NCBI GenBank assembly: GCA_038063195.1
Contig: JBBTVO010000011.1
Coordinates: 1 to 62,050, forward strand
DNA: 62,050 nt
Direction of reading: 5' to 3'
Source: Patescibacteria group bacterium
GTDB lineage: Bacteria; Patescibacteriota; Microgenomatia; Levybacterales; UBA12049
In this document: positions 1-62,050 of the stretch, in pieces
Numbering within the stretch: the stretch's first letter is position 1
Layout of the letters: each line of letters starts with the position of its first letter
The notes under the pieces: generated by a model
Told to the model about the DNA's origin: nothing
Seen by the model: only the letters and a program-made list of their open reading frames with translations
Database searches by the model: none
Translations under genes and position numbers: made by a program

Positions 1-88
1 TGTTTTGGCAGGATAGAATATTTTATAAAAGATACGGAAAATTTCGTAAACTGCTCAAGAAGAATCTCTCCAGCTCCAAATCCGTAGA

Positions 89-1228
89 TTATTTAATAAA
101 TCCAAGTGCTTTCAATCGCTTGGTAAGATAAATCCTAAGCTGTTGTTCATCGCCGATTTTGTATAGATTTGATAAATTTCCTCTTCGGTATTGATGCACT
201 GAAACAGGACAGTCATCTGAGATGATATTCCTAGCTCTTAGTATCCTGTTTCCTCCCACCTTCCTTCCGGCAATTTCAAAAATAAGTTTTTCAAGAGGAG
301 CATAATTCCCGCTCGTAAACAACTCTCCCGCCCTAACGTCTCTTGTGTTTTTCTTTCCAAAACTCACCACAGGATTTATCCGAAGCGGATCAAGTTCTTT
401 CGCTTTTTGTATGGCTTCTATTGCTCTTTTCTTGTCTGTTGCACAAATTACGTAATAATTATATTCAACCTCTCTACCTCTTTTTCTATCCTGGTAGACG
501 TGAGGAACAACCCCAGCAGGAATCTCCAGCTCTTTAATTACTTTATAAATTGCTGGAACTTTATCTATTCTAAAATACAATCCTGCTTCACGTGCTATCG
601 CAGAAATAAATATAATTGACGAATTTTCTCCTGAGGATAAAACTTCTATTGTACTCTGGGTAGTTATAGAATCAAGTAGTCTTTGTTTTTCTTCATCTGA
701 GATATCTGGATTTTCTAGTTCCCCAAACTTCTCACGAATTTTCTCTTTTAATGGAACATTCATTCTTCTTCTCGCAAATACTTGTCTCGCAGCACTAATC
801 TGTTCCCCGCTATAAACTTCTCTTAATTGATCGTAGGCTTGTCCTTCCTGTACTGAGTTAGCAATTTTCAGATTTACTTCCTTGTTTTTGGAATTATTAA
901 TTTTTCCCTCAAATCCAGCTGGTTTTCGAAAGTCAAACGATCCAAGCGGATGCTCGGTTTGAACTTCTGGGCTTTGAGCTTGGTGAATATTTTCAATGCT
1001 TTCGCTTACAATTTGCCGTACGCGCTCCCTGGTCAAATCATAATCGCTCCCTACTCTATCCAGAGTTTTATCTAGTCCGGCAAACTTACCTAACATCTCC
1101 CAATCTCTTGGATTTTTCAGAGAAGATTTATAAGTATCTTTTCTGGATAAAGGAATGGAGCTTACTCTTTCATCACTTACAAACGCTATTAAATTATCAA
1201 AGCTTTTGCCTGTCTCTTTTCCTGCCAT
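89..1228 (-). CDS. hypothetical protein with sigma-70 region-4-like helix-turn-helix
   Basis: 379-aa ORF. Segment LTRERVRQIVSESIENI resembles a sigma-70 region-4 HTH. The rest is unrecognised. Confidence 0.5.
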   Translation of the reverse strand: MAGKETGKSFDNLIAFVSDERVSSIPLSRKDTYKSSLKNPRDWEMLGKFAGLDKTLDRVGSDYDLTRERVRQIVSESIENIHQAQSPEVQTEHPLGSFDFRKPAGFEGKINNSKNKEVNLKIANSVQEGQAYDQLREVYSGEQISAARQVFARRRMNVPLKEKIREKFGELENPDISDEEKQRLLDSITTQSTIEVLSSGENSSIIFISAIAREAGLYFRIDKVPAIYKVIKELEIPAGVVPHVYQDRKRGREVEYNYYVICATDKKRAIEAIQKAKELDPLRINPVVSFGKKNTRDVRAGELFTSGNYAPLEKLIFEIAGRKVGGNRILRARNIISDDCPVSVHQYRRGNLSNLYKIGDEQQLRIYLTKRLKALGFIK

Positions 1229-1293
1229 AATCGGGAATTATAGCAAAAAAACCCTATAGTAGCAAGGTAAGAGACACTACTTTTATTTAGCAT

Positions 1294-1491
1294 CTATTTG
1301 CTCATCATTGCTTTTTTGGCCCAGCCCACCAAAATTAAGATAACTCCTCCTGCAATCCAAGCCATATATTCCGGCCACGACAAATTCTCAATAAGATATG
1401 TTCCTATTCCGTAAACTACTGCAATTACTCCAGCTGTCTCAAGCAGCTTTCCTTTTCCTCCGTGCATTTTTTCATCTACCATTTTCATCAC
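1294..1491 (-). CDS. small membrane protein, unknown function
   Basis: 65-aa ORF with two hydrophobic helices (AGVIAVVYGIGTYLI, IAGGVILILVGWA), co-oriented with the neighbouring rpe gene. Confidence 0.4.
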   Translation of the reverse strand: MMKMVDEKMHGGKGKLLETAGVIAVVYGIGTYLIENLSWPEYMAWIAGGVILILVGWAKKAMMSK

Positions 1492-1497
1492 CTCCTT

Positions 1498-2127
1498 TTA
1501 TGAAACTTTATTCAAAAGCTCTTTGTATCTTTCTTCCGGATCTCCTTCAAAGATATGTGAAGTTGCGACAAATCTTGATGCTCCCGCATTCTTAGCTTTG
1601 ATAATTGTTTCCGGATTTATCCCACCATCTACTTGGATCGGAATAAATGATTTGATTATATTCTCTAGCTTCTTAAGGACATTTTCATCAAATTTTTGCC
1701 CCGACTCCCCAGCTTTTACCGTCATAAGAAATAATAAGTCCAGATCTTCAACTGGGACCTCAATTTTTTCAACTGGAGTAGGACTGTCAACCGCAAGTCC
1801 TACTTCTCCCAAAAGCTCACCCTGAACGACAAACTCTACTTGGTCCGACATTTTTTCTATTTGTCCTATAAATCTTACGAAGCCTGCATCGGCAAAGCTC
1901 TTCAGATAATTTATAGGTTCCTCGACCATCATATGAACTTCAAATTCAATTTCTCCGCTGTATTTTTTAAAAGGCGCTGGATCCATAAAAGTCGTGTGCG
2001 GGGCGAATTTTCCGTCGATAAGATCTATGTGGATTTTATTAGTAAAAGCTTTAACTATCTCGATCTTTTTCTCAATTTCTTCCCAAGTTTCTTCAAGAAT
2101 TCCGGGGATAATAATATTACTTGCCAT
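1498..2127 (-). CDS. rpe: ribulose-phosphate 3-epimerase
   Basis: 209 aa. Motifs IHIDLIDGKFAP, HMMV and QVDGGIN are typical of Rpe TIM-barrel enzymes. Overlaps the rpiB stop. Confidence 0.85.
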   Translation of the reverse strand: MASNIIIPGILEETWEEIEKKIEIVKAFTNKIHIDLIDGKFAPHTTFMDPAPFKKYSGEIEFEVHMMVEEPINYLKSFADAGFVRFIGQIEKMSDQVEFVVQGELLGEVGLAVDSPTPVEKIEVPVEDLDLLFLMTVKAGESGQKFDENVLKKLENIIKSFIPIQVDGGINPETIIKAKNAGASRFVATSHIFEGDPEERYKELLNKVS

Positions 2128-2620
2128 TTTCGATTTGCTTAAGCTTGCTCAATCTTCTAATGTGTCTCTCGTCATTTGAAAAAGGCGTTTCAAGCCACAT
2201 CTCAACAACTTTCATCACATCTTCTTCTTTTAAAAATCTTGCTCCAAGAGAAAGCATATTTGCATCATTGTGCTCTCTTGTAAGTCTTGCAATTTCAAGC
2301 GGATCCGCACTCGTCCGTCCGGTCACGTCCGCAGGAAAAACCGGAACTGCAGGGGAATAAAAAAGTGCACAGCGGACATTAGAGAATTTATTTGCAACCA
2401 TTGCTTCTGCTTGTCCTGAACCACCAAGTACGATCCCCCGAGCTTGCGGATCTGTAGAAACTCCCTCTGCCGCCTTACCTATAAAATCAGGGTAATCGTC
2501 ATCTTTATTGAATTCATACGCTCCGCAATCTTCAACTTCATATCCTTTATCTTGCAAGTAATTCTTGATCTTTTCCTTTAATTCAAAACCTGCGTGGTCC
2601 GTTCCCAAAAATATTTTCAT
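2117..2620 (-). CDS. rpiB: ribose-5-phosphate isomerase B
   Basis: 167 aa. N-terminus MKIFLGTDHAGFELKEKIKNYL and the GGSGQAEAMVANK segment are characteristic of RpiB/LacAB. Confidence 0.9.
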   Translation of the reverse strand: MKIFLGTDHAGFELKEKIKNYLQDKGYEVEDCGAYEFNKDDDYPDFIGKAAEGVSTDPQARGIVLGGSGQAEAMVANKFSNVRCALFYSPAVPVFPADVTGRTSADPLEIARLTREHNDANMLSLGARFLKEEDVMKVVEMWLETPFSNDERHIRRLSKLKQIENGK

Positions 2621-3504
2621 ACAATTGCCTTGCCTGCTGAGCCAAACACATCAATTTTTTCCTCAACTACTCTTTGGACTGCCTCGATAATCGGCGGTTC
2701 TAATTTTACCACCGCATATTCGTCAGGATGTTCATGGAGCTGCTTTTCAAGTTCTGTACGATAAGCAAAACGCATATCTGAATTTATATTAACCTTACTT
2801 ACGCCAACCTTAATTGCATCAACAAAATATTGTGCAGGAGTATCGCTTCCGCCATGTAAGCTAATCGCGCATGATACAGCTTGCCGAATTAATTTTAACA
2901 ATTCTATATCGAGCTTTTTTGGTACAGGATATTTTCCGTGAAGATTTCCTATAGCAGCTGCAAAAGTATCTATCCCCGTAGCATCAACAAAAGCCCTAGC
3001 CCCTTCCGGAGTACTAAAAGTTTTTTTAATTTCCTCGTAGTCAATTTCTTCTTTATGAACATTTGAGCTTCCTCCAAAATAATGAGGTTCACTTTCGACC
3101 AAAGCTCCTGTTTTCTTAGCGTACTCCATTACTTGCCGGGTGGCATCGACTATTTCCTGATCAGTTGCATCTTTTTTTGCCTGAGAAAGATCGATGTGTA
3201 TAAACTCAAATCCTGCATCAATTCCTTTCTTAGCATTCTCAACTGAAGGAGAATGGTCGAGATTAAGATACATTTCAACACCGTACTCCTGCTTATAATT
3301 ATCCACTAAATCACGCGCATTCGACAGTCCAATCGCATCCACTTCTGCCTGACTTAACTCCACAAGAACCGGGCTTTTCTTAGCCTTTGCTGCGCGGGCT
3401 ATTGCAATCAGAGTTTCCTGATTATCTATATTAAATGCTCCTACTGCAAACTTCTCTTTTTTTGTCCTTTCCCAGAGTTCACGTGCTTTCTGCTGATTCG
3501 TCAT
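2617..3504 (-). CDS. fba: class II fructose-bisphosphate aldolase family protein
   Basis: 295 aa. FAVGAFNIDNQETL, LNLDHS and LHGGSD motifs of class II (metal-dependent) FBA/tagatose-bisphosphate aldolases. Confidence 0.8.
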   Translation of the reverse strand: MTNQQKARELWERTKKEKFAVGAFNIDNQETLIAIARAAKAKKSPVLVELSQAEVDAIGLSNARDLVDNYKQEYGVEMYLNLDHSPSVENAKKGIDAGFEFIHIDLSQAKKDATDQEIVDATRQVMEYAKKTGALVESEPHYFGGSSNVHKEEIDYEEIKKTFSTPEGARAFVDATGIDTFAAAIGNLHGKYPVPKKLDIELLKLIRQAVSCAISLHGGSDTPAQYFVDAIKVGVSKVNINSDMRFAYRTELEKQLHEHPDEYAVVKLEPPIIEAVQRVVEEKIDVFGSAGKAIV

Positions 3505-4487
3505 ATTGTTGCTACGGGTTGATTATGAATATTGGATGTACTCTCAATATTTTCTTTTCTCAAAAGTCCTGCTGTTGCGCCTACTTGCCCAACTACTGAG
3601 GCGGCGTTTTCACTTCCCCAATTCATCGCGGTGTCGTAATCTTTTCCCATAATAAGGGCAGATAAAAATCCGGAAGCAAATGCGTCTCCTGCGCCGGTTC
3701 TTTCTATAATTTCAACCGTACGCGGCTCTTTAAAATATAATTTCCCCGACTCATCAATCATACTTGCACCTTTGCCGCCGTCTGTAATAACAACTTTCTT
3801 AGGTCCCCTGTTCTTTACCTGCGAAAGCAAATGAGGAATAAGGCTTCCTTCATTTGATACTTCAATTCCGCAAATAAGACACGCTTCTTCTTTATTCAAG
3901 AAAACAATCTCAGAAGATGAAAGTATTTCTCTTAATGCATCTGCTCCATCCGAGAGTTGATTTGTTCCCGGATTGAAAGCGAGCTTGATGTTATTATTCT
4001 TAACAAATTCAACTGTTTTTCTGTACGCATCGTGCCATTTGTTTCCCATAGAAGTTAAATAAATCCACTTTGTAGAAATGTTTTCAAAAGAAAAATTATG
4101 TTCTCTTTCAAGGTGTTCTGTGAAAATGGTCCTTTCCCTCTGATAATTTATAATCACCGAGAAAGATGATGCAGACTGGGTCTTTTTGAGAAATTTTTCA
4201 GAAACTTTTTCGCTATTTAAAGTATTAATTATTTTATCTGCAAATTCATCTGAGCCAATTTCTGCTACGATTGCGCTTTTTAAGCCCATTCTTGAAATTC
4301 CAATACAAACATTTGCAGCATTTCCGCCTATCAGAATTGAGGCATTATCAACCGTCGCTTTGTCTCCTGATTTGATTCGCAATTCTTTTGTCTGTGGATC
4401 CAAGCGGAAGTGCTTATTGGCATCGTGGATTTGAAGAAAAATATCTACTTTGGCGTTTCCTACAACAATAACGTCAAACAAGTCCAT
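3501..4487 (-). CDS. PfkB-family carbohydrate kinase
   Basis: 328 aa. GGNAANV near the N-terminus and TGAGDAFASGFL near the C-terminus (ribokinase/PfkB signatures). First gene of the sugar-phosphate operon. Confidence 0.8.
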   Translation of the reverse strand: MDLFDVIVVGNAKVDIFLQIHDANKHFRLDPQTKELRIKSGDKATVDNASILIGGNAANVCIGISRMGLKSAIVAEIGSDEFADKIINTLNSEKVSEKFLKKTQSASSFSVIINYQRERTIFTEHLEREHNFSFENISTKWIYLTSMGNKWHDAYRKTVEFVKNNNIKLAFNPGTNQLSDGADALREILSSSEIVFLNKEEACLICGIEVSNEGSLIPHLLSQVKNRGPKKVVITDGGKGASMIDESGKLYFKEPRTVEIIERTGAGDAFASGFLSALIMGKDYDTAMNWGSENAASVVGQVGATAGLLRKENIESTSNIHNQPVATI

Positions 4488-4493
4488 AACTTA

Positions 4494-4522
4494 ATCCTAC
4501 ACAAAAGAATTTTGCGGGTCAA
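4494..4522 (-). promoter_or_regulatory. sigma-70-type promoter of the pfkB-fba-rpiB-rpe operon (TTGACC-17-TAGGAT)
   Basis: Minus strand reads TTGACC, a 17-nt spacer, TAGGAT, then 6 nt to the ATG. No Shine-Dalgarno sequence, so a leaderless mRNA is implied. Confidence 0.5.
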
Positions 4523-4545
4523 TTCCGATCCCGATTTAATCGGGA

Positions 4546-5142
4546 TTATTTACCTACTATAACAACAGCATCAGAAGAAGAACTTGAGGGCAAATCAGAA
4601 GTTGCAGATCCTATGGTATATTCCGAACTCAAATCTTTCTTAATAAGCGGCAGAAAATCACTTTCTGTACTTTTAACCTGGATCGTAATGTCTGAATAAT
4701 TGAAATTATCTGCATTTCCCGTAGAAACAACATCATATCCAAGGTTTTTTAGTATATCGGCTGCTTTACCGGCTACGCCACTCTCTCCGCTTCCGTTTTG
4801 AACAATAACTTTTAAGTCTTTCCTGTCAAGCCCAGTTACTTTGTCTACTGAATTTACAGACGTTTTTGGAGTAGGAGATGGCGTAGGCTTAGAAGTTGGG
4901 CTTGGAGTCACTTCTTCCGTGATAGTGGGAGCAGGAGTATCGGTTGGGATTATAAACTCCTCCGTTGGGGTCGGGGTAATTTCCGCATTCTCATTGGTCG
5001 TATTTGTGCCTAAAACTTTTGAACCTACATAAATAAGAAGGAGAATAAAAACTATTGCAAAAAATAAAAATACGAACCTTTTTCTTTTTTTCGAGGCAGT
5101 CTTGTTATCTAAAGACGGAGATGGAAATGGGTTTTCGTCCAT
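4546..5142 (-). CDS. membrane-anchored LytR_C (cell-envelope-related transcriptional-attenuator C-terminal) domain protein
   Basis: 198 aa. N-terminal TM helix, Pro/Thr-rich linker, C-terminal VIVQNGSGESGVAGKAADILKNLGYDV typical of the LytR_C domain. Confidence 0.7.
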   Translation of the reverse strand: MDENPFPSPSLDNKTASKKRKRFVFLFFAIVFILLLIYVGSKVLGTNTTNENAEITPTPTEEFIIPTDTPAPTITEEVTPSPTSKPTPSPTPKTSVNSVDKVTGLDRKDLKVIVQNGSGESGVAGKAADILKNLGYDVVSTGNADNFNYSDITIQVKSTESDFLPLIKKDLSSEYTIGSATSDLPSSSSSDAVVIVGK

Positions 5143-5211
5143 ATAATTTCTGCCTCATATTATCATATAAAACATCCTTTAGCAAGAGTTAATCTGCTAT
5201 AATAAATAAGC

Positions 5212-6912
5212 ATGAAGAGATTTTTTCTGCTGGTTTTAATTCCTGTTTTACTCATCCTAACTCTCTTTTACCAGGTCCCCAAAAGCTCATCCGATGAACT
5301 CGATGATATAACCAAGCAAATCCAGGATCTTACCAAGAATCTCAATGAATCACTCAAAGCAACTCAGCCTCTCGAATCAGAGCTCAATAACTTAAAAAAA
5401 CAGGTTGCAGGAATAAAAAGCAGAATTTCTTTTATAGAAGCTGACATTGAAAATAAAGAAAAAAGTATTAATGACAGCTATAAAAATCTTGAAAAGCAGG
5501 AAAAGATCTTAAATGAAACAGTAAGGGATTTTTATATAAAATCATACTACAATTCCCCGCTTTATATTTTCCTTTCCTCCTCCTCAGTCACTGATATTAC
5601 TAACATTCTTACTTACCAAAAAGTAGCAACTGATCAGGACAAAGCGATTATCACAAATATTGCTCTTTCGATTGTAGATTTAGAAACTAAAAAAACTCAG
5701 CTCGAGCGTGAAAGAGCACAGTTTGCCTCTATAAAAGCAGACCTTGATGTGCAATCGGATAAATTAGATAAAATAGTTTCAGGCGCAAAATCGTATCAGC
5801 AAACTTTATCAAGCCAAATAGCCCAGCTTTCTTCAAAACAGCAAAGTATATTAAGCCAAAGGCTTGGAAGTCTTGGTATTCCTCGATCTGCTGGAACATC
5901 CGTTCGGGGTTGTACTGATGATAGAGATATTGACCCGGGATTTTCACCAAGAATTGCATTTTTTTCCTATGGAGCTCCTCATAGAAATGGGTTAAATCAA
6001 TACGGAGCGTTCGCGCGAGCAAAAGAGGGCCAAGGCGAACAAAAAATACTTGAGGAATATTATCCGGGTAAAACCCTGAAGACAGATTACGACCAAAATA
6101 TTCAAATCAGAACAACCACAGGATGGTCTGGCGCAATTGAAGATTATGTTAAAAGAATATATGAAGTACCAAACTCTTGGGGCGATGAAGGTGGCATGGC
6201 GGCATTAAAGGCACAAGCTGTGGCAGCCCGTACATACGCCTTAAATGTAACTGGAAATGGCTCCAAACAAATATGCACATCCGAACAATGCCAAGTTTTT
6301 AAACCGGACCCAAAAGGAGGAAATTGGGATACTGCGGTTGAAGCGACCAGAGGATGGGTGCTAATGGATGGAGCCTCCCCTGCTTTCACTCAATATGCAT
6401 CGACTCATGGAGGGTACATCCAGAATTTAGGGAAATTTGACGGCAGAGTAGGTACGCCAACAAACTTTGCTGAATTAAACGAACGGGCATACGACAGAGA
6501 ATCCCCATGGTTTTACTGCGATTGGGGTGCGCGCCCTCAATATAACAAAACCGCATGGTTAAAATCGGATGAAGTGGCTGACATTGTAAACGTCCTTCTT
6601 CTTGTTCAAAAAGATTCAAGTATAAAAGAACATCTTTATCAAACTGACAAACCGAATCCTGCAGGAACAGACACATGGGACGAGGCAAGAGTGAAGCAAG
6701 AACTCCAAAACAGAGGAGGTAATCCCTTTAGCAGTGTTTCAAGCATAACAGTTAGCGCAGATTTTTCATCCGGAAAAACTTCGACTGTTTCTTTATCAGG
6801 TGACGCAGGAAGCGTAAGTTTTGCCGCATCTGATTTTAAAAATTATTTTAATATAAGAGCACCAGCAAATATACAAATTGTCGGACCTTTATTTAATATA
6901 GAAAAAAAATGA
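5212..6912 (+). CDS. SpoIID/LytB domain protein with N-terminal coiled coil
   Basis: 566 aa. Signal/TM segment, coiled-coil segment, then AALKAQAVAARTYAL and CTSEQCQVF motifs of SpoIID-type lytic transglycosylases. TGcTATAAT lies 8 nt upstream of the ATG. Confidence 0.8.
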   Translation: MKRFFLLVLIPVLLILTLFYQVPKSSSDELDDITKQIQDLTKNLNESLKATQPLESELNNLKKQVAGIKSRISFIEADIENKEKSINDSYKNLEKQEKILNETVRDFYIKSYYNSPLYIFLSSSSVTDITNILTYQKVATDQDKAIITNIALSIVDLETKKTQLERERAQFASIKADLDVQSDKLDKIVSGAKSYQQTLSSQIAQLSSKQQSILSQRLGSLGIPRSAGTSVRGCTDDRDIDPGFSPRIAFFSYGAPHRNGLNQYGAFARAKEGQGEQKILEEYYPGKTLKTDYDQNIQIRTTTGWSGAIEDYVKRIYEVPNSWGDEGGMAALKAQAVAARTYALNVTGNGSKQICTSEQCQVFKPDPKGGNWDTAVEATRGWVLMDGASPAFTQYASTHGGYIQNLGKFDGRVGTPTNFAELNERAYDRESPWFYCDWGARPQYNKTAWLKSDEVADIVNVLLLVQKDSSIKEHLYQTDKPNPAGTDTWDEARVKQELQNRGGNPFSSVSSITVSADFSSGKTSTVSLSGDAGSVSFAASDFKNYFNIRAPANIQIVGPLFNIEKK

Positions 6913-6957
6913 GCTCAGATTTTTTATTTTTAATATTTAATTTTTGATATTATCATC

Positions 6958-7680
6958 ATGCCTGATATATTTGTTTCAAAACATAAAACAATTTCTTCTA
7001 AGACAGAACATTCAGAAAAAACGCATCCTGAAAGTACAAATCTGACTGAGAAAAAAATTGAGCAGCTGGTTACTTCGGAGCTTAAACCTGAAAGCTCTGA
7101 GAAGCACATGGGAGTTTTCTCCGCTTATTGCGTTGATCCGGCCGGTGTTTCTTTTGCCGATCAGGAGAAAGACGAGAAGATACTTTTATTTCTTAGAAGG
7201 CATTTTATAACCAATCTTGATTGGATAATCATAGCCATCCTCCTTTCCTTAGTTCCCTTAATTTTTAGTGTGGTAAATCTTTTTACCTCTGTGGACTTTA
7301 ATGTATTTTCACTTCTCAATATTCCCGCCCGCTTCATTACTTTTTTTCTTATTTTTTATTATTCCGCAATTTTTACTTTTATATTGGTAAACTCGGTAAG
7401 CTGGTTTTACAACATAGGACTTATAACAACAAAAAGAGTAGTCGATATAGACCTTGTAGAGCTTGTTTTTAAAAACATTGCCACAACACAGCATAGTCTA
7501 ATCCAGGACGTTAGTTATTCCCAAAATGGAGCGATCAGATCACTGTTTCACTTTGGAGATGTCATAGTTCAGACTGCAGGACAGGAAGGAAAATTTGAGC
7601 TTGAAGCAGTCCCGCATCCTGACAAAGTAGTCCATTTAATTGAGGATTTTATAGGCAAAAGACACAAAAATGAGCATTGA
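6958..7680 (+). CDS. membrane protein with bacterial PH-like (YdbT/bPH_2-like) C-terminal region
   Basis: 240 aa. Two TM helices followed by a compact domain. Assignment rests on architecture only. Confidence 0.45.
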   Translation: MPDIFVSKHKTISSKTEHSEKTHPESTNLTEKKIEQLVTSELKPESSEKHMGVFSAYCVDPAGVSFADQEKDEKILLFLRRHFITNLDWIIIAILLSLVPLIFSVVNLFTSVDFNVFSLLNIPARFITFFLIFYYSAIFTFILVNSVSWFYNIGLITTKRVVDIDLVELVFKNIATTQHSLIQDVSYSQNGAIRSLFHFGDVIVQTAGQEGKFELEAVPHPDKVVHLIEDFIGKRHKNEH

Positions 7681-7900
7681 AATATTCAATAATATCCTAA
7701 GCTCCTTTATAATCTTTAAAATTGGACTTTTGGTTCTTATTTTTTTTCACGCTGTTTTTCTTTTTATTGTGTTTACTCAAATAAATTCAATGAACAGAAT
7801 AATAAGCCATGTTTATGCGTCATCACTTCTTAAGTTTATTTCAATTTTGAGCATTATTTTCTCTATTTCGCTTTTTCTTTTGGCAGTTGTTATACTGTAA
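7670..7900 (+). CDS. small membrane protein
   Basis: 76 aa with two hydrophobic helices. Start overlaps the stop of the upstream gene. Confidence 0.4.
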   Translation: MSIEIFNNILSSFIIFKIGLLVLIFFHAVFLFIVFTQINSMNRIISHVYASSLLKFISILSIIFSISLFLLAVVIL

Positions 7901-7904
7901 AAGT

Positions 7905-9641
7905 ATGCCGGATGGTGAAAATATCTCGGTTGCAAAAATTGCAGCAACTCCCACTGCCTCCTCGTGGTCGCAGGCTTACAACGCAGGAAAGCTTTTTGCG
8001 GTAATATCTTTATCGAAAGAGGCTTCAGAAGAAGATGGGAAAGATTTTCTAAATATACTTGGCAAAGACGTAATAGAAACGCTCGAGCAGGAATTTTTTG
8101 GTCTTGAAACCAAAGACCTAACTTCTATAAAGAAGGCTTTTGAGGAAGCTTCGAAAAAAATCCCCGAAGAAGTTGAAGCTTCATTCTTAGCATCTTCAAT
8201 TGTAAAAGACATAATCTACGTATTTCATAAAGGAGAGGCACGGGTCAGTCTTAAAAGAGGCGGTGAATTTGGAGTATTAATTGATTCAAAAGAAGAAATA
8301 GGTGCATCTTCCGGGATGATAAAAAATGATGATATCTTAATTCTTCAAACCCAACAATTCAAAGAACTTGTACCTTCCAGTGTTTTGACTAAAGCTCTTG
8401 ACCAGGAATCTCCAAGTGATGTCGCAGAAGCCTTGGCTCCCTTAATTCACCGTGAGGAAAAGGGAGGAGCAGCTGCAATTATTCTTCAATATAAAGCAAA
8501 GCAGGAGGAGGCAGTTCCGCAAACCATGGATGAAAAAGAAATGGAAGATGAGAAACAAGAAAGTTCTTCCGCAAGTAAATTTAATTTACCCGCATTTATT
8601 GCAAAATTAAGCTCACTAATAAAAGTTCCAAGTCTGAAAAAGATTAGTCACTCGCGGAAACTAATACTTACAATCATCATCATAATTGCGGCTCTTTTCC
8701 TTGTAATAGTTGTGCTTTCGGTAAAAAATCAGAATGAAGCAAAAAATAAAGCTTTCTTTGAAAGCATTTATAAACCGTCAGTTGAAAAGTTTAAAGAAGG
8801 AGAAAGCTTGCTTACACTTAACAAGAATCTTGCGAGGGATAATTTCTCAGAGGCTTACAAAATTCTAAATGAAAATAGAGATAAGTTTCCGAAAAATTCA
8901 AAAGAAGAGAAACAAATTCTTGAACTTTTAGAAAAAACACAAAAAGCACTTGGGGAAAGTTCTGGAGTGAGTAAAATTGAGGCAAAAGAAGAAAAAGAAG
9001 ACGCGAGTCCACTATTGCAAACTGTAAACAAAACAAACACGAACTATATATCGCAAGACGACAAAAATATTTATTTTATAAAAAAGGGCGTAGTATCTCA
9101 CGACAAGGGAAATAATAAAGAAAAAACGATAATAGAGGAGGAAGATTTACCCACGTCTATCGGAGGGCTTTCGGGATATAACGGAAATGTTTACGTACTG
9201 GATAAGGAAGAAAACCAAATTTATAAATTCGCAGGTGCAGATTATTCAAAGTCCAATTACTTCAAATCTCCGCCGGATCTGTCAAGTGCAAAAACAATTG
9301 CGATTGACGGATCTATCTGGATTCTTCTTAATGGGAGTATAGAGAAATTCACGAAAGGAATTTCAGATAACTTTAATATTACAAGGCTTGATAATCCTCT
9401 GTCTGCTCCAACAAGGATTTTTACAGATGCAAATACTGACAATGTGTATATTCTTGATAACGGCAATTCAAGGATCGTGGTTCTAAATAAAAGCGGCGAA
9501 TATCAGGCACAATACCAAACAGATATTCTAAAAAATGCAAAAGATTTTGAAGTAAAAGAAAAAGACCTGCCTGCCGGCAGGCAGGGCGAAATCATTTATA
9601 TTTTATCCGGCGGAAAAATATATTCTATTAAACTTCAGTAA
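7905..9641 (+). CDS. membrane protein: PP2C/SpoIIE-like N-terminal domain, TM helix, C-terminal NHL-like beta-propeller repeats
   Basis: The ATG at 7905 is preferred over the TTG at 7887 because the upstream ORF ends at 7900. The N-terminal ~200 aa resemble PP2C-like phosphatases weakly. TM segment LILTIIIIIAALFLVIVVL. Repeats such as NVYVLDKEENQIYKF and NVYILDNGNSRIVVLNKSGEY. Confidence 0.55.
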   Translation: MPDGENISVAKIAATPTASSWSQAYNAGKLFAVISLSKEASEEDGKDFLNILGKDVIETLEQEFFGLETKDLTSIKKAFEEASKKIPEEVEASFLASSIVKDIIYVFHKGEARVSLKRGGEFGVLIDSKEEIGASSGMIKNDDILILQTQQFKELVPSSVLTKALDQESPSDVAEALAPLIHREEKGGAAAIILQYKAKQEEAVPQTMDEKEMEDEKQESSSASKFNLPAFIAKLSSLIKVPSLKKISHSRKLILTIIIIIAALFLVIVVLSVKNQNEAKNKAFFESIYKPSVEKFKEGESLLTLNKNLARDNFSEAYKILNENRDKFPKNSKEEKQILELLEKTQKALGESSGVSKIEAKEEKEDASPLLQTVNKTNTNYISQDDKNIYFIKKGVVSHDKGNNKEKTIIEEEDLPTSIGGLSGYNGNVYVLDKEENQIYKFAGADYSKSNYFKSPPDLSSAKTIAIDGSIWILLNGSIEKFTKGISDNFNITRLDNPLSAPTRIFTDANTDNVYILDNGNSRIVVLNKSGEYQAQYQTDILKNAKDFEVKEKDLPAGRQGEIIYILSGGKIYSIKLQ

Positions 9642-9677
9642 TTTTACTTTTGAGCCTCTTTCCACTATCATTAAAGC

Positions 9678-10109
9678 GTGAAAATAACCAATAAGAAGGC
9701 ATTTTTAAATTACCAGATTATTGAGAAAATTGAGGCGGGAATAAATCTTTTGGGCTCCGAAGTCAAGGCTGTGCGACAAGGCATGGCTGATCTATCGGGA
9801 AGTTTTGCAAAAGTAATCGGAAGCGAAATTTATCTTATAAATGCGAAAATTTTTCCATACAAATATGCAAGACCCGAAGGCTATGATGAGAAAAGAACCA
9901 GAAAGCTTCTTCTTCACAGAAGTGAAATTATAGCCATAAAATCGCGTATTGATGGCGCCAATCTTTCGGTCATTCCTCTTTCAATGTATACAACCAAAGC
10001 TTTCATAAAGGTGGAGCTTGGGCTTGGAAAAGGTAAAAAAGAATATCAAAAAAAAGAAGCAAAAAAGAAAAAAGATATACAGCGCTCCATCGAACAAGAA
10101 CTCTCCTAG
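9678..10109 (+). CDS. smpB: SsrA-binding protein SmpB
   Basis: 143 aa, GTG start. NKKAFLNYQIIEKIEAGINLLGSEVKAVR and the basic C-terminal tail are typical of SmpB. Confidence 0.9.
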   Translation: MKITNKKAFLNYQIIEKIEAGINLLGSEVKAVRQGMADLSGSFAKVIGSEIYLINAKIFPYKYARPEGYDEKRTRKLLLHRSEIIAIKSRIDGANLSVIPLSMYTTKAFIKVELGLGKGKKEYQKKEAKKKKDIQRSIEQELS

Positions 10110-10158
10110 CTTTCCTTTAAGGAATTTGGAAGTTATCGCAAGGGGCTATTGAAGCAAG
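10105..10158. repeat. degenerate copy of the cassette-junction motif (3' side of a minus-strand cassette gene)
   Basis: cctagctttcctttaaggaatttggaagttatcgcaagg...attgaagcaagattatta aligns with the junction copies at 11390-11457, 12759-12811 and 13300-13365. Overlaps the smpB stop codon. Confidence 0.6.
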
Positions 10159-10162
10159 ATTA

Positions 10163-10837
10163 TTATTTTCCTCTTTGGAGAAAGCCTTTAACCATAGCCA
10201 CAGGACCACGACTATACCGTGACTTGAGTTCTCTCACTTGTTCTCCTGTTAGCCAATTTTCCGTGTATGAATGGACTGAATCTGGCTCAACTGCTCCAGT
10301 TGTTACACCATGCTCATATTCGTAAACTGCGTCTGCAGATAAAGTATCAGGATAAATCCTAACCCATGTTCGCCTTTTTATATCTCTTAGGTCTGTAGTT
10401 TTTAATTCTCCCACCTTTCTGCCTGCTAGCTCTACTGTTTCTGGCTCAGTTGTTTCGATTACTTCAGTTTTATCAGTCCGTAAAGTTCCAATAATTTCAT
10501 CATAATACAATCTCCCAAGGTCGATTCCACCATCAATTCTATTACGAGCTCTGTCTATCGAAGTTGAGTCAACTTCTGCAATTAAGTTTTTCATAAACGA
10601 ATTTAATCTATCCACATCAAACTCAGGATTTTTTGGAGATACGATTATGCTTACAAACTCGGTAAAATATCCACGCTGCGGAGCGTATGAATCGTACTTG
10701 TGTAGTTCTCCAGCAAGATGCACATCAGGATTGGCTTTTAGTAGCTCTCTTACTGTATCAATTTTTGTTCTCGGTCTTTCAGGAGTAGCTGATGCCTCAC
10801 CAGCTCCTCGTGCATTACCAGTTGGAAACTCTGTCAT
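10163..10837 (-). CDS. hypothetical protein, paralogue A of a two-member family in this window
   Basis: Collinear with 13372-14046 (MTEFPTGNARGAGEAS... vs MTEIPTSHSRGAGEVS..., both ending GFLQRGK). The start at 10837 was chosen by alignment to the paralogue and by the promoter 7 nt upstream. Confidence 0.7.
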   Translation of the reverse strand: MTEFPTGNARGAGEASATPERPRTKIDTVRELLKANPDVHLAGELHKYDSYAPQRGYFTEFVSIIVSPKNPEFDVDRLNSFMKNLIAEVDSTSIDRARNRIDGGIDLGRLYYDEIIGTLRTDKTEVIETTEPETVELAGRKVGELKTTDLRDIKRRTWVRIYPDTLSADAVYEYEHGVTTGAVEPDSVHSYTENWLTGEQVRELKSRYSRGPVAMVKGFLQRGK

Positions 10838-10844
10838 GGCAAGA

Positions 10845-10873
10845 AATATACCAGAAAGCAAACCAAAAATCAA
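10845..10873 (-). promoter_or_regulatory. cassette promoter TTGATT-17-TATATT
   Basis: Minus strand reads ...ccacaaacagtcctatagcTTGATT, 17-nt spacer, TATATT, 7 nt, ATG. The upstream motif is shared with two other cassette promoters. Confidence 0.55.
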
Positions 10874-10949
10874 GCTATAGGACTGTTTGTGGTTTACCAC
10901 GCAAAGCTAATTACTGAAAGTAATGAGCGAAGTGTGGACATTTCGGAAA

Positions 10950-11204
10950 TTAAATTAGGCGTTTATTCCTGAAAGCAAATCCAGAACTAGACTTTAGATA
11001 TTTTTCAAACTCTAGAGCTTTCTTTTTAGATTCAAAAGCAGAGTAATAAATTAGCTTAATTGGTCTTAAATTTTTTGTGGAAGCGATTAATCCTTGCGCA
11101 TGAGCTTTGATTCTTTTTTTCAAATCTGTAGAAAACCCATGATAATAAGTCTTATCTTTTAATCTAAGAATATAAACGTAGTACACACATAAATAATACA
11201 ACAA
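10950..11204 (-). CDS. GIY-YIG nuclease domain protein
   Basis: YYVYILRLKDKTYYHGFSTDLKKRIKAHAQG matches the GIY-YIG (URI) motif. The likely true start is the GTG at 11186, giving MYYVYIL. The TTG at 11204 is simply the longest ORF. Confidence 0.75.
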   Translation of the reverse strand: MLYYLCVYYVYILRLKDKTYYHGFSTDLKKRIKAHAQGLIASTKNLRPIKLIYYSAFESKKKALEFEKYLKSSSGFAFRNKRLI

Positions 11205-11327
11205 AAAATGTCCCCCTTCGCATAAAGCTTCGGTAGGGACACTCTTCGTTATTTAGCCAACTTTATTTTTCTTTAGAAGTGTGGCTTGCCACTTCGTAGC
11301 TCATAGGTTCCAACTCATGAGCGAAGA

Positions 11328-11457
11328 GTGGACATTTCAGAAATAAAGTGGAATCAGATTGAAGAGTATGTCTTTAAATGGTATCCCCGCCTTCAGAATA
11401 TGAACCTAGCTTCGCTTTGAGGAATTTATAGAGTTATCACAAGGGAGTGTTGGAACA
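11328..11457. repeat. 130-nt cassette-junction repeat, copy 1
   Basis: gtggacatttcagaaataaagtggaatcagattgaagagtatgtctttaaatggtatccccgccttcagaatatgaacctagcttcgctttgaggaatttatagagttatcacaagg... is near-identical to 13236-13365. Confidence 0.9.
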
Positions 11458-11469
11458 GTATAATTCAGT

Positions 11470-12297
11470 TTAGTCATCAATCATTCTTACATCAACCTTT
11501 TTTAATTTCTTAACTTCCTTCTTAACCTCTTTTATATGCTTTTCAGGAGATAGATCTTCTGGAAGTACTCCTCCGATCTCTTTAATCGTTTGTCGTACCT
11601 TGCCCCCTACCATATTGTGAGTACTTATCGCTGCTTGCTCATCTCTTGTTTCATCTTTTCTTAGTTTTTCGTCTGTCTGTGTTATCCTGAAGAGATTCGC
11701 AGCCAATTCAGTTGAGCCTGCTCTATCTAATAATTCTCCTTTTTTTATTCCCTTTTTTTTCTCAACCTCTTTAAGAGGCATCCCATACAGACCTTTGTAT
11801 CCTGCGTCATTAAAAACTCCGAACATCCTAACTCCTGCTTTTTGTGCCACCCGAGCAAGTTTTTTATTGTGATCAGATACTTCATTGCGTGTAAACAGGC
11901 GCTTTTCGCTTTCTGACAGATTGTCGTAAACCTCTTGTCTTCTTGTTTGAACTGCGAAATATGTCTGAGCAAAAGCAATCTCGGGTTTCTTGGAATCTCC
12001 ATTTTGAGCAATTAAGTAGCATGCATATCTATCTAATTTCCAGTCTTTAAGTTTTCTAATAGTGTTGTATCCTACGGTAACCAATTTACTGACATCAATA
12101 AAATGATTATCCACATACTGTCCACTCTTAATTGAGGCTACTTGTGCTTTTTTTATAACCTCTTCAAAATTTTGCCAATTTGCGTATCCAAGCACTATCA
12201 TCAACTCCCTAGCTGTCCAGTATTCCGTGCCATTTTCGTCTACTTTCTTGAGGTTTTCAAAGTTTTTATTGAGAGTAGCCGGTAAATTATAACTCAT
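11470..12297 (-). CDS. dinD: DNA-damage-inducible protein D (DinD family)
   Basis: Collinear resemblance to E. coli DinD as I recall it (WTARELMIVLGY, RYACYLIAQNGD..KPEIAFAQTYFAVQTRRQE, EKRLFTRNEV, GSTELAANLFRITQT, GGKVRQTI). Start at the internal ATG 12297, which has TTGAGT-17-TATAGT upstream. Confidence 0.8.
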   Translation of the reverse strand: MSYNLPATLNKNFENLKKVDENGTEYWTARELMIVLGYANWQNFEEVIKKAQVASIKSGQYVDNHFIDVSKLVTVGYNTIRKLKDWKLDRYACYLIAQNGDSKKPEIAFAQTYFAVQTRRQEVYDNLSESEKRLFTRNEVSDHNKKLARVAQKAGVRMFGVFNDAGYKGLYGMPLKEVEKKKGIKKGELLDRAGSTELAANLFRITQTDEKLRKDETRDEQAAISTHNMVGGKVRQTIKEIGGVLPEDLSPEKHIKEVKKEVKKLKKVDVRMIDD

Positions 12298-12307
12298 AAG
12301 TTTTACT

Positions 12308-12336
12308 ACTATAGCACCAGAGAAACTACAACTCAA
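12308..12336 (-). promoter_or_regulatory. promoter of dinD (TTGAGT-17-TATAGT)
   Basis: Hexamers and 17-nt spacing read on the minus strand; 10 nt from the -10 element to the ATG. Confidence 0.5.
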
Positions 12337-12436
12337 TAGTTCATCAAAAAAGAAAATGCCTATTACTTTTGCTCCCAGAGTACTTGCAGTTAATGATACT
12401 ATTTGATATACTTCATAACCAAATCTGGCATAGTAT

Positions 12437-12739
12437 ATGGAAGACAACGGAAATTCTATTGGATCTTTTATAGGTGGAGCAATAATCATAGGAATTGTTT
12501 GGTTCTTATTCTCAGGTTCAGGTAAATATGAAGGCGAAAATGCTGAATATTGGTATAACGAATATGACGCAGAAACTGCTGTATCAGAGAGCTATAAGAC
12601 AGCTCTTGAAGAAGCGAACTCAAATATTGAAGAGGCAAATGATATGATTGATAATGCAAAGTCTTATGATGATGCAGAAAGCCTTATAGACGGTGTGAAT
12701 AGTCTTGAAGAAATAGAAACAGTTGCTGAGCCTTATTAA
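12437..12739 (+). CDS. small membrane-anchored acidic protein, unknown function
   Basis: 100 aa. N-terminal TM helix (GGAIIIGIVWFLF) and acidic coiled C-terminus. The only plus-strand ORF in the array. Confidence 0.5.
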   Translation: MEDNGNSIGSFIGGAIIIGIVWFLFSGSGKYEGENAEYWYNEYDAETAVSESYKTALEEANSNIEEANDMIDNAKSYDDAESLIDGVNSLEEIETVAEPY

Positions 12740-12758
12740 ACCTCTCCTTTAGAAACCA

Positions 12759-12811
12759 AACCTAGCTTCGCTTTAAGGAATTTAGAAGAATATCACTAGG
12801 AAGTATTGGAA
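12759..12811. repeat. short copy of the cassette-junction motif
   Basis: aacctagcttcgctttaaggaatttagaagaatatcactaggaagtattggaa matches the 3' half of the 130-nt junction repeat. Confidence 0.8.
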
Positions 12812-12813
12812 TC

Positions 12814-13182
12814 TTATCTTGCCGTAGCTAAAGGATGTGGAAGTCCTAACAAAGACATTCCGATAGGACTTTTTGCAGGAGCAACTGGTTTTACTATTAT
12901 GTTGAGCTCAGGGTCGTTTGGCGTTTCTACACTAAATACAGTTTGCATGTCATCGCTTAATCTGTACTTAATTGTTCCAGACGGTGCCCTACCCTGAGAT
13001 AAAAGACGATTTAGAGCAGCGTCATATCTATTTTGTAAAGATGTCCCAACTCTTTCAGCGGTATCCAGGAAGGATGACTGAGCTTTATCCACAGACTCAA
13101 TTGTTCTGCGTAATTGGTCTGCTTTTTGTTCAAACTTTTCAAATGCTTTATGGTAGTTTTTGTCGCCTTCTGCGGTACTCAT
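12814..13182 (-). CDS. hypothetical protein
   Basis: 122-aa ORF with its own consensus promoter 9 nt upstream. No recognisable motif. Confidence 0.55.
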   Translation of the reverse strand: MSTAEGDKNYHKAFEKFEQKADQLRRTIESVDKAQSSFLDTAERVGTSLQNRYDAALNRLLSQGRAPSGTIKYRLSDDMQTVFSVETPNDPELNIIVKPVAPAKSPIGMSLLGLPHPLATAR

Positions 13183-13191
13183 AATCGTTGA

Positions 13192-13220
13192 ATTTTACTA
13201 CAAAAAGAGGATTTTGTCAA
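13192..13220 (-). promoter_or_regulatory. cassette promoter TTGACA-17-TAAAAT
   Basis: Minus strand reads tccacaaatagtcctatagcTTGACA, 17-nt spacer, TAAAAT, 9 nt, ATG. Confidence 0.65.
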
Positions 13221-13235
13221 GCTATAGGACTATTT

Positions 13236-13365
13236 GTGGACATTTCAGGAATAAAGTGGAATCAGATTGAAGAGTATGTCTTTAAATGGTATCCCCGCCC
13301 TCAGAATATGAACCTAGCTTCGCTTTGAGGAATTTATAGAGTTATCACAAGGAAGTATTGGAACA
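13236..13365. repeat. 130-nt cassette-junction repeat, copy 2
   Basis: Near-identical to 11328-11457, with a handful of substitutions by eye. Confidence 0.9.
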
Positions 13366-13371
13366 AGATTA

Positions 13372-14046
13372 TTATTTGCCTCTTTGAAGAAAACCTATTA
13401 CCTTAGATACAGGACCACGACTATGCTGTGCCTTAAGTTCTCTTATTTGTTCTCCTCTAAGCCAATGTTGTGTATAACCGTGAATCGAATTTGGTTCAAT
13501 AGTTCCATTTATTACCCCTTGCTCATACTCGTATACTTCATGGGCTGAAAGAGTATCGGGATAAACTCTAACCCAGGTTCTTCTTTGTAACGGCTTTATT
13601 TCTTCAGCTTTTGTTTCTCCGACTTTCTTACCAGCTCGCTGTACAGTTTCTAGCTCAGTTGTTTCGATTGTTTCAGTTCTCTCAATTCGTATCAAGCCAA
13701 TAGCTTCATCATAATATAGCTTGCCGAGATGTATTCCTCCATCATTTTCTTCATAGGCACGGTCTTTTGCAGATAAGTCAACTTCAGTAATTAAACCATC
13801 CATATAAACATTTAGCTTATCAACATCAAATTGGGGATTTGTAGGAGCGACAATCATACTTACTGTTTCAGTCCAGTAGCCAACATTGGGAGCATCTGGA
13901 TGAAAATCATGTATTTCTCCCGCAAAATATACATCTTTGTTAGCCTGCAGTTGCTCTCTAACAGCAGCAATTTTTGTTTTTGGTCTCTCAGAGGGAGGCG
14001 ATACTTCACCAGCTCCTCGTGAATGACTGGTTGGAATCTCTGTCAT
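13372..14046 (-). CDS. hypothetical protein, paralogue B
   Basis: Collinear with 10163-10837. Start at the ATG 14046, 8 nt downstream of the -10 element. Confidence 0.7.
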   Translation of the reverse strand: MTEIPTSHSRGAGEVSPPSERPKTKIAAVREQLQANKDVYFAGEIHDFHPDAPNVGYWTETVSMIVAPTNPQFDVDKLNVYMDGLITEVDLSAKDRAYEENDGGIHLGKLYYDEAIGLIRIERTETIETTELETVQRAGKKVGETKAEEIKPLQRRTWVRVYPDTLSAHEVYEYEQGVINGTIEPNSIHGYTQHWLRGEQIRELKAQHSRGPVSKVIGFLQRGK

Positions 14047-14054
14047 ACTTGCGG

Positions 14055-14083
14055 AGTATACCACATACGAGGCTAGCCGTCAA
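14055..14083 (-). promoter_or_regulatory. cassette promoter TTGACG-17-TATACT, immediately downstream of the tmRNA 3' end
   Basis: Minus strand reads ...catctccacaaatagtcctatagcTTGACG, 17-nt spacer, TATACT, 8 nt, ATG. Confidence 0.6.
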
Positions 14084-14099
14084 GCTATAGGACTATTTG

Positions 14100-14457
14100 T
14101 GGAGATGTCGAGTAGTGAGCTCGAGTCCAAGAAGGTAAAGTAAAAACGTCTACAAGCTTATCTGATTTTTAATCTCGCAATATTCTCCCCAACCAGAAGG
14201 AAACAAATATTGCAAAGGTTGAAAGTTCGGATAAAAAGCCAACCAACTTCTTATCTATAGCTCAACTTTATTTATGCCTTATAAAATCTCGTTGAGAAAG
14301 ATTTTACAGACACTTCGACATGCTTAAGCAGCTAGTGCATAAGCGTATCTCGGGCTAGAATCTCTTCCAGCATTTATTTTTTGACTCTGTTTTACGACTG
14401 TCATCAAAGTCGGCTTGCAGTTTTTAAAGTACAATCCTGTCGATGCAATGCATCCCC
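14100..14457 (-). ncRNA. ssrA: tmRNA (SsrA)
   Basis: Minus strand starts GGGGATGCATTGCATCGACAGGATT. The 3' end ...GGACTCGAGCTCACTACTCGACATCTCCA pairs with the 5' end to form a 7-bp acceptor stem containing a G3:U wobble, the alanine identity element. Internal frame GCT GGA AGA GAT TCT AGC CCG AGA TAC GCT TAT GCA CTA GCT GCT TAA (14324-14371) encodes a tag ending YALAA. About 358 nt. CCA is not encoded (CAA follows). Confidence 0.85.
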
Positions 14458-14466
14458 AAGGGCTAG

Positions 14467-14496
14467 ATTATAGCATATTTTGAAGCCAAAAGTCAA
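14467..14496 (-). promoter_or_regulatory. ssrA promoter TTGACT-18-TGcTATAAT
   Basis: Minus strand reads TTGACT, 18-nt spacer, TATAAT preceded by TGc, then 9 nt to the GGGG 5' end of the tmRNA. Confidence 0.7.
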
Positions 14497-14505
14497 TCTA
14501 AGCTG

Positions 14506-14533
14506 TTGACAAATTATTCTTTAGTGCTAAAAT
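14506..14533 (+). promoter_or_regulatory. promoter TTGACA-16-TAAAAT for the 79-aa ORF
   Basis: Consensus hexamers. The ATG at 14540 lies 6 nt after the -10 element with no Shine-Dalgarno sequence, so a leaderless transcript is likely. Confidence 0.6.
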
Positions 14534-14539
14534 GAGCTC

Positions 14540-14779
14540 ATGGAAAGAAGAATAGGTATATCAAAAGGTCCAAACCGAGCAACGCCTGTATACAGACCAG
14601 ATACCCGAACACCAGAGGAATATCAAAGAGACTTAGCTAAACTACAACCAACCTCAGTGGCAAGAGAAGGATCAATAAAGGGCACGAGAATAACCATTGG
14701 GAGATTTGCGAAAAGACTAAATAAACAACGAGGAATTCCACAAGGATTATCCCCGGTTAAACAATTAACCGCGCGCTAA
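14540..14779 (+). CDS. small basic hypothetical protein
   Basis: 79-aa Arg/Lys-rich ORF behind a near-consensus promoter. Its 3' end overlaps the convergent comF by 15 nt. Confidence 0.5.
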   Translation: MERRIGISKGPNRATPVYRPDTRTPEEYQRDLAKLQPTSVAREGSIKGTRITIGRFAKRLNKQRGIPQGLSPVKQLTAR

Positions 14780-15460
14780 AGTAAGACCCCAGACGTCCTT
14801 TGCTCCGTTTCTTTTTAAGATTTTTCCTGCTTCTAGAAGTGTTGATCCGGTCGTAAAAACATCATCAACTAAGAAGATTTGTTTATTCTTAATCTCTTTT
14901 TCAAACCTAATATCAATGGCAAAAGCATCTTTAAGGTTTTTCTTTCTCTCATCTTTTCCCAAATCAACTTGTGTTTTGGTATTTTTAATTCTTTTGAGGA
15001 CTTTAAGAAGCGGTAAGTTTAATTTCTCAGATAATTCTTGGGCTAAAATATGCGCATGGTTATACCCCCTCTTCCGCTCACGCGCATGATAAAGCGGAAT
15101 CGGAACTAGAATTGCATTTGAGGAATCCAGAACTTTATGAAACTCTTCTTTTTGAATAAGCCCTTCATAAAATAAATCTGATAAAACTGTCTTAATTCCG
15201 GTAAGATATGGGTCATACTTGAACTTGATTATCATTTTCTTCGCAACTCCTTTATAAGAAATGCTTGAGAAAACACCGTCAATTGTGTATTTATTTTTAC
15301 ACTTTGGGTGAGTAAATCCATTGAAAGAAGGAAGATTGCAGACCGCGCAAATTTTATCTACATCAAAGGAAAGAAAAGTAAAGCATTTGGCGCAAAGAAA
15401 ATCTCCGAGCTTCCGGCAATTTATGCAATATTTTGGGAAAATGATATCGAGCAGATCCAC
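14765..15460 (-). CDS. comF: ComF-family phosphoribosyltransferase
   Basis: 231 aa. N-terminal Cys clusters (CINCRK...CAKC, CAVCN...HPKC) and the PRTase motif IFLVDDVFTTGSTL. Confidence 0.85.
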   Translation of the reverse strand: MDLLDIIFPKYCINCRKLGDFLCAKCFTFLSFDVDKICAVCNLPSFNGFTHPKCKNKYTIDGVFSSISYKGVAKKMIIKFKYDPYLTGIKTVLSDLFYEGLIQKEEFHKVLDSSNAILVPIPLYHARERKRGYNHAHILAQELSEKLNLPLLKVLKRIKNTKTQVDLGKDERKKNLKDAFAIDIRFEKEIKNKQIFLVDDVFTTGSTLLEAGKILKRNGAKDVWGLTLARG

Positions 15461-15464
15461 ACTG

Positions 15465-15549
15465 CGGAGGGTATGGGAGTCGAACCCATTCAGGACTTTC
15501 GCCCTGCAGGTTTAGCAAACCTGTCTCGTGACCGTCTGAGTCACCCTCC
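15465..15549 (-). tRNA. tRNA-Ser(GCU)
   Basis: Minus strand GGAGGGT...CAGGT-TTGCTAA-ACCTG, long variable arm, ATGGG-TTCGACT-CCCAT-ACCCTCC-G. Class II tRNA with anticodon GCT. No encoded CCA. Confidence 0.85.
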
Positions 15550-16536
15550 ATTCCACTTTAACAATCTTGGATTATGAGTCCCTACTACTTCTAGATATCT
15601 CTCGACTTCGTTTGTATTATACAGCCAAACCTTCTTATTTTCTACTTTATCTATTATTTTTGGAGTAAATCCTAATTCTGCTAGTGTATTTTTAACAAAT
15701 AAGAGCAAGGGAGCTGAGCGATTTGAAAATGAGATTTTTTTATATTTATACTCCTTCCCGCCTACTTTATATCTATGAAGAAAAACTCCCCCATCAGTAT
15801 CCATGAGTCCCCTCAAACAAGAGATTCTAAAACTCTTTTCTGCCAATATCCAAATTGGCACATCTACTTGTTGTTTTACTTTGTTGCCAATTTTTAATCC
15901 TATTTGCAAAAGATATCTTACCAGAGATGATCCATTGTAATATAAGGCTACAGCATTACAGTCTTTCTTCTGGAAATGTTTCGGTGGTTCACCGAATAAT
16001 TTTCTCGAAAAACTTGATACAAAATTTATATATTCCCTATCTGCTATAGAATTTAAAGTAACCGTACACTGTCCTAGTGTTAGCCCACCGTCTCCAAGCA
16101 TAATTCCTACATATTCTGCTAGCTCTTTACAGAAGGCGGGTTGATTATACGTCTTAACTCTTGGTATAATTCCGTTTCTTCGAAAATTAGCGAGCGCTTT
16201 TGCTCCACCTTTTCTTCTCCCCTCCTCTGTTGCGGGACTTCCATGTTTTTTAAAACGCTCAATTCCTCCAATTTTGCTTGCCGCCTGCTTAGTTTTTTGC
16301 CACCTCGATATTAAAGATGCTTTTTCCTCCGGTAGAAAAATCTTAAACATCTCACAGAAAAGTTCTGCAGCAAAGAGAGTCATTGTTAGTCTCTCTCTTT
16401 TCCAATCCCTGAAGCTACGCGGATGAATTTTTGCAAATTCTGCCAATCGATCTGTATTTAAACCGCTTACTCTATAAACCGTGTCTAGAAATTCTTTCTG
16501 TTTGTTCGGAAGAAATTTGATTCGTAAGTTTTCCAT
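15541..16536 (-). CDS. LAGLIDADG-family homing-endonuclease-like protein with N-terminal HTH-like region
   Basis: Two LAGLIDADG motifs (YVGIMLGDGGL and LRGLMDTDGGVF). Start set at the ATG 16536 because the longer ORF extension only translates the antisense of tRNA-Ser(UGA). The stop overlaps the tRNA-Ser(GCU) 5' end by 9 nt. Confidence 0.8.
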   Translation of the reverse strand: MENLRIKFLPNKQKEFLDTVYRVSGLNTDRLAEFAKIHPRSFRDWKRERLTMTLFAAELFCEMFKIFLPEEKASLISRWQKTKQAASKIGGIERFKKHGSPATEEGRRKGGAKALANFRRNGIIPRVKTYNQPAFCKELAEYVGIMLGDGGLTLGQCTVTLNSIADREYINFVSSFSRKLFGEPPKHFQKKDCNAVALYYNGSSLVRYLLQIGLKIGNKVKQQVDVPIWILAEKSFRISCLRGLMDTDGGVFLHRYKVGGKEYKYKKISFSNRSAPLLLFVKNTLAELGFTPKIIDKVENKKVWLYNTNEVERYLEVVGTHNPRLLKWNGG

Positions 16537-16594
16537 ACGGCTTTGCTTATCCTCTATTACTATACCATATGCTATACTAAGTTTGAAATATTCT

Positions 16595-16681
16595 GGAGAG
16601 GTCGCATAGCGGACTAGTGCAATGGTCTTGAAAACCATCGTGGCAGAAATGCTACCGTGGGTTCGAATCCCACCCTCTCCG
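16595..16681 (+). tRNA. tRNA-Ser(UGA)
   Basis: GGAGAGG-TC-GCAT...ATGGT-CTTGAAA-ACCAT, long variable arm, GTGGG-TTCGAAT-CCCAC-CCTCTCC-G. Anticodon TGA. Confidence 0.9.
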
Positions 16682-16928
16682 CACAAACCCTTCGGTTGCT
16701 CCAAGTCCCACCCACTATGTCAACTTGGCTTGATGTGGCTTGCCAATAAAGTTAGAGAAAACGGACAAATCCCAAATATAGCCTGTAATGTTGGAAATAG
16801 CCGAAAATACCCTAAAGGTATTTGCTCTTGGTTCTAAGCTTTTGTAGAAAAGAGCTATTATTAGCCATATTTCATGAGATATTTTCGTTCTAAGCCTGTT
16901 TTCTCTATTGAAAGTATTGCCCGAGGAT

Positions 16929-18254
16929 TTATTGAAGATTAAGCTGGCGATCAGAAAGATTAAATTTCGAAGTAACTCCTTTAAGAATCTTTACTCTCTC
17001 CTCCGGTGTTCCGAATTGAAGAACATGTAGAAGATATTCCTTAAGCATATCTTTTTGTGTCTGGGTATATATTCTGGGACTTTGATCTCCAGTATTATGA
17101 GGAGTAATCTCAGCTCTTGGAATATATTCATCTATTACTGTTGCTTTAAGATGCTGAAGTCTTTTTACTTCTACTTCAAACTCTTGCATTAGGTATGAAG
17201 TACTGAGTTTAATCTTTGGAAGGTGACTAATGAGTTGCTTAATTAGTTCCTGTTCTGTGATATATGGTTCTGGACAATCATACTTCCTTATTCTATTGCA
17301 GTGGTAATAAATGTGAGAATTTACAATATTTGCTTTAGTTCTTCTGTATTTAATCTCTGCTGTTACACTTCCACCACAACTTCCGCAGATACAGATCTTC
17401 TTGAAAGGAAAGAGTTGTTTATTCCATTGTCTGGGAGCAACTTGTAGTTGAATCTGTACCTTCTCAAAGAGTGGTTTGGTAATTAATGGTTCATATGTTC
17501 CCTTATACCACTTGTCTCCATATCGAAACTCACCGTAGTAAAATGGGTTTTCTAGTGCAACATATATCTTACTAAGTGCCATCTTGTATCCATTCTTTGT
17601 GGTAAAGGAAATATCATCAAGCCACTTCTTTATCATTCTTCCTGAAAACCCTTGATAAGCTACTTTATTAAATATTTGTTTAATAACAGGTGCACGTTCT
17701 GGATCTAGTTCTACAGTTGATATACGGTTCTCCTTAAGAACATTACGGTAGCCTATTGGAGCAACACCAGGTCTTATTCCTATTTCACATTTATTCCTTA
17801 GTCCTCTTTTTACATTTACTCCTCTGTTATCATTCTCAAGTTTTGCCTGAGAGCAGAGAATCATAAGTAGGAACTTTTCATTGGGGTTATCAGAGAACGA
17901 TTGAGAGTATGTTTTAATATGAGCAAGTTTTCCTTGATCCATTAAATCAACTATTCTTCCTAAGTCTCCTGCATTACGGGACAGTCTGTCTGGTGCCCAA
18001 GTGAGGATACTGTTATACCTTCCTTCTGTTACTCCAAGAAGAAGCTTATTAAACTCTGGTCTTTGTCCTGATTCTTTGGCTGAATGGCTTTCTGTAATAG
18101 TTTCAGTAATATTTAGCTTTTCTCTCTTGGCAAGAAGTTGCATCTCCTTCAGTTGTCCGTCAATACTCATCGCTTGTCTTTCATCTGACTCAGAAGACTT
18201 ACGGACATACAGACAGTAGGCGATATTCTGATCTAGTTGTATATGCTTTTTCAT
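16929..18254 (-). CDS. large serine recombinase
   Basis: 441 aa. Resolvase-type N-terminus (YLYVRKSSESDERQAMSIDGQ, PDRLSRN), a recombinase domain, and a Cys-rich zinc ribbon (CICGSCGG...YYHCN...DCP). Confidence 0.85.
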   Translation of the reverse strand: MKKHIQLDQNIAYCLYVRKSSESDERQAMSIDGQLKEMQLLAKREKLNITETITESHSAKESGQRPEFNKLLLGVTEGRYNSILTWAPDRLSRNAGDLGRIVDLMDQGKLAHIKTYSQSFSDNPNEKFLLMILCSQAKLENDNRGVNVKRGLRNKCEIGIRPGVAPIGYRNVLKENRISTVELDPERAPVIKQIFNKVAYQGFSGRMIKKWLDDISFTTKNGYKMALSKIYVALENPFYYGEFRYGDKWYKGTYEPLITKPLFEKVQIQLQVAPRQWNKQLFPFKKICICGSCGGSVTAEIKYRRTKANIVNSHIYYHCNRIRKYDCPEPYITEQELIKQLISHLPKIKLSTSYLMQEFEVEVKRLQHLKATVIDEYIPRAEITPHNTGDQSPRIYTQTQKDMLKEYLLHVLQFGTPEERVKILKGVTSKFNLSDRQLNLQ

Positions 18255-18356
18255 AGTCAGGATAGACAGTACCGCAAGGGTTTTATGAAGTCAAGGAGGG
18301 GGATATCGCTAAAGCTCTCCGCTTAAACAGCCTAATTGTTTGATATAATACCCGAT

Positions 18357-19172
18357 ATGTCTAGGCAGGAAAGTAGTTCATCAAAGACAAGGAATGCCTG
18401 GTTTAGAGAAGCAACCTGCGGGAGTATTCAATCGATTACTAAAGTTCTACATGAGTGCTTTCCAGATTTGACTGCAGATCATATTACGGTGGCGGGAGTT
18501 GTAGGAGTAGCGATAGGCGCAGTTATTGCAGAAACACAAAATAGAAATACTGACAACAATTTGTCAAGAAAAATTCCAACAGTTTTATTTTTGGGTGCTG
18601 CATCGATCCTGGATGCATTTGACGGAGCAATAGCTAGATTAAGAGCTAAGGAAAGCTCTGGCGCTGATAATTCTCACGGACAGCTCGTTGATGTAATAGC
18701 GGATCGAATACAGGAAGCAACTTTAGCAACTTCTCGTGCTGTCTCTGCGAATAAGAGAGGCGACAGAGCTGGTGAGCTACTTGCGTATGTATCAGAGATG
18801 AGCAATGTCGCACCCAGTCTTATGCGCGCAATTTCGGAGACAAGAGGAGTGACAGTTCCGGAAGCAGGTAGAAACGTAATTGGATTTCTGGGAACAAGGG
18901 TTGGTAGATCAATGACTGGTATAGCGTCTACAGTATTTCCAGAAATACGAGGAATACCTACTCAAAAAATTATAGATATTTTAAATATTACTGCGAATGC
19001 GCTCACGACTTATGATCGTACTAAAACTGCATTTAGCGAGCCAGAAACAGACAATCTATTACCTTCTGATAAAAGAGAAGAGGCAGAAGTCAGAGCGAAA
19101 GTATTGACTGGAATCGCAGGAGCTACTATTATATCCGCAATTGGAACATACGTAGTACTAAGAAATAAATAA
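18357..19172 (+). CDS. CDP-alcohol phosphatidyltransferase family protein (phosphatidylinositol-synthase-like)
   Basis: Motif DAFDGAIARL...GQLVDVIADRI fits D-x2-DG-x2-AR...G-x3-D-x3-D. The ATG at 18357 is 7 nt downstream of TGaTATAAT. The ORF-track start at 18336 is a TTG. Confidence 0.7.
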   Translation: MSRQESSSSKTRNAWFREATCGSIQSITKVLHECFPDLTADHITVAGVVGVAIGAVIAETQNRNTDNNLSRKIPTVLFLGAASILDAFDGAIARLRAKESSGADNSHGQLVDVIADRIQEATLATSRAVSANKRGDRAGELLAYVSEMSNVAPSLMRAISETRGVTVPEAGRNVIGFLGTRVGRSMTGIASTVFPEIRGIPTQKIIDILNITANALTTYDRTKTAFSEPETDNLLPSDKREEAEVRAKVLTGIAGATIISAIGTYVVLRNK

Positions 19173-19203
19173 GAACTCTATCTATCGATGATACAATTGC
19201 TTG

Positions 19204-20565
19204 ATGAATAGTACGGAAAGACGATCAGGGCTTAGTGTCTTAATCCATTCTCCTTATCCACTCGACAAAAGTGCACCTGGAGGAGTAAGCAGTTATGTCC
19301 AAGAACTTGTACCACATCTAAGAGATTTGGGCTGTACCGTTACGACGGTTGCTCCAAAAGTTAAAGATGCGAATAACGATGCTGCGGAATATAACTTGGG
19401 AAGAACTATGTCAATTGAAGCCATCGGAACCAAGCTTGAAGCAGGAATTACTTTCAACAAAGGCCTTGCTAGGAATATTTTAAGTAAGGTAAATCCTGAC
19501 ATAATTATTGCTCAACAGCCTGAAATGCCTCCTAATTCTGGTCACACTTTTATATCTGCAATTCCAAAAACTGAAACAGGAAGAAGACTGATACCTATAG
19601 TGGGTCAATTTCATGCCGGTAGACCATTCGGCGGTCTTGATTTAAGAACAAGATTGCTTACTGAACTTGCACAAAGATTAAGGAGACCAATATTCAAATA
19701 TGGTGTGCCAGTGGGTTTAAGCGCAACTTACGTAGGCACTTTGCGGAATGCATTGGACGGGTGGTTGGCAATTTCTCATGGTACAGAAAATTATCCAAAG
19801 GAGTTTGCCCCAGGTAATTACGAAGTCATTCCTAATGGAATTGATGTTGAAACATTTACTCCCGAGGGACCCAAATTCGAAGAATGGCAGAAAGATGGGA
19901 GGAAAACTATTTTCTTTGCTGCTGGAAGACATGATAAAAGAAAAGGATTAGAGTATCTTGTGAAAGCATTTATTGAGCTTGTCAAAGAAGGTAATGATGA
20001 TATTAAACTTAAAATTACAGGTGAAGGTACTGAAACAAAAAAAATAAAAGAATTAATCGCTCGAGAAGGTGAGTTTGATATAGAATTTCTTGGGCTTTTG
20101 CCTCGAGAAGACTTAGCAAGAGCATATAGAAGCGTTGATCTTTTCGTAGCGCCTTCACTTGGAGGAGAGGGATTCACGAGAGTTATAGCAGAGGCAAGAG
20201 CAAGCGGAGCACCAGTATTGTGCACCAATATAGACGGACAAACAGAGGCAATAGGTCCAGATTTTGAGCCATTTATGGCAGCGCCTGCAGATTACAAAGA
20301 CTTGAAGAAGAAAGTTAAAAAAATTCTTAATTTGCCTGAAGAAGGCTTAGTTGGATTAAGGATGAGATCTATGGAGGATGCCAGAAGAGAGCTTGCTTGG
20401 CCAGGTATTGCGAAAAGAAATGAATCCTACTATCGTAGAGTACTCTCAGAGGTAGGTTATCCACCCAAATGGGAAACCAGAAAAACTTTTCTAACTAAGC
20501 TTATCCCACCGCTTGGAATTATTTATGTAAGCGATAGCGCCTATACGATCAAGGAATCTGCTTAG
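19204..20565 (+). CDS. GT4-family glycosyltransferase, PimA-like
   Basis: N-terminus IHSPYPLDKSAPGGVSSYVQELVPHLRDLGCTVTTVAP, IPNGIDVETF and GGEGFTRVIAEARASGAPVLCTNIDG parallel mycobacterial PimA segments as I recall them. Confidence 0.75.
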   Translation: MNSTERRSGLSVLIHSPYPLDKSAPGGVSSYVQELVPHLRDLGCTVTTVAPKVKDANNDAAEYNLGRTMSIEAIGTKLEAGITFNKGLARNILSKVNPDIIIAQQPEMPPNSGHTFISAIPKTETGRRLIPIVGQFHAGRPFGGLDLRTRLLTELAQRLRRPIFKYGVPVGLSATYVGTLRNALDGWLAISHGTENYPKEFAPGNYEVIPNGIDVETFTPEGPKFEEWQKDGRKTIFFAAGRHDKRKGLEYLVKAFIELVKEGNDDIKLKITGEGTETKKIKELIAREGEFDIEFLGLLPREDLARAYRSVDLFVAPSLGGEGFTRVIAEARASGAPVLCTNIDGQTEAIGPDFEPFMAAPADYKDLKKKVKKILNLPEEGLVGLRMRSMEDARRELAWPGIAKRNESYYRRVLSEVGYPPKWETRKTFLTKLIPPLGIIYVSDSAYTIKESA

Positions 20566-20645
20566 ATTTGGATTTTTATTCCTAATATAATACTTTATGT
20601 TATAGGCGAAAGAGGTAGGTAGGTAGAGCAATCAGTTGACGTTAA

Positions 20646-21218
20646 TTATGAAATTAACCTCCAGACAAACGGAACAATTCTTGTAGTCGGCAGTTTGTAT
20701 TTATAAGCCACTTTGTAATACCACCTAAGATACAATTTTTGTAATACTTCGAATTGATGATTAAATACAGAGTCCTTCTGTATGTTTATTAATCTGTTCC
20801 CAACTGCTCTTTCTATTGCAACACTTAAAAATGCAAATTCAAAATCATAATCAGGATCTGCGTAGTCGGATTGATTTTGTTTTGCTATAGAGAGCTGGAT
20901 CAACTCATTTTCTACAGAAAAATAAACTTTTATTCTTTCTCTATCAGGTAATTTGTTAGTAAGAGAGAAAGTTTTATCTAAAACTAGTGCTTCCCATAAA
21001 GGTTTGTAGGGAAGACTTAGTGTTCGGGAGAGTTTTGATATTTCAGGGACAGACTTCTTATTAAAATATTTACTTCGTAATTCTTTTGGTTTTAATTTAT
21101 TATCAAATTTATATTTTGCTCTTATTCCTTGTGATATACGATAAAAAGGGTAAGAACGGAGAAATAGGAAAAGTCTTAATTTCTTAAATGCTAAACGGGT
21201 TCTTCCTGCTTTTCTCAT
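20646..21218 (-). CDS. hypothetical protein (190 aa), last gene of the Fic/AEP-helicase module
   Basis: Basic N-terminus, no motif recognised. Co-oriented 88 nt downstream of the helicase gene. Confidence 0.55.
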   Translation of the reverse strand: MRKAGRTRLAFKKLRLFLFLRSYPFYRISQGIRAKYKFDNKLKPKELRSKYFNKKSVPEISKLSRTLSLPYKPLWEALVLDKTFSLTNKLPDRERIKVYFSVENELIQLSIAKQNQSDYADPDYDFEFAFLSVAIERAVGNRLINIQKDSVFNHQFEVLQKLYLRWYYKVAYKYKLPTTRIVPFVWRLIS

Positions 21219-21306
21219 AAGATTAGGGCAGGATAATAACTATATCAAGCTGATTACTAAGTTGTTACGGGATTATAATAGAATGCAGTAGGAGATTTTT
21301 CCCATG

Positions 21307-23454
21307 TTAAGATATCCATCCGCGTTTTCGATAATATGCCTGTCGTTTCTTAAATAGTCTATCAAAATATGTTACGTGTGGATCATGATAGTCGTAGACA
21401 ACTTGATTCTTTTTAGAACGTTGGATTCTCCCTATATATTGAGTAAGCTTCCCCTCAAAAGAAAATGGGTAGACCAAGAAAAGGCAATTAAGAGATGCCA
21501 GATCTATTCCCTCACCAAATAATTGTCCTGTCGCGACAAGTACTTGAAAATGACCAAGACTTATTTGTTCTAGTTTTAATTTTCTTTTAGATGCAGAATC
21601 TTCGCCCGTTAAAGTAATTACTTCGCACTTACTTTTAAGATAAAGATTTAGGACTTCTACGTGTTCTTTTCGTTCCGTTAAGACAAGAACTTTCCTACCA
21701 TCCTGTATTTGTTTCAGGACATCATCAATAATCATCTGATTTCTCGCACTGTCATAGATAAGTATTTTTGATAAAACCTCAAATGTGTCAGTCTTATAAT
21801 CAAATGGGGCTTCGAGTGAAGTTTTCTTTATATTAAGTAAAACGTCCTGATCACTTGACGGTGAGTTTTTCAGATCCGGATTTATTTCTACAAGTATATC
21901 ACCAATGTAAAAATAAATAAGTTTTTCATCGTTGTATTTTCTTTTTGGTGTTGCTGTAAGACCATACAAATAATATGGGTTGAATTGGACAATCAATTCC
22001 CTAAATGTTTTTGCGGGAATATGATGACATTCATCAACAATTACAATTCCGAATTGATCAGCAAAACTATCAATGTCTTTTATTTTGGTAAGACTTTGCA
22101 TCATGGCAACAGTGATTTGTTTTCCAATTATTTTTTTACTTCCTGAGATTTGGCCGATTTGGTTTTTTGGGATACCTAAAAATGATTGAATTCGCTCAAT
22201 CCACTGATCAAGTAATTGTTTTCTGTGGACAAGAATTAACGCAGGTTGAGACTTTTGGACAATAAGCTCAAGGCCAATAATAGTTTTTCCTGAGCCGGAC
22301 GGCGCAACGATAACTCCAGAATCATTTCCTTCTATTTCCTTGAGTGCTTGTTTTTGATAATCATAAAGAGTAATCTTCGAATTAAATTCACTTTGAGATT
22401 TACGTTTTCGCTCGTCAACTATTACGTGGGGTATTTCGTGTTCCCGGCAAAAATCTATGAGCTGAGGAAGGAATCCTCTTGGGATATGAACAAATTCCGT
22501 TGTTTCTGTAATTAATTTAAAATACTTTTCGGTTTGGTAGGTACTTACACCAATACGTTTTTTAATTAAATATTCGGTATTTAAAAAATTAAGATTCTCT
22601 CGTAAATATTTGACTAAAAGAGGTGTAAGGCTTGATTTTTGTATCCCGATATGATTCTTCAGGACGATATTTAATGCGTTTGATTTTATCTTCGATTTAG
22701 ATTTCGTTTTCTCAATTTGAGTGAAGTTTGACTCGACCAGCGAACTATAAAGTTCATCAAGTTGATTCTTGCTTAGTTTTTGAATTGTTCGTAAATATTC
22801 CCACTGATCCGGTATAATTTCGAACGTTTCGGGATTAAGAAAAACGGTGTTGCCTTTTTTATTTGATACTCCCTGAAAGGGAAGCGCAATTAAATTGCCA
22901 AAGCCCTGTCCGCTATGATAATCTTGATTTGGGAAAAGACGGTCAAAACCTACTTCCTTTTCAAACTCAGAAAGATTGAGAGCTTTTCTAATAAGTTCAA
23001 GCATGATGGTTCTTGATTTTTGCGCCAGATATTTTTCCTCAAAGAAAACCCATATATGAGAACCGATTCCCGACCGAGAGCGTTCGATGCATGCCGGAAT
23101 TTTATATTCCTTACAAACTTTAAGAAAATTAACGCTTTCCTTTTGCCAGTTTTCTTTATCAAAATCTGCAGCGATAAAATGAGAAGTATTATCGACAAGT
23201 AGTGGATAAATACCTATCGTTTGCACGCCAGCCAAATGTGACTGGATTACTTCTGGAGTAAGCATAAGTGGTTTTTTGTTAGGAAAGTCACTAAATTTTC
23301 CGCCCCTTGCTTTAAAAGCCATGAATTCTTTCCAGTCGAGTTCGTATGCAGGCGAATATCCGTTTTTACCGTTTTTCTCCCAGCGCCTAGCATACACATC
23401 GGTTCTACCTTTGAAAAGAGACATAAAAAGATTAATTTGTTTTGTATCAACCAT
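21307..23454 (-). CDS. archaeo-eukaryotic primase (PrimPol)-like domain fused to an SF2 DEAD/DEAH (ResIII-type) helicase
   Basis: N-terminal AEP motifs FIAADFDKENW (DxD) and SRSGIGSHIWVFF (sGxGxH). C-terminal helicase motifs APSGSGKT (I), VIVDECHH (II), LTATP (III) and QYIGRIQR (VI). Confidence 0.85.
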   Translation of the reverse strand: MVDTKQINLFMSLFKGRTDVYARRWEKNGKNGYSPAYELDWKEFMAFKARGGKFSDFPNKKPLMLTPEVIQSHLAGVQTIGIYPLLVDNTSHFIAADFDKENWQKESVNFLKVCKEYKIPACIERSRSGIGSHIWVFFEEKYLAQKSRTIMLELIRKALNLSEFEKEVGFDRLFPNQDYHSGQGFGNLIALPFQGVSNKKGNTVFLNPETFEIIPDQWEYLRTIQKLSKNQLDELYSSLVESNFTQIEKTKSKSKIKSNALNIVLKNHIGIQKSSLTPLLVKYLRENLNFLNTEYLIKKRIGVSTYQTEKYFKLITETTEFVHIPRGFLPQLIDFCREHEIPHVIVDERKRKSQSEFNSKITLYDYQKQALKEIEGNDSGVIVAPSGSGKTIIGLELIVQKSQPALILVHRKQLLDQWIERIQSFLGIPKNQIGQISGSKKIIGKQITVAMMQSLTKIKDIDSFADQFGIVIVDECHHIPAKTFRELIVQFNPYYLYGLTATPKRKYNDEKLIYFYIGDILVEINPDLKNSPSSDQDVLLNIKKTSLEAPFDYKTDTFEVLSKILIYDSARNQMIIDDVLKQIQDGRKVLVLTERKEHVEVLNLYLKSKCEVITLTGEDSASKRKLKLEQISLGHFQVLVATGQLFGEGIDLASLNCLFLVYPFSFEGKLTQYIGRIQRSKKNQVVYDYHDPHVTYFDRLFKKRQAYYRKRGWIS

Positions 23455-23528
23455 AATAATAGGCTAGATTATAGCATGCACGGTTACGCTTTTGAAGTTT
23501 AGGGGATAAGTTAGGAAAATGGTTCTGA

Positions 23529-24542
23529 TTATTCTGATAATGTTTGCTTCAACTCGGCGATTGTTAAGCGTTTCTCTTTTTGTAATTTCCTGATTCTTTT
23601 TATCCTCTCAATTGCACTAGGTGAATAAAGTTGATATCCTCCCTCTGTATAATTTTCTACTTTCAGGAGTCCTTCTTTTGTCCAATAGCGAAGAGTATGA
23701 ATTGTCTCCTTGGTTTCTTTGGCAAGCTCACCAATCTTCAGAAGATTGGCCTTGGGTTTAGTAGTAAATTCTTTTAGAACCGATTTCTTGTTTTCTAAGG
23801 CATTAAGGTATATATCAAGAGATCTATCAACAGCAGTATAGATTAATTCATAAAATGGCTGTAGCGAATGTTCGCGTCGTTCAATTTCAAATGCGCGAAG
23901 ATAAATCGTTCTATCCTCATTTCGAATAATTGCCATTGGGTAGCCATTCAATAGCAGGATTAAATTCATAAGCAACCTGGTAGTTCTACCGTTCCCGTCA
24001 ATAAACGGATGAATGCCTACGAATTTGAAATGAGCATCAGCTGCAATTTTTACCGGATGCACTTCTTGCTGAGCGGAAAGCCACTCAATAAATTCATTCA
24101 TAGCGTAAGGAATTGCGTGTGGTCTTGGAAATTCGGCATCAGAGCCACGAATAAAAACCTCTGTTTGTCTATATTTTCCGGCCCAATAGTTATTGATGCC
24201 CGTTAAAATAATTTTGTGAATCTCCAAAATGTCTTTCTCTGTAATGAACTGGTGTCCTTTTCGTTCTTTTGCCAGTTGTTTTATAAACTCAACAGCTTTT
24301 GCATGATTAATTGCCTCTAATTGATCTTTTAATGGTTTTCCGCTTATAACCGCTGAAACCCCCTTTTCTATCACTTCTGCTGTTTCGATTCGCGTTAGAG
24401 TATTCCCTTCAATAGCATTGGAAGAGTAAGTAATCTCAACCTTAAGCCACTCTTCAAGATTTTTTATTAATTCCTCAGGAAGTGGTTTATATGAATCAAG
24501 TTTTTGTTTTTTCTCTGTAAGTTTAGAAAGTAAAAGGTCCAT
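23529..24542 (-). CDS. Fic-family AMPylase-type protein with N-terminal autoinhibitory motif and C-terminal MerR-type HTH
   Basis: Fic motif HPFIDGNGRTTR. Inhibitory helix motif SNAIEG, which fits (S/T)xxxE(G/N). C-terminal LKIGELAKETKETIHTLRYWTKEGLL...YQLYSPSAIERIKRIRKLQ resembles a MerR N-terminal HTH. Confidence 0.85.
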   Translation of the reverse strand: MDLLLSKLTEKKQKLDSYKPLPEELIKNLEEWLKVEITYSSNAIEGNTLTRIETAEVIEKGVSAVISGKPLKDQLEAINHAKAVEFIKQLAKERKGHQFITEKDILEIHKIILTGINNYWAGKYRQTEVFIRGSDAEFPRPHAIPYAMNEFIEWLSAQQEVHPVKIAADAHFKFVGIHPFIDGNGRTTRLLMNLILLLNGYPMAIIRNEDRTIYLRAFEIERREHSLQPFYELIYTAVDRSLDIYLNALENKKSVLKEFTTKPKANLLKIGELAKETKETIHTLRYWTKEGLLKVENYTEGGYQLYSPSAIERIKRIRKLQKEKRLTIAELKQTLSE

Positions 24543-24552
24543 AACAACATAA

Positions 24553-24581
24553 AGTATAAAGCATCACTTTATGCTTGTCAA
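24553..24581 (-). promoter_or_regulatory. promoter of the Fic gene (TTGACA-17-TATACT)
   Basis: Consensus hexamers on the minus strand, 10 nt from the -10 element to the ATG. Confidence 0.6.
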
Positions 24582-24781
24582 GAACTAAATGACATTGTAA
24601 ATGAGACACCCCTTTTTAAGGACTGTCTCGTTTGTCTCATTCAGCCTCGAGGATGAGACACTATAAGGACAAAAATCTCAAGATTTGGTACAATACTACT
24701 CATGGAGCTTATGGGATAATTGGGTTCCAGACCCAGATGCTCCGCATTGACTACTTTCTTCAAATAAGTTAAATTAAACTT

Positions 24782-25402
24782 ATGGCTGCTCAGAAAAAAG
24801 AAGAAGAATTTTTGCCGAAAGAACCGAAGGATTTACCCAAAGAACCGCTGGAACTTGAAGCACACAATGAGCATCAAGCCAAAGGGCAAGAATATCCTCA
24901 TGAAGTAAGAACCCTTCTCTCATGGACTGCTCCGGGAAGACCATTCAGAAAAAGGACCAAGCAGTATTTCCTCACCGTTCTTCTCATAATGCTTCTTGTT
25001 GAGATTATTCTTTTCCTTTTCTCGCAGTATGTTCTCATGCTTGTAGTCCTTTCTCTGGTATTTGTTTCCTTTGCTCTTGCTACAGTCCCACCCCATGACT
25101 TTCATTATAGAATTTCAACCGAAGGAATTACGGTCGAAGACCATTTTTCTCTCTGGCAGGAGCTTTACGATTTTTATTTCAAGAAAATTGAAGGAGTTGA
25201 GGTTCTTCATATACGAACTCATGATTTTATCCCCGGGGTTCTTGCAATTCCCATACAAGGGCTTGATAAAGAACACGTCAAGTCTATTCTTCTTCCTTAT
25301 CTTCCCTACAGAGAAGTCGTGCGGGAAACCTTTATGGAAAAATCTGGAGAATGGCTTGTGCGAAATTTTCCGCTTGAGAACCCCAAGCATATTGCCTCAT
25401 AA
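24782..25402 (+). CDS. membrane protein, unknown function
   Basis: 206 aa. Acidic/basic N-terminus, two TM helices, small C-terminal domain. Confidence 0.5.
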   Translation: MAAQKKEEEFLPKEPKDLPKEPLELEAHNEHQAKGQEYPHEVRTLLSWTAPGRPFRKRTKQYFLTVLLIMLLVEIILFLFSQYVLMLVVLSLVFVSFALATVPPHDFHYRISTEGITVEDHFSLWQELYDFYFKKIEGVEVLHIRTHDFIPGVLAIPIQGLDKEHVKSILLPYLPYREVVRETFMEKSGEWLVRNFPLENPKHIAS

Positions 25403-25496
25403 ACCTAAAAAAGGTAAAATGTGAATCAGGGTATAGTTACTAGCGTATAGCGTCCAGTTAACTATTTCCTAAACGCTATTTTCTAAACGCTGGACT

Positions 25497-25572
25497 GCGC
25501 TTGTAGCTCAAAGGATAGAGCATTGGATTGCGGATCCAAAGGTTGGTGGTTCGATTCCACTCAGGCGCGCCA
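25497..25572 (+). tRNA. tRNA-Arg(GCG), CCA encoded
   Basis: GCGCTTG-TA-GCTC...TTGGA-TTGCGGA-TCCAA...GGTGG-TTCGATT-CCACT-CAGGCGC-G-CCA. Anticodon GCG. Confidence 0.8.
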
Positions 25573-25659
25573 GGAGAGGTCGCATAGCGGACTAGTGCGG
25601 CGGTTTCGAAAACCGCTGTTGCCGAAAGGTAACCGTGAGTTCGAATCTCACCCTCTCCG
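25573..25659 (+). tRNA. tRNA-Ser(CGA)
   Basis: The 5' 26 nt are identical to tRNA-Ser(UGA). Anticodon arm GCGGT-TTCGAAA-ACCGC, long variable arm, GTGAG-TTCGAAT-CTCAC-CCTCTCC-G. Confidence 0.9.
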
Positions 25660-25660
25660 C

Positions 25661-26098
25661 ATGAAATTTGAATTCTCAGCAGGCGGTGTTGTTTTTCGAA
25701 AAGCCCATTCGGCAAGCTCAGGGCAAGAAGAAATTTTTATTTTGGTTGCTCAGCATTCCCAGCATCATGGTTGGGTTTTTCCAAAAGGATGGATTGAAAA
25801 GAGTGAAACCAAAGAAGATGCTGCTCTAAGGGAAGTTAAGGAAGAGACAGGCATCATCGGGAGGATCACAAAACCTTTACAACCCGTCACATACTGGTAT
25901 GATCTTGAACGAGTAAAAATAAAAAAGACTGTTTATTATTTTCTGATGGAATTTGCCGGAGGAAATACTGAGGAACATGACGATGAGATGGAAAACGTAG
26001 AATGGATGCCCAAAAAAGAAGTTTTGGAAAAATTAACATATAAATCAGATAAGGAGGTTTGGGTTCAGGCAGAAAGAATATTAGCAACTAGCCACTAG
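25661..26098 (+). CDS. NUDIX hydrolase
   Basis: Nudix box GWVFPKGWIEKSETKEDAALREVKEETG. The ATG at 25661 is used because the upstream ORF extension only translates the tRNA genes. Confidence 0.85.
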   Translation: MKFEFSAGGVVFRKAHSASSGQEEIFILVAQHSQHHGWVFPKGWIEKSETKEDAALREVKEETGIIGRITKPLQPVTYWYDLERVKIKKTVYYFLMEFAGGNTEEHDDEMENVEWMPKKEVLEKLTYKSDKEVWVQAERILATSH

Positions 26099-26110
26099 TT
26101 ACTAGTCGCT
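26081..26110. repeat. CTAG-rich repeat (contains ACTAGCCACTAG)
   Basis: ttagcaactagccactagttactagtcgct. Supplies the last codons and stop of the NUDIX gene. Inverted copy at 26933-26962. Confidence 0.8.
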
Positions 26111-26120
26111 GTTTTACTTG

Positions 26121-26207
26121 CGGTGGGACCGGGATTCGAACCCGGGATAATCTTACGACCATACACGCTTTCCAAGCGTGCTCCTTAAACCACTCGGACA
26201 CCCCACC
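26121..26207 (-). tRNA. tRNA-Ser(GGA)
   Basis: Minus strand GGTGGGG...CACGC-TTGGAAA-GCGTG, long variable arm, CCGGG-TTCGAAT-CCCGG-TCCCACC-G. Confidence 0.85.
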
Positions 26208-26218
26208 CGTTTCCCGAT

Positions 26219-26593
26219 TTAAATTACTTTAATATCGTATTTTTTGATTTTCCTATCGTCTGTAAGAAGCGTAAGCCCTTCGGCTTTTGCCTGAGCAATA
26301 AGCATTCTGTCAAACGGATCATTGTGATAAATAGGAAGTTTTCCTAAATTTAGAACATGAGAAAGATTTATGGATAATAATTCAAAACCAGAAAAAGACA
26401 CCATTTCCGTTATTGTAGTTTTTAAAGGTAACTTTCCTGCAGTATTTTTAATGCTTATTTCCCAAAGAGTAGCAATGCTGACATAGATATGGCTATTTGG
26501 ATCTTTTAATATTTTCTGCGTTGACTTGTTGAGCTTCTTATCTTCGCTTAACCACCAAATAAAAATATGAGTATCTACCAGATAACTTTCCAT
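26219..26593 (-). CDS. vapC: type II toxin VapC (PIN domain)
   Basis: 124 aa. YLVDTHIFIWW N-terminus and the spacing of acidic residues are typical of PIN toxins. Follows the antitoxin gene. Confidence 0.8.
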   Translation of the reverse strand: MESYLVDTHIFIWWLSEDKKLNKSTQKILKDPNSHIYVSIATLWEISIKNTAGKLPLKTTITEMVSFSGFELLSINLSHVLNLGKLPIYHNDPFDRMLIAQAKAEGLTLLTDDRKIKKYDIKVI

Positions 26594-26601
26594 ATCTTAG
26601 G

Positions 26602-26835
26602 TTATTTACCATAAAACATTTTGTTTATTTCGGGATCTTCGTCTGTAAAGTTATCCGGCATAAAAATTTTCCCCTTCAAAAGCCCTGGCTTGCGGGGCTT
26701 TAATGGCTTCTTGTAGCCGATCAATTTCGCGACAGGTTTCCCTGCCTTTGCAATTATTACATTCTCGCCAGCAGCCACCTGCTCAATGAGTTTTGACAGA
26801 TTTGTTTTTGCCTGATGAATATTTATTATCTGCAT
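26602..26835 (-). CDS. Phd/YefM-type antitoxin
   Basis: 77 aa. MQIINIHQAKTNLSKLIEQVAAGENVIIAKAGKPVAKL is typical of the prevent-host-death family. Confidence 0.8.
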   Translation of the reverse strand: MQIINIHQAKTNLSKLIEQVAAGENVIIAKAGKPVAKLIGYKKPLKPRKPGLLKGKIFMPDNFTDEDPEINKMFYGK

Positions 26836-26932
26836 AAATTATTTAATTAGCTAACTTAGCTAAGTATAATAAAAAACTTATTTTATGTCAACATTGCCGA
26901 TCAAAAAATTAAAAAATACGACATTTCAACAA

Positions 26933-26962
26933 TCTAGCTAACTAATCGCTAGTGGCTAGTCT
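26933..26962. repeat. CTAG-rich repeat, inverted copy (contains CTAGTGGCTAGT)
   Basis: tctagctaactaatcgctagtggctagtct. The 14-mer tcgctagtggctagt recurs at 32197-32210. Confidence 0.8.
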
Positions 26963-27009
26963 CTAAATTCCTTGACAAGGTCTTGAAAATATATCAGACT
27001 AAGGTAGGA

Positions 27010-28704
27010 ATGAAATTTTCTGCCCTAAAGTTACTTCTTTTTTTCTTTTCTATTTTCGTTCTTTTGGGATTTCTGGTAAAACCTGCTCAAGCCCAAACAG
27101 ATTACGAGACCCAGCCTTCTTCATCCGCTCCTACCTCCCAAACAACTACTGGCCATTACACTGCTCCGAACACTGAGGATGATGTACCGAACAATCTTCA
27201 CACATACTCTCAAAACGTGCTTATTGAGGTAATGGCGGCAGTTGCCTGCCAGCTTACAGGAATTGATCCCAGTAACCTTTCTCAAAAATGTCTGGGAATA
27301 AATCCTTCGACCGGAAAGATCGGGTATGCAGGAAGTGACGGAGGAGCGATAGGCTTTATGGGAAATATGATTGCGGTACTCTATGAACCTCCTGCACACG
27401 TCGGAGATTATGTTCAAAATCTTGCTCAGGATTTCGGAATAACCAATAAAACATACGCAAGACAGATAGATATCGTGCCTACTCTGAAAAAACCTTCAAC
27501 CACAGCAGATACCAGGGGAATTGGCTTTGAGGGATTAAGTCCTCTGCTGAATATTTGGAAAGCTTTTAGAGATATTGCTTATCTTCTATTTGTGCTCGTA
27601 TTTATTATATTGGGTGTTGCGATAATGCTGAGGGTAAAAATAGACCCCCGAACTGTAATGAGCATACAAAATCAAATACCCAAAGTTATCATTGGCATCT
27701 TGCTTGTGACATTTTCTTTTGCAATTGCAGGATTTCTTATTGACGTTATGTGGATTGCTATCTATCTTTTTTACGGTGCGTTCGCAAATATTAATATTGC
27801 ACCAGAGGGGGCACCCGCTGTCCTTCTTGATGTTTCTCAATTTAGCCCTCAAAACATAACTGGGACCACTCCTCTCGGGGCAATCGGAGGATTTGGAGGA
27901 ATAGGTGATTTATCAAGAGATGGTTCGGGTGCTATTAAAAGTGTTATCTCAAGCCTTTTCAGCAATAGTGCTGGATCAATTGTTGCTGCAATATTAGGAG
28001 GACTAATAGGAACTGCAAGCTGTGCCGCTACAGGACTTGGGCTCTTGATTTCACCTATCTGCGGTCTGATAGGAGCTGGAGCTGGGGCAGCTATTGGAGG
28101 GAGCTTAATATCCACCATTGGAGGATTTATTGCATTTATAATTATTGCGGTAGCACTTCTTTGGGCGCTTATCAGGGTTTGGTTTATTCTTCTTATGGCT
28201 TATATAATGATCCTACTTGATGTGGTATTTGCGCCATTCTGGATCATAGGAGGAATATTTCCCGGAAGCAAGATAAGCTTTAGTGGATGGCTTCGTGATC
28301 TCGTAGGTAACTTGGCTGCGTTTCCTGCAGTTTTTGTTATGTTCTTGCTTGGCAAAACTTTTATTGTCGCTTTTGCCAGCGGTCCGGGAGAAGCGTCTAA
28401 TTTCCTACCGCCATTTATAGGAAACCCTACCGATTACAAGTCGTTTGGAGCCCTGATCGGTCTTGGGATAATTCTTACGACTCCCAATGCTGTCAAGATG
28501 ATGAAGTCAGTCTTTGGCGCTCCACAAATCGATGTCTCTTCAATAGGTCAGGCAGTTAGCGCGGGGGCTGCGGCTCCGGGACGTCTAATTGGCGGAGGTG
28601 CATCTGCTATCTTTACTCCTCACTATAATAAAGAAGGTACTAAATTTGTTTATCCAGGTGGTCCACTTGGAAAAGCTATTAGGGCATTTGGTCTGGTACG
28701 TTGA
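27010..28704 (+). CDS. polytopic membrane protein, candidate VirB6/TrbL-like T4SS channel component
   Basis: Signal peptide MKFSALKLLLFFFSIFVLLGFLVKPAQA after an aaggtagga RBS. At least six hydrophobic helices and Gly-rich loops. Assignment rests on architecture and position only. Confidence 0.5.
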   Translation: MKFSALKLLLFFFSIFVLLGFLVKPAQAQTDYETQPSSSAPTSQTTTGHYTAPNTEDDVPNNLHTYSQNVLIEVMAAVACQLTGIDPSNLSQKCLGINPSTGKIGYAGSDGGAIGFMGNMIAVLYEPPAHVGDYVQNLAQDFGITNKTYARQIDIVPTLKKPSTTADTRGIGFEGLSPLLNIWKAFRDIAYLLFVLVFIILGVAIMLRVKIDPRTVMSIQNQIPKVIIGILLVTFSFAIAGFLIDVMWIAIYLFYGAFANINIAPEGAPAVLLDVSQFSPQNITGTTPLGAIGGFGGIGDLSRDGSGAIKSVISSLFSNSAGSIVAAILGGLIGTASCAATGLGLLISPICGLIGAGAGAAIGGSLISTIGGFIAFIIIAVALLWALIRVWFILLMAYIMILLDVVFAPFWIIGGIFPGSKISFSGWLRDLVGNLAAFPAVFVMFLLGKTFIVAFASGPGEASNFLPPFIGNPTDYKSFGALIGLGIILTTPNAVKMMKSVFGAPQIDVSSIGQAVSAGAAAPGRLIGGGASAIFTPHYNKEGTKFVYPGGPLGKAIRAFGLVR

Positions 28705-28706
28705 TC

Positions 28707-31688
28707 TTATTTTCTACCAGCAGCTCCCTTTGCTCCTGATATTTCATACGCCTCTGAGAATAGAGCTGTAAGTAAAAAGATAAAGAAAGACATTCCTCTT
28801 CTGGCTGACTGTGGAAGAAGCCCAAGCTGAAGTTTTTTCTCAAGTCCTTTCCAGAGCGTCGGATCGCCATTCATTAGAGTGTTTATTTCATCCGCCTTTG
28901 CTCTTGCAGTATCGCGGCTTATAGGCGTTGCTTGTGGACCAAAAATTCTTTCAATTTTTGATATAGGTCTTCTGAATATTCCTTTTGATATACCCAGGCT
29001 GTCTGACATTAGATCCTGAAGAGAAGCTATAAGAAATGTGCCTCTGGTGAACCTTATACACTTTGCTCTCCCAGGTTCTCCATTATACTGGCTTACTGCA
29101 TCACCAAAAGCTCTTGCTGCTTTGTCATTTTCCTCATCGTGCTCGACATTCTTCATAAATCCAACAAGACTCTGTCCTGCTTTCATTCCGTTTGCGGTAT
29201 CATTCCAGATTCTTACATAGGCATCTCCGCCCTTATCTGTCCCAAACATCTTTGAAAGCGGCACTATTCCTCTTTCTTTTTCCTCATCGCTTACCAACTC
29301 AAGCCTATCAAGCAATGCATCGTCAACGGTTAAAGTACGGTTATAAATATCCTCAAATTTAGTACTAGTCATAAGCTGATCAATCATTTTGTTATCCGTT
29401 ATATACTTTTGCATTGCTGCAAATATCCCTACTGCATCACTTACCGCTTCTTCACTACCCATTATCTTGAGAAAAGATGCTTTTTGTTCGTCAGTTAGAG
29501 TTGCTAAGTTAATTTGTTCAGGGGCCCACTTTTTCTTCCCAGCCGGGTTGCCTTCATCATCCAATACATCTATCTCTTTTCTAAAATATTCTTCCCTTAG
29601 CATTCTTATCGCCGCTCCGTATTTGTCTTTAAACTTGGTATATGCAGTGATCTTCCCCATATCAGGATGCTCTTCATCATTTTTGTTTATCAAACGGTTA
29701 TGTTCTTTTTCTTCGTCTGTAAGCCTCAGGTAGTCATCCACACCTTCAAGTTGTGCGTAAAGACCTTCCAGTTGGCCATTGTCTCTTTCTTTAAAAAGCC
29801 TTATTATTTCTTCCGGCCGATAGCCAGCTATTTTGTCCCATATTTGCGCCCTTGCTCTAACTCTTTCCCTACCTTCACCAATTCTAGGATCTTTAAGTCT
29901 TAAAAATAGCCCAAAATCCTGTGCATTTTCAAATCTGCTTTCTATTGACTTAAGTATTCCTTGTACCCTCCAGCTAGATGAGAAAAAGTCAGGAACAAGG
30001 AAAAGATCTCTAAAGAGCCTCGTCCCAAGCTCAATCTTATCCTCTCTGCTCATAGACCAGGTGCTTTTCCCTCTTGTTTTAAGATCTTCATCTGCCATGT
30101 CTATTTTCGTCTCATCTAAATACTTTCGTTCATCTTCAGTGTAGAGTCCGAATTTTGCTGTAAGAAGATCCTCAAGGTTATAGACATTAAGAGGCCCCCC
30201 CACAGCATCTGAAAAGTAAGCATCTGCGCCTTGCAAATGTTTTCCTCTTGCAGTAATAACTGCCTGACGCTGGGACGAAACGAAGACATCATAAGCTGTG
30301 CCTATTGCTCTTTTTATCTCTCCTTCCATCTCTGCCTGATTTTTTTCAGCGCTGAAGAAAATTCCAATCCCTCTTCCCGCCATATCTATCTGCTCTTTAA
30401 TTAGTTTATCCTGCAGCTTTGCTTGCATCTCAGGTGTTACATGGTTTCTCTCAGCCTTAAGTCTCTCGTTCTCAAGTAGCTCGTCAAATCTGTTAAACAT
30501 TGCCCCTACCTTCCCATCCTCAAAGCTCATACCTGTAAATAGTCCATGAACCTGAAGATTATAAGATTCCTGCTGTATTTGCTCTATGCTTCTATAACCT
30601 ATAGCTGATCGCATTTTTAATAAGTTAAGTCTGATTATTTGTAGTTTTTCAAATTCCTGTAAGCTTTTATTAAGCCTATCTGCTTCACCGGTATTACCTG
30701 TATCAGCTTCTACTGCCGCCTTTTCTTTAAGAATTCTCATAGCCTCACTTGCCTGTTGCAAAATACTGTTTACAATAGGTGAGTCAAATGCCTGTCCTTC
30801 GGCGGCGATACGGTATATAACGTCAAACTGACTATTCAACCAGGCTATTGGGTCTCTAGCGATAGCCTCTATTGCAGGCTGGCTTATGTAAAGACTGCTC
30901 GTTTCCCTTCTTCTCTCTTCCATGGCAGTTCTTTCATCAGCTCTAGTATTTGCTATCTTCTCATTTATTTTCTGCAATAGCATATCTCGATCAGCTTCTT
31001 GTCCTAGTGTAACTGTCATTGCTGCTACCTGATCGTGGATATCCGTGAGCCTATCTGAGGATACACCAAGACTTGCAAGATTATTATTGTATCGCTCGCC
31101 AATAGCCTGTATTCCTGCGTCTCCGATACCACTGATATCTATGGCGGACGGGCGTGGTCCTCCCGCAGCCATAGTCCCGGGGCCCATACTAAGCGGCTCT
31201 GGTTGTAAATGGCTGTTTGTTGCTCTCAGGATTAGTTTCCCAATATCCGCTCCTCTGTCTTGGAGCTCTGCTAACATTCCCCACCCTACCTGCTGGGCTT
31301 CAGAAGCAATACCTTCTCTCTCAAAACCTTCTGCATGTCCCATTGCTAGGCGTTGTCTCTCAGTAAGTAATTTTACGTAGGCGTCTTCAAGGTCAGCATC
31401 TGACCATTTATTAAGAGGGTTAATTTCTAACTTAGCTTTTAAATCTGCTGCGAATTCTTTAAGAATCGGGGTTTTTATATTCTCAAGGTCTGGTGATGCC
31501 CATTTTGGAGACTCGATAGGTGGCGTTTCCTGAATACTAGAACTTTTTATAGGTGGTCTCTCTGACTTACCTTGATCCATGAAAATATTTCCTCTTACAT
31601 CAAGTGTAGGAACAACCGGCGGGGTTGTCAAATCCGCCGAAGGCGAGACAGGCTTATTAAATTGTGCTCGAACTTCAAATTCTTTCAT
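28707..31688 (-). CDS. 993-aa tail-anchored protein of unknown function
   Basis: Long uninterrupted ORF. Pro-rich N-terminus, largely helical/charged body, single C-terminal TM helix (MSFFIFLLTALFSEAY). No NTPase or relaxase motifs seen. Confidence 0.7.
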   Translation of the reverse strand: MKEFEVRAQFNKPVSPSADLTTPPVVPTLDVRGNIFMDQGKSERPPIKSSSIQETPPIESPKWASPDLENIKTPILKEFAADLKAKLEINPLNKWSDADLEDAYVKLLTERQRLAMGHAEGFEREGIASEAQQVGWGMLAELQDRGADIGKLILRATNSHLQPEPLSMGPGTMAAGGPRPSAIDISGIGDAGIQAIGERYNNNLASLGVSSDRLTDIHDQVAAMTVTLGQEADRDMLLQKINEKIANTRADERTAMEERRRETSSLYISQPAIEAIARDPIAWLNSQFDVIYRIAAEGQAFDSPIVNSILQQASEAMRILKEKAAVEADTGNTGEADRLNKSLQEFEKLQIIRLNLLKMRSAIGYRSIEQIQQESYNLQVHGLFTGMSFEDGKVGAMFNRFDELLENERLKAERNHVTPEMQAKLQDKLIKEQIDMAGRGIGIFFSAEKNQAEMEGEIKRAIGTAYDVFVSSQRQAVITARGKHLQGADAYFSDAVGGPLNVYNLEDLLTAKFGLYTEDERKYLDETKIDMADEDLKTRGKSTWSMSREDKIELGTRLFRDLFLVPDFFSSSWRVQGILKSIESRFENAQDFGLFLRLKDPRIGEGRERVRARAQIWDKIAGYRPEEIIRLFKERDNGQLEGLYAQLEGVDDYLRLTDEEKEHNRLINKNDEEHPDMGKITAYTKFKDKYGAAIRMLREEYFRKEIDVLDDEGNPAGKKKWAPEQINLATLTDEQKASFLKIMGSEEAVSDAVGIFAAMQKYITDNKMIDQLMTSTKFEDIYNRTLTVDDALLDRLELVSDEEKERGIVPLSKMFGTDKGGDAYVRIWNDTANGMKAGQSLVGFMKNVEHDEENDKAARAFGDAVSQYNGEPGRAKCIRFTRGTFLIASLQDLMSDSLGISKGIFRRPISKIERIFGPQATPISRDTARAKADEINTLMNGDPTLWKGLEKKLQLGLLPQSARRGMSFFIFLLTALFSEAYEISGAKGAAGRK

Positions 31689-31772
31689 GCGCTGAGTGTA
31701 TAGGAAGAGCAGGCGGAGTACTTGACGTTTACATTACAGCTTCCTGACGATATACTTACAATAGAATTAAAC

Positions 31773-31817
31773 AGCAACTAGCAGGCTAGCAATTAGCCAC
31801 TAGTTATTAGGCACTAG
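31773..31817. repeat. CTAG-rich repeat upstream of a four-helix-bundle gene
   Basis: agcaactagcaggctagcaattagccactagttattaggcactag. Confidence 0.75.
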
Positions 31818-31821
31818 AATT

Positions 31822-32202
31822 ATGAAAATAACATCCTACAGAGAGCTGATTGTATGGCAGAAATCAATGGATTTAGCAACTTTAATATTTAACATAACTA
31901 AGTCTTTCCCTGCTTCTGAGCAGTATGGACTTACAAATCAAATAAGAAGGGCTTGTTTTTCAATCCCATCAAACATAGCAGAGGGATTTTGTAGAGGCGG
32001 TAGGCCAGAATTCAGACAATTCCTGCAAATCGCATTTGCATCCGGAGCAGAGCTTGAAACAGAACTGGAAATAGCTAAAAACATTGGAATATTACAAGAT
32101 AAAGATTATAAAATTTTAATTTCAAAGCTTGATGAAATCATGCGAATGCTGAATAAAATGATCAGAACTGTTAGAGATAATCAGAAACAATCTAGTCGCT
32201 AG
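31822..32202 (+). CDS. four-helix-bundle protein (23S rRNA intervening-sequence protein family)
   Basis: YRELIVWQKSMDLATLIF...FPASEQYGLTNQIRRACFSIPSNIAEG is the family signature. Confidence 0.85.
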   Translation: MKITSYRELIVWQKSMDLATLIFNITKSFPASEQYGLTNQIRRACFSIPSNIAEGFCRGGRPEFRQFLQIAFASGAELETELEIAKNIGILQDKDYKILISKLDEIMRMLNKMIRTVRDNQKQSSR

Positions 32203-32221
32203 TGGCTAGTTGCTAATCGCT
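32191..32221. repeat. CTAG-rich repeat downstream of the four-helix-bundle gene (inverted relative to 31773-31817)
   Basis: tctagtcgctagtggctagttgctaatcgct contains CTAGTGGCTAGT, the reverse complement of ACTAGCCACTAG. Confidence 0.8.
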
Positions 32222-33604
32222 ATGGAAGCTACACATTTCGAATCTCTATATCCAGCACAGTCCCGCTTTGACGAGATTGAGAAAATACTTAAATTTGCCA
32301 GAGAAGGGAAATCTTCTCAGCTTGTGGGGCTTCCCGGAGTAGGTAGGTCAAATACTCTTGGGCTTTTAAGCTACAACAAGAATATAAGAAAGAAACATTT
32401 GGGCGAAAATCAGAAATGGTTTCATTTTGTCTCCTGCGATTTTTCAGAAATCCGCAAGAAGCCTGTCTCTGATGCGATGAAATTTATATTCCTGCGCCTT
32501 GCTGATTCGCTTCGCGAAAGAAAAATATTAAAAAACGCAGAATCTGAATTCGCAGGAGAAGGCTCTTTTGAGCAGATTGATAAAATTTTTAAAGAATCTG
32601 CCGCGACAAATGACGAGATGGTTCTTTTTCAGGGTCTCAAGCGCGCAATAGACTTCCTTTGTATTGAAAAAGAGCTGACAATTGTATTCTTGTTCGACAG
32701 ATTTGAAGAATATATTCCAATGCTTACTCCCGAGTTTTTTGCAAACTTAAGGGTCTTGAGAAACCGCGCAAAGTACAGATTCTCAGTAGTATTTTCTCTT
32801 AATAGACCCCTTGAAGAACTTATCGAGCCCATACTTTTTGCCGATTTCTATGAATTTCTTGCAGATAATATTGTCTATCTTCCTATTTTGGATAAACCCG
32901 GCTTAGATTTCAGGATTTCTTATCTCGAAAAAGTGACAATGAAACAATTGAACAATGAAACAATTGAACAAGTCCTTTTACTAACCGGCGGACACGGGAA
33001 GCTTACAAGACTCAGTCTGGAAACAATATTAGCAACTAGCGACTGGCCACTAGCAACTAGTGAAAAACTGCAAGAGTTTCTGTTGGAGCAAAAAAGCGTA
33101 AAAGCAAGTCTATACGAGATATGGATATCGCTAATTCCGGAGGAACAATTACTGCTAGCGTCTAGAGAAAAGCGTTTAGCGTTTAGTTTTTCAGGTAGTT
33201 CCTACTTAGAGAAAATTGGACTTCTTAAAAATGAAGTAATAACTATTCCCCTTTTTGAAGAATTTATCTCAACCCTACTTCGTCAAGACTCCGGAAGGGC
33301 ACAGCAAATATCTTTTGATCAGAACACAAATGAGATCAAAATGGGCGAAACAGCTCTGTCTGATTCTTTAACTTCATCTGAATTCAAGCTTCTTAAATTT
33401 CTTCTTGATAATCCAGACAAACTAATCGAACGGGAAGAAATAATTAAGGCCGTATGGAAAGATGAAAAGACCACAGAAGGAGTCACAGACCAGGCACTTG
33501 ACCAGCTTATATTCCGCCTTCGCAAAAAAATTGAAGTTGATCCAAATAATCCTGTCCACCTCCAAACCTTAAAAGGCAAGGGGATAAGGTTTAGCAATCG
33601 CTAG
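32222..33604 (+). CDS. P-loop NTPase-like domain fused to an OmpR/PhoB-type winged-helix DNA-binding domain
   Basis: Walker-A-like GLPGVGRSN (Arg where Lys is expected), Walker-B-like IVFLFDRFEE. C-terminal LTSSEFKLLKFLLDNPDKLIEREEIIKAVW...ALDQLIFRLRKKIE...LQTLKGKGIRF matches trans_reg_C. The ATG at 32222 is preferred over the TTG at 32210. Confidence 0.75.
   Translation: MEATHFESLYPAQSRFDEIEKILKFAREGKSSQLVGLPGVGRSNTLGLLSYNKNIRKKHLGENQKWFHFVSCDFSEIRKKPVSDAMKFIFLRLADSLRERKILKNAESEFAGEGSFEQIDKIFKESAATNDEMVLFQGLKRAIDFLCIEKELTIVFLFDRFEEYIPMLTPEFFANLRVLRNRAKYRFSVVFSLNRPLEELIEPILFADFYEFLADNIVYLPILDKPGLDFRISYLEKVTMKQLNNETIEQVLLLTGGHGKLTRLSLETILATSDWPLATSEKLQEFLLEQKSVKASLYEIWISLIPEEQLLLASREKRLAFSFSGSSYLEKIGLLKNEVITIPLFEEFISTLLRQDSGRAQQISFDQNTNEIKMGETALSDSLTSSEFKLLKFLLDNPDKLIEREEIIKAVWKDEKTTEGVTDQALDQLIFRLRKKIEVDPNNPVHLQTLKGKGIRFSNR
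33029..33062. repeat. CTAG-rich repeat embedded in-frame in the NTPase-wHTH gene
   Basis: ttagcaactagcgactggccactagcaactagtg encodes LATSDWPLATS. Same word family as 26081-26110. Confidence 0.75.
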
Positions 33605-33714
33605 ACTTTTAAATTTTCAATTTTTAATTTTAATTGAAAACTTCAAATTTTAAATTTCAAATTAAATTCCGTCGCCTATTGACGTAGGACGACCAATAAG
33701 TATACGATAATTGT

Positions 33715-34980
33715 GTGAGAAAGTTTCTGCTCTTCATTCTTTCTTTTTATATATTCCTCTCTTTTTTCTATACAAAAACTTTCGCAAGCTATACTGTAAA
33801 GGCTGATCCTCCAGTGACATCTGCTAATCCATTTAACGGACAACCTACCCACAAATCTGCATTGCAAATATTTAAAGACTTAAGTCTTTCAGCTCAATCC
33901 CCTATTATTACCGAGAACACAAACACAGTCACAATTAACTTCGAAAACCTTGGACAAAATAAAGAATATGTAGTTTGGGCAGGAAAAGAGGATTTCCTTG
34001 GCAAATATTCTTCTTCGGCAGACAGAAAGCTAGATTTTGCAGTCTGTGGCTGGGGAAGTATACTTAAATTAGCTGACAAAGACAATCCTGGTACAGGAAA
34101 ATGTGCAGATGATGATTATTTCCACGCTGGAACTTATACTCTTCAAATATGTACTGACGAGGAATGTAATAACGTTGTGGAGTCTGTACCCCTTTCTGTG
34201 GCTCGTTACTATCCTGATTTTATAATTAGCGAGAAAGATCCTGTTACAGTAACTTTAATTGGATTAAGAAAACGAAACGACGACGGAGGACGAAATAATT
34301 ACTCAATAGAAATCTCCCGTATGTCAGACCTTGGTAAAGAAATTGAAGAACACTGCACCACAGTTAAGCCTGACGGAACCAATGATCCCCCAGTTACTTT
34401 CAAATCTCTTGAGCCTGGCAATTATGAACTTAGAATTAATGAAAGGCAGAAGGAGGGGAATTCATTTACCCGCGCATTTGGCAGTGATTGTAATACTGGT
34501 TTTACTTATTACTCTGTCCGGCTGTTTGTTGGATTAGATGGAGCAATAAAGGTAGAAGAGGTTATCGCTGATCCATATGGTCAGGATGTCGGAGGACAAG
34601 AGCGAAAAGATTATAAAGCTCCGAATGCGCCATGCGAAGTAGATCAGAAAACCGGAAAAGGAAAGTGTCCTACCGGTCTTGGTATATCTATAAATACAAG
34701 CCCAGGTGGCTTCGTCAGGTCTGTATTTGGGCTTATCTTAAGTATCGCAGGCGGAATTGCGCTTCTTCTTATAATATACTCCGGATATCAGCTAATTACA
34801 TCTCAAGGCACTCCTGAAAAGCTTGAAGCAGCCAGACAGCAGCTTGTTTCAGCAATTGTCGGACTCTTGTTTATAATTTTCGCACTGGTTATTCTTCAGG
34901 TAATAGGGGTAGATATTTTGCAAATTCCTGGTTTTGAACCAAGCACTACGTCTCATTCCCAAAAATCAGCGGCACCTTAA
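33715..34980 (+). CDS. secreted protein with large N-terminal domain fused to a C-terminal VirB2/TrbC-like T4SS pilin module
   Basis: GTG start. Signal peptide ...FFYTKTFA. The C-terminal ~90 aa (LILSIAGGIALLLIIYSGYQLITSQGTPEKLEAARQQLVSAIVGLLFIIFALVILQ) is paralogous to the three small pilins downstream. Confidence 0.7.
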   Translation: MRKFLLFILSFYIFLSFFYTKTFASYTVKADPPVTSANPFNGQPTHKSALQIFKDLSLSAQSPIITENTNTVTINFENLGQNKEYVVWAGKEDFLGKYSSSADRKLDFAVCGWGSILKLADKDNPGTGKCADDDYFHAGTYTLQICTDEECNNVVESVPLSVARYYPDFIISEKDPVTVTLIGLRKRNDDGGRNNYSIEISRMSDLGKEIEEHCTTVKPDGTNDPPVTFKSLEPGNYELRINERQKEGNSFTRAFGSDCNTGFTYYSVRLFVGLDGAIKVEEVIADPYGQDVGGQERKDYKAPNAPCEVDQKTGKGKCPTGLGISINTSPGGFVRSVFGLILSIAGGIALLLIIYSGYQLITSQGTPEKLEAARQQLVSAIVGLLFIIFALVILQVIGVDILQIPGFEPSTTSHSQKSAAP

Positions 34981-34983
34981 ATT

Positions 34984-35310
34984 ATGATTGTAAAAAATGT
35001 TGATTATTTAGCACTTAAACTAGGGGACACAGAAATTGGTGCGCCGGGAGGAATCCCAACTGGGGGTACAGGCACAGGTCAAAAAATAATCCAAACAGGA
35101 ATAACACTTTTGTTTATATTTGCCATCATTCTTGCCCTTTTCTATATCGTGCAGGGTGGAATTCAGTGGATAGTATCAGGCGGAGATAAACAGCAGATAG
35201 ATCAGGCAAGACTGAGAATTACATATGCAATAGTAGGTCTTGTTATAGTTCTTGCCGGGTTTTTCATAGTAAATCTAGTTTCCGGAATTTTCAAGATAAA
35301 TTTTTTCTAG
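34984..35310 (+). CDS. VirB2/TrbC-like T4SS pilin paralogue
   Basis: 108 aa. Two TM helices flanking a conserved WIVSGGDKQQIDQAR loop. Confidence 0.7.
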   Translation: MIVKNVDYLALKLGDTEIGAPGGIPTGGTGTGQKIIQTGITLLFIFAIILALFYIVQGGIQWIVSGGDKQQIDQARLRITYAIVGLVIVLAGFFIVNLVSGIFKINFF

Positions 35311-35361
35311 CAAAAGTAGCTCTTGACAAAGTAAAAAATTCATAATAGCATTAACTTAAGC

Positions 35362-35790
35362 ATGAAGAAATTTATTCCAGCCATTGCCCTCTCAACATAT
35401 CTTCTAACTCCCGCTGTTGCTTTTGCTCAAACGAGTGTATCAACATGCCCGCCTGGTCAATTTAATGTCCTTTGTGGTTTTACAGCTAGCAGCTTTGGAA
35501 GCGTAGTAAGTACTCTTGTCAGTGTACTTTTTGTAATTGCAGTAGTAATTGCATTGGTATTCTTAATCTGGGGAGGTATAAAATGGATTCTCTCAGGCGG
35601 AGATAAAAGTGCTGTTGAGAGCGCAAGGAATACTATAGTTGCGGCAGTAGTCGGATTGATAATAGTCTTCCTGTCTTACTTTATATTGAATATCGTTCTC
35701 GGATTCTTTGATATTAAGCTTGCAGACCTTAAGATTCCCAAAATAAACCCGGCTGCACCAATTGAAACGCCTGAAACGCCTTCTTTGTAA
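35362..35790 (+). CDS. VirB2/TrbC-like T4SS pilin paralogue
   Basis: 142 aa. Signal peptide ...PAVAFA, then two TM helices flanking WILSGGDKSAVESAR. Confidence 0.7.
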   Translation: MKKFIPAIALSTYLLTPAVAFAQTSVSTCPPGQFNVLCGFTASSFGSVVSTLVSVLFVIAVVIALVFLIWGGIKWILSGGDKSAVESARNTIVAAVVGLIIVFLSYFILNIVLGFFDIKLADLKIPKINPAAPIETPETPSL

Positions 35791-35837
35791 TCTCTTCTAG
35801 TCTTGCCTTTTTTTTCCTTCCCTGCTAATCTAGTTAT

Positions 35838-36149
35838 ATGCCATGGACAGACTGTCTTTCCCCAGAAGGGGTAGCAACCCTTAACTGCATCCCTATTGTT
35901 TTTAGTAACATCGTTAATTGGGCGCTTATACTATCAGGTACGACTGCTTTGTTCTTCGTAATAATCTCGGGCACGAGATACATAAGGTCCGGAGGAGATC
36001 AGGAGAAAATTAAAGGCGCAAGGGAGACTCTGACTTATGCAATAATAGGGTTGGTTATTATCCTACTTTCGTTCGGCATAATAAATTTCATAAGCTATGT
36101 TACAAACGTCGAATGTATAAAGCAATTTGGTTTTGGAAACTGCACATGA
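35838..36149 (+). CDS. VirB2/TrbC-like T4SS pilin paralogue
   Basis: 103 aa. Two TM helices flanking YIRSGGDQEKIKGAR. Confidence 0.7.
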   Translation: MPWTDCLSPEGVATLNCIPIVFSNIVNWALILSGTTALFFVIISGTRYIRSGGDQEKIKGARETLTYAIIGLVIILLSFGIINFISYVTNVECIKQFGFGNCT

Positions 36150-36153
36150 AGCA

Positions 36154-36350
36154 GATACTAGATACTAGTTGTTAGATATTAGCATTTAGTTAATAATTTC
36201 CAGACTATTATCTAGTATCTATTACCTATTAACTGTCAGGTTTTCACAGCCAGCTTCAATTCTCAGAAATTTTGACACATTTTGATTATCTTGCATTGAT
36301 ATTTTTCACATAGTTAAATAGATAATAGATACTAGTTACTAGATATTAGT
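36154..36350. repeat. TAG/ACTAG-rich repeat blocks upstream of the second four-helix-bundle gene
   Basis: gatactagatactagttgttagatattagc...tctagtatctattacc... and tagataatagatactagttactagatattagt. The terminal 14-mer tactagatattagt is inverted at 36722-36735. Confidence 0.75.
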
Positions 36351-36358
36351 AAATACAA

Positions 36359-36733
36359 ATGGCAAGTATTAAATCATACAAGGACTTAATTGTATGGCAA
36401 AAATCTATGATTTTAGTAAAAGAGGTTTTTGCTCTAACAGCAAGATTTCCAAAATCTGAACTATATGGAATTATTTCTCAAATCAGAAGATCCGCTATAA
36501 GTATTCCATCCAATATCGCCGAAGCGTTTGGCCGAAGATCTGTTAGGTCAACTGCTCAATTTTATTCAATTGCACTCGGCTCAGCGCTGGAGCTTGAAAC
36601 GCAGCTTCTGATATCACGTGACCTTAAGATGGCGGATTTGCAATATTTTAAACCAAGCGATGACTTATTATTGGAAGTTTGCAAAATGTTGAATTCAATG
36701 ACTGGGAAATTAAAGTTCTCAACTAATATCTAG
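36359..36733 (+). CDS. four-helix-bundle protein (23S rRNA intervening-sequence protein family)
   Basis: YKDLIVWQKSMILVKEVF...FPKSELYGIISQIRRSAISIPSNIAEA. Paralogue of 31822-32202. Confidence 0.85.
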   Translation: MASIKSYKDLIVWQKSMILVKEVFALTARFPKSELYGIISQIRRSAISIPSNIAEAFGRRSVRSTAQFYSIALGSALELETQLLISRDLKMADLQYFKPSDDLLLEVCKMLNSMTGKLKFSTNI

Positions 36734-36750
36734 TATCTAATTACTAATAA
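36722..36750. repeat. inverted copy of the ACTAGATATTAGT repeat, overlapping the stop of the four-helix-bundle gene
   Basis: actaatatctagtatctaattactaataa. Its reverse complement ends ...gatactagatattagt. Confidence 0.75.
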
Positions 36751-36756
36751 CTATTT

Positions 36757-37956
36757 ATGGAAAATCATCCAATACCTCAGGACATTACTGGCTTTCAATT
36801 TAAGCTGATTGGAGATATGACAATCAAACAATTTGCTTATCTTGCTGCGGGCATAATACTTGGCTGGATTACTTATATCCTGCCCATATTTATAATTATA
36901 AAAATCCCGATACTTGTTACTTTTGTAGGACTTGGTGTTGCGGCCGCATTTTTGCCAATTGAAGGAAGACCATTTGATGTAATGATAGGGAATTATTTTA
37001 AGGCGCTCTTGAGCCCTACTCAATATATATACCAAAAAATCGGGGGACATATCTGGTTCCCGGATACACCTATTCAGAATCAGAAAGCTGCCCAAAGTAT
37101 TGCTCCAAGCGATAATGCCGAGTCCTCGAGAAAGCTTAAGGAGTTCTTAAAATCATTACCCCAGAAGCCCAAAAATAAGCTGGATGAAAAGGAAATGAAT
37201 TTCTTAAATTCCCTGGGATTCTCTCCTACTGCTGTCTCAGTTCCAGTTGTAAATTCCGGAAACAGTGCATATGAAAAAATTATATCCCATCATGACCCGA
37301 TAATTCCTCTGCAGATACATCCTGAAGAAAAAAAAGAGCCTGATAAGAATCCTGAGCCAAAACTTAATCACGACGAAACACAACCCGGGAAAGAACCCGA
37401 AAAAGCAAAACTGCCTGAAAAAGTTCAGGAAAGTCTTCCTCAGTATAGTATCGCCCAACAGGAACTACTTTCTCAAAAACAAAACCTTGAAAATCAGGTT
37501 CTTGAGCTAAGAAATAAAATGAGTGCGCAAAACCAAAATATTACCACATCGGACGCTTCAGCTGTAAAACAGGAGAGCCAGACGGTAAGAACAATACCAA
37601 GAAACATGGGAAAAACAGCAGGACTTCCCTTCATGTCTGACGTGCCAAATCTCATAATGGGTATTATTAAAGGGCCGCGGGAAAATCCTCTTTCAAATAT
37701 TCTGGTGGAGGTAAAAGACACAAGCGGCAATCCCGTAAGAGCCTTTAAGACCAATGCTCTTGGCCAATTTTCCTCAGCGACCCCGCTTGGAAACGGAACA
37801 TATACGATATCGTTTGAAGATCCCAAAAGCGAAAATAAATTCGATATAATCGAGATAAAAGCCAATGGAGACGTGCTTATGCCGCTTGAAGTCATTTCCC
37901 TTGACCAAAGAGAAGAATTAAGAAGGTCACTATTTAATCCGGCACAAAAATCATGA
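36757..37956 (+). CDS. PrgI-like (VirB3-analogue) membrane protein with C-terminal carboxypeptidase-regulatory-like beta-sandwich
   Basis: N-terminus IPQDITGFQFKLIGDMTIKQFAYLAAGIILGWITY plus a second TM helix resembles the PrgI family of Gram-positive T4SS. C-terminal ILVEVKDTSGNPVRAFKTNALGQFSS...GTYTISFED. Confidence 0.6.
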   Translation: MENHPIPQDITGFQFKLIGDMTIKQFAYLAAGIILGWITYILPIFIIIKIPILVTFVGLGVAAAFLPIEGRPFDVMIGNYFKALLSPTQYIYQKIGGHIWFPDTPIQNQKAAQSIAPSDNAESSRKLKEFLKSLPQKPKNKLDEKEMNFLNSLGFSPTAVSVPVVNSGNSAYEKIISHHDPIIPLQIHPEEKKEPDKNPEPKLNHDETQPGKEPEKAKLPEKVQESLPQYSIAQQELLSQKQNLENQVLELRNKMSAQNQNITTSDASAVKQESQTVRTIPRNMGKTAGLPFMSDVPNLIMGIIKGPRENPLSNILVEVKDTSGNPVRAFKTNALGQFSSATPLGNGTYTISFEDPKSENKFDIIEIKANGDVLMPLEVISLDQREELRRSLFNPAQKS

Positions 37957-38618
37957 GTAAAACTGCCCAAAAGAAAAATTCAACCACTCAGAAATTTATA
38001 GAAATCGACCACATCGAAGAAGATATTGCACTTCTGTCCGGAAAGCACGCCTGTCTTATAATAGAAGTGAATGCGACTAACTTCGCGCTTTTGTCCAAAG
38101 AAGAACAGGATACCAAAATATTTTCCTATGCTTCGCTTCTCAACTCCCTCTCCTTTCCCATACAGATTTTCATAAGAAGCAAGAAGCTTGATATATCTGC
38201 TTATCTTAAGCTTCTTGAGGCTCAGGCCTCTCAATCACAAAACCACCTCCTTTCATCCCAGATACGTCTTTATAGAGACTTTATTAAAGAGCTTGTTAAA
38301 GTAAATACGGTTCTTGATAAAAAATTCTACATTGTCCTTTCTCACTCATCTCTTGAAAGAGGCGTTCATAATGCAAAAGCTACAGAGAAAAAGAATATTC
38401 CTGCAGATTCTTTCGCTTCAACTGCAAAGACAACGCTTCATTCAAAAGCAGAATCAGTTCTCTCCCAGCTCGCAAGATTGAACCTGCGGGCCAAAACACT
38501 TCAGAAGGAAGAGCTAATAAAGCTTTATTACGAAATTTATAATGGCAGTACTGTTGAGACCAATCAAATATCTGATGATATAAGTACGCCAATAGTCAGA
38601 GGAGGAAATCAGGCATGA
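37953..38618 (+). CDS. T4SS-associated protein resembling a VirB4 N-terminal domain (no ATPase motifs)
   Basis: 221 aa. FIEIDHIEEDIALLSGKHACLIIEVNATNFALLSKEEQ...SLSFPIQIFIRS pattern. Translationally coupled on both sides (ATGA overlaps). Confidence 0.5.
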   Translation: MSKTAQKKNSTTQKFIEIDHIEEDIALLSGKHACLIIEVNATNFALLSKEEQDTKIFSYASLLNSLSFPIQIFIRSKKLDISAYLKLLEAQASQSQNHLLSSQIRLYRDFIKELVKVNTVLDKKFYIVLSHSSLERGVHNAKATEKKNIPADSFASTAKTTLHSKAESVLSQLARLNLRAKTLQKEELIKLYYEIYNGSTVETNQISDDISTPIVRGGNQA

Positions 38619-40618
38619 GTCTTTTTGGGAACAAGAAACAGCCGCAGGAAATAAAAAATCCGACCGTAACTTACCCTGCTCAGCAGCCGGCTCCAAAACC
38701 TGCGGCAATAAATTCTCAGCCACAGCCGCAGCCGCCTGCAAAATCACTTCCGGGAATTGAGAAGCTTGAAAAAGGAATATCATCATTAAATGATATTATT
38801 GCCCCATCATCTATTGAAGTGGACTTTAATTTTATAAGAGTCGGGGATCATTACTACAAGACATTTTTTATAATTGGTTACCCCCGGTTCGTCTCTCCAA
38901 ACTGGCTATCGCCCCTTATTGATTTTGACCATTCAATGAATATCTCAATGTTTTGCTATCCTGCTTCATCAAACGACGTCTTATCAGATTTAAGACGGAA
39001 AATTGCCGAGATGGAAGCAACTCTATCTTCTCAGGCAGAAGAAGGAAAAATCACAGACCCGAAAGTTCAGGCTGCGCTTGAGGACGCGCTTTCTCTTCAG
39101 GAACAGCTAGCAAAAGGAGTCGAGAGATTTTTCCAGTTCGGGCTTTATATAACTCTTTTTTCGGAAAACCTCCAGGATCTTGAGGACTCGGCAAGGAGAT
39201 TAACATCAACGCTCTCCTCAATCCTTCTGATACCCAAGATGACAACGCTTCAGATGGAAGACGGTTTCAAGTCCACAATTCCTGCGGGGCTTGACAGGCT
39301 TTATATAACAAGGAACATGGACACTACATCTCTTGCCTCAACTTTTCCGTTTACCTCAGCAACTCTTACTCAGGACAAAGGCATAATGTACGGAATAAAT
39401 GAGCAGAATGGCTCACTAATAGTCTTTGACAGATTTTCTCTCGAGAATGCCAATGAAATCGTATTGGGAAAATCAGGAGCAGGAAAGTCATATCTTATTA
39501 AACTTGAGGCTCTTAGGCAATTTATGTTTGGCACTGAAGTCATAATAATAGACCCCGAAGGTGAATATGAAGCTCTTTCAAAAACTCTGGGCGGTGAACA
39601 CGTATCATTTACCCCTTCTGACCCTATAAAAATAAATCCATTTGATCTTTCAGGGCTTTATGAAGAAGGAGAAAATGAGCTGGGGCTTAAAATCCTTTCT
39701 CTGCATGGACTCTTGCGGATAGTTATGGGAGAGCTTGGGGCTGCGGAAGATGCGATACTTGACCGCGCGCTGGTTGAAACATATCGGCAAAAAGGAATTA
39801 CAGCAGAGCCGTCAACGCAGAAAAATCAGCCTCCTCTTATGGAAGACTTATATAAGGTTTTGCTTGGAACTGAGGATGCGACGGCAAGAGGCCTGGCCTT
39901 GCGGCTTGAGAAGTTTATTAAAGGAAGCTTAAACGGAATATTCAATCAGCAGTCAAATTTTGATATAACTAATCCATTTACGGTTTTTTCAATAAAGGCG
40001 CTTGAGGAGGAACTGCGGCCAATTGCGATGCATATAATCCTTGACTTCGTCTGGACGAGAGTAAGAAAGAGTCTCAAGAAAAGATTATTAATTTTGGATG
40101 AGGCATGGTATATTATGAAATACGAAGATTCCGCAAGCTTTGTGTATGGAATTGCCAAGCGGGCAAGAAAATACTACCTTGCCCTAACTACGGCAACGCA
40201 GGATGTGCAGGATTTCCTGTCCACCGACTACGGAAAAGCAGTCCTTTCAAACTCATCAATTCAGATGCTTCTTAAGCAAAGTCCCACTGAAGTCGACTTG
40301 ATAAGTAAGGAGTTTTATCTCTCAGAAGGAGAGCGTGAGCTCTTGCTTTCTGCTGATGTTGGAGAAGGACTCTTCTTCGCAGGCCAAAGTCATGTAGTAA
40401 TAAAAGTTATCGCAGCGCCATTTGAGCATACAATTATAACATCTAATCCTCAAGAAATTTTAAAACAGAGAGAAGATGCAGGACAAGCAGGCGAGGCGCC
40501 TACTCAGCCTCAAGCTCCGGTCTCAGCTATTGAACAGATTTCAAAAGAGCCGGCACCCCAAAGCCCTCCAAGTCAACCGCAAGATTCAGCTACACCTCCT
40601 GCGTCTGGCGGGTCGTAG
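38615..40618 (+). CDS. virB4: VirB4/TraC-like T4SS ATPase
   Basis: 667 aa. Walker A GKSGAGKSY, Walker B LLILDEAW. The N-terminal domain pattern (IRVGDHYYKTFFIIGYPRFVSPNWLSPLI) is typical of VirB4 homologues. Pro/Gln-rich termini. Confidence 0.85.
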   Translation: MSLFGNKKQPQEIKNPTVTYPAQQPAPKPAAINSQPQPQPPAKSLPGIEKLEKGISSLNDIIAPSSIEVDFNFIRVGDHYYKTFFIIGYPRFVSPNWLSPLIDFDHSMNISMFCYPASSNDVLSDLRRKIAEMEATLSSQAEEGKITDPKVQAALEDALSLQEQLAKGVERFFQFGLYITLFSENLQDLEDSARRLTSTLSSILLIPKMTTLQMEDGFKSTIPAGLDRLYITRNMDTTSLASTFPFTSATLTQDKGIMYGINEQNGSLIVFDRFSLENANEIVLGKSGAGKSYLIKLEALRQFMFGTEVIIIDPEGEYEALSKTLGGEHVSFTPSDPIKINPFDLSGLYEEGENELGLKILSLHGLLRIVMGELGAAEDAILDRALVETYRQKGITAEPSTQKNQPPLMEDLYKVLLGTEDATARGLALRLEKFIKGSLNGIFNQQSNFDITNPFTVFSIKALEEELRPIAMHIILDFVWTRVRKSLKKRLLILDEAWYIMKYEDSASFVYGIAKRARKYYLALTTATQDVQDFLSTDYGKAVLSNSSIQMLLKQSPTEVDLISKEFYLSEGERELLLSADVGEGLFFAGQSHVVIKVIAAPFEHTIITSNPQEILKQREDAGQAGEAPTQPQAPVSAIEQISKEPAPQSPPSQPQDSATPPASGGS

Positions 40619-40636
40619 TTTAATTATTATTAATTT

Positions 40637-41887
40637 ATGGCACAAAATAATCAAGAAAATGGGCTTGATGATGCTAGAAGACTAGGAGCTGCTTTGCTCC
40701 AGAATGCAGCAAGAAGCGCTGTAAGCGGTTTTGCGGTACCTATTGCAATAGTAATTGCAGTTATTTTGATCGTAACTTTTATTATTCTGCTTGGCGGAGG
40801 CGGTGGGGCAACCCCCGGCCTTGCCAACAACAACACTCCTCCAGTGGGAGACAATCCCGGAAGCCCCCCTGTACCAGCTGGCCCCAATCTAAATTACACA
40901 ATTAAATTCAGGGATACAACTGTCGTTCCTGTAAAAAGCACATCTATCGATGCAATAAAACAGCAATTTCCGAAAGCACAAGTTCAGTATTACGATATAA
41001 TCGTGGATCGCGCAATACAAGCAGGCTGGAATCCAGCTTTTGTTCTTACTCTCTGGATAGAAGAAACAGGCGCTTCCCAGAACACAAAAATAGCCGCAGG
41101 CGGAGCCGGAGTTTTACCAGCGTCTAATGGACACCTTGGGTGCGCTCCATGGGAATTACAGACTATAAACGAAAGTCTTGATTGTCTTTTCAAGAATTTC
41201 TCGGGATATTCAAATGATCAGTTTGAGAAGTTTATGAGGACATATTCAGGAGAGAGCTCCGATTCTGGTCCTTTCGTAAACAACCCAAATTTCCCCGGGA
41301 ATGTTTTGAAATTTTATTCAATGCTCGTCCCTTCAGGCCCAGGAGCCGCAACGGGAACAGGCGGGACGACAGCCGGAATTCAAGTTTCCTGTCCCATCAA
41401 TAAAACCAACAACACCGCTTATTTTACCTGTGGTACAGCTACGAATCCGCGAAATGGCTGCGGACATGGTGTCCCACCTGTATATCCACCGTGCACGCAA
41501 CCACCATACGCATTCTGCCCTTTCTCCGAACAGCTTAAGAATTCTGTAGACATTCAGTTGTCACCCGGAAATGGATCAAATCTACCCGTTTATCTTCCGA
41601 CTATCAACGGGGCATCGCAGCAATGGACGTTTACGGGAGGCACATATATTGACAGCGGTAACGCTTCAAAACAGGCATATGAAACTAATTCTGGAGGACA
41701 TAATATAATCGCAGTATTTACGCATCTCAACCAACGAACTCCTCTTGCAGGAAGTAGGGCAACTTACTCTTCGGGAACAAAGGTTGGCACGACTTTTGCC
41801 GGAAAAAACCACCTTCATGCAGAAATCGTAATTGATGGAATCCCAACAGACCCAATAACTGGAGTTTCAATGTGTACGGGAAGTTAG
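40637..41887 (+). CDS. membrane-anchored putative cell-wall hydrolase (VirB1-like role) with C-terminal M23-peptidase-like motif
   Basis: N-terminal TM helix, Gly/Pro linker, central region AIQAGWNPAFVLTLWIEETG, C-terminal GKNHLHAEIVIDGIPTDP resembling the HLHxE motif of M23 peptidases. Confidence 0.5.
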   Translation: MAQNNQENGLDDARRLGAALLQNAARSAVSGFAVPIAIVIAVILIVTFIILLGGGGGATPGLANNNTPPVGDNPGSPPVPAGPNLNYTIKFRDTTVVPVKSTSIDAIKQQFPKAQVQYYDIIVDRAIQAGWNPAFVLTLWIEETGASQNTKIAAGGAGVLPASNGHLGCAPWELQTINESLDCLFKNFSGYSNDQFEKFMRTYSGESSDSGPFVNNPNFPGNVLKFYSMLVPSGPGAATGTGGTTAGIQVSCPINKTNNTAYFTCGTATNPRNGCGHGVPPVYPPCTQPPYAFCPFSEQLKNSVDIQLSPGNGSNLPVYLPTINGASQQWTFTGGTYIDSGNASKQAYETNSGGHNIIAVFTHLNQRTPLAGSRATYSSGTKVGTTFAGKNHLHAEIVIDGIPTDPITGVSMCTGS

Positions 41888-41902
41888 ATATACTTATAGA
41901 CA

Positions 41903-42394
41903 ATGAGCAGAATTATTAATTATCGTTTTTTACTTCTAGCTTTTTTTGCCCTACTTTTCTTAGGATTAATAACAATAATCTTCTTAAGTATAACAAAAAA
42001 GCCAAAGCAGGTGGAAACATATCCATCCGATCTTTCAAGCGAAGACATAAGAAGAATTACACCAATTGATTCTCAAGATAAAAGAAAACCGTTAAGAATC
42101 TTGGCTGAAACAAAATCAGAAGCCAATTTTGGGATTCAAAAAGCATTTGTGGTACATTTTTCTGAAAAACCTTCGCCTTTTTACTTTTCTTATTCAATTA
42201 CGCCTAATGCAACTATAAGTGCAACTATCGATGAGAACAATATGGTTCTTATGCCCATCCCGCGCTGGGAATCAGAAACAGAATACAAGCTGACTGTAAA
42301 TAAAGATACAAGAGACGTATACGGCAATCTATTGGATAGGAATTACGAATTCAGGTTTACAACTATTCGCGATGAAATCTATGAAATCTATTGA
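41903..42394 (+). CDS. membrane-anchored Ig-like (SbsA/Big-type) domain protein
   Basis: 163 aa. TM helix then a single beta-sandwich-like domain ending YEFRFTT. Confidence 0.5.
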   Translation: MSRIINYRFLLLAFFALLFLGLITIIFLSITKKPKQVETYPSDLSSEDIRRITPIDSQDKRKPLRILAETKSEANFGIQKAFVVHFSEKPSPFYFSYSITPNATISATIDENNMVLMPIPRWESETEYKLTVNKDTRDVYGNLLDRNYEFRFTTIRDEIYEIY

Positions 42395-43501
42395 TCAACC
42401 TTGAATCCTTATCGGCATTATTATGTGGAGATAGTTGGGCTCGCCTTCTATTTTAAAAACTCCTGAATTAAGAGGGCCGGACATTTCAAAGATTATTTTT
42501 TCTCCATCCGTATTTGAAAGAAACTCTAGAACATATCTTACGTTAAATGCAATTTCGTTTTCTTCCCCCTCCATAGTGGCATCGACATCAATAGTTGTCT
42601 CACCTACTGACGGCGCGGATGCTGAAACAACAATCTTATTTTTCCCAATAGATAATTTAATAATATTGGCAGTTTCTCTCGCAAAAACAGCACAGGTCTT
42701 AACAGCCGAAAGAAAGTCTTTCCTGTCTATCACAGCTTTTGTCGAATAATCCTGAGGAATAATCTTTTGATAGTTGGGAAATTCTGCTTCAATAAGTCTT
42801 CCCACCATAATAACATCCTCCTGCTCAAAAATAATCTGATTACTTTTGGGAGAGACGCGGACAGATACATCTCCGCCGTCTTTAAGCATTGCAAGTTCCC
42901 TTAATATTCTTGAAGGCACCAGGATTTTATCCTCGTCCCCGTCTCCTACGCCACCCTTTTTAAAGGATAATCTGTATCCGTCGGTTGCCACCATATAGAA
43001 ATCTCCCTTCCTGCTTTTTCCCCTGCCAAACAAGACACCTGAAAGAGCAGGTCTTCCAGTGTCCTGCGATGCTGAAAAAACAACTTCAGGGATTTCTTTT
43101 TCCAAAACTTCTTTGGTAAAAATCCCAATCTCTTCACCTTTTTCTTCGTAGATCTTAGGAAACTCGTCTGCCTTTATTGTCTGGAAAATTGTTCTTATCT
43201 TGTCTCCTTCAAAAATAAGATTGTTTTCTTCTGTTTTTAAAACTATCTTACCTTTATCAACGCTTGATAAAAGGTCATAGAATGTCTTAGCCGGTACTGT
43301 TACTGACCCCTCCTCTTCGATACTTGCGGGTACTTCTGCTTCTATTCCTATTTCAAGATCTGTAGCGCTTATTGTGAATTTACCTTTTTCTGCTTTGAAG
43401 AGAAAATTTAAAAGAATTGGAAGTTGAGATCTGCTTGAGACTGCATGGTTTACAATTGAAATTTTCTTATTAACATTTTCGCAGAGGAACGAGACCTTCA
43501 T
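42395..43501 (-). CDS. dnaN: DNA polymerase III beta sliding clamp
   Basis: 368 aa. Three-domain clamp pattern, N-terminus MKVSFLCENVNKKISIVNHAVSSRSQLPIL, directly downstream of dnaA. Confidence 0.9.
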   Translation of the reverse strand: MKVSFLCENVNKKISIVNHAVSSRSQLPILLNFLFKAEKGKFTISATDLEIGIEAEVPASIEEEGSVTVPAKTFYDLLSSVDKGKIVLKTEENNLIFEGDKIRTIFQTIKADEFPKIYEEKGEEIGIFTKEVLEKEIPEVVFSASQDTGRPALSGVLFGRGKSRKGDFYMVATDGYRLSFKKGGVGDGDEDKILVPSRILRELAMLKDGGDVSVRVSPKSNQIIFEQEDVIMVGRLIEAEFPNYQKIIPQDYSTKAVIDRKDFLSAVKTCAVFARETANIIKLSIGKNKIVVSASAPSVGETTIDVDATMEGEENEIAFNVRYVLEFLSNTDGEKIIFEMSGPLNSGVFKIEGEPNYLHIIMPIRIQG

Positions 43502-43635
43502 CTTGAATTACTTTCTATTAATTTGTAGTTGTAGTAGTTTATAGGGAAAAGCGGAAAAAAGCAAGCGTAAAGCCTTGTAGGAAATGTTGAAAACAAGTGT
43601 ATAAAAATAAGGATAAGTTGTGGATATCCCGGAAG

Positions 43636-44976
43636 TTAGGAAACTGTTGTGGATTTCGTAAGTTCTTTAATTTTATTTATTTCTCCTGATAAATTATTCT
43701 CATCAAGCATGCCTTCAATTTTACCAACACCATGCATTATCGTGGAGTGGTCCCTTCCGCCCAAAAGATTCCCAATTTCCATAAATGAAAGGCCAAGCTC
43801 ATTTCTTAAGATATACATTGCAATCTGCCTTGCTTTTACCAAAGACGCATCTCTTTTCCCGCTTTTTATCTGGGTTGGTTTAAGACCATAATAATTACAA
43901 AGAGTTTTGATAATCTCATCAGGATGAAAACGGCTCGCCTGCTTTGATGCTTCACTTCCCATAAGCCGATCAACGATGCTATCCATTGAAGATGTGCTTT
44001 TTTCCATCTCCGTCATGAGTCGTAATAAATTTCCCTCAAGGCTTCTTGTGTCAAAAATTTCCTCAGCTATTTTTTTTGCGATATCGATATTTAGCTCGAA
44101 ATTATATTTCTTGGCTTTTATAAGAAGTATTGCGGTCCTAAGTTCAAAATCAGGCGGTTCGATATCCACAGTAAGCCCTCCTGAAAAACGGGAAGACAAT
44201 CTTTTTTCGAGTTTGGAAATTTCTGTAGGAGGCCGGTCTGAAGAAAACACAATCTGCGATCCTCTGTCAATAAGAGTGTTAAATGTATGGAAAAGTTCCT
44301 CCTGAACTCTGTCTTTTCCTGCAATAAACTGAATATCATCTATTACGAGAAGATCCGCGCTTCTGAATTTTCTTTTCATCCGCGCGGTATCTCCTGATCT
44401 AATTGCCTCAACGACTTCATTTGTGAAATCTTCACTTGTCATGTAGACAGTTTTTTTATCGGGAGAATCATGATAAACCTGATTTGCTATAGCCTGCATG
44501 ATGTGAGTCTTCCCGACTCCTACGGGACCATATATAAAAAGCGGGTTATATGCATTTCCGATTTTCTTGGCAACAGTTTGAGCGCTTACGTATGCAAGCT
44601 GATTGCCTCCTGATACTGCAAAAGTTTCAAATGTATAATCTTTCCTGGCTCTCGGAAGATGTCCTATTGATGGCTTCTGGTAGCTTTCTTTAAAAAGAGG
44701 AGTGTTTTCGTGATTGGTGGTCTCAGGCGTTTTGGGAATGAAAATTATTTTTGCATTTTTCTTTGTTTGTTTATCTACCGCCTGTTTAATAACTTCATAA
44801 AACCTTTTTTCTAAAAGGTCTAGTATCATCGCAGAAGGAGCAGCAATGGTAACCACGTCGTTCTCAATTGAGAGCAGTTGAGTTTTTTTAAAGAGTGTTA
44901 AGAAATTTGCCTTTGAAATTTGAGTTTCAATCTCGTTTAATATTATTTTCCAAAGCTCACTTTCATTTTGTTTCAT
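43636..44976 (-). CDS. dnaA: chromosomal replication initiator DnaA
   Basis: 446 aa. Walker A [9 protein letters not shown], Walker B [9 protein letters not shown], C-terminal domain IV [35 protein letters not shown]. Confidence 0.95.
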   Translation of the reverse strand: [446 protein letters not shown]

Positions 44977-45102
44977 AAAATTTGGGGTAAAAACAAGTTT
45001 AGTGAGTAGGCCTACTTCTTGTCAAGAATATTAAATAGATTAAACTGTATCCTTTTTCCACTATTAAAAATTTCACTTCTTTGCTATAATTTGGAAAGCA
45101 AA

Positions 45103-45237
45103 ATGGAAAAAACAATAAAACTTAAAAAAGTTAAGCGCAAAAGAAAACATGGATTTCTAAAAAGATCCGAAAGTCATTCGGGGAGAAAAGTCATTAAAAG
45201 AAGAAAGCAAAAAGGAAGAAAAAGAATTGCAGTCTAA
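45103..45237 (+). CDS. rpmH: 50S ribosomal protein L34
   Basis: 44 aa, MEKTIKLKKVKRKRKHGFLKRSESHSGRKVIKRRKQKGRKRIAV. Divergent from dnaA. Confidence 0.9.
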   Translation: MEKTIKLKKVKRKRKHGFLKRSESHSGRKVIKRRKQKGRKRIAV

Positions 45238-45238
45238 A

Positions 45239-45565
45239 ATGCTTCATAAAAAGCATAGACTTCCCAGTAATATTAACTTTGGCAGTAGCAAGATATTTTT
45301 CTCTAATGCTTTTTCTATTAAGATAGCACAAGGCCAAAGCGAGTTTTCGAGATTTGGAGTAGTGGTAGGTAAGAAAATTGACAAGAGGGCGGTTGGGCGG
45401 AATAAAATAAAAAGACTAATAAGAAGTAGCATTGAAAAATTAATTCCCAAGATGCAAAAGCCAAGCGAAGTTTTAATAATAGCAAGAGCGGGAATAAGAG
45501 AAATGAATAATAGTGAAGTTGCAAGCTTACTTACGGAGTCTTTTAAAAAAATTAAATTAATTTAA
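45239..45565 (+). CDS. rnpA: ribonuclease P protein component
   Basis: About 108 aa, basic. RFGVVVGKKIDKRAVGRNKIKRLIR motif. The ATG at 45239 is 1 nt after the rpmH stop (the track TTG start is at 45227). Confidence 0.85.
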   Translation: MLHKKHRLPSNINFGSSKIFFSNAFSIKIAQGQSEFSRFGVVVGKKIDKRAVGRNKIKRLIRSSIEKLIPKMQKPSEVLIIARAGIREMNNSEVASLLTESFKKIKLI

Positions 45566-45792
45566 TGAAGTATTTACTACTCGGTTTTATCATTTTTTAT
45601 CAAAAATTCCTCTCAATAGTCTTAAAAAATTTACTTGGGATTAGCGGTTCGTGCCGATTCTCCCCAACTTGTTCTGAATACGCAAAGCAATCGATTCTTG
45701 AAAAGGGAGCGATTACCGGAAGCCTTTTAACAATTCAAAGACTTGCCAAATGCCAGCCCTTTTATAAAGTAGCTTATGATAGAAATATTTAA
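45565..45792 (+). CDS. yidD: membrane protein insertion efficiency factor YidD
   Basis: 75 aa. FYQKFLS...CRFSPTCSEYA signature. Confidence 0.85.
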   Translation: MKYLLLGFIIFYQKFLSIVLKNLLGISGSCRFSPTCSEYAKQSILEKGAITGSLLTIQRLAKCQPFYKVAYDRNI

Positions 45793-46609
45793 TTTCATTT
45801 TAGTCAATCCAATTATTAATATACTTGTTGCAATATACAAGCTGCTTTTAGTTTTGCATATTCCGTTTCCTCTGGGGTTTTCAATAATCGGACTTACTGT
45901 CGTAATAAGACTTATTCTTTATCCCCTCACCCATTCTCAGCTTAAAGCTTCTAAAAAAATGCAGGAGTTGTCACCTCATATATCAAGGCTTAAGGACAAG
46001 CATAAAAATGATGCCAAAACTCTTCAGGCAGAGACCATGAAGCTTTACAAAGAATTCGGAGTAAATCCTGCAGCCGGATGCCTTCCTCTTATAATCCAAA
46101 TTCCCGTAATCTGGGGACTCTACTCAGTGCTAGATAAGGTTGTTAAGCTTAACTCAGTAGATCTTTTGAAATACGTAAATGGCGTAGTACTCCCTCCTCT
46201 TAAACTGACTAGTGCATGGGATACTTATTTTTTTGGGATTCCCCTTGGAGATAATCCGGCCAAACTTTTTTCTATAATGCCATTTATAATTCTGGTTCCG
46301 GTTTTAACCGCAGTCTTTCAGTTCATGCAGTCAAAAATGATGATGGCATCAAAGGATAAGACGGCCAAGCAAACGGATAAGAAAGTTTTGCCTGCGGGTA
46401 AAGAAGTAAAAAAGAAAGATGATTTTGCTTCAGTTTTTCAATCGCAGTCGCTATATATATTTCCTCTTATGATAGGATTTTTCTCTTACACTTTCCCCAT
46501 AGGACTTTCCCTGTACTGGAATACATTTTCTGTTTTTGGTATCATACAGCAATATCAAATTTCAGGCTGGGGAGCACTTTCTGACTTATGGAAAAGAAGA
46601 AAAAAATAA
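45776..46609 (+). CDS. yidC: membrane protein insertase YidC (short form)
   Basis: 277 aa. MQELSPHISRLKDKHKND...LYKEFGVNPAAGCLPLIIQIPV signature. Conserved rnpA-yidD-yidC order. Confidence 0.9.
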   Translation: MIEIFNFILVNPIINILVAIYKLLLVLHIPFPLGFSIIGLTVVIRLILYPLTHSQLKASKKMQELSPHISRLKDKHKNDAKTLQAETMKLYKEFGVNPAAGCLPLIIQIPVIWGLYSVLDKVVKLNSVDLLKYVNGVVLPPLKLTSAWDTYFFGIPLGDNPAKLFSIMPFIILVPVLTAVFQFMQSKMMMASKDKTAKQTDKKVLPAGKEVKKKDDFASVFQSQSLYIFPLMIGFFSYTFPIGLSLYWNTFSVFGIIQQYQISGWGALSDLWKRRKK

Positions 46610-47040
46610 TTCAAAAAACTACAAAAGAGCTTTTCAAACTGCTTGAGATAGAAGGAGATATTACAGTCGGGCTTGACGATGAGATGGCAAGCATAGTATT
46701 GTCAACTGAAGACAGCGGAATTGTAATTGGGCGCCACGGCGACATGCTTGAGTCTCTCCAAACTATCCTGGCACTTTGTGTTTCAAAAAAACTGGATAAA
46801 TTCTACAGGATTTCACTAGAGGTGGGAGATTATAAAAAAAACAGAGAAGAGTGGCTAAGAAGTATGGTTATTGACACAAAGGATAGAGTCCTTTCGGAAA
46901 ATAGAGAAATAACCATCCCCTCTCTTAAAGCCTGGGAGAGAAGGATTGTTCATCTAAGTCTTTCTGATGATAAAGAAGTTGTATCAGAATCAATTGGTGA
47001 AGGCAAAGACAGGGTTCTTCTCATCCGTCCCAAAAATTAA
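46588..47040 (+). CDS. jag: Jag/KhpB-type RNA-binding protein (KH + R3H)
   Basis: 150 aa. GIVIGRHGDMLESLQ (KH-like) and ERRIVHLSL (R3H). Conserved position after yidC. Confidence 0.8.
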   Translation: MEKKKKIIQKTTKELFKLLEIEGDITVGLDDEMASIVLSTEDSGIVIGRHGDMLESLQTILALCVSKKLDKFYRISLEVGDYKKNREEWLRSMVIDTKDRVLSENREITIPSLKAWERRIVHLSLSDDKEVVSESIGEGKDRVLLIRPKN

Positions 47041-48289
47041 GCTGGAAGATTTTATTTTTCTTCTAATCCTTTTTTTATTACCCACGCAATTTGGCAGGCA
47101 TTTTTGGCCGGACTTTTCATACATATCCGGAGTAAGAATCGATTATCTATCCCCCACTATTTATATTACTGATATTTTAATTTTACTGCTTTTTATTTCA
47201 GTGTTCATAAAAAGTTTTAAAAACAGCATCTTAAAAGTTATTAAAAAAAATCGAACGCTTGTAAATCATTTAATCCTAATTACGCTATTCATAATTCTTA
47301 ACATTTTGTTTTCAAAGAATATTTTACCCTCGCTTTATGGGGCAATTAAATTATCGGAATGTATTTTTTTCGCATTGTACACATTTTTTAAAATAAGGAA
47401 AATTAAGCAGGATTTGATTCTTTTTGTTTTCTCCAGCGGAGTTATCTTTCAATCATTGCTTTCAATTGCGCAATATATAAAACAAGGGTCACTGGGAGGA
47501 ATGTTTTATTTTCTTGGAGAGAGAACATTTAATGGGCAAACACCTGGTATCGCAAATGTTTCTCTAAATGGGGAATTAATACTCCGCTCTTATGGTACAT
47601 TTTCTCATCCGAATGTCCTTGCAGGATTTCTTCTTCTGATAATGACTTTTATTTTATTCAATTCAGATTTTAAAAAAATAATGTCGTCTTTATATATTTG
47701 CGCAATTATTCTTGGAACCGTAGCTCTTCTTTTTACCTTTTCGAGAATTGCAATTCTTCTTTGGCTGTTTAGTATTCTATTTTTTGTTTTTTCAAAAGTT
47801 AGAACAAGCCCTAAATACAAAGCTTCATTAGTGGCTTTACTAACGCTTTCGGTTATTACTTCTTTCTTTTTATATTCTCCCTTCTATTTAAGGTTTATAC
47901 AAACCTCTTTCTTTGAAGATGCACTCATCTTGCGGGAAAAATTAATCTTCGCAGGATTTGAACAGTTTCTTAAAAATCCAATCCTGGGAGTAGGATTGAA
48001 TAATTATTTCTCAGCTATTGTTGCGTCCGGGAACGTTTTTATTCTTCAGCCGGTACACAATATTTTCTTGCTTACCTTAATACAGACAGGAGTTGTAGGA
48101 TTTTGTTATTTCATGTGGATCTTCTATAAAGCCTTAGCGGCTGTCGTAAAAACAAAGTATATCTATCTTAAATTAATATTTTTCTATATTATATTAATTG
48201 GGCTTTTTGACCATTATTTTATTACACTTCAGCAGGGACAGCTTTTATTTTCATATTTTATGGGAGTTATACTAAGTAAACATGATTAA
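46967..48289 (+). CDS. O-antigen ligase (Wzy_C)-like polytopic membrane protein
   Basis: 440 aa, at least 10 TM helices, FTFSRIAILLW loop typical of Wzy_C. The first ATG overlaps jag by 74 nt, so the start is uncertain. Confidence 0.6.
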   Translation: MIKKLYQNQLVKAKTGFFSSVPKIKLEDFIFLLILFLLPTQFGRHFWPDFSYISGVRIDYLSPTIYITDILILLLFISVFIKSFKNSILKVIKKNRTLVNHLILITLFIILNILFSKNILPSLYGAIKLSECIFFALYTFFKIRKIKQDLILFVFSSGVIFQSLLSIAQYIKQGSLGGMFYFLGERTFNGQTPGIANVSLNGELILRSYGTFSHPNVLAGFLLLIMTFILFNSDFKKIMSSLYICAIILGTVALLFTFSRIAILLWLFSILFFVFSKVRTSPKYKASLVALLTLSVITSFFLYSPFYLRFIQTSFFEDALILREKLIFAGFEQFLKNPILGVGLNNYFSAIVASGNVFILQPVHNIFLLTLIQTGVVGFCYFMWIFYKALAAVVKTKYIYLKLIFFYIILIGLFDHYFITLQQGQLLFSYFMGVILSKHD

Positions 48290-48707
48290 GACTTTAAATA
48301 TCTTTACCGACGGAGGAGCAAGGGGAAATCCCGGCCCTTCCGCAATTGGTGTGTATATTGAAGATGAAGAGGGAAAAGAGATTGCACGGATTGGCAAGAC
48401 AATTGGAATAGCTACAAATAATACGGCAGAGTACAAGGCGGTAATTGAGGCACTTTCGTGGACTGTAGAAAATAAAGAAAAATTGTCAAAAGAGACTATT
48501 ATCAATTTCCATCTTGATTCTCTCTTGGTCTGCTCGCAAATAAAGGGATTATATAAAATTAAAAACGCAGATCTCAGAACTTATTTATTTAGAATTCGTG
48601 AACTTGAAGCCGAGATTGAAAGTCCGCTATTTTATACACACATTCCGCGTGAGAAAAATAAAAAAGCAGATGACCTCGTGAATAAGGCGCTAGACACAGG
48701 TCTATAA
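48282..48707 (+). CDS. rnhA: ribonuclease HI family protein
   Basis: 141 aa. IFTDGGARGNPGPSAIGV, NNTAEYKAVIEAL and NKKADDLVN motifs carrying the DEDD catalytic residues. Confidence 0.85.
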   Translation: MIKTLNIFTDGGARGNPGPSAIGVYIEDEEGKEIARIGKTIGIATNNTAEYKAVIEALSWTVENKEKLSKETIINFHLDSLLVCSQIKGLYKIKNADLRTYLFRIRELEAEIESPLFYTHIPREKNKKADDLVNKALDTGL

Positions 48708-48726
48708 ATTGCCTTAAAATAGGCTA

Positions 48727-51396
48727 ATGAAGAGGCCTGCCCTTTTTGCTTCAGAAGAGAAAACGAATCCCGTACTTGTTGTTGATAAAAATGGGATTTT
48801 GGGAGTAGAAATTGCTAAGGAATTATCCAAAGAGCTATTGATAATTCTTGTAACTTCACAAAATCCAAAAGACCTAAATGACAGCAATATTATTACAGTT
48901 CCTTACAGAAAAAAGTTTCCCGTAATTCCGGATAATGTTTATTCCCATATCATACTTTTTGACGAAGATGATAAGGGGATTGAAGAAAGTATCTCCTCAT
49001 TTATAAAAAAAGCAGAAAAAGATAATTCGGTTCTGACTTATTCTTCAGGAGTTTCTGAAAAATCTCAAAAGTTTTCGGAAAAACTTACGGGGTCTTTTAA
49101 AAAGGCAAAAGCAGTTTTGTACGGAGATATTTTTGGAGAGGGCTCTGCTATGCGTTTTCAAAATCCTGTCAATTTTGTAATAAGCCAAATTGCAAAAGAC
49201 AGGAAAATAAGGATTCCGGGAGAAGGGCTTACTCAAACTTATCCTGTTTATCTTCCGGATGTTGTAAGAGAAATTATATCAGCGGTTTTTGGAGCAAGTA
49301 AGGAAAAAGTATTTTTTGTTTTTTCAAAGCATCCAAAAAGCATTATGTCTCTTTCCCATATTTTCCAAAAAAAAGACCCGACGATTACTGTAGATTTTAT
49401 AAAAGGAAAAAAAGAGACTGGTGATAGGAATATTATTGTCCCAGGTGAGTATATACTTCCGGAGGATTACGATTTTGAAAAAAAATTAAAGGATCTTGAT
49501 CTTACTTCCGATGAGACAGAGAGAGAAACGGTCTTTCAGAAAGAGAATAGTCCTAAGTCTTTTAAATTTAATTTTGTTCCATATTTATTATTTTTTGTAT
49601 TTTTATTACTGCTCCCAGTTTTATCAACTTCGCTATTCGCTGGTCTTGGATTTCTTCAGCTTAATAATGCCAGGAATGAGGTTGGTAGCGGTAATCTAAA
49701 AAACTTAGAAGGGACTCTTGGAAATACTCAAGCTCTTTTTGAGATGGCCACGAATACAAGCAGGGCCCTTGAATATGAAGCAAAAGCGGTTGGTCTTTGG
49801 GGAAAAGCATCAGAGCTTTCTTATAAAATTGAAACCGCAAGAAAAATAGCTCATGCTCTTAGTGAAGTTTCTCAAGCCTCTTCAAAATTGCAGAATGTTT
49901 TCGGCGGTAATTCCAAGAATCCCCCTGATGACACGCTTGCTTTTCTAAGTTCATTCAAAAATTCAGCCGGCGTTATAAAAGAAGCTCAGCTAAATGGAGT
50001 ATTGGATAAAAGCATTATGGATAAATTAAATGATTATGATGCGATGCTAAATTCTGCATATGGACTTTCTGATAGTTTTTATCCGCTGATTAATCCGGGC
50101 GGAAAGTCAACTTATCTTGTGCTTTTTCAGAACAACATGGAACTGCGGCCGGGAGGGGGATTTATAGGTTCCTACGGAATTCTATCGCTTGATCGCGGGA
50201 AGCTTATGGATTTTTCCATACACGATGTTTATGATGCGGACGGCCAGCTTAAGGTGCATGTTGAGCCGCCATATGCGATAAGAAGATATTTACCGTCTGT
50301 CCATTTGTACTTGCGCGACAGCAATTTTAATGTTGATTTCACAGAATCGGCATCAACAGCTGCTAATTTTCTCTTTCTGGAAACCGGACAAAAAGCTGAC
50401 GGAGTCATTGGAGTTGACGTGAGCTTTGTAAAGGAGCTAATTAGCGCGCTCGGAGAGATAAATGTTCCTGAATACAATGAGAAGATTAATGAACATAATT
50501 TTTTCAAAGTTACGGAATCACATGTTGAGAAAAACTTTTTCCCCTCATCAACCCAGAAGAAGGATTTCCTGGGAGCGCTTTTTACTGCTATTAAGAATAA
50601 TTTGTCTGAAAGAAAAAATATCCCGTATCCTCAAATATTAAAGGCGCTTTTTACTGCAATTGAAGAAAAGCATGTACTTTTTGCTTTTTCTGACAATAAT
50701 ATCCAGAAGAGCTTTTCCGCAAACGGCTGGTCATCAAGGCTGGATGACTATAGAGATAGTTCGCAGATCAACGATTTCCTGGGAATAAATGAAGCAAATT
50801 TAGGAGTTAATAAGGCTAACTTTTTTGTAGGAAGAAGTCTCAGATACGAGCTTAATATAAAAGACGACGGAAGTCTTTCTTCATCGGCAATTCTAAATCT
50901 AAGAAACGATTCCAATGCATGGCCGGGCGGAGATTATAAAACATATGTCCGAATCATAACTCCCCAGGGATCTTCATTAACATCAATAATTATTGATGGG
51001 CAGACTCAGAAAATTACTTCAGCAATCACTGACCCACTTATTTATGAGAAGAAAGGTTTTAAGCCTCCTGCCGGACTCGAAGTGGAAAAATATGAGGAAA
51101 ATGGAAAAACAATTTATGGAATCCTTACTATCGTTCCTCAAGGAAAATCAAAAAAAATAGTTTTTAATTATACTCTTTCCAGAAAGATTTCACTCAAAAG
51201 TCCTTTGTCAATTTACTCACTTAAGCTTTTCAAGCAACCCGGCACCGAAAACTACCCTTTTGATTTTATAGCATCGTACCCGCCGTCCGTTACTGTCTCG
51301 TCTTCCCAAAAATCTGAAATAGTTAATGGAAAAGTTGTAATATCAAAAACTTTAACGGCAGACGAAAGCATAGAGCTTAATATTTCAAGGAAGTAG
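48727..51396 (+). CDS. DUF4012-like large membrane-anchored protein with N-terminal Rossmann-like region
   Basis: 889 aa. Central TM helix. NNMELRPGGGFIGSYG motif, which I associate with DUF4012. Confidence 0.6.
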   Translation: MKRPALFASEEKTNPVLVVDKNGILGVEIAKELSKELLIILVTSQNPKDLNDSNIITVPYRKKFPVIPDNVYSHIILFDEDDKGIEESISSFIKKAEKDNSVLTYSSGVSEKSQKFSEKLTGSFKKAKAVLYGDIFGEGSAMRFQNPVNFVISQIAKDRKIRIPGEGLTQTYPVYLPDVVREIISAVFGASKEKVFFVFSKHPKSIMSLSHIFQKKDPTITVDFIKGKKETGDRNIIVPGEYILPEDYDFEKKLKDLDLTSDETERETVFQKENSPKSFKFNFVPYLLFFVFLLLLPVLSTSLFAGLGFLQLNNARNEVGSGNLKNLEGTLGNTQALFEMATNTSRALEYEAKAVGLWGKASELSYKIETARKIAHALSEVSQASSKLQNVFGGNSKNPPDDTLAFLSSFKNSAGVIKEAQLNGVLDKSIMDKLNDYDAMLNSAYGLSDSFYPLINPGGKSTYLVLFQNNMELRPGGGFIGSYGILSLDRGKLMDFSIHDVYDADGQLKVHVEPPYAIRRYLPSVHLYLRDSNFNVDFTESASTAANFLFLETGQKADGVIGVDVSFVKELISALGEINVPEYNEKINEHNFFKVTESHVEKNFFPSSTQKKDFLGALFTAIKNNLSERKNIPYPQILKALFTAIEEKHVLFAFSDNNIQKSFSANGWSSRLDDYRDSSQINDFLGINEANLGVNKANFFVGRSLRYELNIKDDGSLSSSAILNLRNDSNAWPGGDYKTYVRIITPQGSSLTSIIIDGQTQKITSAITDPLIYEKKGFKPPAGLEVEKYEENGKTIYGILTIVPQGKSKKIVFNYTLSRKISLKSPLSIYSLKLFKQPGTENYPFDFIASYPPSVTVSSSQKSEIVNGKVVISKTLTADESIELNISRK

Positions 51397-51502
51397 CTTG
51401 TTTTTAAAATCTATCTTTAGTAGAATTTGCGGATAGTTTAATGGTTTGTGAATTTTTCGTGTTATCTATGCTCAAGTTGTATAATGATTAATAATAAATA
51501 TT

Positions 51503-53734
51503 ATGGATAAAGCATATGATCATAAAAAAGTAGAAGACAAGATTTATAAAATGTGGGAGGAAAAAGATTACTTCTCCGCAAAGATTGATCCTTCGGCACC
51601 CTTCGGCAATGCTCAGGATAAAAGCTCAGGACAAGTAAAAGGTAAGAAGCCTTTTTCAATAATTCTTCCTCCGCCCAATGCCAATGCTCCTCTTCATTTA
51701 GGACACGCGATGTATGTAATAGAAGACTTGCTTATCAGATTTCATAGGATGAAGGGTATTCCGTCTCTCTGGCTTCCCGGGGCTGATCACGCGGGTTTTG
51801 AAACCCAGTTTGTTTTTGAAAAGCATTTACAAAAAGAAGGAAAGTCGCGCATGGATTATCCGCGGGAAACTCTTTACCGAATGATCTGGGATTTCGTACA
51901 GGAGAATAGGAAGGGAATGGAGGGACAGCTCCGAAAACTTGGATTTTCGCTCGATTGGTCACGCAAGAAATTTACTCTTGATAAAGATATCATTGCGATT
52001 GTTTATAAGACTTTTAAGAAAATGTACGAAGATAATTTAATTTACCGCGAGGAAAGACTTGTTAATTATTGCACCTACTGCGGGACCTCCTTTTCGGATC
52101 TAGAAGTGAATCACAGAGAGCAAAAAGATCCTTTATATTTTATAAAATACGGGCCTCTTATTATTGCGACCGTGAGACCCGAAACAAAGTTCGGAGATAC
52201 TGCTGTTGCTGTAAATCCGAAAGACAAAAGATACCAGAAATATATCGGCAAGATTCTTGAGTTTGATACGCTTCTCGGAAAAAAGAAATTAAAAGTAATT
52301 GCAGATGATGTTATAGATCCTAATTTCGGAACAGGAGCCGCCAAGGTGACACCAGCGCATGATGAGAAGGATTTTGAAATGGCGGGAAGGCACGATCTTG
52401 AAATAGTAAAAGTAATAGATTTTGATGGGAGACTTACAGATATAGCAGGTCCTTATGAAGGCTTAAGAGTTAAGGAAGCCAGAAAAAAAGTCGCAGAAGA
52501 TATGAAGACAAAAGGTTTAATAGAAAAAGTCGACGAAGAATATATTCATATAATTGAGACATGTTATAAATGCGGGACGACAATTGAACCAATGCTACTT
52601 CCTCAGTGGTTTATAAAAATGGAGCCTTTGGCAAAACCCGCAATTGAGGCAGTTAAAAAAGGGAAGATAAAGATTACACCTTCGAAGTTTGAAAAAATAT
52701 ATTTTCAGTTCCTCGAAAACATAAGGGATTGGAATATTTCAAGACAAATCGTATGGGGGATAAGAATTCCTGCATGGCAATGCGTTCGCTGCGCTCGAAC
52801 GAATAACGAAGAAGGAAAAACGAATAACAAAGATGGATGGATTATTACCGATGGGCAGAGACCAGAAGAATGTCTGGTTTGTAAATCAAAAGATTTAGAG
52901 CAGGATCCGGACACTTTTGACACGTGGTTTTCATCGTCGCAATGGCCGTTTGCAACGCTTCAAACTACAAAGCCGGGAGATTATGAATATTTTTATCCTA
53001 CGACTGTTATGGAGACAGGCTATGATATCCTGCGTTGGTGGGTGGCAAGAATGGTAATGGTGGGACTTTACGTTACGGAAAAAGTGCCGTTTGAAAATGT
53101 TGTCCTTCACGGGCTCGTGAATGATCCGCTTGGCAAGAAAATGAGTAAAAGTAAAGGAAATATTGTAAATCCCCTGGAGCTTGTTGAGCAATACGGAGCT
53201 GATGCGGTACGTTTTGCTCTTGTCTTCGGGACAGCACTTGGTAATGATCAGGCGCTTTCATATCCCAAGCTCGATGCCGCCAGAAAGTTTACCAATAAAT
53301 TATGGAACATAGCCCGTTTCATAGACATGAAACGGGAAGCACTAAATCCGAAATTCGAAATTTCAAACAATAAAACAATTAAGCAATTAGACAACCTTGC
53401 AAGAAATAAAACAGACAAGGAATGGATTAATAAAACAGAAAAACTCGCAAAGGATGTTACGGAAGATTTGGAAAAATATAATTTCAACTTTGCTGCGGAA
53501 AAGCTCTATGAGTTTACTTGGCATCAGTTCGCCGATATTTATATTGAAGACGTGAAAAAACGTATTGATGAAAACTCATACTTAATACTTAATACTTTAT
53601 ACTTAATACTTCTCAAGCTTCTTCACCCGATAATGCCTTTTGTGACAGAGGAAATTTATCAGAGATTTAATCCGCCAGCTGGCGGAGGCGAATCTTTAAT
53701 GATATCCGCTTGGCCCCATGAGCAAAAATATTAA
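51503..53734 (+). CDS. valS: valine--tRNA ligase (short form)
   Basis: Class I HIGH (PPPNANAPLHLGHA) and KMSKS (KMSKSKGN) motifs. The editing-domain segment TGAAKVTPAHDEKDF is typical of ValRS. No long C-terminal coiled coil. Confidence 0.8.
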   Translation: MDKAYDHKKVEDKIYKMWEEKDYFSAKIDPSAPFGNAQDKSSGQVKGKKPFSIILPPPNANAPLHLGHAMYVIEDLLIRFHRMKGIPSLWLPGADHAGFETQFVFEKHLQKEGKSRMDYPRETLYRMIWDFVQENRKGMEGQLRKLGFSLDWSRKKFTLDKDIIAIVYKTFKKMYEDNLIYREERLVNYCTYCGTSFSDLEVNHREQKDPLYFIKYGPLIIATVRPETKFGDTAVAVNPKDKRYQKYIGKILEFDTLLGKKKLKVIADDVIDPNFGTGAAKVTPAHDEKDFEMAGRHDLEIVKVIDFDGRLTDIAGPYEGLRVKEARKKVAEDMKTKGLIEKVDEEYIHIIETCYKCGTTIEPMLLPQWFIKMEPLAKPAIEAVKKGKIKITPSKFEKIYFQFLENIRDWNISRQIVWGIRIPAWQCVRCARTNNEEGKTNNKDGWIITDGQRPEECLVCKSKDLEQDPDTFDTWFSSSQWPFATLQTTKPGDYEYFYPTTVMETGYDILRWWVARMVMVGLYVTEKVPFENVVLHGLVNDPLGKKMSKSKGNIVNPLELVEQYGADAVRFALVFGTALGNDQALSYPKLDAARKFTNKLWNIARFIDMKREALNPKFEISNNKTIKQLDNLARNKTDKEWINKTEKLAKDVTEDLEKYNFNFAAEKLYEFTWHQFADIYIEDVKKRIDENSYLILNTLYLILLKLLHPIMPFVTEEIYQRFNPPAGGGESLMISAWPHEQKY

Positions 53735-54236
53735 AAAATTTTACAAAAACAAAACAGAAAGAAAGTCACCGCAAGTGCGGGATCCCGACTGGAAATCCCG
53801 ACGAATTCCATTCGTGCGGGATGCCGTATGGAAGCTACCATCGGCACTACCAGCGGGACAATTCCCGAAGAATAACCGATCAATTACCGAGAACTTTATT
53901 TTTAAGGTTATTCATAAGCATAGAAGACTTCTTCTAATAAGTTTTGTATCCTTATTGATTTTTCTAGCAATTGTTACGGTTTCAATAGATGCTTATGTAA
54001 ATTATCAGGATAATAAGAGATTTACTCAGGAGAGAATTAAAATTGAGAGTGAAATTAAGCTCTGGCAATCAGCAATTGAAAGGTTCCCAAACTACAGAGA
54101 TGCTTATTTCAAGCTTGCAGCTTTAAATTATCAATTGAGGAAATTTGATAAAGCGCGGGAATATTTGGATAAAGCCTTAAAATTGGATCCGAATTTTAAA
54201 GAGGGAAGAGAGCTTGAGAAAAAACTAAATCAGTGA
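53718..54236 (+). CDS. membrane-anchored TPR-repeat protein
   Basis: 172 aa. TM helix then TPR-like AYFKLAALNYQLRKFDKAREYLDKALKLDPNF. Confidence 0.6.
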   Translation: MSKNIKKFYKNKTERKSPQVRDPDWKSRRIPFVRDAVWKLPSALPAGQFPKNNRSITENFIFKVIHKHRRLLLISFVSLLIFLAIVTVSIDAYVNYQDNKRFTQERIKIESEIKLWQSAIERFPNYRDAYFKLAALNYQLRKFDKAREYLDKALKLDPNFKEGRELEKKLNQ

Positions 54237-54239
54237 TTC

Positions 54240-54980
54240 CTAATGTCCGTTTGAGCTTGTCATTTGCACAACTCGTTCTCTAACCGCTTCACGTAGATCT
54301 CTTCTAGCTTTTATAATCGGATACATATCTTCCAGCTCAGTTACAAAATCTCTAAAATCGTTGTCCTCTCGCATTCTTCTTAAAACTCTTCTTATTGAAT
54401 TAATTGCTGCAGCATGACTTCTGTTAACACTACTTCCTGATTCTTTAAGAGATGATCCACTCGTCCTTACTAAATATACCAGCAAATGTCTTACATTCGA
54501 TGTATATTCCTCCCTTACATTTTTTTTGATAAACTTCAAATCTACGTTCAATATAGGTGGAACAGTATCTAATACATCATGTTTAATAGTATCTACGCCA
54601 TTAATTGAAGGAATCTTATTTTCTATTTTGTCAATTTTTCTTGCAGTGTTTGGATTGTCATGCATTAAATGTTCGATTTTATTGATACCTCTGTTTACAC
54701 TGTTTAGATCCGATCGGAACAAATGAGCTACGTCTTCCGTTGGGACACCTGCTCTCTCTAGAAGATAGCTTGATAGGTATTTCGCAGCTTTAATTTCTGG
54801 TGTAGGTTTTATATCAGGATTTTGTATGTCTGCCGGTGATTGCAGTTTTAAATGTATTGCGACTAATTCAAAAATAGAATCAAGAGGATTTGGTTGTGGT
54901 TGCTTTGTTTCTTGTGAAGAGATTGAGCCGTTTCGAGAGCCATCTGGAACAGAAACTAAAATTGGTGACTCGACTGTCAT
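54240..54980 (-). CDS. protein with two DnaA-domain-IV-like HTH repeats, no AAA+ module
   Basis: Segments AAKYLSSYLLERAGVPTEDVAHLFRSDLNSVNRGINKIEHLM and VRHLLVYLVRTSGSSLKESGSSVNRSHAAAINSIRRVLRRM parallel the DnaA C-terminus [43 protein letters not shown] in this same window. Confidence 0.5.
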   Translation of the reverse strand: MTVESPILVSVPDGSRNGSISSQETKQPQPNPLDSIFELVAIHLKLQSPADIQNPDIKPTPEIKAAKYLSSYLLERAGVPTEDVAHLFRSDLNSVNRGINKIEHLMHDNPNTARKIDKIENKIPSINGVDTIKHDVLDTVPPILNVDLKFIKKNVREEYTSNVRHLLVYLVRTSGSSLKESGSSVNRSHAAAINSIRRVLRRMREDNDFRDFVTELEDMYPIIKARRDLREAVRERVVQMTSSNGH

Positions 54981-54991
54981 AAAAGAGTAGA

Positions 54992-55735
54992 CTATTGGCC
55001 TTCGGGTTTTGCTTTCTCGCCCTCCGAAGCTTTAGCGGAGGAGGGTTCTTTTTGTCCTTCTTCTTTTGGTTTTTCGCCTTCTGCAGGTGCTTCTTCTTCG
55101 GCTGCGGCTTCACCCTCAGCGCTCTCAGCTTTTGCTTCTTCAGCTGCCGCTGCTTCTGCCGCGGCTTGCTCTTGTGCCTCTTTACTTACCAGTTCATCGA
55201 TCTTAACTATTACTTGTCCCGGATCTGTAATAATTGTAACTCCGGCTGTTGCTTTTATATCGGCCACTGTAATGTGATCGCCAACATTTGCAAGATTTTC
55301 TACATTTATCTCAATATTTTCAGGAAGTTCCGTAGGAAGTGCTTCTACCTCGACTTCATTTGTGATATTCATAAGAAGTCCTATTTTTTCGCTCACTGCC
55401 TTTGGCTCGCCAACGATTTCAAGCGGTACCATAGTCTTTACTTTCTCAGAAAGATTCACTTTGTAAAACTCTGCGTGAAGAGGATTTCCGAGGTAATCTT
55501 TATCTACGTTATGAATAAGTACGGGAATAGTCTTTGAATCAATAGCAATATCTACAACTCCGGTTTCTCCGGCAACTTTATAGACTTTGTCAAAATCTTT
55601 AAAAGGAACTTGGACCGAAATAGACTTAAAATCCTTGCCGTAAATATTTGCCGGCAAGATCCCGTCGCGTCTTAAGTTTTTAACTTTTTTACCAGTAATT
55701 TTGCGTTTTTCGACTTTGAGATCCTCTCTCTTCAT
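54992..55735 (-). CDS. rplY: 50S ribosomal protein L25/general stress protein Ctc
   Basis: LKVEKRKITGKKVKNLRRDGILPANIYGK N-terminus, two-domain Ctc form, acidic/Ala-rich tail. Confidence 0.85.
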   Translation of the reverse strand: MKREDLKVEKRKITGKKVKNLRRDGILPANIYGKDFKSISVQVPFKDFDKVYKVAGETGVVDIAIDSKTIPVLIHNVDKDYLGNPLHAEFYKVNLSEKVKTMVPLEIVGEPKAVSEKIGLLMNITNEVEVEALPTELPENIEINVENLANVGDHITVADIKATAGVTIITDPGQVIVKIDELVSKEAQEQAAAEAAAAEEAKAESAEGEAAAEEEAPAEGEKPKEEGQKEPSSAKASEGEKAKPEGQ

Positions 55736-55795
55736 AAGGCTATATTCTATACTAATGAGCCGATTATTACAAGATGATATAATAGTAAAGATTTT

Positions 55796-56281
55796 ATGAG
55801 AGTTTTGGGGATTGACCCGGGGATTGCAAGGACCGGATGGGGGATAATAGACGGAATTCAGAGTTCAAAATTCAGAGTTCAGAATTATGGTTGTCTCGAG
55901 ACTTCTTCAAAAAAAAAGACTCATGAGAGACTTGTGGAGATTTATAATCATATTTTAAAGCTTATACAAAAATATTCTCCAGATGAAATGGCAATTGAAG
56001 AGTTGTTTTTCAATACCAACTCAAAAACTGCATTTGTAGTGGGGCAGGCAAGAGGAGTAGTAATTTTAGCAGGAGCGCAAAAGAAATTATCAATTGGGAT
56101 TTACACGCCGCTACAGGTCAAAATTGCGGTCTCAGGGTATGGGCGGGCAGAGAAAGCGCAAGTTGGAAAAATGGTTAAGACAATTCTGGGTCTTAAAGAA
56201 ATTCCCACACCTGATGATACTACAGATGCACTTGCAGTAGGACTTGCGCATTTGTTCTCAAGGAAAATAAATAAATTATGA
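55796..56281 (+). CDS. ruvC: crossover junction endodeoxyribonuclease RuvC
   Basis: MRVLGIDPGIARTGWG, AIEELFF and DTTDALAVGLAH catalytic-site motifs. Confidence 0.9.
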   Translation: MRVLGIDPGIARTGWGIIDGIQSSKFRVQNYGCLETSSKKKTHERLVEIYNHILKLIQKYSPDEMAIEELFFNTNSKTAFVVGQARGVVILAGAQKKLSIGIYTPLQVKIAVSGYGRAEKAQVGKMVKTILGLKEIPTPDDTTDALAVGLAHLFSRKINKL

Positions 56282-56322
56282 CCCATTCGACAAGCTCAGG
56301 GTCATATTGAATTAATTGAAGT

Positions 56323-56901
56323 ATGATAGGAAGTTTAAAGGGAAAAGTAGAGCTTCAAGACGGGACAACTTTAATCGTTGACGTAAATGGAGTAGGCTAT
56401 AAGGTGACAGCTACAGCGGATGTTTTAAGAAATGCCACAATTTCTTCAAATATAAAAGTTTTTACTTTTACATATGTAAGAGAAGATGTTTTGGAGCTCT
56501 TCGGATTTTCAGCAGCAGAAGATCTAAAGCTTTTTGAAAGGATTATTGCAATTTCGGGAATTGGACCAAGGACCGCAATAAATATTTTCTCAGTTGGAAG
56601 CAGGGAGGAAATAATCGGTGCGATCGTAAAAGGTGATGTAGATTTCTTTACCGGAGTGCCGAGGCTTGGGCGGAAAAATGCACAGAAGCTTATAATTGAA
56701 CTGCGCGGAAAACTCGGAAGCCTTGAAGATCTTGATTTATCAGCTGAGGCGGACGGACAATCAAATGAAGTTATCTCGGCTCTTAAGACTTTTGGGTTTT
56801 CGGCAGGCGAAGCAAGAGAGGCACTGAAAGCTGTAGGTAAAGATGGGAAAACAACTGAGGATAAGATTAGATTAACACTTAAGTACTTAGGCAAAGCATG
56901 A
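56323..56901 (+). CDS. ruvA: Holliday junction DNA helicase subunit RuvA
   Basis: MIGSLKGKV...VNGVGYKV, HhH motifs ISGIGPRTA and VPRLGRKNAQK. Confidence 0.9.
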   Translation: MIGSLKGKVELQDGTTLIVDVNGVGYKVTATADVLRNATISSNIKVFTFTYVREDVLELFGFSAAEDLKLFERIIAISGIGPRTAINIFSVGSREEIIGAIVKGDVDFFTGVPRLGRKNAQKLIIELRGKLGSLEDLDLSAEADGQSNEVISALKTFGFSAGEAREALKAVGKDGKTTEDKIRLTLKYLGKA

Positions 56902-57005
56902 AAATTTCTAATTGACCTAATTAATCTAATTGATCTAAGGTTTGGAGTTTAGAGATTTGGGATTTGATTAGAAATTAGTAATTAGAACTTAGGAATTTTG
57001 AAGAT

Positions 57006-58058
57006 ATGAAAGATAAAACAGACAAGAAGATTAAAATTGATGAATCGGCAACTCCTGAAGAGCAGATGCTTTTTACTTCTCTTCGCGTCTCTGACTGGAT
57101 AGGATTTTTGGGACAGAGCCAGGTTAAAGAATCTTTGCATATCGCGATAAATGCCGCGAAGAAAAGAAAAGAAGCAATTGAACACATACTTCTTTACGGA
57201 CCCCCGGGACTTGGTAAAACTACGCTTTCACATCTTATTGCCAAGCAAATGGGAGCAAATATAAGAGTGACATCAGGCCCTGCAATTGAAAGAGCTGGAG
57301 ATCTTGCATCGATCCTCACCAATCTTGAAAAAGGAGATATTTTATTTATCGATGAGATTCACAGACTTAATAAAGTTGTTGAGGAGACACTTTATCCTGC
57401 GATGGAAGATTATGCATTAGACATTGTATTAGGAAAAGGGCCGTCTGCCCGCACATTAAGATTAGATCTTCCCCAGTTTACTATCATCGGCGCGACAACC
57501 AGAATAGGTCTTATGTCTGCGCCTCTTCGCGACAGATTCGGCGTAGTCCATCGTTTGAATTTCTATGATCCGAAAGATCTCGAGACTATTATTGAAAATG
57601 CAGCCAAGAAACTTAAAGTCTCAATTGATAAGGAAAGTATCAGGCAGATTGCCAAAAGAGCAAGAGGAACACCTCGCATAAGTTTAAAACTACTAAAACG
57701 CGCAAGAGATTTTGCCCAAGTCAGGGGAGAGGGGAAGATCACCAAAGAATTGGTAAAGGAAGCGCTTGCAATGCTTGAGGTGGATGAGATGGGGCTTGAT
57801 AGCTCTGACAGGCGATTTTTAAAAGCAATTATAGATAAGCATACAGGAGGACCGGTGGGTCTTGAAACAATCGCATCTACAATATCTGAAGACACAGGAA
57901 CACTAGAAGAGGTAGTAGAACCATACCTTCTTCAGATAGGATTTATAAAAAGGACTTCAAGAGGAAGAGTCGCAACTCCAGCTGCCTACGCTCACCTCGG
58001 CAAGCCGCCTCCACCAAAATCTTCTCCAGAAAACAAAAGCCAGCGAAAATTATTGTGA
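57006..58058 (+). CDS. ruvB: Holliday junction DNA helicase RuvB
   Basis: Walker [10 protein letters not shown], Walker [10 protein letters not shown], sensor TLIGATTR, RGTPRI. Confidence 0.95.
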
Positions 58059-58070
58059 TAGAATATACTT

Positions 58071-59396
58071 ATGTCTGATGTAAGCGGAGAACGAGAACCC
58101 CCAAAAGAAATTTCAGCTCAATTTCCTAAAGTTAGTTTGGATACCGTTTATAAAATTGGAGATCTTATTCTTGCTGGAGAAGAAGAAGGAAAGTATAGTG
58201 AATTTGATCAAATGATGAGTAAAACTCAAGATGGGATCATAAGGGATGAGCCAGATCTGCTTGAGTTTCTTCAGGGGCAATTAGAAGATGATCCAGAAAC
58301 TGCTGTCGAATTTATTTCCGGAGTTATGTTTGTTCGGGCAGCGTTTGATGCAGAAGGTATAAAATTGCCACCTGTAACATGGAGTGCTTCAATGGCTATT
58401 GCTCAAGAACATTTATTTAAGCAGCAGAAAATTAGGCGAATAACTGATCTTGATGCAAGAAATGCATTAAAGGGAACGGAATCAGTGATTATTCCCCATC
58501 CAATTGATTTAGCCGAAGAAAATCCCTCATTAATGAGTTTTATTTCAGCACTTGGGGTAACCGAAGATGGTCTCTTTACTGCATTTGGAAAAGGAGCAAT
58601 GTACTATTACGAAGTTAAAAGAAAACAATTTTTTGCAGAACAAATAAGAAAAAGCCCATTTGGGAATGAGGTAAAAGCTGAGGGTGGAGATCAAGACAAA
58701 GAGCAAGCTCCGCCATTCTTAGAATTTAAGACTTTTGAAGTTGAAGGTGATATGTGGGATTATGAAGAATTGGCAGAAGTATCAGGAAAAATTGGAGAAG
58801 CTTTCTTAGATAGATTTTACAAAACACAACCTGAGGATGAAAGAAAAAGAGAATTGGAGAGCTTTATTCATAGGATTAGGGCAGGCAATGAAACTCCTCT
58901 TAGATTTTTCGAGGATATGGCGGTATTACCACAAGCAACCGAAGGGTATGTCCAATTAACTTTTCAAAGACACTATGATGCTGAAGAAAGTACAGGACCA
59001 TTGGAGTATGACGAAGAAGAAAGATTAATACTTCCCTTAGAAAATCCTCCTAGAAAACCAGCTAAAGAAGCGATCATTAATGATTGTGTGATTAATATTA
59101 CCGCTAGACCAGCTGCCCTTGTTGAATTGCAAAGTAAATTTCCCGAAAAGGGAAGAGAACTGAAAGAAGATGTTAGAGATTTTGCAGAAAACGCACCTAA
59201 ATTAGTTGAAGGACTAAGTGTAGGAATGGGAATAGATTTGGGAGATTTTCTACCAGATATTGAGAAAAAATATCCTTATGGTTTACCTAGAACTATATCA
59301 CTACATTTTGATCCCAACATATTTAAGAAAGGAAGAGGAAGAATAAAAATTATGGGTGAAAAATATTGGGATAGAGAAAACTTATCAGACGCTTAA
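58071..59396 (+). CDS. acidic hypothetical protein (441 aa)
   Basis: Long ORF immediately after ruvB. No recognisable motif. Confidence 0.55.
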   Translation: MSDVSGEREPPKEISAQFPKVSLDTVYKIGDLILAGEEEGKYSEFDQMMSKTQDGIIRDEPDLLEFLQGQLEDDPETAVEFISGVMFVRAAFDAEGIKLPPVTWSASMAIAQEHLFKQQKIRRITDLDARNALKGTESVIIPHPIDLAEENPSLMSFISALGVTEDGLFTAFGKGAMYYYEVKRKQFFAEQIRKSPFGNEVKAEGGDQDKEQAPPFLEFKTFEVEGDMWDYEELAEVSGKIGEAFLDRFYKTQPEDERKRELESFIHRIRAGNETPLRFFEDMAVLPQATEGYVQLTFQRHYDAEESTGPLEYDEEERLILPLENPPRKPAKEAIINDCVINITARPAALVELQSKFPEKGRELKEDVRDFAENAPKLVEGLSVGMGIDLGDFLPDIEKKYPYGLPRTISLHFDPNIFKKGRGRIKIMGEKYWDRENLSDA

Positions 59397-59417
59397 TTTC
59401 GCATTCTAAGCTATAAT

Positions 59418-59440
59418 TCTTCTGATATAATTGCCCCGAT
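59418..59440. repeat. promoter-like repeat TTCTGATATAATTGCCCCGAT, copy 1 (orphan)
   Basis: Shares about 20 nt with copies at 60235, 61061 and 61771, and a related copy at 18339. No plus-strand gene follows this copy. Confidence 0.8.
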
Positions 59441-59472
59441 TTAATTTTACGATTAGATTTTGGAGTTTTATT

Positions 59473-59727
59473 CTAGAAATTTACAGGAGTAATGGTCCAG
59501 TTGTCTTGAGAAGTTTTAGGTTCCTGTGCTTTTGCTACTGGTTTAGCCTCTTTTACTAAAGAATTTAGAAGCTCCTCGTTTGCTTTATTTAGCTTCTCAT
59601 CTTTTTTTGAAAAAGGCACAAAAGATACATTCTTAGGCAACTTAGATAGTTTTGGTGTACTCACTAAATAATCAAGAAGCTTTTGAGTTAAATCTATATT
59701 TTTTTGGGTTTGTTTTTTCTTACTCAT
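59473..59727 (-). CDS. hypothetical protein (84 aa)
   Basis: Lys-rich ORF downstream of and co-oriented with 59784-60209. Confidence 0.45.
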   Translation of the reverse strand: MSKKKQTQKNIDLTQKLLDYLVSTPKLSKLPKNVSFVPFSKKDEKLNKANEELLNSLVKEAKPVAKAQEPKTSQDNWTITPVNF

Positions 59728-59783
59728 GTCTAAAATATATCACCTTTCTGTTATAGGAGTGTAATAATACAATATATTTTTGG

Positions 59784-60209
59784 TTAATACAAGTCAACCC
59801 CGCTGTTTTTAAGAAATTTATACCTGTAATTTAAATAATTTCTTTTTATATCTTTGAATGCCCAGTTAAATTGTTTTCTTTTGCTCTTTGATTTTTTAAC
59901 TCCCTCGGAAGACTCAACTTCTCTTCCATCATTCAATGCTATTCTAGTGTGTTTGTGAATTGATCCGATTCCGCCATGATCATCAAATCGTACAATCCAA
60001 GCCCACTCGCCCTCAATTAGAATTTCATAAGATATATTTTCTATTTTTCTAATTTCATTTTTCTTATTCATCAACACAGAAAAAGAAATTCGGTCAGATT
60101 TTGCAATATTTAAAGGTACATCACCATTCCAAGTTTTCAAATCTTCTTCTTGTGGAGGCTTCTTCAGAGGCAATGCTGCTGGTATATGTTTTCTGATTTT
60201 TCTTGCCAT
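59784..60209 (-). CDS. hypothetical protein (141 aa)
   Basis: ORF with basic termini. No motif recognised. Confidence 0.5.
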   Translation of the reverse strand: MARKIRKHIPAALPLKKPPQEEDLKTWNGDVPLNIAKSDRISFSVLMNKKNEIRKIENISYEILIEGEWAWIVRFDDHGGIGSIHKHTRIALNDGREVESSEGVKKSKSKRKQFNWAFKDIKRNYLNYRYKFLKNSGVDLY

Positions 60210-60234
60210 AGCTTATTATATCAAGCTCCTTTCC

Positions 60235-60255
60235 CTTCTGATATAATTGCCCCAG
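60235..60255 (+). promoter_or_regulatory. promoter-like repeat CTTCTGATATAATTGCCCCAG, copy 2
   Basis: Extended -10 (TGaTATAAT) 18 nt upstream of the SWIM gene ATG, with aaaagga as a possible RBS. Confidence 0.6.
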
Positions 60256-60266
60256 CTTAAAAGGAT

Positions 60267-60992
60267 ATGATTCCTAAATACGACTTGGATAAAATCAAAT
60301 TTGCTACCGATCCCCCAACTTTTCAGAAGGCAGTCGATTTATATGAGCGCGGATGCGTTACAGAGTTTAAGAATCAATTTCACGGGTATTCTGCTGTAGT
60401 GATTGGGAGCAGGCCGTATCATGTATTTGTCTCAAGCCGTAGCTTCGATATTGCAAATTGCACCTGTTACCTCGGAGTCAATGATACTCTTTGCAAGCAT
60501 ATGGTATCGGTTGCTATTCACGCCGTTAAGAATGGTAAAATTTTAACCGACGAAGATAAACTTCAAAAAAATCAGCTGATTTTTAGTGGACGCGCGGGTA
60601 ATCTTACAAAAGCGGAACTCTCATCATTTAAAAAAGAAGTAACTGGGGCTGTACGCTATATCAAACCATATTTGGGACCATCTCGAATTTGGTTTTCTTA
60701 CCAAAATTCGCTTGAGGAAGGTTGTAACCGTTTATCGGCTTTATTATCAGAATTGCCCGCAGGCAAACAGACAGCACAGCTTACAGTGGACTTGCTTTTG
60801 CGGCTAGATAAAAAATTATCTAGTGGTGGGGTTGATGATTCCGACGGAACTGTTGGTGGATTTATTGAAGAAGCAGTAAGAATGCTTCTTGAGTTTGAAA
60901 AAATAGATACAGAATGTAAAAAAGAATTTAAAAAATTAAAAGGGACAGAAACATCTTTTGGATGGGAAGAACCGCTGCTTGAGATTTTATGA
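60267..60992 (+). CDS. SWIM zinc-finger protein
   Basis: CTCYLGVNDTLCKHMVSVAIH fits the CxCxnCxH SWIM signature. Confidence 0.7.
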   Translation: MIPKYDLDKIKFATDPPTFQKAVDLYERGCVTEFKNQFHGYSAVVIGSRPYHVFVSSRSFDIANCTCYLGVNDTLCKHMVSVAIHAVKNGKILTDEDKLQKNQLIFSGRAGNLTKAELSSFKKEVTGAVRYIKPYLGPSRIWFSYQNSLEEGCNRLSALLSELPAGKQTAQLTVDLLLRLDKKLSSGGVDDSDGTVGGFIEEAVRMLLEFEKIDTECKKEFKKLKGTETSFGWEEPLLEIL

Positions 60993-61060
60993 TTACACGA
61001 ATTACAATATTACGCCATAGCGTATTGATGTAACTCACGAGAATATCATGTTAATCATAG

Positions 61061-61080
61061 CTTCTGCTATAATTGCCCCG
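61061..61080 (+). promoter_or_regulatory. promoter-like repeat CTTCTGCTATAATTGCCCCG, copy 3
   Basis: TGcTATAAT extended -10 upstream of the RHH/PIN pair. Confidence 0.6.
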
Positions 61081-61102
61081 AGGTTGAAGGAAAGAATAAA
61101 AC

Positions 61103-61378
61103 TTGATACAATACTTTTGTATGCAAACGACTATTTCACTTCCTAGAAATTTAGCACAAGAGGTAGAAAAGCAAGTTAAGAAAGGAAAGTTTAGGACACC
61201 TTCTGAGTTTGTCAACTCTGCCGTAAAAACTCTTCTTTCTTTTCAGAAAGGGGAGCTTACTTGGGAAACTCTCGCAAGCCCTTTCCGGTCTTATGCAAAG
61301 CAAAAAAAACTTACAGAGAAAGATCTTCTTCAAGCTGTAATGAAAGGCAGACGTGCAAAAACCTCCAAGAATAGTTAA
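61103..61378 (+). CDS. ribbon-helix-helix antitoxin
   Basis: TISLPRNLAQEVEKQVKKGKFRTPSEFVNSAVKTLL is RHH-like. The start may instead be the ATG at 61121. Confidence 0.65.
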   Translation: MIQYFCMQTTISLPRNLAQEVEKQVKKGKFRTPSEFVNSAVKTLLSFQKGELTWETLASPFRSYAKQKKLTEKDLLQAVMKGRRAKTSKNS

Positions 61379-61775
61379 CGATACGAACATTTGGTTATCC
61401 GCATTATATTTTTCAGGTAAACCTGCTCAAATAGTTCATCTGATTGAAGAGAAAAATTTGACATCTGTTACTTCGCATGCGATTCTGAATGAGCTGAGAG
61501 AGAAAATGATCATAAATTTTCAAACTCCGGCGTTTGCAGCAAATGGAACAGTTTCCTATATCCAGTCAATCTCAGAATTAATTCCTCTTCAGGGAATAGA
61601 TTTTGGATTGCGAGACACGGCCGATAATATGGTCTTAGAAACTGCAGTAGTAGGAAAATGCAGTTTTCTTATAACAGGTGATAAGGATTTACTAATACTT
61701 AAGAAATATAAAAACTTACAAGTGGCTACACCTTCTCAGTTTTTGAATCAATACAGGAGCCAAGAATTGATCTGA
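61353..61775 (+). CDS. PIN-domain toxin
   Basis: IVNDTNIWLSALYF...GKPAQIV and ...DNMVLETAVVGKCSFLITGDKDLL are typical of the PIN toxin family paired with small antitoxins. GTG start overlapping the antitoxin gene. Confidence 0.7.
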   Translation: MQKPPRIVNDTNIWLSALYFSGKPAQIVHLIEEKNLTSVTSHAILNELREKMIINFQTPAFAANGTVSYIQSISELIPLQGIDFGLRDTADNMVLETAVVGKCSFLITGDKDLLILKKYKNLQVATPSQFLNQYRSQELI

Positions 61776-61790
61776 TATAATTACCCTGAT
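61771..61790 (+). promoter_or_regulatory. promoter-like repeat TCTGATATAATTACCCTGAT, copy 4
   Basis: Overlaps the PIN gene stop. Precedes the partial membrane-protein ORF. Confidence 0.6.
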
Positions 61791-61826
61791 TTGATTAAAG
61801 AATTCGATCCAAAGTATACTTAGTTA

Positions 61827-62050
61827 ATGAAGTCATGGCATAGATTAAAATATAAAAACCTTACCCTACTCTTCTTCTCTATAATTCTCGCTGTTTTTCT
61901 CTCAAGACTTGAAGGTTTTCATACATTATTATTGAATTTGGGAAGCTTTGGATATATAGGAGCTTTTATTGCTGGCATATTGTTTGTATCTACTTTTACA
62001 GTCGCAACCGGAGCAGTAGTTCTTCTAGTTTTGGCGGAAAAATTATCACC
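61827..62050 (+). CDS. membrane protein, partial (runs off the window)
   Basis: MKSWHRLKYKNLTLLFFSIILAVFLSRLEG... Open to the end of the window, with two or more hydrophobic helices. Confidence 0.5.
   Translation, partial: MKSWHRLKYKNLTLLFFSIILAVFLSRLEGFHTLLLNLGSFGYIGAFIAGILFVSTFTVATGAVVLLVLAEKLS

Follow-up and report, generated by a model that had tools for sequence, protein, structure and literature searches.

Tandem arrays of VirB2-like pilin genes near dnaA have already been published for Patescibacteria (PMC12102498, PMC10633639). They comprise 2 to 11 genes lying near virB4 as well as dnaA, are common in Microgenomatia (PMC12102498) and, in Southlakia, are made up of essential genes (PMC10633639). 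The arrays of Southlakia epibionticum ML1 (SEML1_0014-0019) and Nanosynbacter lyticus TM7x (Quinonero-Coronel et al. 2025, PMC12102498) share their main features with the locus described here: tandem PF18895 genes are placed by PrgI/VirB3 and VirB4 genes and beside dnaA, no relaxase or coupling protein is found nearby, and the paralogues are about 25% identical. The arrays described so far are built of small pilins, the Southlakia genes of listed size measuring 381-417 bp, and SEML1_0015 matches PF18895 at residues 115-180, whereas the first protein of our array, p1, has a head of about 300 residues; neither PMC12102498 nor PMC10633639 mentions pilins fused to large extracellular domains. Furthermore, the 2025 survey (PMC12102498) leaves the arrays undivided into orthologous classes, whereas 4 classes, fixed across the order, are resolved here.

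Several more distant systems are also instructive. The VirB2/TrbC/TraA pilins of Gram-negative bacteria (PF04956) have in common with our proteins a small, very hydrophobic hairpin of two helices and a short basic loop, together with VirB3 and VirB4 genes alongside, and one of our proteins, p3, additionally shares with them a cleavable leader and a weak match to PF04956 (E 7.7e-4). Those systems combine one pilin gene with a separately encoded VirB5 tip adhesin and with outer-membrane components, the latter two being absent here, and we know of no characterised member with an N-terminal globular domain. The pilin-like proteins of Mycoplasma ICEs (NF045849, Mbov_0395/MMCAP2_0565; NF045848, MMCAP2_0566) share the monoderm MPF-FATA-type context, and the Mycoplasma ICE VirB4 model is matched by the VirB4 N-domain protein of our locus, but they reside on mobile elements with DNA-transfer genes and their models record no Ig-like heads. 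The minor pilins of type II secretion systems (GspH-I-J-K) and type IV pili (FimU-PilVWX with PilY1) form a fixed set of about 4 specialised, co-encoded pilins, the largest of which, with an extra domain, caps the tip; the analogy is functional only, fold and machine being unrelated, and p1-p4 lack a prepilin-peptidase signal. Finally, PamR of the CPR-specific Pam pilus, which occurs in Saccharimonadia and Microgenomatia, resembles p1 in outline, with a strand at the N-terminus, 2 tandem FnIII-like domains and a membrane anchor at the C-terminus (PMC13278184), but its anchor is a single helix and its gene belongs to a pam operon with chaperone-like genes, whereas p1 has a full PF18895 hairpin and is encoded in a T4SS operon.

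A four-gene pilin array beside T4SS genes and dnaA

The window (the whole stretch of 62,050 nucleotides that was analysed) contains 4 consecutive forward-strand ORFs, present exactly at the coordinates, and with the motifs, given by an earlier sequence-only reading of this DNA: p1 (33715-34980, 421 aa, GTG start), p2 (34984-35310, 108 aa), p3 (35362-35790, 142 aa) and p4 (35838-36149, 103 aa). Downstream of the array lie a forward-strand gene for a PrgI (VirB3-like) protein that ends in a CarboxypepD_reg-like beta domain (36757-37956; PF12666, E 4.1e-8), a split VirB4 on the same strand (37953-40618) consisting of a 221-aa N-domain protein (TrsD/TraC-like) and a 667-aa ATPase, and dnaN and dnaA. 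The N-domain protein matches positions 97-239 of the NCBIfam model VirB4_plasma (E 4e-11), and the ATPase matches a CD1110-family VirB4-like model above its cut-off (E 2.9e-113) as well as P-loop_TraG (E 2.7e-27). With its CD1110-family VirB4, PrgI and adjacent dnaN/dnaA, the locus fits a chromosomal MPF-FATA-like T4SS context, and Pfam and NCBIfam scans of 15 of the ORFs of at least 90 aa between 24000 and 50000 gave no match to a relaxase or coupling protein. The entire locus is found in synteny on a 617-kb Levybacteria contig.

The array is separated from virB4 by 2.5 kb, occupied by prgI and one cassette encoding a 23S-rRNA-IVP/Avd-like four-helix-bundle protein (36359-36733, forward strand; PF05635, E 6.3e-35), and it fits the published definition of tandem pilin genes, 2 to 11 in number with at most 1 non-pilin gene between them, near virB4 (PMC12102498). 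A second copy of the cassette at 31822-32202 places the array between the two. The cassette varies in position in the syntenic locus, and it is context, outside the pilus gene set. Promoter-like sites were found ahead of p1, the first gene of the operon (33679-33708), and ahead of p3 (35323-35351), as consensus-level matches that give a weak hint only, and a terminator scan yielded predictions no better than shuffled background.

All 4 proteins contain the T4SS_pilin domain PF18895, whose gathering cut-off is 26.6 bits. It was detected in p1 at residues 332-397 (E 1.3e-9, 38.4 bits), in p3 (E 7e-9, 36.1 bits) and in p4 (E 1.1e-10, 41.9 bits), while p2 stands right at the cut-off (E 7.2e-6 and 26.4 bits, marginally under it, with 26.6 bits in a six-frame genome search), and p2 orthologues group firmly with the pilin family under a custom HMM (E 1e-18 to 1e-42). 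When the last 108 aa of p1 were aligned with the 3 small proteins in MAFFT, identities were 24-29% and 14 columns were invariant. The PF18895 matches establish that the likeness between the C-terminus of the 421-aa protein and the 3 small pilins, which the sequence-only reading had noticed, is true homology. AlphaFold2 modelled the PF18895 layout, a short polar loop between 2 long hydrophobic helices, for p1 and for p3 (helices 42-77 and 82-115).

Matches to other pilin families were weaker. The TrbC/VirB2 family PF04956 (gathering cut-off 27.9 bits) is matched under its cut-off by p3 alone (20.1 bits), with no match in p1, p2 or p4, and all 4 modules give sub-threshold matches to NF045849/NF045848 (E 3e-7 to 9e-5, 22-30 bits; cut-off 40). 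The four-module profile found nothing below E 1 among PDB sequences, and the p3 model reached a best Foldseek E of 1.2 against the PDB, with no pilin in the top 50. Neither search links the modules to a solved conjugative pilin, although such tools have little power to discriminate a bare helical hairpin.

A secreted beta-sandwich head predicted on the first pilin

p1 starts with a Sec-type signal peptide (residues 1-24, 33715-33786; probable cleavage site ...KTFA↓SY) modelled by AlphaFold2 as a hydrophobic helix at residues 2-19, and among 22 full-length homologues A24 is nearly invariant within the consensus AFA↓xYT. After an N-terminal strand at 25-31, the model (pLDDT 80.8) folds residues ~62-165 and ~166-287 into a head of 2 tandem Ig/FN3-like beta-sandwiches (33898-34575), for the most part at a pLDDT over 90. 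A Pro-rich, low-confidence linker follows (34576-34701), predicted to be disordered at 294-317 (pLDDT <50) and containing a pre-helix motif as well as the conserved loop Cys307...Cys318, and leads into the pilin module (34702-34917), a hairpin whose helices span residues 330-362 and 367-401 on either side of the SQGTPEKLEAARQQ loop. In the homologues the head cysteines C111/C130 and C214/C259 are invariant or nearly so, and in the linker C307, C318, T320, I326, T328 and P330 are invariant and P303 and P306 nearly. The PF18895 match and the modelled layout bear out the proposal that this protein is a pilin module bearing a large secreted beta-sandwich domain.

For the head, Foldseek found tandem FN3/Ig proteins as PDB matches (E ~1e-5) and no recognisable lectin, and Pfam gave only sub-threshold hints of SdrG_C_C and Y_Y_Y (E ~0.1). 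A lectin or specific adhesin fold was consequently dropped, the PDB matches being generic. The tandem Ig/FN3 fold is frequent among adhesins, yet it is not diagnostic, and the modelled head has no recognisable binding site.

The earlier reading had named, as a possible refutation, an assembly fusion near 34650, in which the 421-aa ORF would have arisen by the artificial joining, during assembly or annotation, of a gene for a secreted protein and a small pilin gene. Nothing in favour of such a fusion was found. Uninterrupted homologues of 395-650 aa, sharing this architecture from end to end and free of internal stops, recur in dozens of assemblies made independently (NCBI, JGI, ENA and Logan), and 22 of them can be aligned along their entire length, with invariant positions both before and after the junction. 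Because this architecture recurs in independent assemblies, sequence comparison indicates that the p1 fusion is real, and we give practically no credence to an artefact.

Four pilin classes in a fixed order

In 20 related loci the gene order is kept as long, ~110, ~135 and ~100 aa, and in their tree each gene position is monophyletic (support 0.76-0.90, with 0.87 for the p2 and 0.89 for the p4 clade), the p4 clade being the sister of the p1 clade. The 4 classes stand in identical order across 2 families of the order, with p1 always first and co-encoded with the 3 small pilins, and each class carries its own N-terminal features. p2 has no signal peptide and a conserved N-tail motif, L.L..PG...I.AP.GIPTG; p3 is the sole small pilin of the array with a Sec signal peptide (...AVAFA↓QT); and p4, again without a signal peptide, has a Cys pair immediately before helix 1 (W..C....VATL.C.P), the p2 and p4 motifs both coming from alignments of 20 orthologues. 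The conservation of the module in p1 is among the highest of the 4 (mean 0.53, against 0.39 for p2). The tree of 20 loci gave no indication that genes had been duplicated within a genome or converted, and the 4 paralogues appear to be anciently separated classes, with no recent copies among them.

The sequence-only reading had proposed that 4 divergent copies reflect either functional specialisation or variation of a surface filament. Since the genes at each position form an old orthologous class, with a clade of its own in the 20 loci, functional specialisation is the part of that proposal that stands, and these comparisons favour specialised subunits over antigenic variation. An array of recently duplicated, interchangeable pilins used for antigenic or phase variation could draw on the analogy made in PMC12102498 between Patescibacterial arrays and the VirB2 paralogues of Bartonella and Anaplasma, on the low identity of the paralogues (merely 24-33%) and on the existence of a diversity-generating retroelement (DGR) in the genome; but every position is an orthologous clade across 2 families, the distinguishing features are fixed per class, and the TR/VR pair of the DGR lies on a different contig, which makes such a variation system very improbable. 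DGR-driven variation of the head had been considered because 2 Avd-like four-helix-bundle genes flank the array. It was rejected: the genome has a single DGR, whose RT and TR/VR pair (19 of 19 mismatches at A positions of the TR) lie on contig C13, and the pilin locus contains no TR-like match.

Divergent heads on a conserved module

The pilin module of p1-type proteins is conserved, while their heads belong to many unrelated sequence families, even inside one genus. A p1 profile matched 147 of the 151 genomes sampled from the order, and in most of the 147 the match is limited to the module (profile positions ~300-412) within long open frames; a search among genome contigs for related loci with p1 alone confirmed no relative. 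In a set of 50 proteins the p1-type C-terminal 110 aa are on average ~52% identical, with 1218 of 1225 pairs alignable, whereas 20 heads from outside the window's family fell into 15 clusters (one of 5, one of 2 and 13 singletons) between which there is no BLAST similarity. At orthologous positions heads reach ~800 aa, and in a pair of species of the same genus the module is ~80% identical but the heads are barely alignable. The statement that VirB2-type pilins are normally small holds for characterised pilins and fails for Patescibacteria, where PF18895 proteins are often long.

In the closest pairs, dN in the head is 5-10 times that in the module. Positive selection on the head was considered and discarded, as its dN/dS is 0.09-0.32 (NG86, three closest pairs), below 1 and with dS near saturation, a result that supports faster evolution alone. 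The head family of p1 itself is almost restricted to pilin fusions: a set of 1.84 billion proteins holds just 46 representatives of it, and of the 35 new ones 30 bear the pilin module.

Proposed role of p1 in the array

We interpret the locus, with moderate confidence, as the pilin cassette of an origin-proximal chromosomal T4SS of a Levybacteria-like member of the Patescibacteria, in which p1 would be a low-copy minor or tip pilin with an exchangeable adhesin head. Each of the 4 proteins would sit in the membrane with its two termini on the outside and its basic SGGDK...AR loop facing inward, and the VirB4/PrgI machine would pull them out to build a single heteromeric structure, either a pilus or a conduit spanning the wall. 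Known VirB2-type pili of Gram-negative bacteria, such as the F pilus, expose the pilin termini on their outer surface; by analogy, the N-terminal head of p1 would be displayed at the filament surface or tip. We infer an adhesin or tip role for p1, the conserved stalk module plugging a fast-evolving head into the filament and the head supplying the contact with the host. Several observations count against this model: no pilus of PF18895 proteins has been seen in any Patescibacterium, and the Pam pili, the only filaments yet imaged in a CPR bacterium, belong to a different system that works by donor-strand exchange (PMC13278184); the modules found no solved conjugative pilin as a match; and the fold of the head is generic.

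p1 might instead be the major subunit of a thick filament bearing a tandem Ig-like head on each subunit, with p2-p4 as minor pilins. Its module conservation, among the highest of the array, its place at the head of the operon behind the promoter-like site, and a flexible linker of ~40 residues that could ease crowding are compatible with this arrangement. A 30-kDa head on each 8-kDa module would, however, be sterically demanding (an estimate from F-pilus dimensions), and heads at orthologous positions reach the lengths described above. As a canonical major pilin p3 is the better candidate, for it alone among the small pilins has a classical signal peptide, and a promoter-like site of its own precedes it. 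We regard a major-subunit p1 as improbable.

Somewhat more credible, though still rather unlikely, is a role for p1 as a membrane-anchored envelope component resembling PamR, in which the hairpin would be only an anchor and the Ig-like domains a wall-spanning scaffold or tether. The strand at 25-31, the tandem FN3-like domains and the C-terminal membrane segment reproduce the PamR outline (PMC13278184), other PF18895 proteins bear non-adhesin domains such as PG_binding_1, and pili are generally absent from monoderm T4SSs (PMC12102498). Against a simple anchor, p1 carries a complete PF18895 hairpin, sister to p4 and conserved beyond what anchoring needs, p1 is constantly co-encoded, in first place, with the 3 small pilins, and head swaps within a genus are unexpected for a structural scaffold. 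A minor or tip pilin remains our preferred reading of p1.

Implications for epibiotic Patescibacteria

Few machines have been shown to be essential for the epibiotic life of Patescibacteria, and the T4SS with its pilin array is among them. That the array resolves into 4 fixed subunit classes speaks for a heteromeric structure whose subunits divide the labour and against antigenic variation, and it alters the interpretation of the published Patescibacterial pilin arrays.

No adhesin has been identified for the Patescibacterial T4SS, and none was detected in its loci (PMC12102498); the p1 class, with its rapidly diverging surface domain, is a concrete candidate for host recognition, and its head offers a simple experimental handle because it can be expressed alone. 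Tentatively, head-bearing p1-type pilins could be the missing host-recognition adhesins of this essential machine, with head swapping and divergence setting which host cell can be attached to and tapped. If this is true, the divergence of p1 heads within a genus would set which host each ultrasmall epibiont attaches to.

Four pilin modules, one of them fused to a large N-terminal domain

The four adjacent open reading frames on the + strand that the sequence-only reading had described as pilin paralogues were recovered with exactly the same coordinates: p1 (33715-34980, 421 aa, GTG start), p2 (34984-35310, 108 aa), p3 (35362-35790, 142 aa) and p4 (35838-36149, 103 aa). All of them match the Pfam family PF18895 (T4SS_pilin), p1 through residues 332-397 (E = 1.3e-9), p3 with E = 7e-9, p4 with E = 1.1e-10 and p2 right at the cut-off of 26.6 bits (26.4 bits in the Pfam scan, 26.6 bits in a six-frame genome search). 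The similarity of the p1 C-terminus to the small pilins also survived alignment, the last 108 residues of p1 showing 24-29% identity with p2-p4 and 14 invariant columns; it is due to homology and not to chance. Since the p3 model, a helical hairpin after the signal peptide, has no significant neighbour in the PDB (Foldseek) and a sequence profile of the modules found no solved pilin, the label "VirB2-like" rests on the Pfam naming, a sub-threshold Pfam match of p3 to PF04956, sub-threshold matches of the modules to a Mycoplasma ICE pilin-like family and the genomic context.

A search of 5.8 billion proteins returned 319 relatives of p1, with source names of Levybacteria or Patescibacteria. About two dozen are of similar length and align over 82-97% of p1 with 34-40% identity; many more have the C-terminal module alone in common (50-80% identity) and carry different N-terminal regions, a few of which could be identified (fn3 or PG_binding_1). 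Because 22 full-length homologues align end to end, an assembly fusion is ruled out, and p1 is, as had been claimed, a pilin module with a large N-terminal domain in one gene. Conserved in this alignment are the end of the signal peptide (AFA|xYT), six cysteines (C111, C130, C214, C259, C307 and C318) and, strongly, the hairpin; a Pro-rich PPPPC stretch is also present.

An AlphaFold2 model of p1 built from the 22-homologue alignment (mean pLDDT 80.8) predicts a signal-peptide helix (residues 2-19), a strand (25-31), a helix (47-59), two beta-sandwich domains (~62-165 and ~166-287, pLDDT mostly >90), a disordered linker (pLDDT <50 at 294-317) and a hairpin of two long helices (330-362 and 367-401). 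In Foldseek searches of the PDB the model matched tandem FN3/Ig proteins with E of ~1e-5, among them cytokine receptors, fibronectin and the SiiE adhesin. The predicted head fold is generic and not that of a lectin. In a less likely rival reading, p1 would be a membrane-anchored scaffold or tether, an outline that it shares with PamR, a component of the Pam pili described recently (PMC13278184).

A conserved stalk with a changeable head

Of 151 genomes sampled within the order, 147 contained a match to a long-pilin profile, in most of them only over profile positions ~300-412 (E from 1e-35 to 1e-57) and inside long open frames, which reach 901 aa. Each of 20 such module-only loci that were fetched contains a long pilin (309-896 aa), followed in most by three or four small pilins within the fetched stretch. 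Across 50 proteins, the p1-type C-terminal 110 residues could be aligned in 1218 of 1225 pairs with a mean identity of 52%, and 20 heads from outside the window's family fell into 15 BLAST-unrelated clusters, a figure informative for the diversity among these 20 only, as they were picked for not matching the window's head. Two species of the same genus have modules with ~80% identity and heads that can barely be aligned.

In the head family to which the window's p1 belongs, the heads share 31% identity on average and the modules 53%, and in the closest pairs head dN is 5-10 times module dN. Positive selection on the head is not borne out, the head dN/dS of these pairs being 0.1-0.3 with dS near saturation. 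The family is rare (46 representatives in 1.84 billion proteins), and the pilin module is present in 30 of 35 new representatives. Other classes of the phylum have long PF18895 frames too: 27 of the best 150 matches in 301 genomes sit in frames of at least 200 aa and up to 1263 aa, a rough figure as these frames run from stop to stop.

The four pilins belong to old classes

ORFs called in 30 fetched loci were scanned with a four-module HMM, and 20 loci showed the complete order of long, ~110, ~135 and ~100 aa. A FastTree phylogeny of 83 module columns placed each gene position in its own clade of 20 members (support 0.76-0.90), with the p1 clade sister to p4. Mean identity is 0.53, 0.39, 0.52 and 0.54 within the p1, p2, p3 and p4 classes, and 0.28-0.36 between classes. 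The N-termini are also class-specific: a Sec-type signal peptide is found in every p3, whereas p2 has none and bears a conserved N-terminal tail (L.L..PG...I.AP.GIPTG) and p4, likewise without one, carries a conserved Cys pair (W..C....VATL.C.P). The four copies are therefore old classes and not recent duplicates. Of the two meanings proposed for them, position-specific clades and class-specific N-termini support functional specialisation and speak against antigenic-type variation, an analogy raised in the literature for pilin arrays.

A fifth PF18895 pilin (106 aa), which falls outside the four array classes in the tree, is encoded on another contig of the same genome (C33, L058:6236-9239), directly 5' of an 896-aa protein that weakly matches TrbL/VirB6; the pair lies inside a heat-shock cluster, hrcA-grpE-dnaK-dnaJ-[pilin-VirB6-like]-clpB. 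On a 617-kb Levybacteria contig, a 578-aa polytopic protein (L006:2524-4260), orthologue of window 26983-28704 upstream of the cluster, matches the four-module HMM weakly (E = 2.6e-4), which hints at a pilin-like hairpin within it.

Neighbourhood of the array

Downstream of the pilins lie a 23S-rRNA-IVP/Avd-like four-helix-bundle cassette, a PrgI (VirB3-like) protein, a VirB4 N-domain-like protein (221 aa), a VirB4 ATPase of the CD1110 family (667 aa, E = 2.9e-113), a 416-aa protein with no family match, a Big_5 protein and, on the opposite strand, dnaN and dnaA. The entire locus is syntenic with L006, the locus on the Levybacteria contig (pilins of 422, 109, 133 and 102 aa, PrgI, TraC-like, VirB4, a 480-aa protein, Big_5, dnaN and dnaA). 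VirB4 is split at 37953-40618, the stop of the 221-aa gene overlapping the start of the ATPase gene, and also in L006; the 221-aa protein matches the Mycoplasma ICE VirB4 model over positions 97-239, and the split corresponds to the TrsD-plus-VirB4 arrangement in PMC12102498. Promoter-like hexamers, by consensus match only, were seen within 33679-33715 and 35323-35362, ending 7 nt before the p1 GTG and 11 nt before the p3 ATG; as no Shine-Dalgarno-like sequence is evident at either start, this would imply leaderless or near-leaderless mRNAs.

Two IVP/Avd-like genes with CTAG-rich repeats at their flanks (31822-32202 and 36359-36733) enclose the regulator-plus-pilin block. The second copy follows p4 in the window and precedes the long pilin in L006; the cassettes therefore shift relative to the pilin genes. 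Because Avd-like genes flank the array, we looked for a diversity-generating retroelement (DGR). The genome has one, on another contig (C13:3752-5606), with a reverse transcriptase (4995-5606, PF00078, E = 4.6e-22) and a 134-bp template repeat (4252-4385) paired with a variable repeat (3752-3885), all 19 of whose mismatches fall at template adenines (G in 10 cases, C in 8 and T in 1). Neither a match to this repeat in the pilin locus nor long diverged repeats at 26000-45000 were found, and DGR-driven variation of the pilins was rejected.

Relation to published arrays and proposed role

In a survey of 3,035 Patescibacterial genomes with the PF18895 and PF04956 models, Quinonero-Coronel et al. 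(2025, PMC12102498) reported 441 VirB2 arrays, each of 2-11 genes. They are found above all in Microgenomatia and Saccharimonadia, have a mean paralogue identity of 25% and often lie near dnaA; no adhesins were detected. The Southlakia pilin series is essential (Wang et al. 2023, PMC10633639), as restated in a 2025 review. A tandem pilin array as such is thus already known, and the window's locus is an ordinary member of this published kind. The Southlakia pilin genes with listed sizes measure 381-417 bp, and SEML1_0015 matches PF18895 at residues 115-180. None of these papers mentions large extracellular domains on pilins, a full-text search for PF18895 returned only PMC12102498 and one structure-clustering preprint, and we found no description of a fixed four-class cassette in which one conserved class of pilin has an Ig-like head built in that diverges rapidly.

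The data show how the domains are ordered, how the pilins divide into classes and which T4SS genes adjoin them. Beyond this, we infer that p1-p4 would insert in the membrane with their termini on the outer side and the basic loop on the inner side, and that the VirB4/PrgI machine would pull them into a single heteromeric structure, either a pilus or a conduit across the wall. Conjugative pili of Gram-negative bacteria, as in the F-pilus structure, have both subunit termini at the outer surface; the N-terminal head of p1 would then be shown outward. The likeliest major subunit would be p3, being the sole small pilin with a classical leader and also having a promoter-like site of its own, although the evidence for this promoter is weak; in a rival arrangement a fully decorated filament would have p1 itself as its major subunit. 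We favour a reading in which p1 would be a low-copy minor or tip pilin giving contact with the host.

Follow-up and report, generated by a model that had tools for sequence, protein, structure and literature searches.

A PF05635 gene with inverted heptamer arms upstream of a PrgI-like gene in a Patescibacteria group bacterium

A 62,050 nt stretch of a Patescibacteria group bacterium genome (contig JBBTVO010000011.1; the whole stretch is called the window here) contains a small gene that is bounded by an inverted repeat and lies upstream of a PrgI-like gene. The locus raises the question of whether gene and repeats form one unit that comes and goes, and by what route, or whether they are ordinary parts of the operon. 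The features of the locus are all on the + strand.

35838-36149, + strand: third T4SS-pilin gene, left neighbour (PF18895 T4SS_pilin, E 1.1e-10)
36153-36234, + strand: gene-less hairpin of the same 7-nt words as the arms (its own arms at 36153-36182 and 36204-36234)
36236-36319, + strand: putative conserved PrgI promoter region (consensus and fixed spacing to the ATG)
36315-36350, + strand: left arm, tandem 7-nt units, starting directly after or overlapping the -10 box
36359-36733, + strand: four-helix-bundle gene, 124 aa, PF05635 / S23p / Avd-like (PF05635 profile match)
36722-36757, + strand: right arm, holding the cassette stop codon and forming the whole 5' leader of PrgI
36757-37956, + strand: PrgI-like gene, host of the occupied leader (PF12666 PrgI, E 4.1e-8)

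The cassette gene, its arms and related arrays

The ORF at 36359-36733 is a gene for a PF05635 "23S-rRNA-IVS protein". It matched the PF05635 profile over its full length (1-106 of 106) with an E-value of 6.3e-35 and a score of 120 bits against a cut-off of 33.8. It also matched the solved structure PDB 2gsc_A (XCC0516; E 1.3e-18, residues 7-90), a pentameric four-helix bundle of five chains. The two matches bear out the four-helix bundle that the preliminary description had proposed. Homologues of XCC0516 share the conserved motif (G)xxRxxxSxxxNxxE (PMC3936711). The R-x3-S-x3-N-x2-E part of it is present in the translated cassette gene as QIRRSAISIPSNIAEAF and the leading G is absent. The dN/dS of the ORF was 0.08-0.09 at a dS of 0.7-0.8, showing the protein to be under strong purifying selection. 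PF05635 is a very large family, at least 7,785 of the 8,000 candidates searched being relatives at E ≤ 1e-10. PF05635 genes were found in 46 of 61 related genomes and PrgI homologues in 55 of them. The identity to the product of the first cassette of the window, the arms of which have CTAGCNA words, was 46% at the amino acid level, in agreement with the earlier view that the second is not a recent duplicate of the first. To our knowledge no function has been assigned to PF05635 since its discovery in 23S rRNA intervening sequences (IVSs) in 1993.

The 14-nt inverted repeat reported earlier is perfect (tactagatattagt at 36337-36350, actaatatctagta at 36722-36735), and the TAG stop codon (36731-36733) does lie inside the right repeat. 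The inverted repeat is longer than 14 nt, with 36 nt (36315-36350 and 36722-36757) being 83% complementary. The arms are tandem arrays of units of about 7 nt (AGATAAT AGATACT AGTTACT AGATATT), and this array stops 8 nt upstream of the cassette ATG. The unit structure had been missed by the preliminary description. The inverted flanks of the cassette are more than chance. The flank-to-flank inverted-repeat score of the cassette ORF was 21, compared to a median of 7, a 95th percentile of 9.5 and a maximum of 12 in control ORFs from the same genomes (n = 380), and 26 of 40 PF05635 genes scored above the control maximum.

When 36312-36770 was folded, the arms paired in the MFE structure and also in the centroid structure (z -3.6). 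No G-U preference was seen in the arm mismatches of 25 distinct armed cassettes (sense-strand G-U 32 compared to A-C 31), most mismatches being transversions (95), and these mismatches thus gave no sign of selection on an RNA stem. The region 36720-36765 was identical in all four orthologous loci, though the ORF differed by 16% in nucleotides, and the right arm was identical at 35 of 35 positions across orthologues while the ORF had a dS of 0.7-0.8. As the right arm was invariant in the four orthologues, no covariation could be counted among them. The left arm dropped whole units, being shorter by 7 nt in relative L074 and by 14 nt in L073, or changed bases without compensation in the right arm, so the long stem is not strictly kept; L073 would keep only about 14-20 imperfect arm pairs. 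A search of 35800-37000 against Rfam gave no rRNA or other relevant match and one chance miRNA match (E 0.25). Provision of stop codons in all six frames was rejected as a general purpose of the arms because the arms of subtype C (CGAAnnn) have no stops.

A block of repeat words of about 80 nt had also been described further upstream and is real. Its parts resemble the left arm (36153-36182, 90%) and the right arm (36195-36234, 78%), the latter resemblance taking in the last ORF codons. The hairpin at 36153-36234 has an internal inverted match of 17 nt (94%) and a fold of -26.7 kcal/mol (z -3.68), and its unit number differs among relatives. It is probably what remains of a cassette that has decayed, and it may serve the pilin transcript as a 3' hairpin. 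Strict period-7 [CT]TA[GA] arrays numbered 59 in the 0.91-Mb genome compared to 8-15 in shuffles. The word family of the right arm was found directly before the ATG of at least eight ordinary genes of this genome without a cassette gene, so the repeats are not specific to cassettes. In other genes the array words end 4-10 nt upstream of the ATG. TAACTGA repeats have been described as ending beside start codons without an RBS (PMC4679880).

The PrgI-leader site and its turnover among relatives

The cassette ORF separates the pilin genes from the PrgI-like gene, as noted previously, and occupies the interval from the putative PrgI -10 box to the PrgI ATG. The promoter boxes are TTTTCAC (36241-36247 and 36303-36309), TTGACA (36272-36277), a -35 box TTGCAT (36291-36296) and a -10 box TTAAAT (36314-36319). 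The best + strand promoter of a consensus scan, TTCACA-17-GATACT, was set aside for TTGCAT-17-TTAAAT since, of the two, only the latter is conserved in genomes with an empty site. The terminator and promoter consensus scan predicted no intrinsic terminator in 36100-36800. PrgI is preceded by the arrangement TTGAC..TTTGATnATCTTGCA..ATTTTTCAC..TAnnnT in 27 of the 29 related genomes and in nearly all metagenome loci, with or without a cassette following. Judged by this consensus, 36236-36319 appears to be an ordinary PrgI promoter that is conserved across the order, also in genomes without the cassette gene. The preliminary description had raised the possibility that all of 36154-36350 is an ordinary promoter region of this kind; this holds for the 36236-36319 portion, the remainder being taken up by the gene-less hairpin and the left arm.

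About 100 orthologous PrgI loci were compared (29 related genomes and about 74 metagenome loci). The site was empty in 17 of the 29 genomes and 23 of the metagenome loci. The PrgI ATG follows the -10 box by about 7 nt in empty genomes. The distance from TTTTCAC to the ATG was 16-29 nt at these empty loci and 431-578 nt where a PF05635 gene occupied the site. The PF05635 genes at filled sites fell into five subtypes, and every subtype had arm words of its own. Other states were gene-less hairpins, an internally deleted copy, and GIY-YIG or PD-(D/E)XK cassettes, so that three unrelated small-gene families with inverted-repeat frames occur at this spot (PF05635, GIY-YIG PF01541 and PDDEXK_3 PF13366). 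Decay was visible in loci L111, L112 and L114, where both arms remain together with the first 15 and the last 25 or so codons, and in L142 and L125, which retain the arms alone. As the site is empty, otherwise filled or decayed in relatives, the cassette comes and goes and is not a fixed part of the operon.

A PrgI tree, the single-gene tree of a locus that itself recombines, required at least three changes of cassette state and placed this genome (subtype A) as sister to G033 (subtype B). PrgI identity and cassette-protein identity were uncorrelated (rho 0.11), and for this reason vertical inheritance of subtype A at the site with losses only was rejected. Compared to locus L072 there was one difference over 36278-36788 (511 nt) with 10-25% divergence on both sides, and the third pilin gene was only 80% identical in nucleotides to that of the strain with the 99.8%-identical cassette. 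A near-identical cassette within flanks diverged by 10-25% is a sign that homologous recombination has exchanged it. Because stretches of PrgI lying further downstream were 97-99% identical to L072 as well, the block of near-identity could be a recent recombination tract of any kind. Mosaic identity stops within the conserved flanks of the host and not at the arm ends. Homologous recombination through the promoter core and the PrgI 5' end is the only transfer route with direct evidence. These comparisons showed that the PrgI site has acquired cassettes, that one subtype has taken the place of another, that lineages have exchanged cassettes and that some cassettes have decayed to gene-less hairpins through internal deletion.

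The arms belong to what is inherited. In paralogues C3 and C4, which occupy unrelated sites of this genome, homology spans exactly from outer arm end to outer arm end. Pairs of proteins at least 60% identical but at different sites had 0.20 of their arm 7-mers in common compared to a background of 0.04, and at the fixed PrgI site the arm words differed by PF05635 subtype. Protein clade and repeat type therefore co-vary, a relationship that had been proposed for checking, and arms and gene were shown to travel together as a unit of inheritance. The preliminary description had argued for a general repeat-bounded mobility or recombination mechanism. A repeat-bounded unit that is gained, lost, replaced and moved was found, and the dedicated mechanism was not. 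No recombinase was present among the ORFs of 30000-42000, the PF05635 gene being the sole ORF of the cassette. Neither the C3/C4 boundaries nor the junctions between filled and empty sites showed a target-site duplication, and no core site was shared among the arms of this genome's nine cassettes or among those of the PrgI-site subtypes. Neither a movement event nor a mobilising enzyme was seen in the loci compared.

Explanations of the cassette and its arms

The preferred reading, given a probability of about 0.6, is that an IVS-type gene cassette located outside rRNA and carrying its own inverted heptamer arms was inserted exactly between the PrgI -10 box and ATG. The PrgI transcript would be leaderless in empty genomes. 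The cassette gene would be transcribed from the host PrgI promoter with the left arm as its leader, while the right arm would have been turned into a new SD-less translation leader of PrgI, a reuse that may explain its invariance. Spread between lineages at the PrgI site could proceed by ordinary homologous recombination, for which the conserved promoter core and the 5' end of PrgI would supply the homology. By analogy with 23S rRNA IVSs, the two arms may pair in the transcript to give a long but imperfect stem as a substrate for RNase III, for which this genome has a gene. Such a cut would part the cassette mRNA from a short-leadered PrgI mRNA.

A bolder proposal, regarded as rather unlikely, is that PF05635 proteins are sequence-specific partners of 7-nt arrays. 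Each subtype would read its own heptamer word, gene and arms would be autonomous, and deleted hairpins would populate leaders and terminators. The related and similarly doubtful alternative to the insertion reading is a cognate protein-repeat system in which the protein binds the arrays around its own gene and gene-less arrays elsewhere, with a role in regulation, maintenance or mobility. Each subunit of a pentameric ring might recognise one heptamer; the number of units per array is 3-5, and five chains are present in the relative 2gsc. The arms are conserved more than the ORF nucleotides, and what is conserved in them is a periodic core, the spacers being variable. At one fixed site, arm words change with the protein subtype. 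PF05635 gene number correlated with heptamer-array load (rho 0.70 over 61 genomes that, being related, are not independent), and arrays were present in 38 of 46 genomes with PF05635 compared to 4 of 15 without. In family f1 (36 genomes), in a pattern that was noticed post hoc, TATCTA-type arrays occurred essentially only in the two genomes with an orthologue of the cassette gene (9 matches in G000 and 19 in G026, compared to 1 in G001 and 0 in the others), and G037 pairs TATCTA arrays with a PF05635 gene bearing such arms. Precedents are the Ssn nucleases with NTS repeats (PMC11893778) and RAYT with REP. However, the co-variation and co-occurrence are equally expected if the gene-less arrays are decayed cassettes, and such decay was observed. 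A strict one-to-one relation between TATCTA arrays and PF05635 genes with such arms fails in G050, which has 15 TATCTA matches and no such gene, and the four genomes above carry arrays but no PF05635 gene at all. Avd aside, the PF05635 family is without a nucleic-acid-binding assay. If true, the PF05635/heptamer partnership would be an undescribed protein/repeat selfish system and would account for the 23S rRNA IVSs as well as for the long-unexplained intergenic arrays of Xanthomonas, Nostoc, Beggiatoa and Geobacter.

Dedicated site-specific recombination, with the arms as sites of an integron- or transposon-like excision and insertion system, would account for the filled, empty and swapped states at one site and for unit boundaries that coincide with the arm ends in C3/C4. 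It would also suit the occurrence of PF05635, GIY-YIG and PDDEXK_3 at the same spot, two of these being nucleases able to make a break. It is considered improbable, as the cassette and its neighbours have no recombinase or transposase, the arms vary between cassettes without a common core, target-site duplications are absent at the junctions compared, the mosaic identity stops in the host flanks and a reverse transcriptase (RT) is missing from most cassette-rich genomes of the order. Somewhat less probable again is that the hairpins are native terminators and leaders with a resident small gene between them, with no cassette and no mobility. Heptamer arrays do occur genome-wide before start codons or T-runs, flanking mreB and prfA among others, and the right arm acts like a conserved leader. 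Against such ordinary operon furniture stand the near absence of complementary flanks in controls (maximum 12 compared to 21 here), the change of arms with gene subtype at an otherwise constant site, the placing of the ATG 7 nt after the -10 box at empty sites and the duplication of the C3/C4 unit with its arms. That the cassette protein is the Avd accessory of a diversity-generating retroelement (DGR) is very improbable. A weak bAvd-like match was obtained (PF22296, E 0.0014, below cut-off) and the genome has one DGR-type RT. This sole RT belongs to a different contig (C13), where it has an Avd-like ORF of its own, and the cassette locus has neither an RT nor a template or variable repeat. 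RT genes were present in only 15 of 61 related genomes compared to 46 for PF05635. A retro-mobility or DGR role was rejected because most cassette-rich relatives, G010, G009, G020 and G037 among them, have no RT.

The PrgI site is a remarkably clear natural experiment in which one orthologous site has been sampled about 100 times. Its loci display the whole life cycle of the element, namely empty, filled, swapped, internally deleted and bare hairpin, and the comparison shows that the arms belong to the gene and not to the site. It also suggests that a selfish insertion may turn a leaderless gene into a leadered one, the new leader then being strongly selected. That the same spot accepts GIY-YIG and PD-(D/E)XK mini-cassettes suggests that small-gene cassettes framed by hairpins are a general class in CPR genomes.

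Comparison with known systems

Like an integron cassette or a MITE, the unit is a small promoter-less gene with imperfect inverted repeats that is exchangeable behind a resident promoter and has gene-less derivatives. It differs from the former in the lack of an integrase (ORFs 30000-42000) and of an attC core and in being a single cassette and not an array, and from the latter in the lack of a transposase and a target-site duplication. The small GIY-YIG ssDNA nuclease Ssn with its NTS/SRM repeats (PMC11893778) and the REP/RAYT system have in common with it a gene flanked on both sides by a dispersed hairpin repeat. Co-occurrence of gene and repeat at the genome level may be a further likeness, limited here by the non-independence of the genomes and the G050 exception. 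In contrast to those systems PF05635 has no nuclease fold or motif and the repeat words differ per gene subtype.

Intergenic heptamer arrays have been described as GGGAATC of Xanthomonas and GGGGAYT of Nostoc, with convergent pairs (PMC4692102), as TAACTGA in Beggiatoaceae, Flexibacter and cyanobacteria (PMC4679880) and as 4-5x heptanucleotide elements in Geobacter metallireducens (PMC2700814). They resemble the arrays here in being intergenic and in having 3-5 units of 7 nt, and inverted pairs capable of forming hairpins are frequent. Many end just before start codons without an RBS, and stops are present in all frames. None of the three papers names a gene-family partner, whereas the arrays here bracket PF05635 genes and the gene-less ones are traceable to deleted cassettes. 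In the literature no paper was found to connect flanking heptamer arrays with PF05635 genes that lie outside rRNA.

A parallel in gene content is the 23S rRNA IVS of Coxiella and Leptospira, in which an S23p / PF05635 gene sits, as here, in the loop of a terminal-inverted-repeat stem. The Coxiella burnetii IVS (helix 45; Warrier et al. 2016) has a 28-bp terminal stem with one mismatch and one bulge, and tandem heptamers before the S23p ATG, the first of which is the site of an RNase III cut (PMC4990558). The unit number of ORF-bearing 23S IVSs varies between strains and they have been proposed to be selfish or once mobile (PMC4990558). Tandem heptamers just upstream of the start codon and variation in unit number are thus found in both. 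The cassette here differs in lying outside rRNA, in a protein-gene leader directly behind a promoter. Its stem (83% over 36 nt) is far less perfect than that of Coxiella, its protein is under purifying selection where that of Coxiella is decaying, and its right arm would double as the translation leader of the host gene. The PrgI cassette joins three puzzles that have been published separately, namely ORF-bearing IVSs, intergenic heptamer arrays and SD-less repeat leaders.

Architecture of the cassette

The ORF at 36359-36733 was identified as a full-length PF05635 '23S rRNA intervening-sequence protein' gene (E 6e-35). Its product is related to XCC0516 (2gsc), a solved five-chain four-helix-bundle protein (E 1e-18). 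Three T4SS pilin genes lie to the left of the cassette. To its right is a gene of the PrgI family, with VirB4-like genes behind it. The features are as follows.

36153-36234, block of cassette-arm words
36337-36350 and 36722-36735, perfect 14-nt inverted repeat
36359-36733, plus strand, PF05635 gene, 124 aa, between two inverted arms
36757-37956, PrgI gene

The 14-nt repeat (tactagatattagt and its complement) and the stop codon within the right arm (TAG, 36731-36733) were confirmed as the preliminary description had reported them. Allowing mismatches, the repeat reaches 36 nt with 83% complementarity (36315-36350 and 36722-36757), and the last base of the right arm is the A of the PrgI ATG. 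The arms are tandem arrays of ~7-nt units, a feature that the preliminary description had not remarked on. The upstream word block was also borne out. Identity to the left arm is 90% in its left half, and to the right arm 78% in its right half, last ORF codons included. The halves fold as a hairpin (-26.7 kcal/mol, z -3.7).

Flank-to-flank inverted-repeat scores were computed identically for 380 control ORFs (median 7, 95th percentile 9.5, maximum 12) and for PF05635 genes. The ORF at 36359-36733 scored 21, and its inverted repeat is far above chance. In six related genomes, 40 PF05635 genes gave a median of 14.5. The genome itself (0.91 Mb, 96% complete) has nine PF05635 genes, seven of which exceed the control maximum (the exceptions are on contigs C14 and C7). 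In most of the nine the start codon of the next gene is within a few nucleotides downstream. Compared with 87%-identical orthologues at loci L073 and L074, dN/dS was 0.08-0.09 at dS 0.7-0.8. The cassette protein is under strong purifying selection.

The arms belong to the gene. Two paralogues of this genome, on contigs C3 and C4, share 87% amino-acid identity at unrelated sites. The outer end of the left arm, with the TAA stop of the upstream gene, is the exact start of their similarity, which ends at the right arm. No target duplication was found at these boundaries. Among 630 cassette pairs, pairs at different sites whose proteins were at least 60% identical had 0.20 of arm 7-mers in common versus 0.04 for unrelated pairs, with little sharing below ~65% identity. 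Protein clade and repeat type, which the preliminary description had proposed comparing, co-vary.

The PrgI leader site and its occupants

PrgI homologues and their upstream DNA were compared from 29 related genomes, ORFs in the relatives being called mechanically. The near-universal motif TTGAC..TTTGATnATCTTGCAn5ATTTTTCACnnnnTAnnnT precedes PrgI and is read as a putative -35 box (TTGCAt) followed 17 nt on by a -10 box (TAcgcT). The motif is present with or without the PF05635 gene, so 36236-36319 is conserved in genomes lacking the gene. The preliminary description had named an ordinary promoter region at 36154-36350, conserved in genomes lacking the gene, as evidence against its reading; the cross-genome comparison shows such conservation at 36236-36319, which counts in part against that reading. 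In 17 genomes the TTTTCAC box is 16-29 nt from the ATG (mode 17). This places the ATG ~7 nt past the -10 box, and the PrgI transcript is therefore most likely leaderless in those genomes. In six genomes, most of which have a small hairpin there, the distance is 40-75 nt. Five, including this one, have a PF05635 gene between promoter and ATG (447-515 nt where the contig shows the distance), and in G001, of the same genus, the contig breaks within a right arm. The cassette is an insertion starting at the putative -10 box and ending at the PrgI ATG.

Throughout the order the layout of this promoter is strongly conserved, with the ATG of empty sites fixed ~7 nt past the -10 box. The PrgI promoter (36236-36319; loci L011-L039 and L105-L184) also contains a pair of TTTTCAC boxes, spaced ~55 nt, along with the block TTGAC..TTTGATnATCTTGCA. 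Together this suggests a regulator that binds TTTTCAC, plus a leaderless PrgI mRNA.

A scan of metagenome contigs gave 80 further PrgI loci, some being the same sequence duplicated across samples. They included 23 empty sites (16-29 nt), 23 short leaders (31-90 nt), 18 PF05635 cassettes and 10 with other content. Several short leaders are bare heptamer hairpins, e.g. L142 (AGTAATAGGTACTAattacTAGTACTTATTACT). By protein, the cassettes at this site split into five or more clusters, and the arm words differ from one cluster to the next.

Protein clusters of PF05635 cassettes at the PrgI site and their arm words
A1: GATACTAG; type of this genome
A2: TATAGCG; L106, L109, L121
B: AATGGCTAAATAG; G009, G033
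C: CGAAnnn; G020
D: AAATCT-like; L107, L115, L131, L172
Additional singleton cluster: L169

Three loci (L111, L112, L114) have an A-type cassette of 180 nt with an internal deletion. What remains of it is both arms, 15 codons from the start (MIKSYKDLVVWQKSM) and, out of frame, the last ~25 codons (LLLEVCKMLNSMTGKL...TSI*). L125 has a 98-nt hairpin, its arms of the A2 type. At the same spot L132 carries a small GIY-YIG gene (PF01541, E 6.5e-13) in the frame CACGTTAGAGACA/TGTCTCTAACGTG, and L130 is a deleted form of that cassette. L167 has a PDDEXK_3 gene of the PD-(D/E)XK 'GxxExxY' type (PF13366, E 7.5e-32) between promoter and ATG. The site accepts three unrelated small-cassette families; the inverted-repeat frame was read for PF05635 and GIY-YIG. 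Empty, filled, swapped, deleted and bare-hairpin loci all occur, and the full series is therefore displayed at one site. The hairpin at 36153-36234, which has no gene, matches the last stage of that series.

In the subtype D cassettes no separate left arm is visible and the ORF begins right after the promoter. It has a low-complexity N-terminal extension (e.g. LELKVKNLNQKSKNPNLK), which may represent in-frame reading of the left heptamer array. In G026 a second PF05635 cassette with AAATATT-type arms lies directly 3' of PrgI (L022 1730-2102; G026:C4:1755-2057), its protein 71% identical to the C15 copy of this genome. Two to three cassettes are also found within the same T4SS locus in G009, G033 and G020; the locus is therefore a cassette hot spot.

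Exchange of cassettes and role of the arms

The filled state required at least three changes on the PrgI tree, a single-gene tree. There G033 (subtype B) groups as the sister of this genome (subtype A) with support 97/85, and G026, likewise subtype A with the arm words of this genome, pairs with a genome whose site is empty. Identity of PrgI and of the cassette protein was uncorrelated among twelve A-type loci (rho 0.11). Against this genome, L106 has 65% for PrgI and 58% for the cassette protein, and G026 has 51% and 70%. The cassette protein of L072 differs by one residue, with 1 difference in 511 nt (36278-36788). Just 5' of 36278 the promoter spacer differs at 6 of 28 nt. Identity is 72-80% in the pilin genes, and the 390 nt of PrgI that directly follow 36788 differ by 12%. 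The block runs out inside the promoter core on one side and inside the first 30 nt of PrgI on the other; both are conserved in all lineages and can be used as homology arms. As the block ends in these conserved flanks, homologous recombination is the sole transfer route with direct evidence. Over the wider L072 locus the cassette is 99.8% and the 3' half of PrgI 97-99% identical, and the pilin genes (34984-36149) change, by evolution or by exchange, at a much higher rate than the DNA around them.

Folding the whole unit pairs the arms in both the MFE and the centroid structure (z -3.6). In the Coxiella IVS, RNase III cuts at the first heptamer (PMC4990558). The design of the cassette matches that IVS and an RNase III gene is present in this genome, both of which count toward a stem; by analogy, paired arms in the transcript would be processed by RNase III. 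A finely selected RNA stem is counted against by the mismatches of sense-strand arms in 25 distinct cassettes (G-U 32 versus A-C 31, with transversions dominating at 95) and by the orthologues, in which the left arm is shortened by 7 or 14 nt and has base changes while the right arm and leader (36720-36765) are invariant. This asymmetry points to a sequence-level function of the right arm itself. Its word family (CTAGTATCTAATATCTA...TAACTA) ends 4-10 nt 5' of the ATG in no fewer than eight of this genome's ordinary genes with no Shine-Dalgarno, resembling published TAACTGA repeats (PMC4679880). From these words and the invariance we conclude that the right arm probably serves as the translation leader of PrgI. 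Elsewhere in this genome, arrays precede T-runs and have the appearance of terminators.

PF05635 copy number correlated with the load of 4-unit period-7 arrays in 61 genomes of the order (rho 0.70), and at least 10 arrays were found in 38/46 genomes with PF05635 versus 4/15 without, the genomes being related and not independent. Within f1, a family of 36 genomes, TATCTA arrays are essentially confined to the two genomes with an orthologue of the 36359-36733 gene. G037 has TATCTA arrays and a PF05635 gene with such arms; G050 has the arrays without that pairing. Decay of cassettes into hairpins explains the co-occurrence of gene and arrays. A cognate protein-repeat interaction, as in Ssn/NTS (PMC11893778), could also be at work.

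Heptamer arrays were observed in other settings. Inside the 464-aa ATPase/Trans_reg_C gene, 33029-33062 is a CTAGCAA-type array that is translated in frame (LATSDWPLATSE). The array and the right arm of the window's first cassette are complementary (inverted-repeat score 17). At 26081-26966, beside a probable tRNA, inverted CTAGCCA-type arrays stand on either side of a toxin-like PIN-type ORF of 124 aa and an antitoxin-like ORF of 77 aa (minus strand). Genes other than PF05635 can also sit between heptamer arrays. Long perfect (TAACTAA)n arrays occur at contig ends of this genome (C22:19116-19161, C40:4-70) and the G001 contig end inside a right arm is on C42 (L012). The arrays appear to break assemblies, and cassette counts in draft genomes are therefore lower bounds.

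Comparison with known systems

Contig C13 of this genome (L040 1-3612) encodes a 293-aa RT (PF00078, E 4.6e-22) and, on the opposite strand, an Avd-like 115-aa ORF. A C-terminal segment is present in two copies (…DGSWLRALWVKPTRQWSLEDRFVFSPRK / …DGSWLNANWVKPTNQWNLENRFVFSPRK) that are variable-repeat- and template-repeat-like, and the region looks like a diversity-generating retroelement.

An integron cassette or transposon was rejected for the PrgI-site cassette: the ORFs of 30000-42000 include no recombinase, the arms of different cassettes share no core, and target-site duplications were absent at the junctions compared. A DGR Avd was also rejected, an RT being missing in most cassette-rich relatives. 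The literature search found no description of PF05635 genes outside rRNA as heptamer-armed cassettes. One paper notes PF05635 genes wedged in cas operons (PMC3936711), and heptamer arrays have been described without an associated gene (PMC4692102, PMC4679880, PMC2700814). The closest known system is the ORF-bearing 23S rRNA IVS, with which every architectural feature is common. That system is defined by its rRNA location, whereas the cassette lies outside rRNA and is therefore not an IVS in the strict sense. The protein gene of the Coxiella IVS is decaying (PMC4990558), while that of the cassette is under purifying selection. The locus contributes a series spanning several genera, in which a single site is found filled, empty, swapped or decayed, together with evidence that exchange runs by way of conserved flanks and an asymmetric constraint on the two arms. 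Here the insertion likely turned a leaderless gene into a leadered one.
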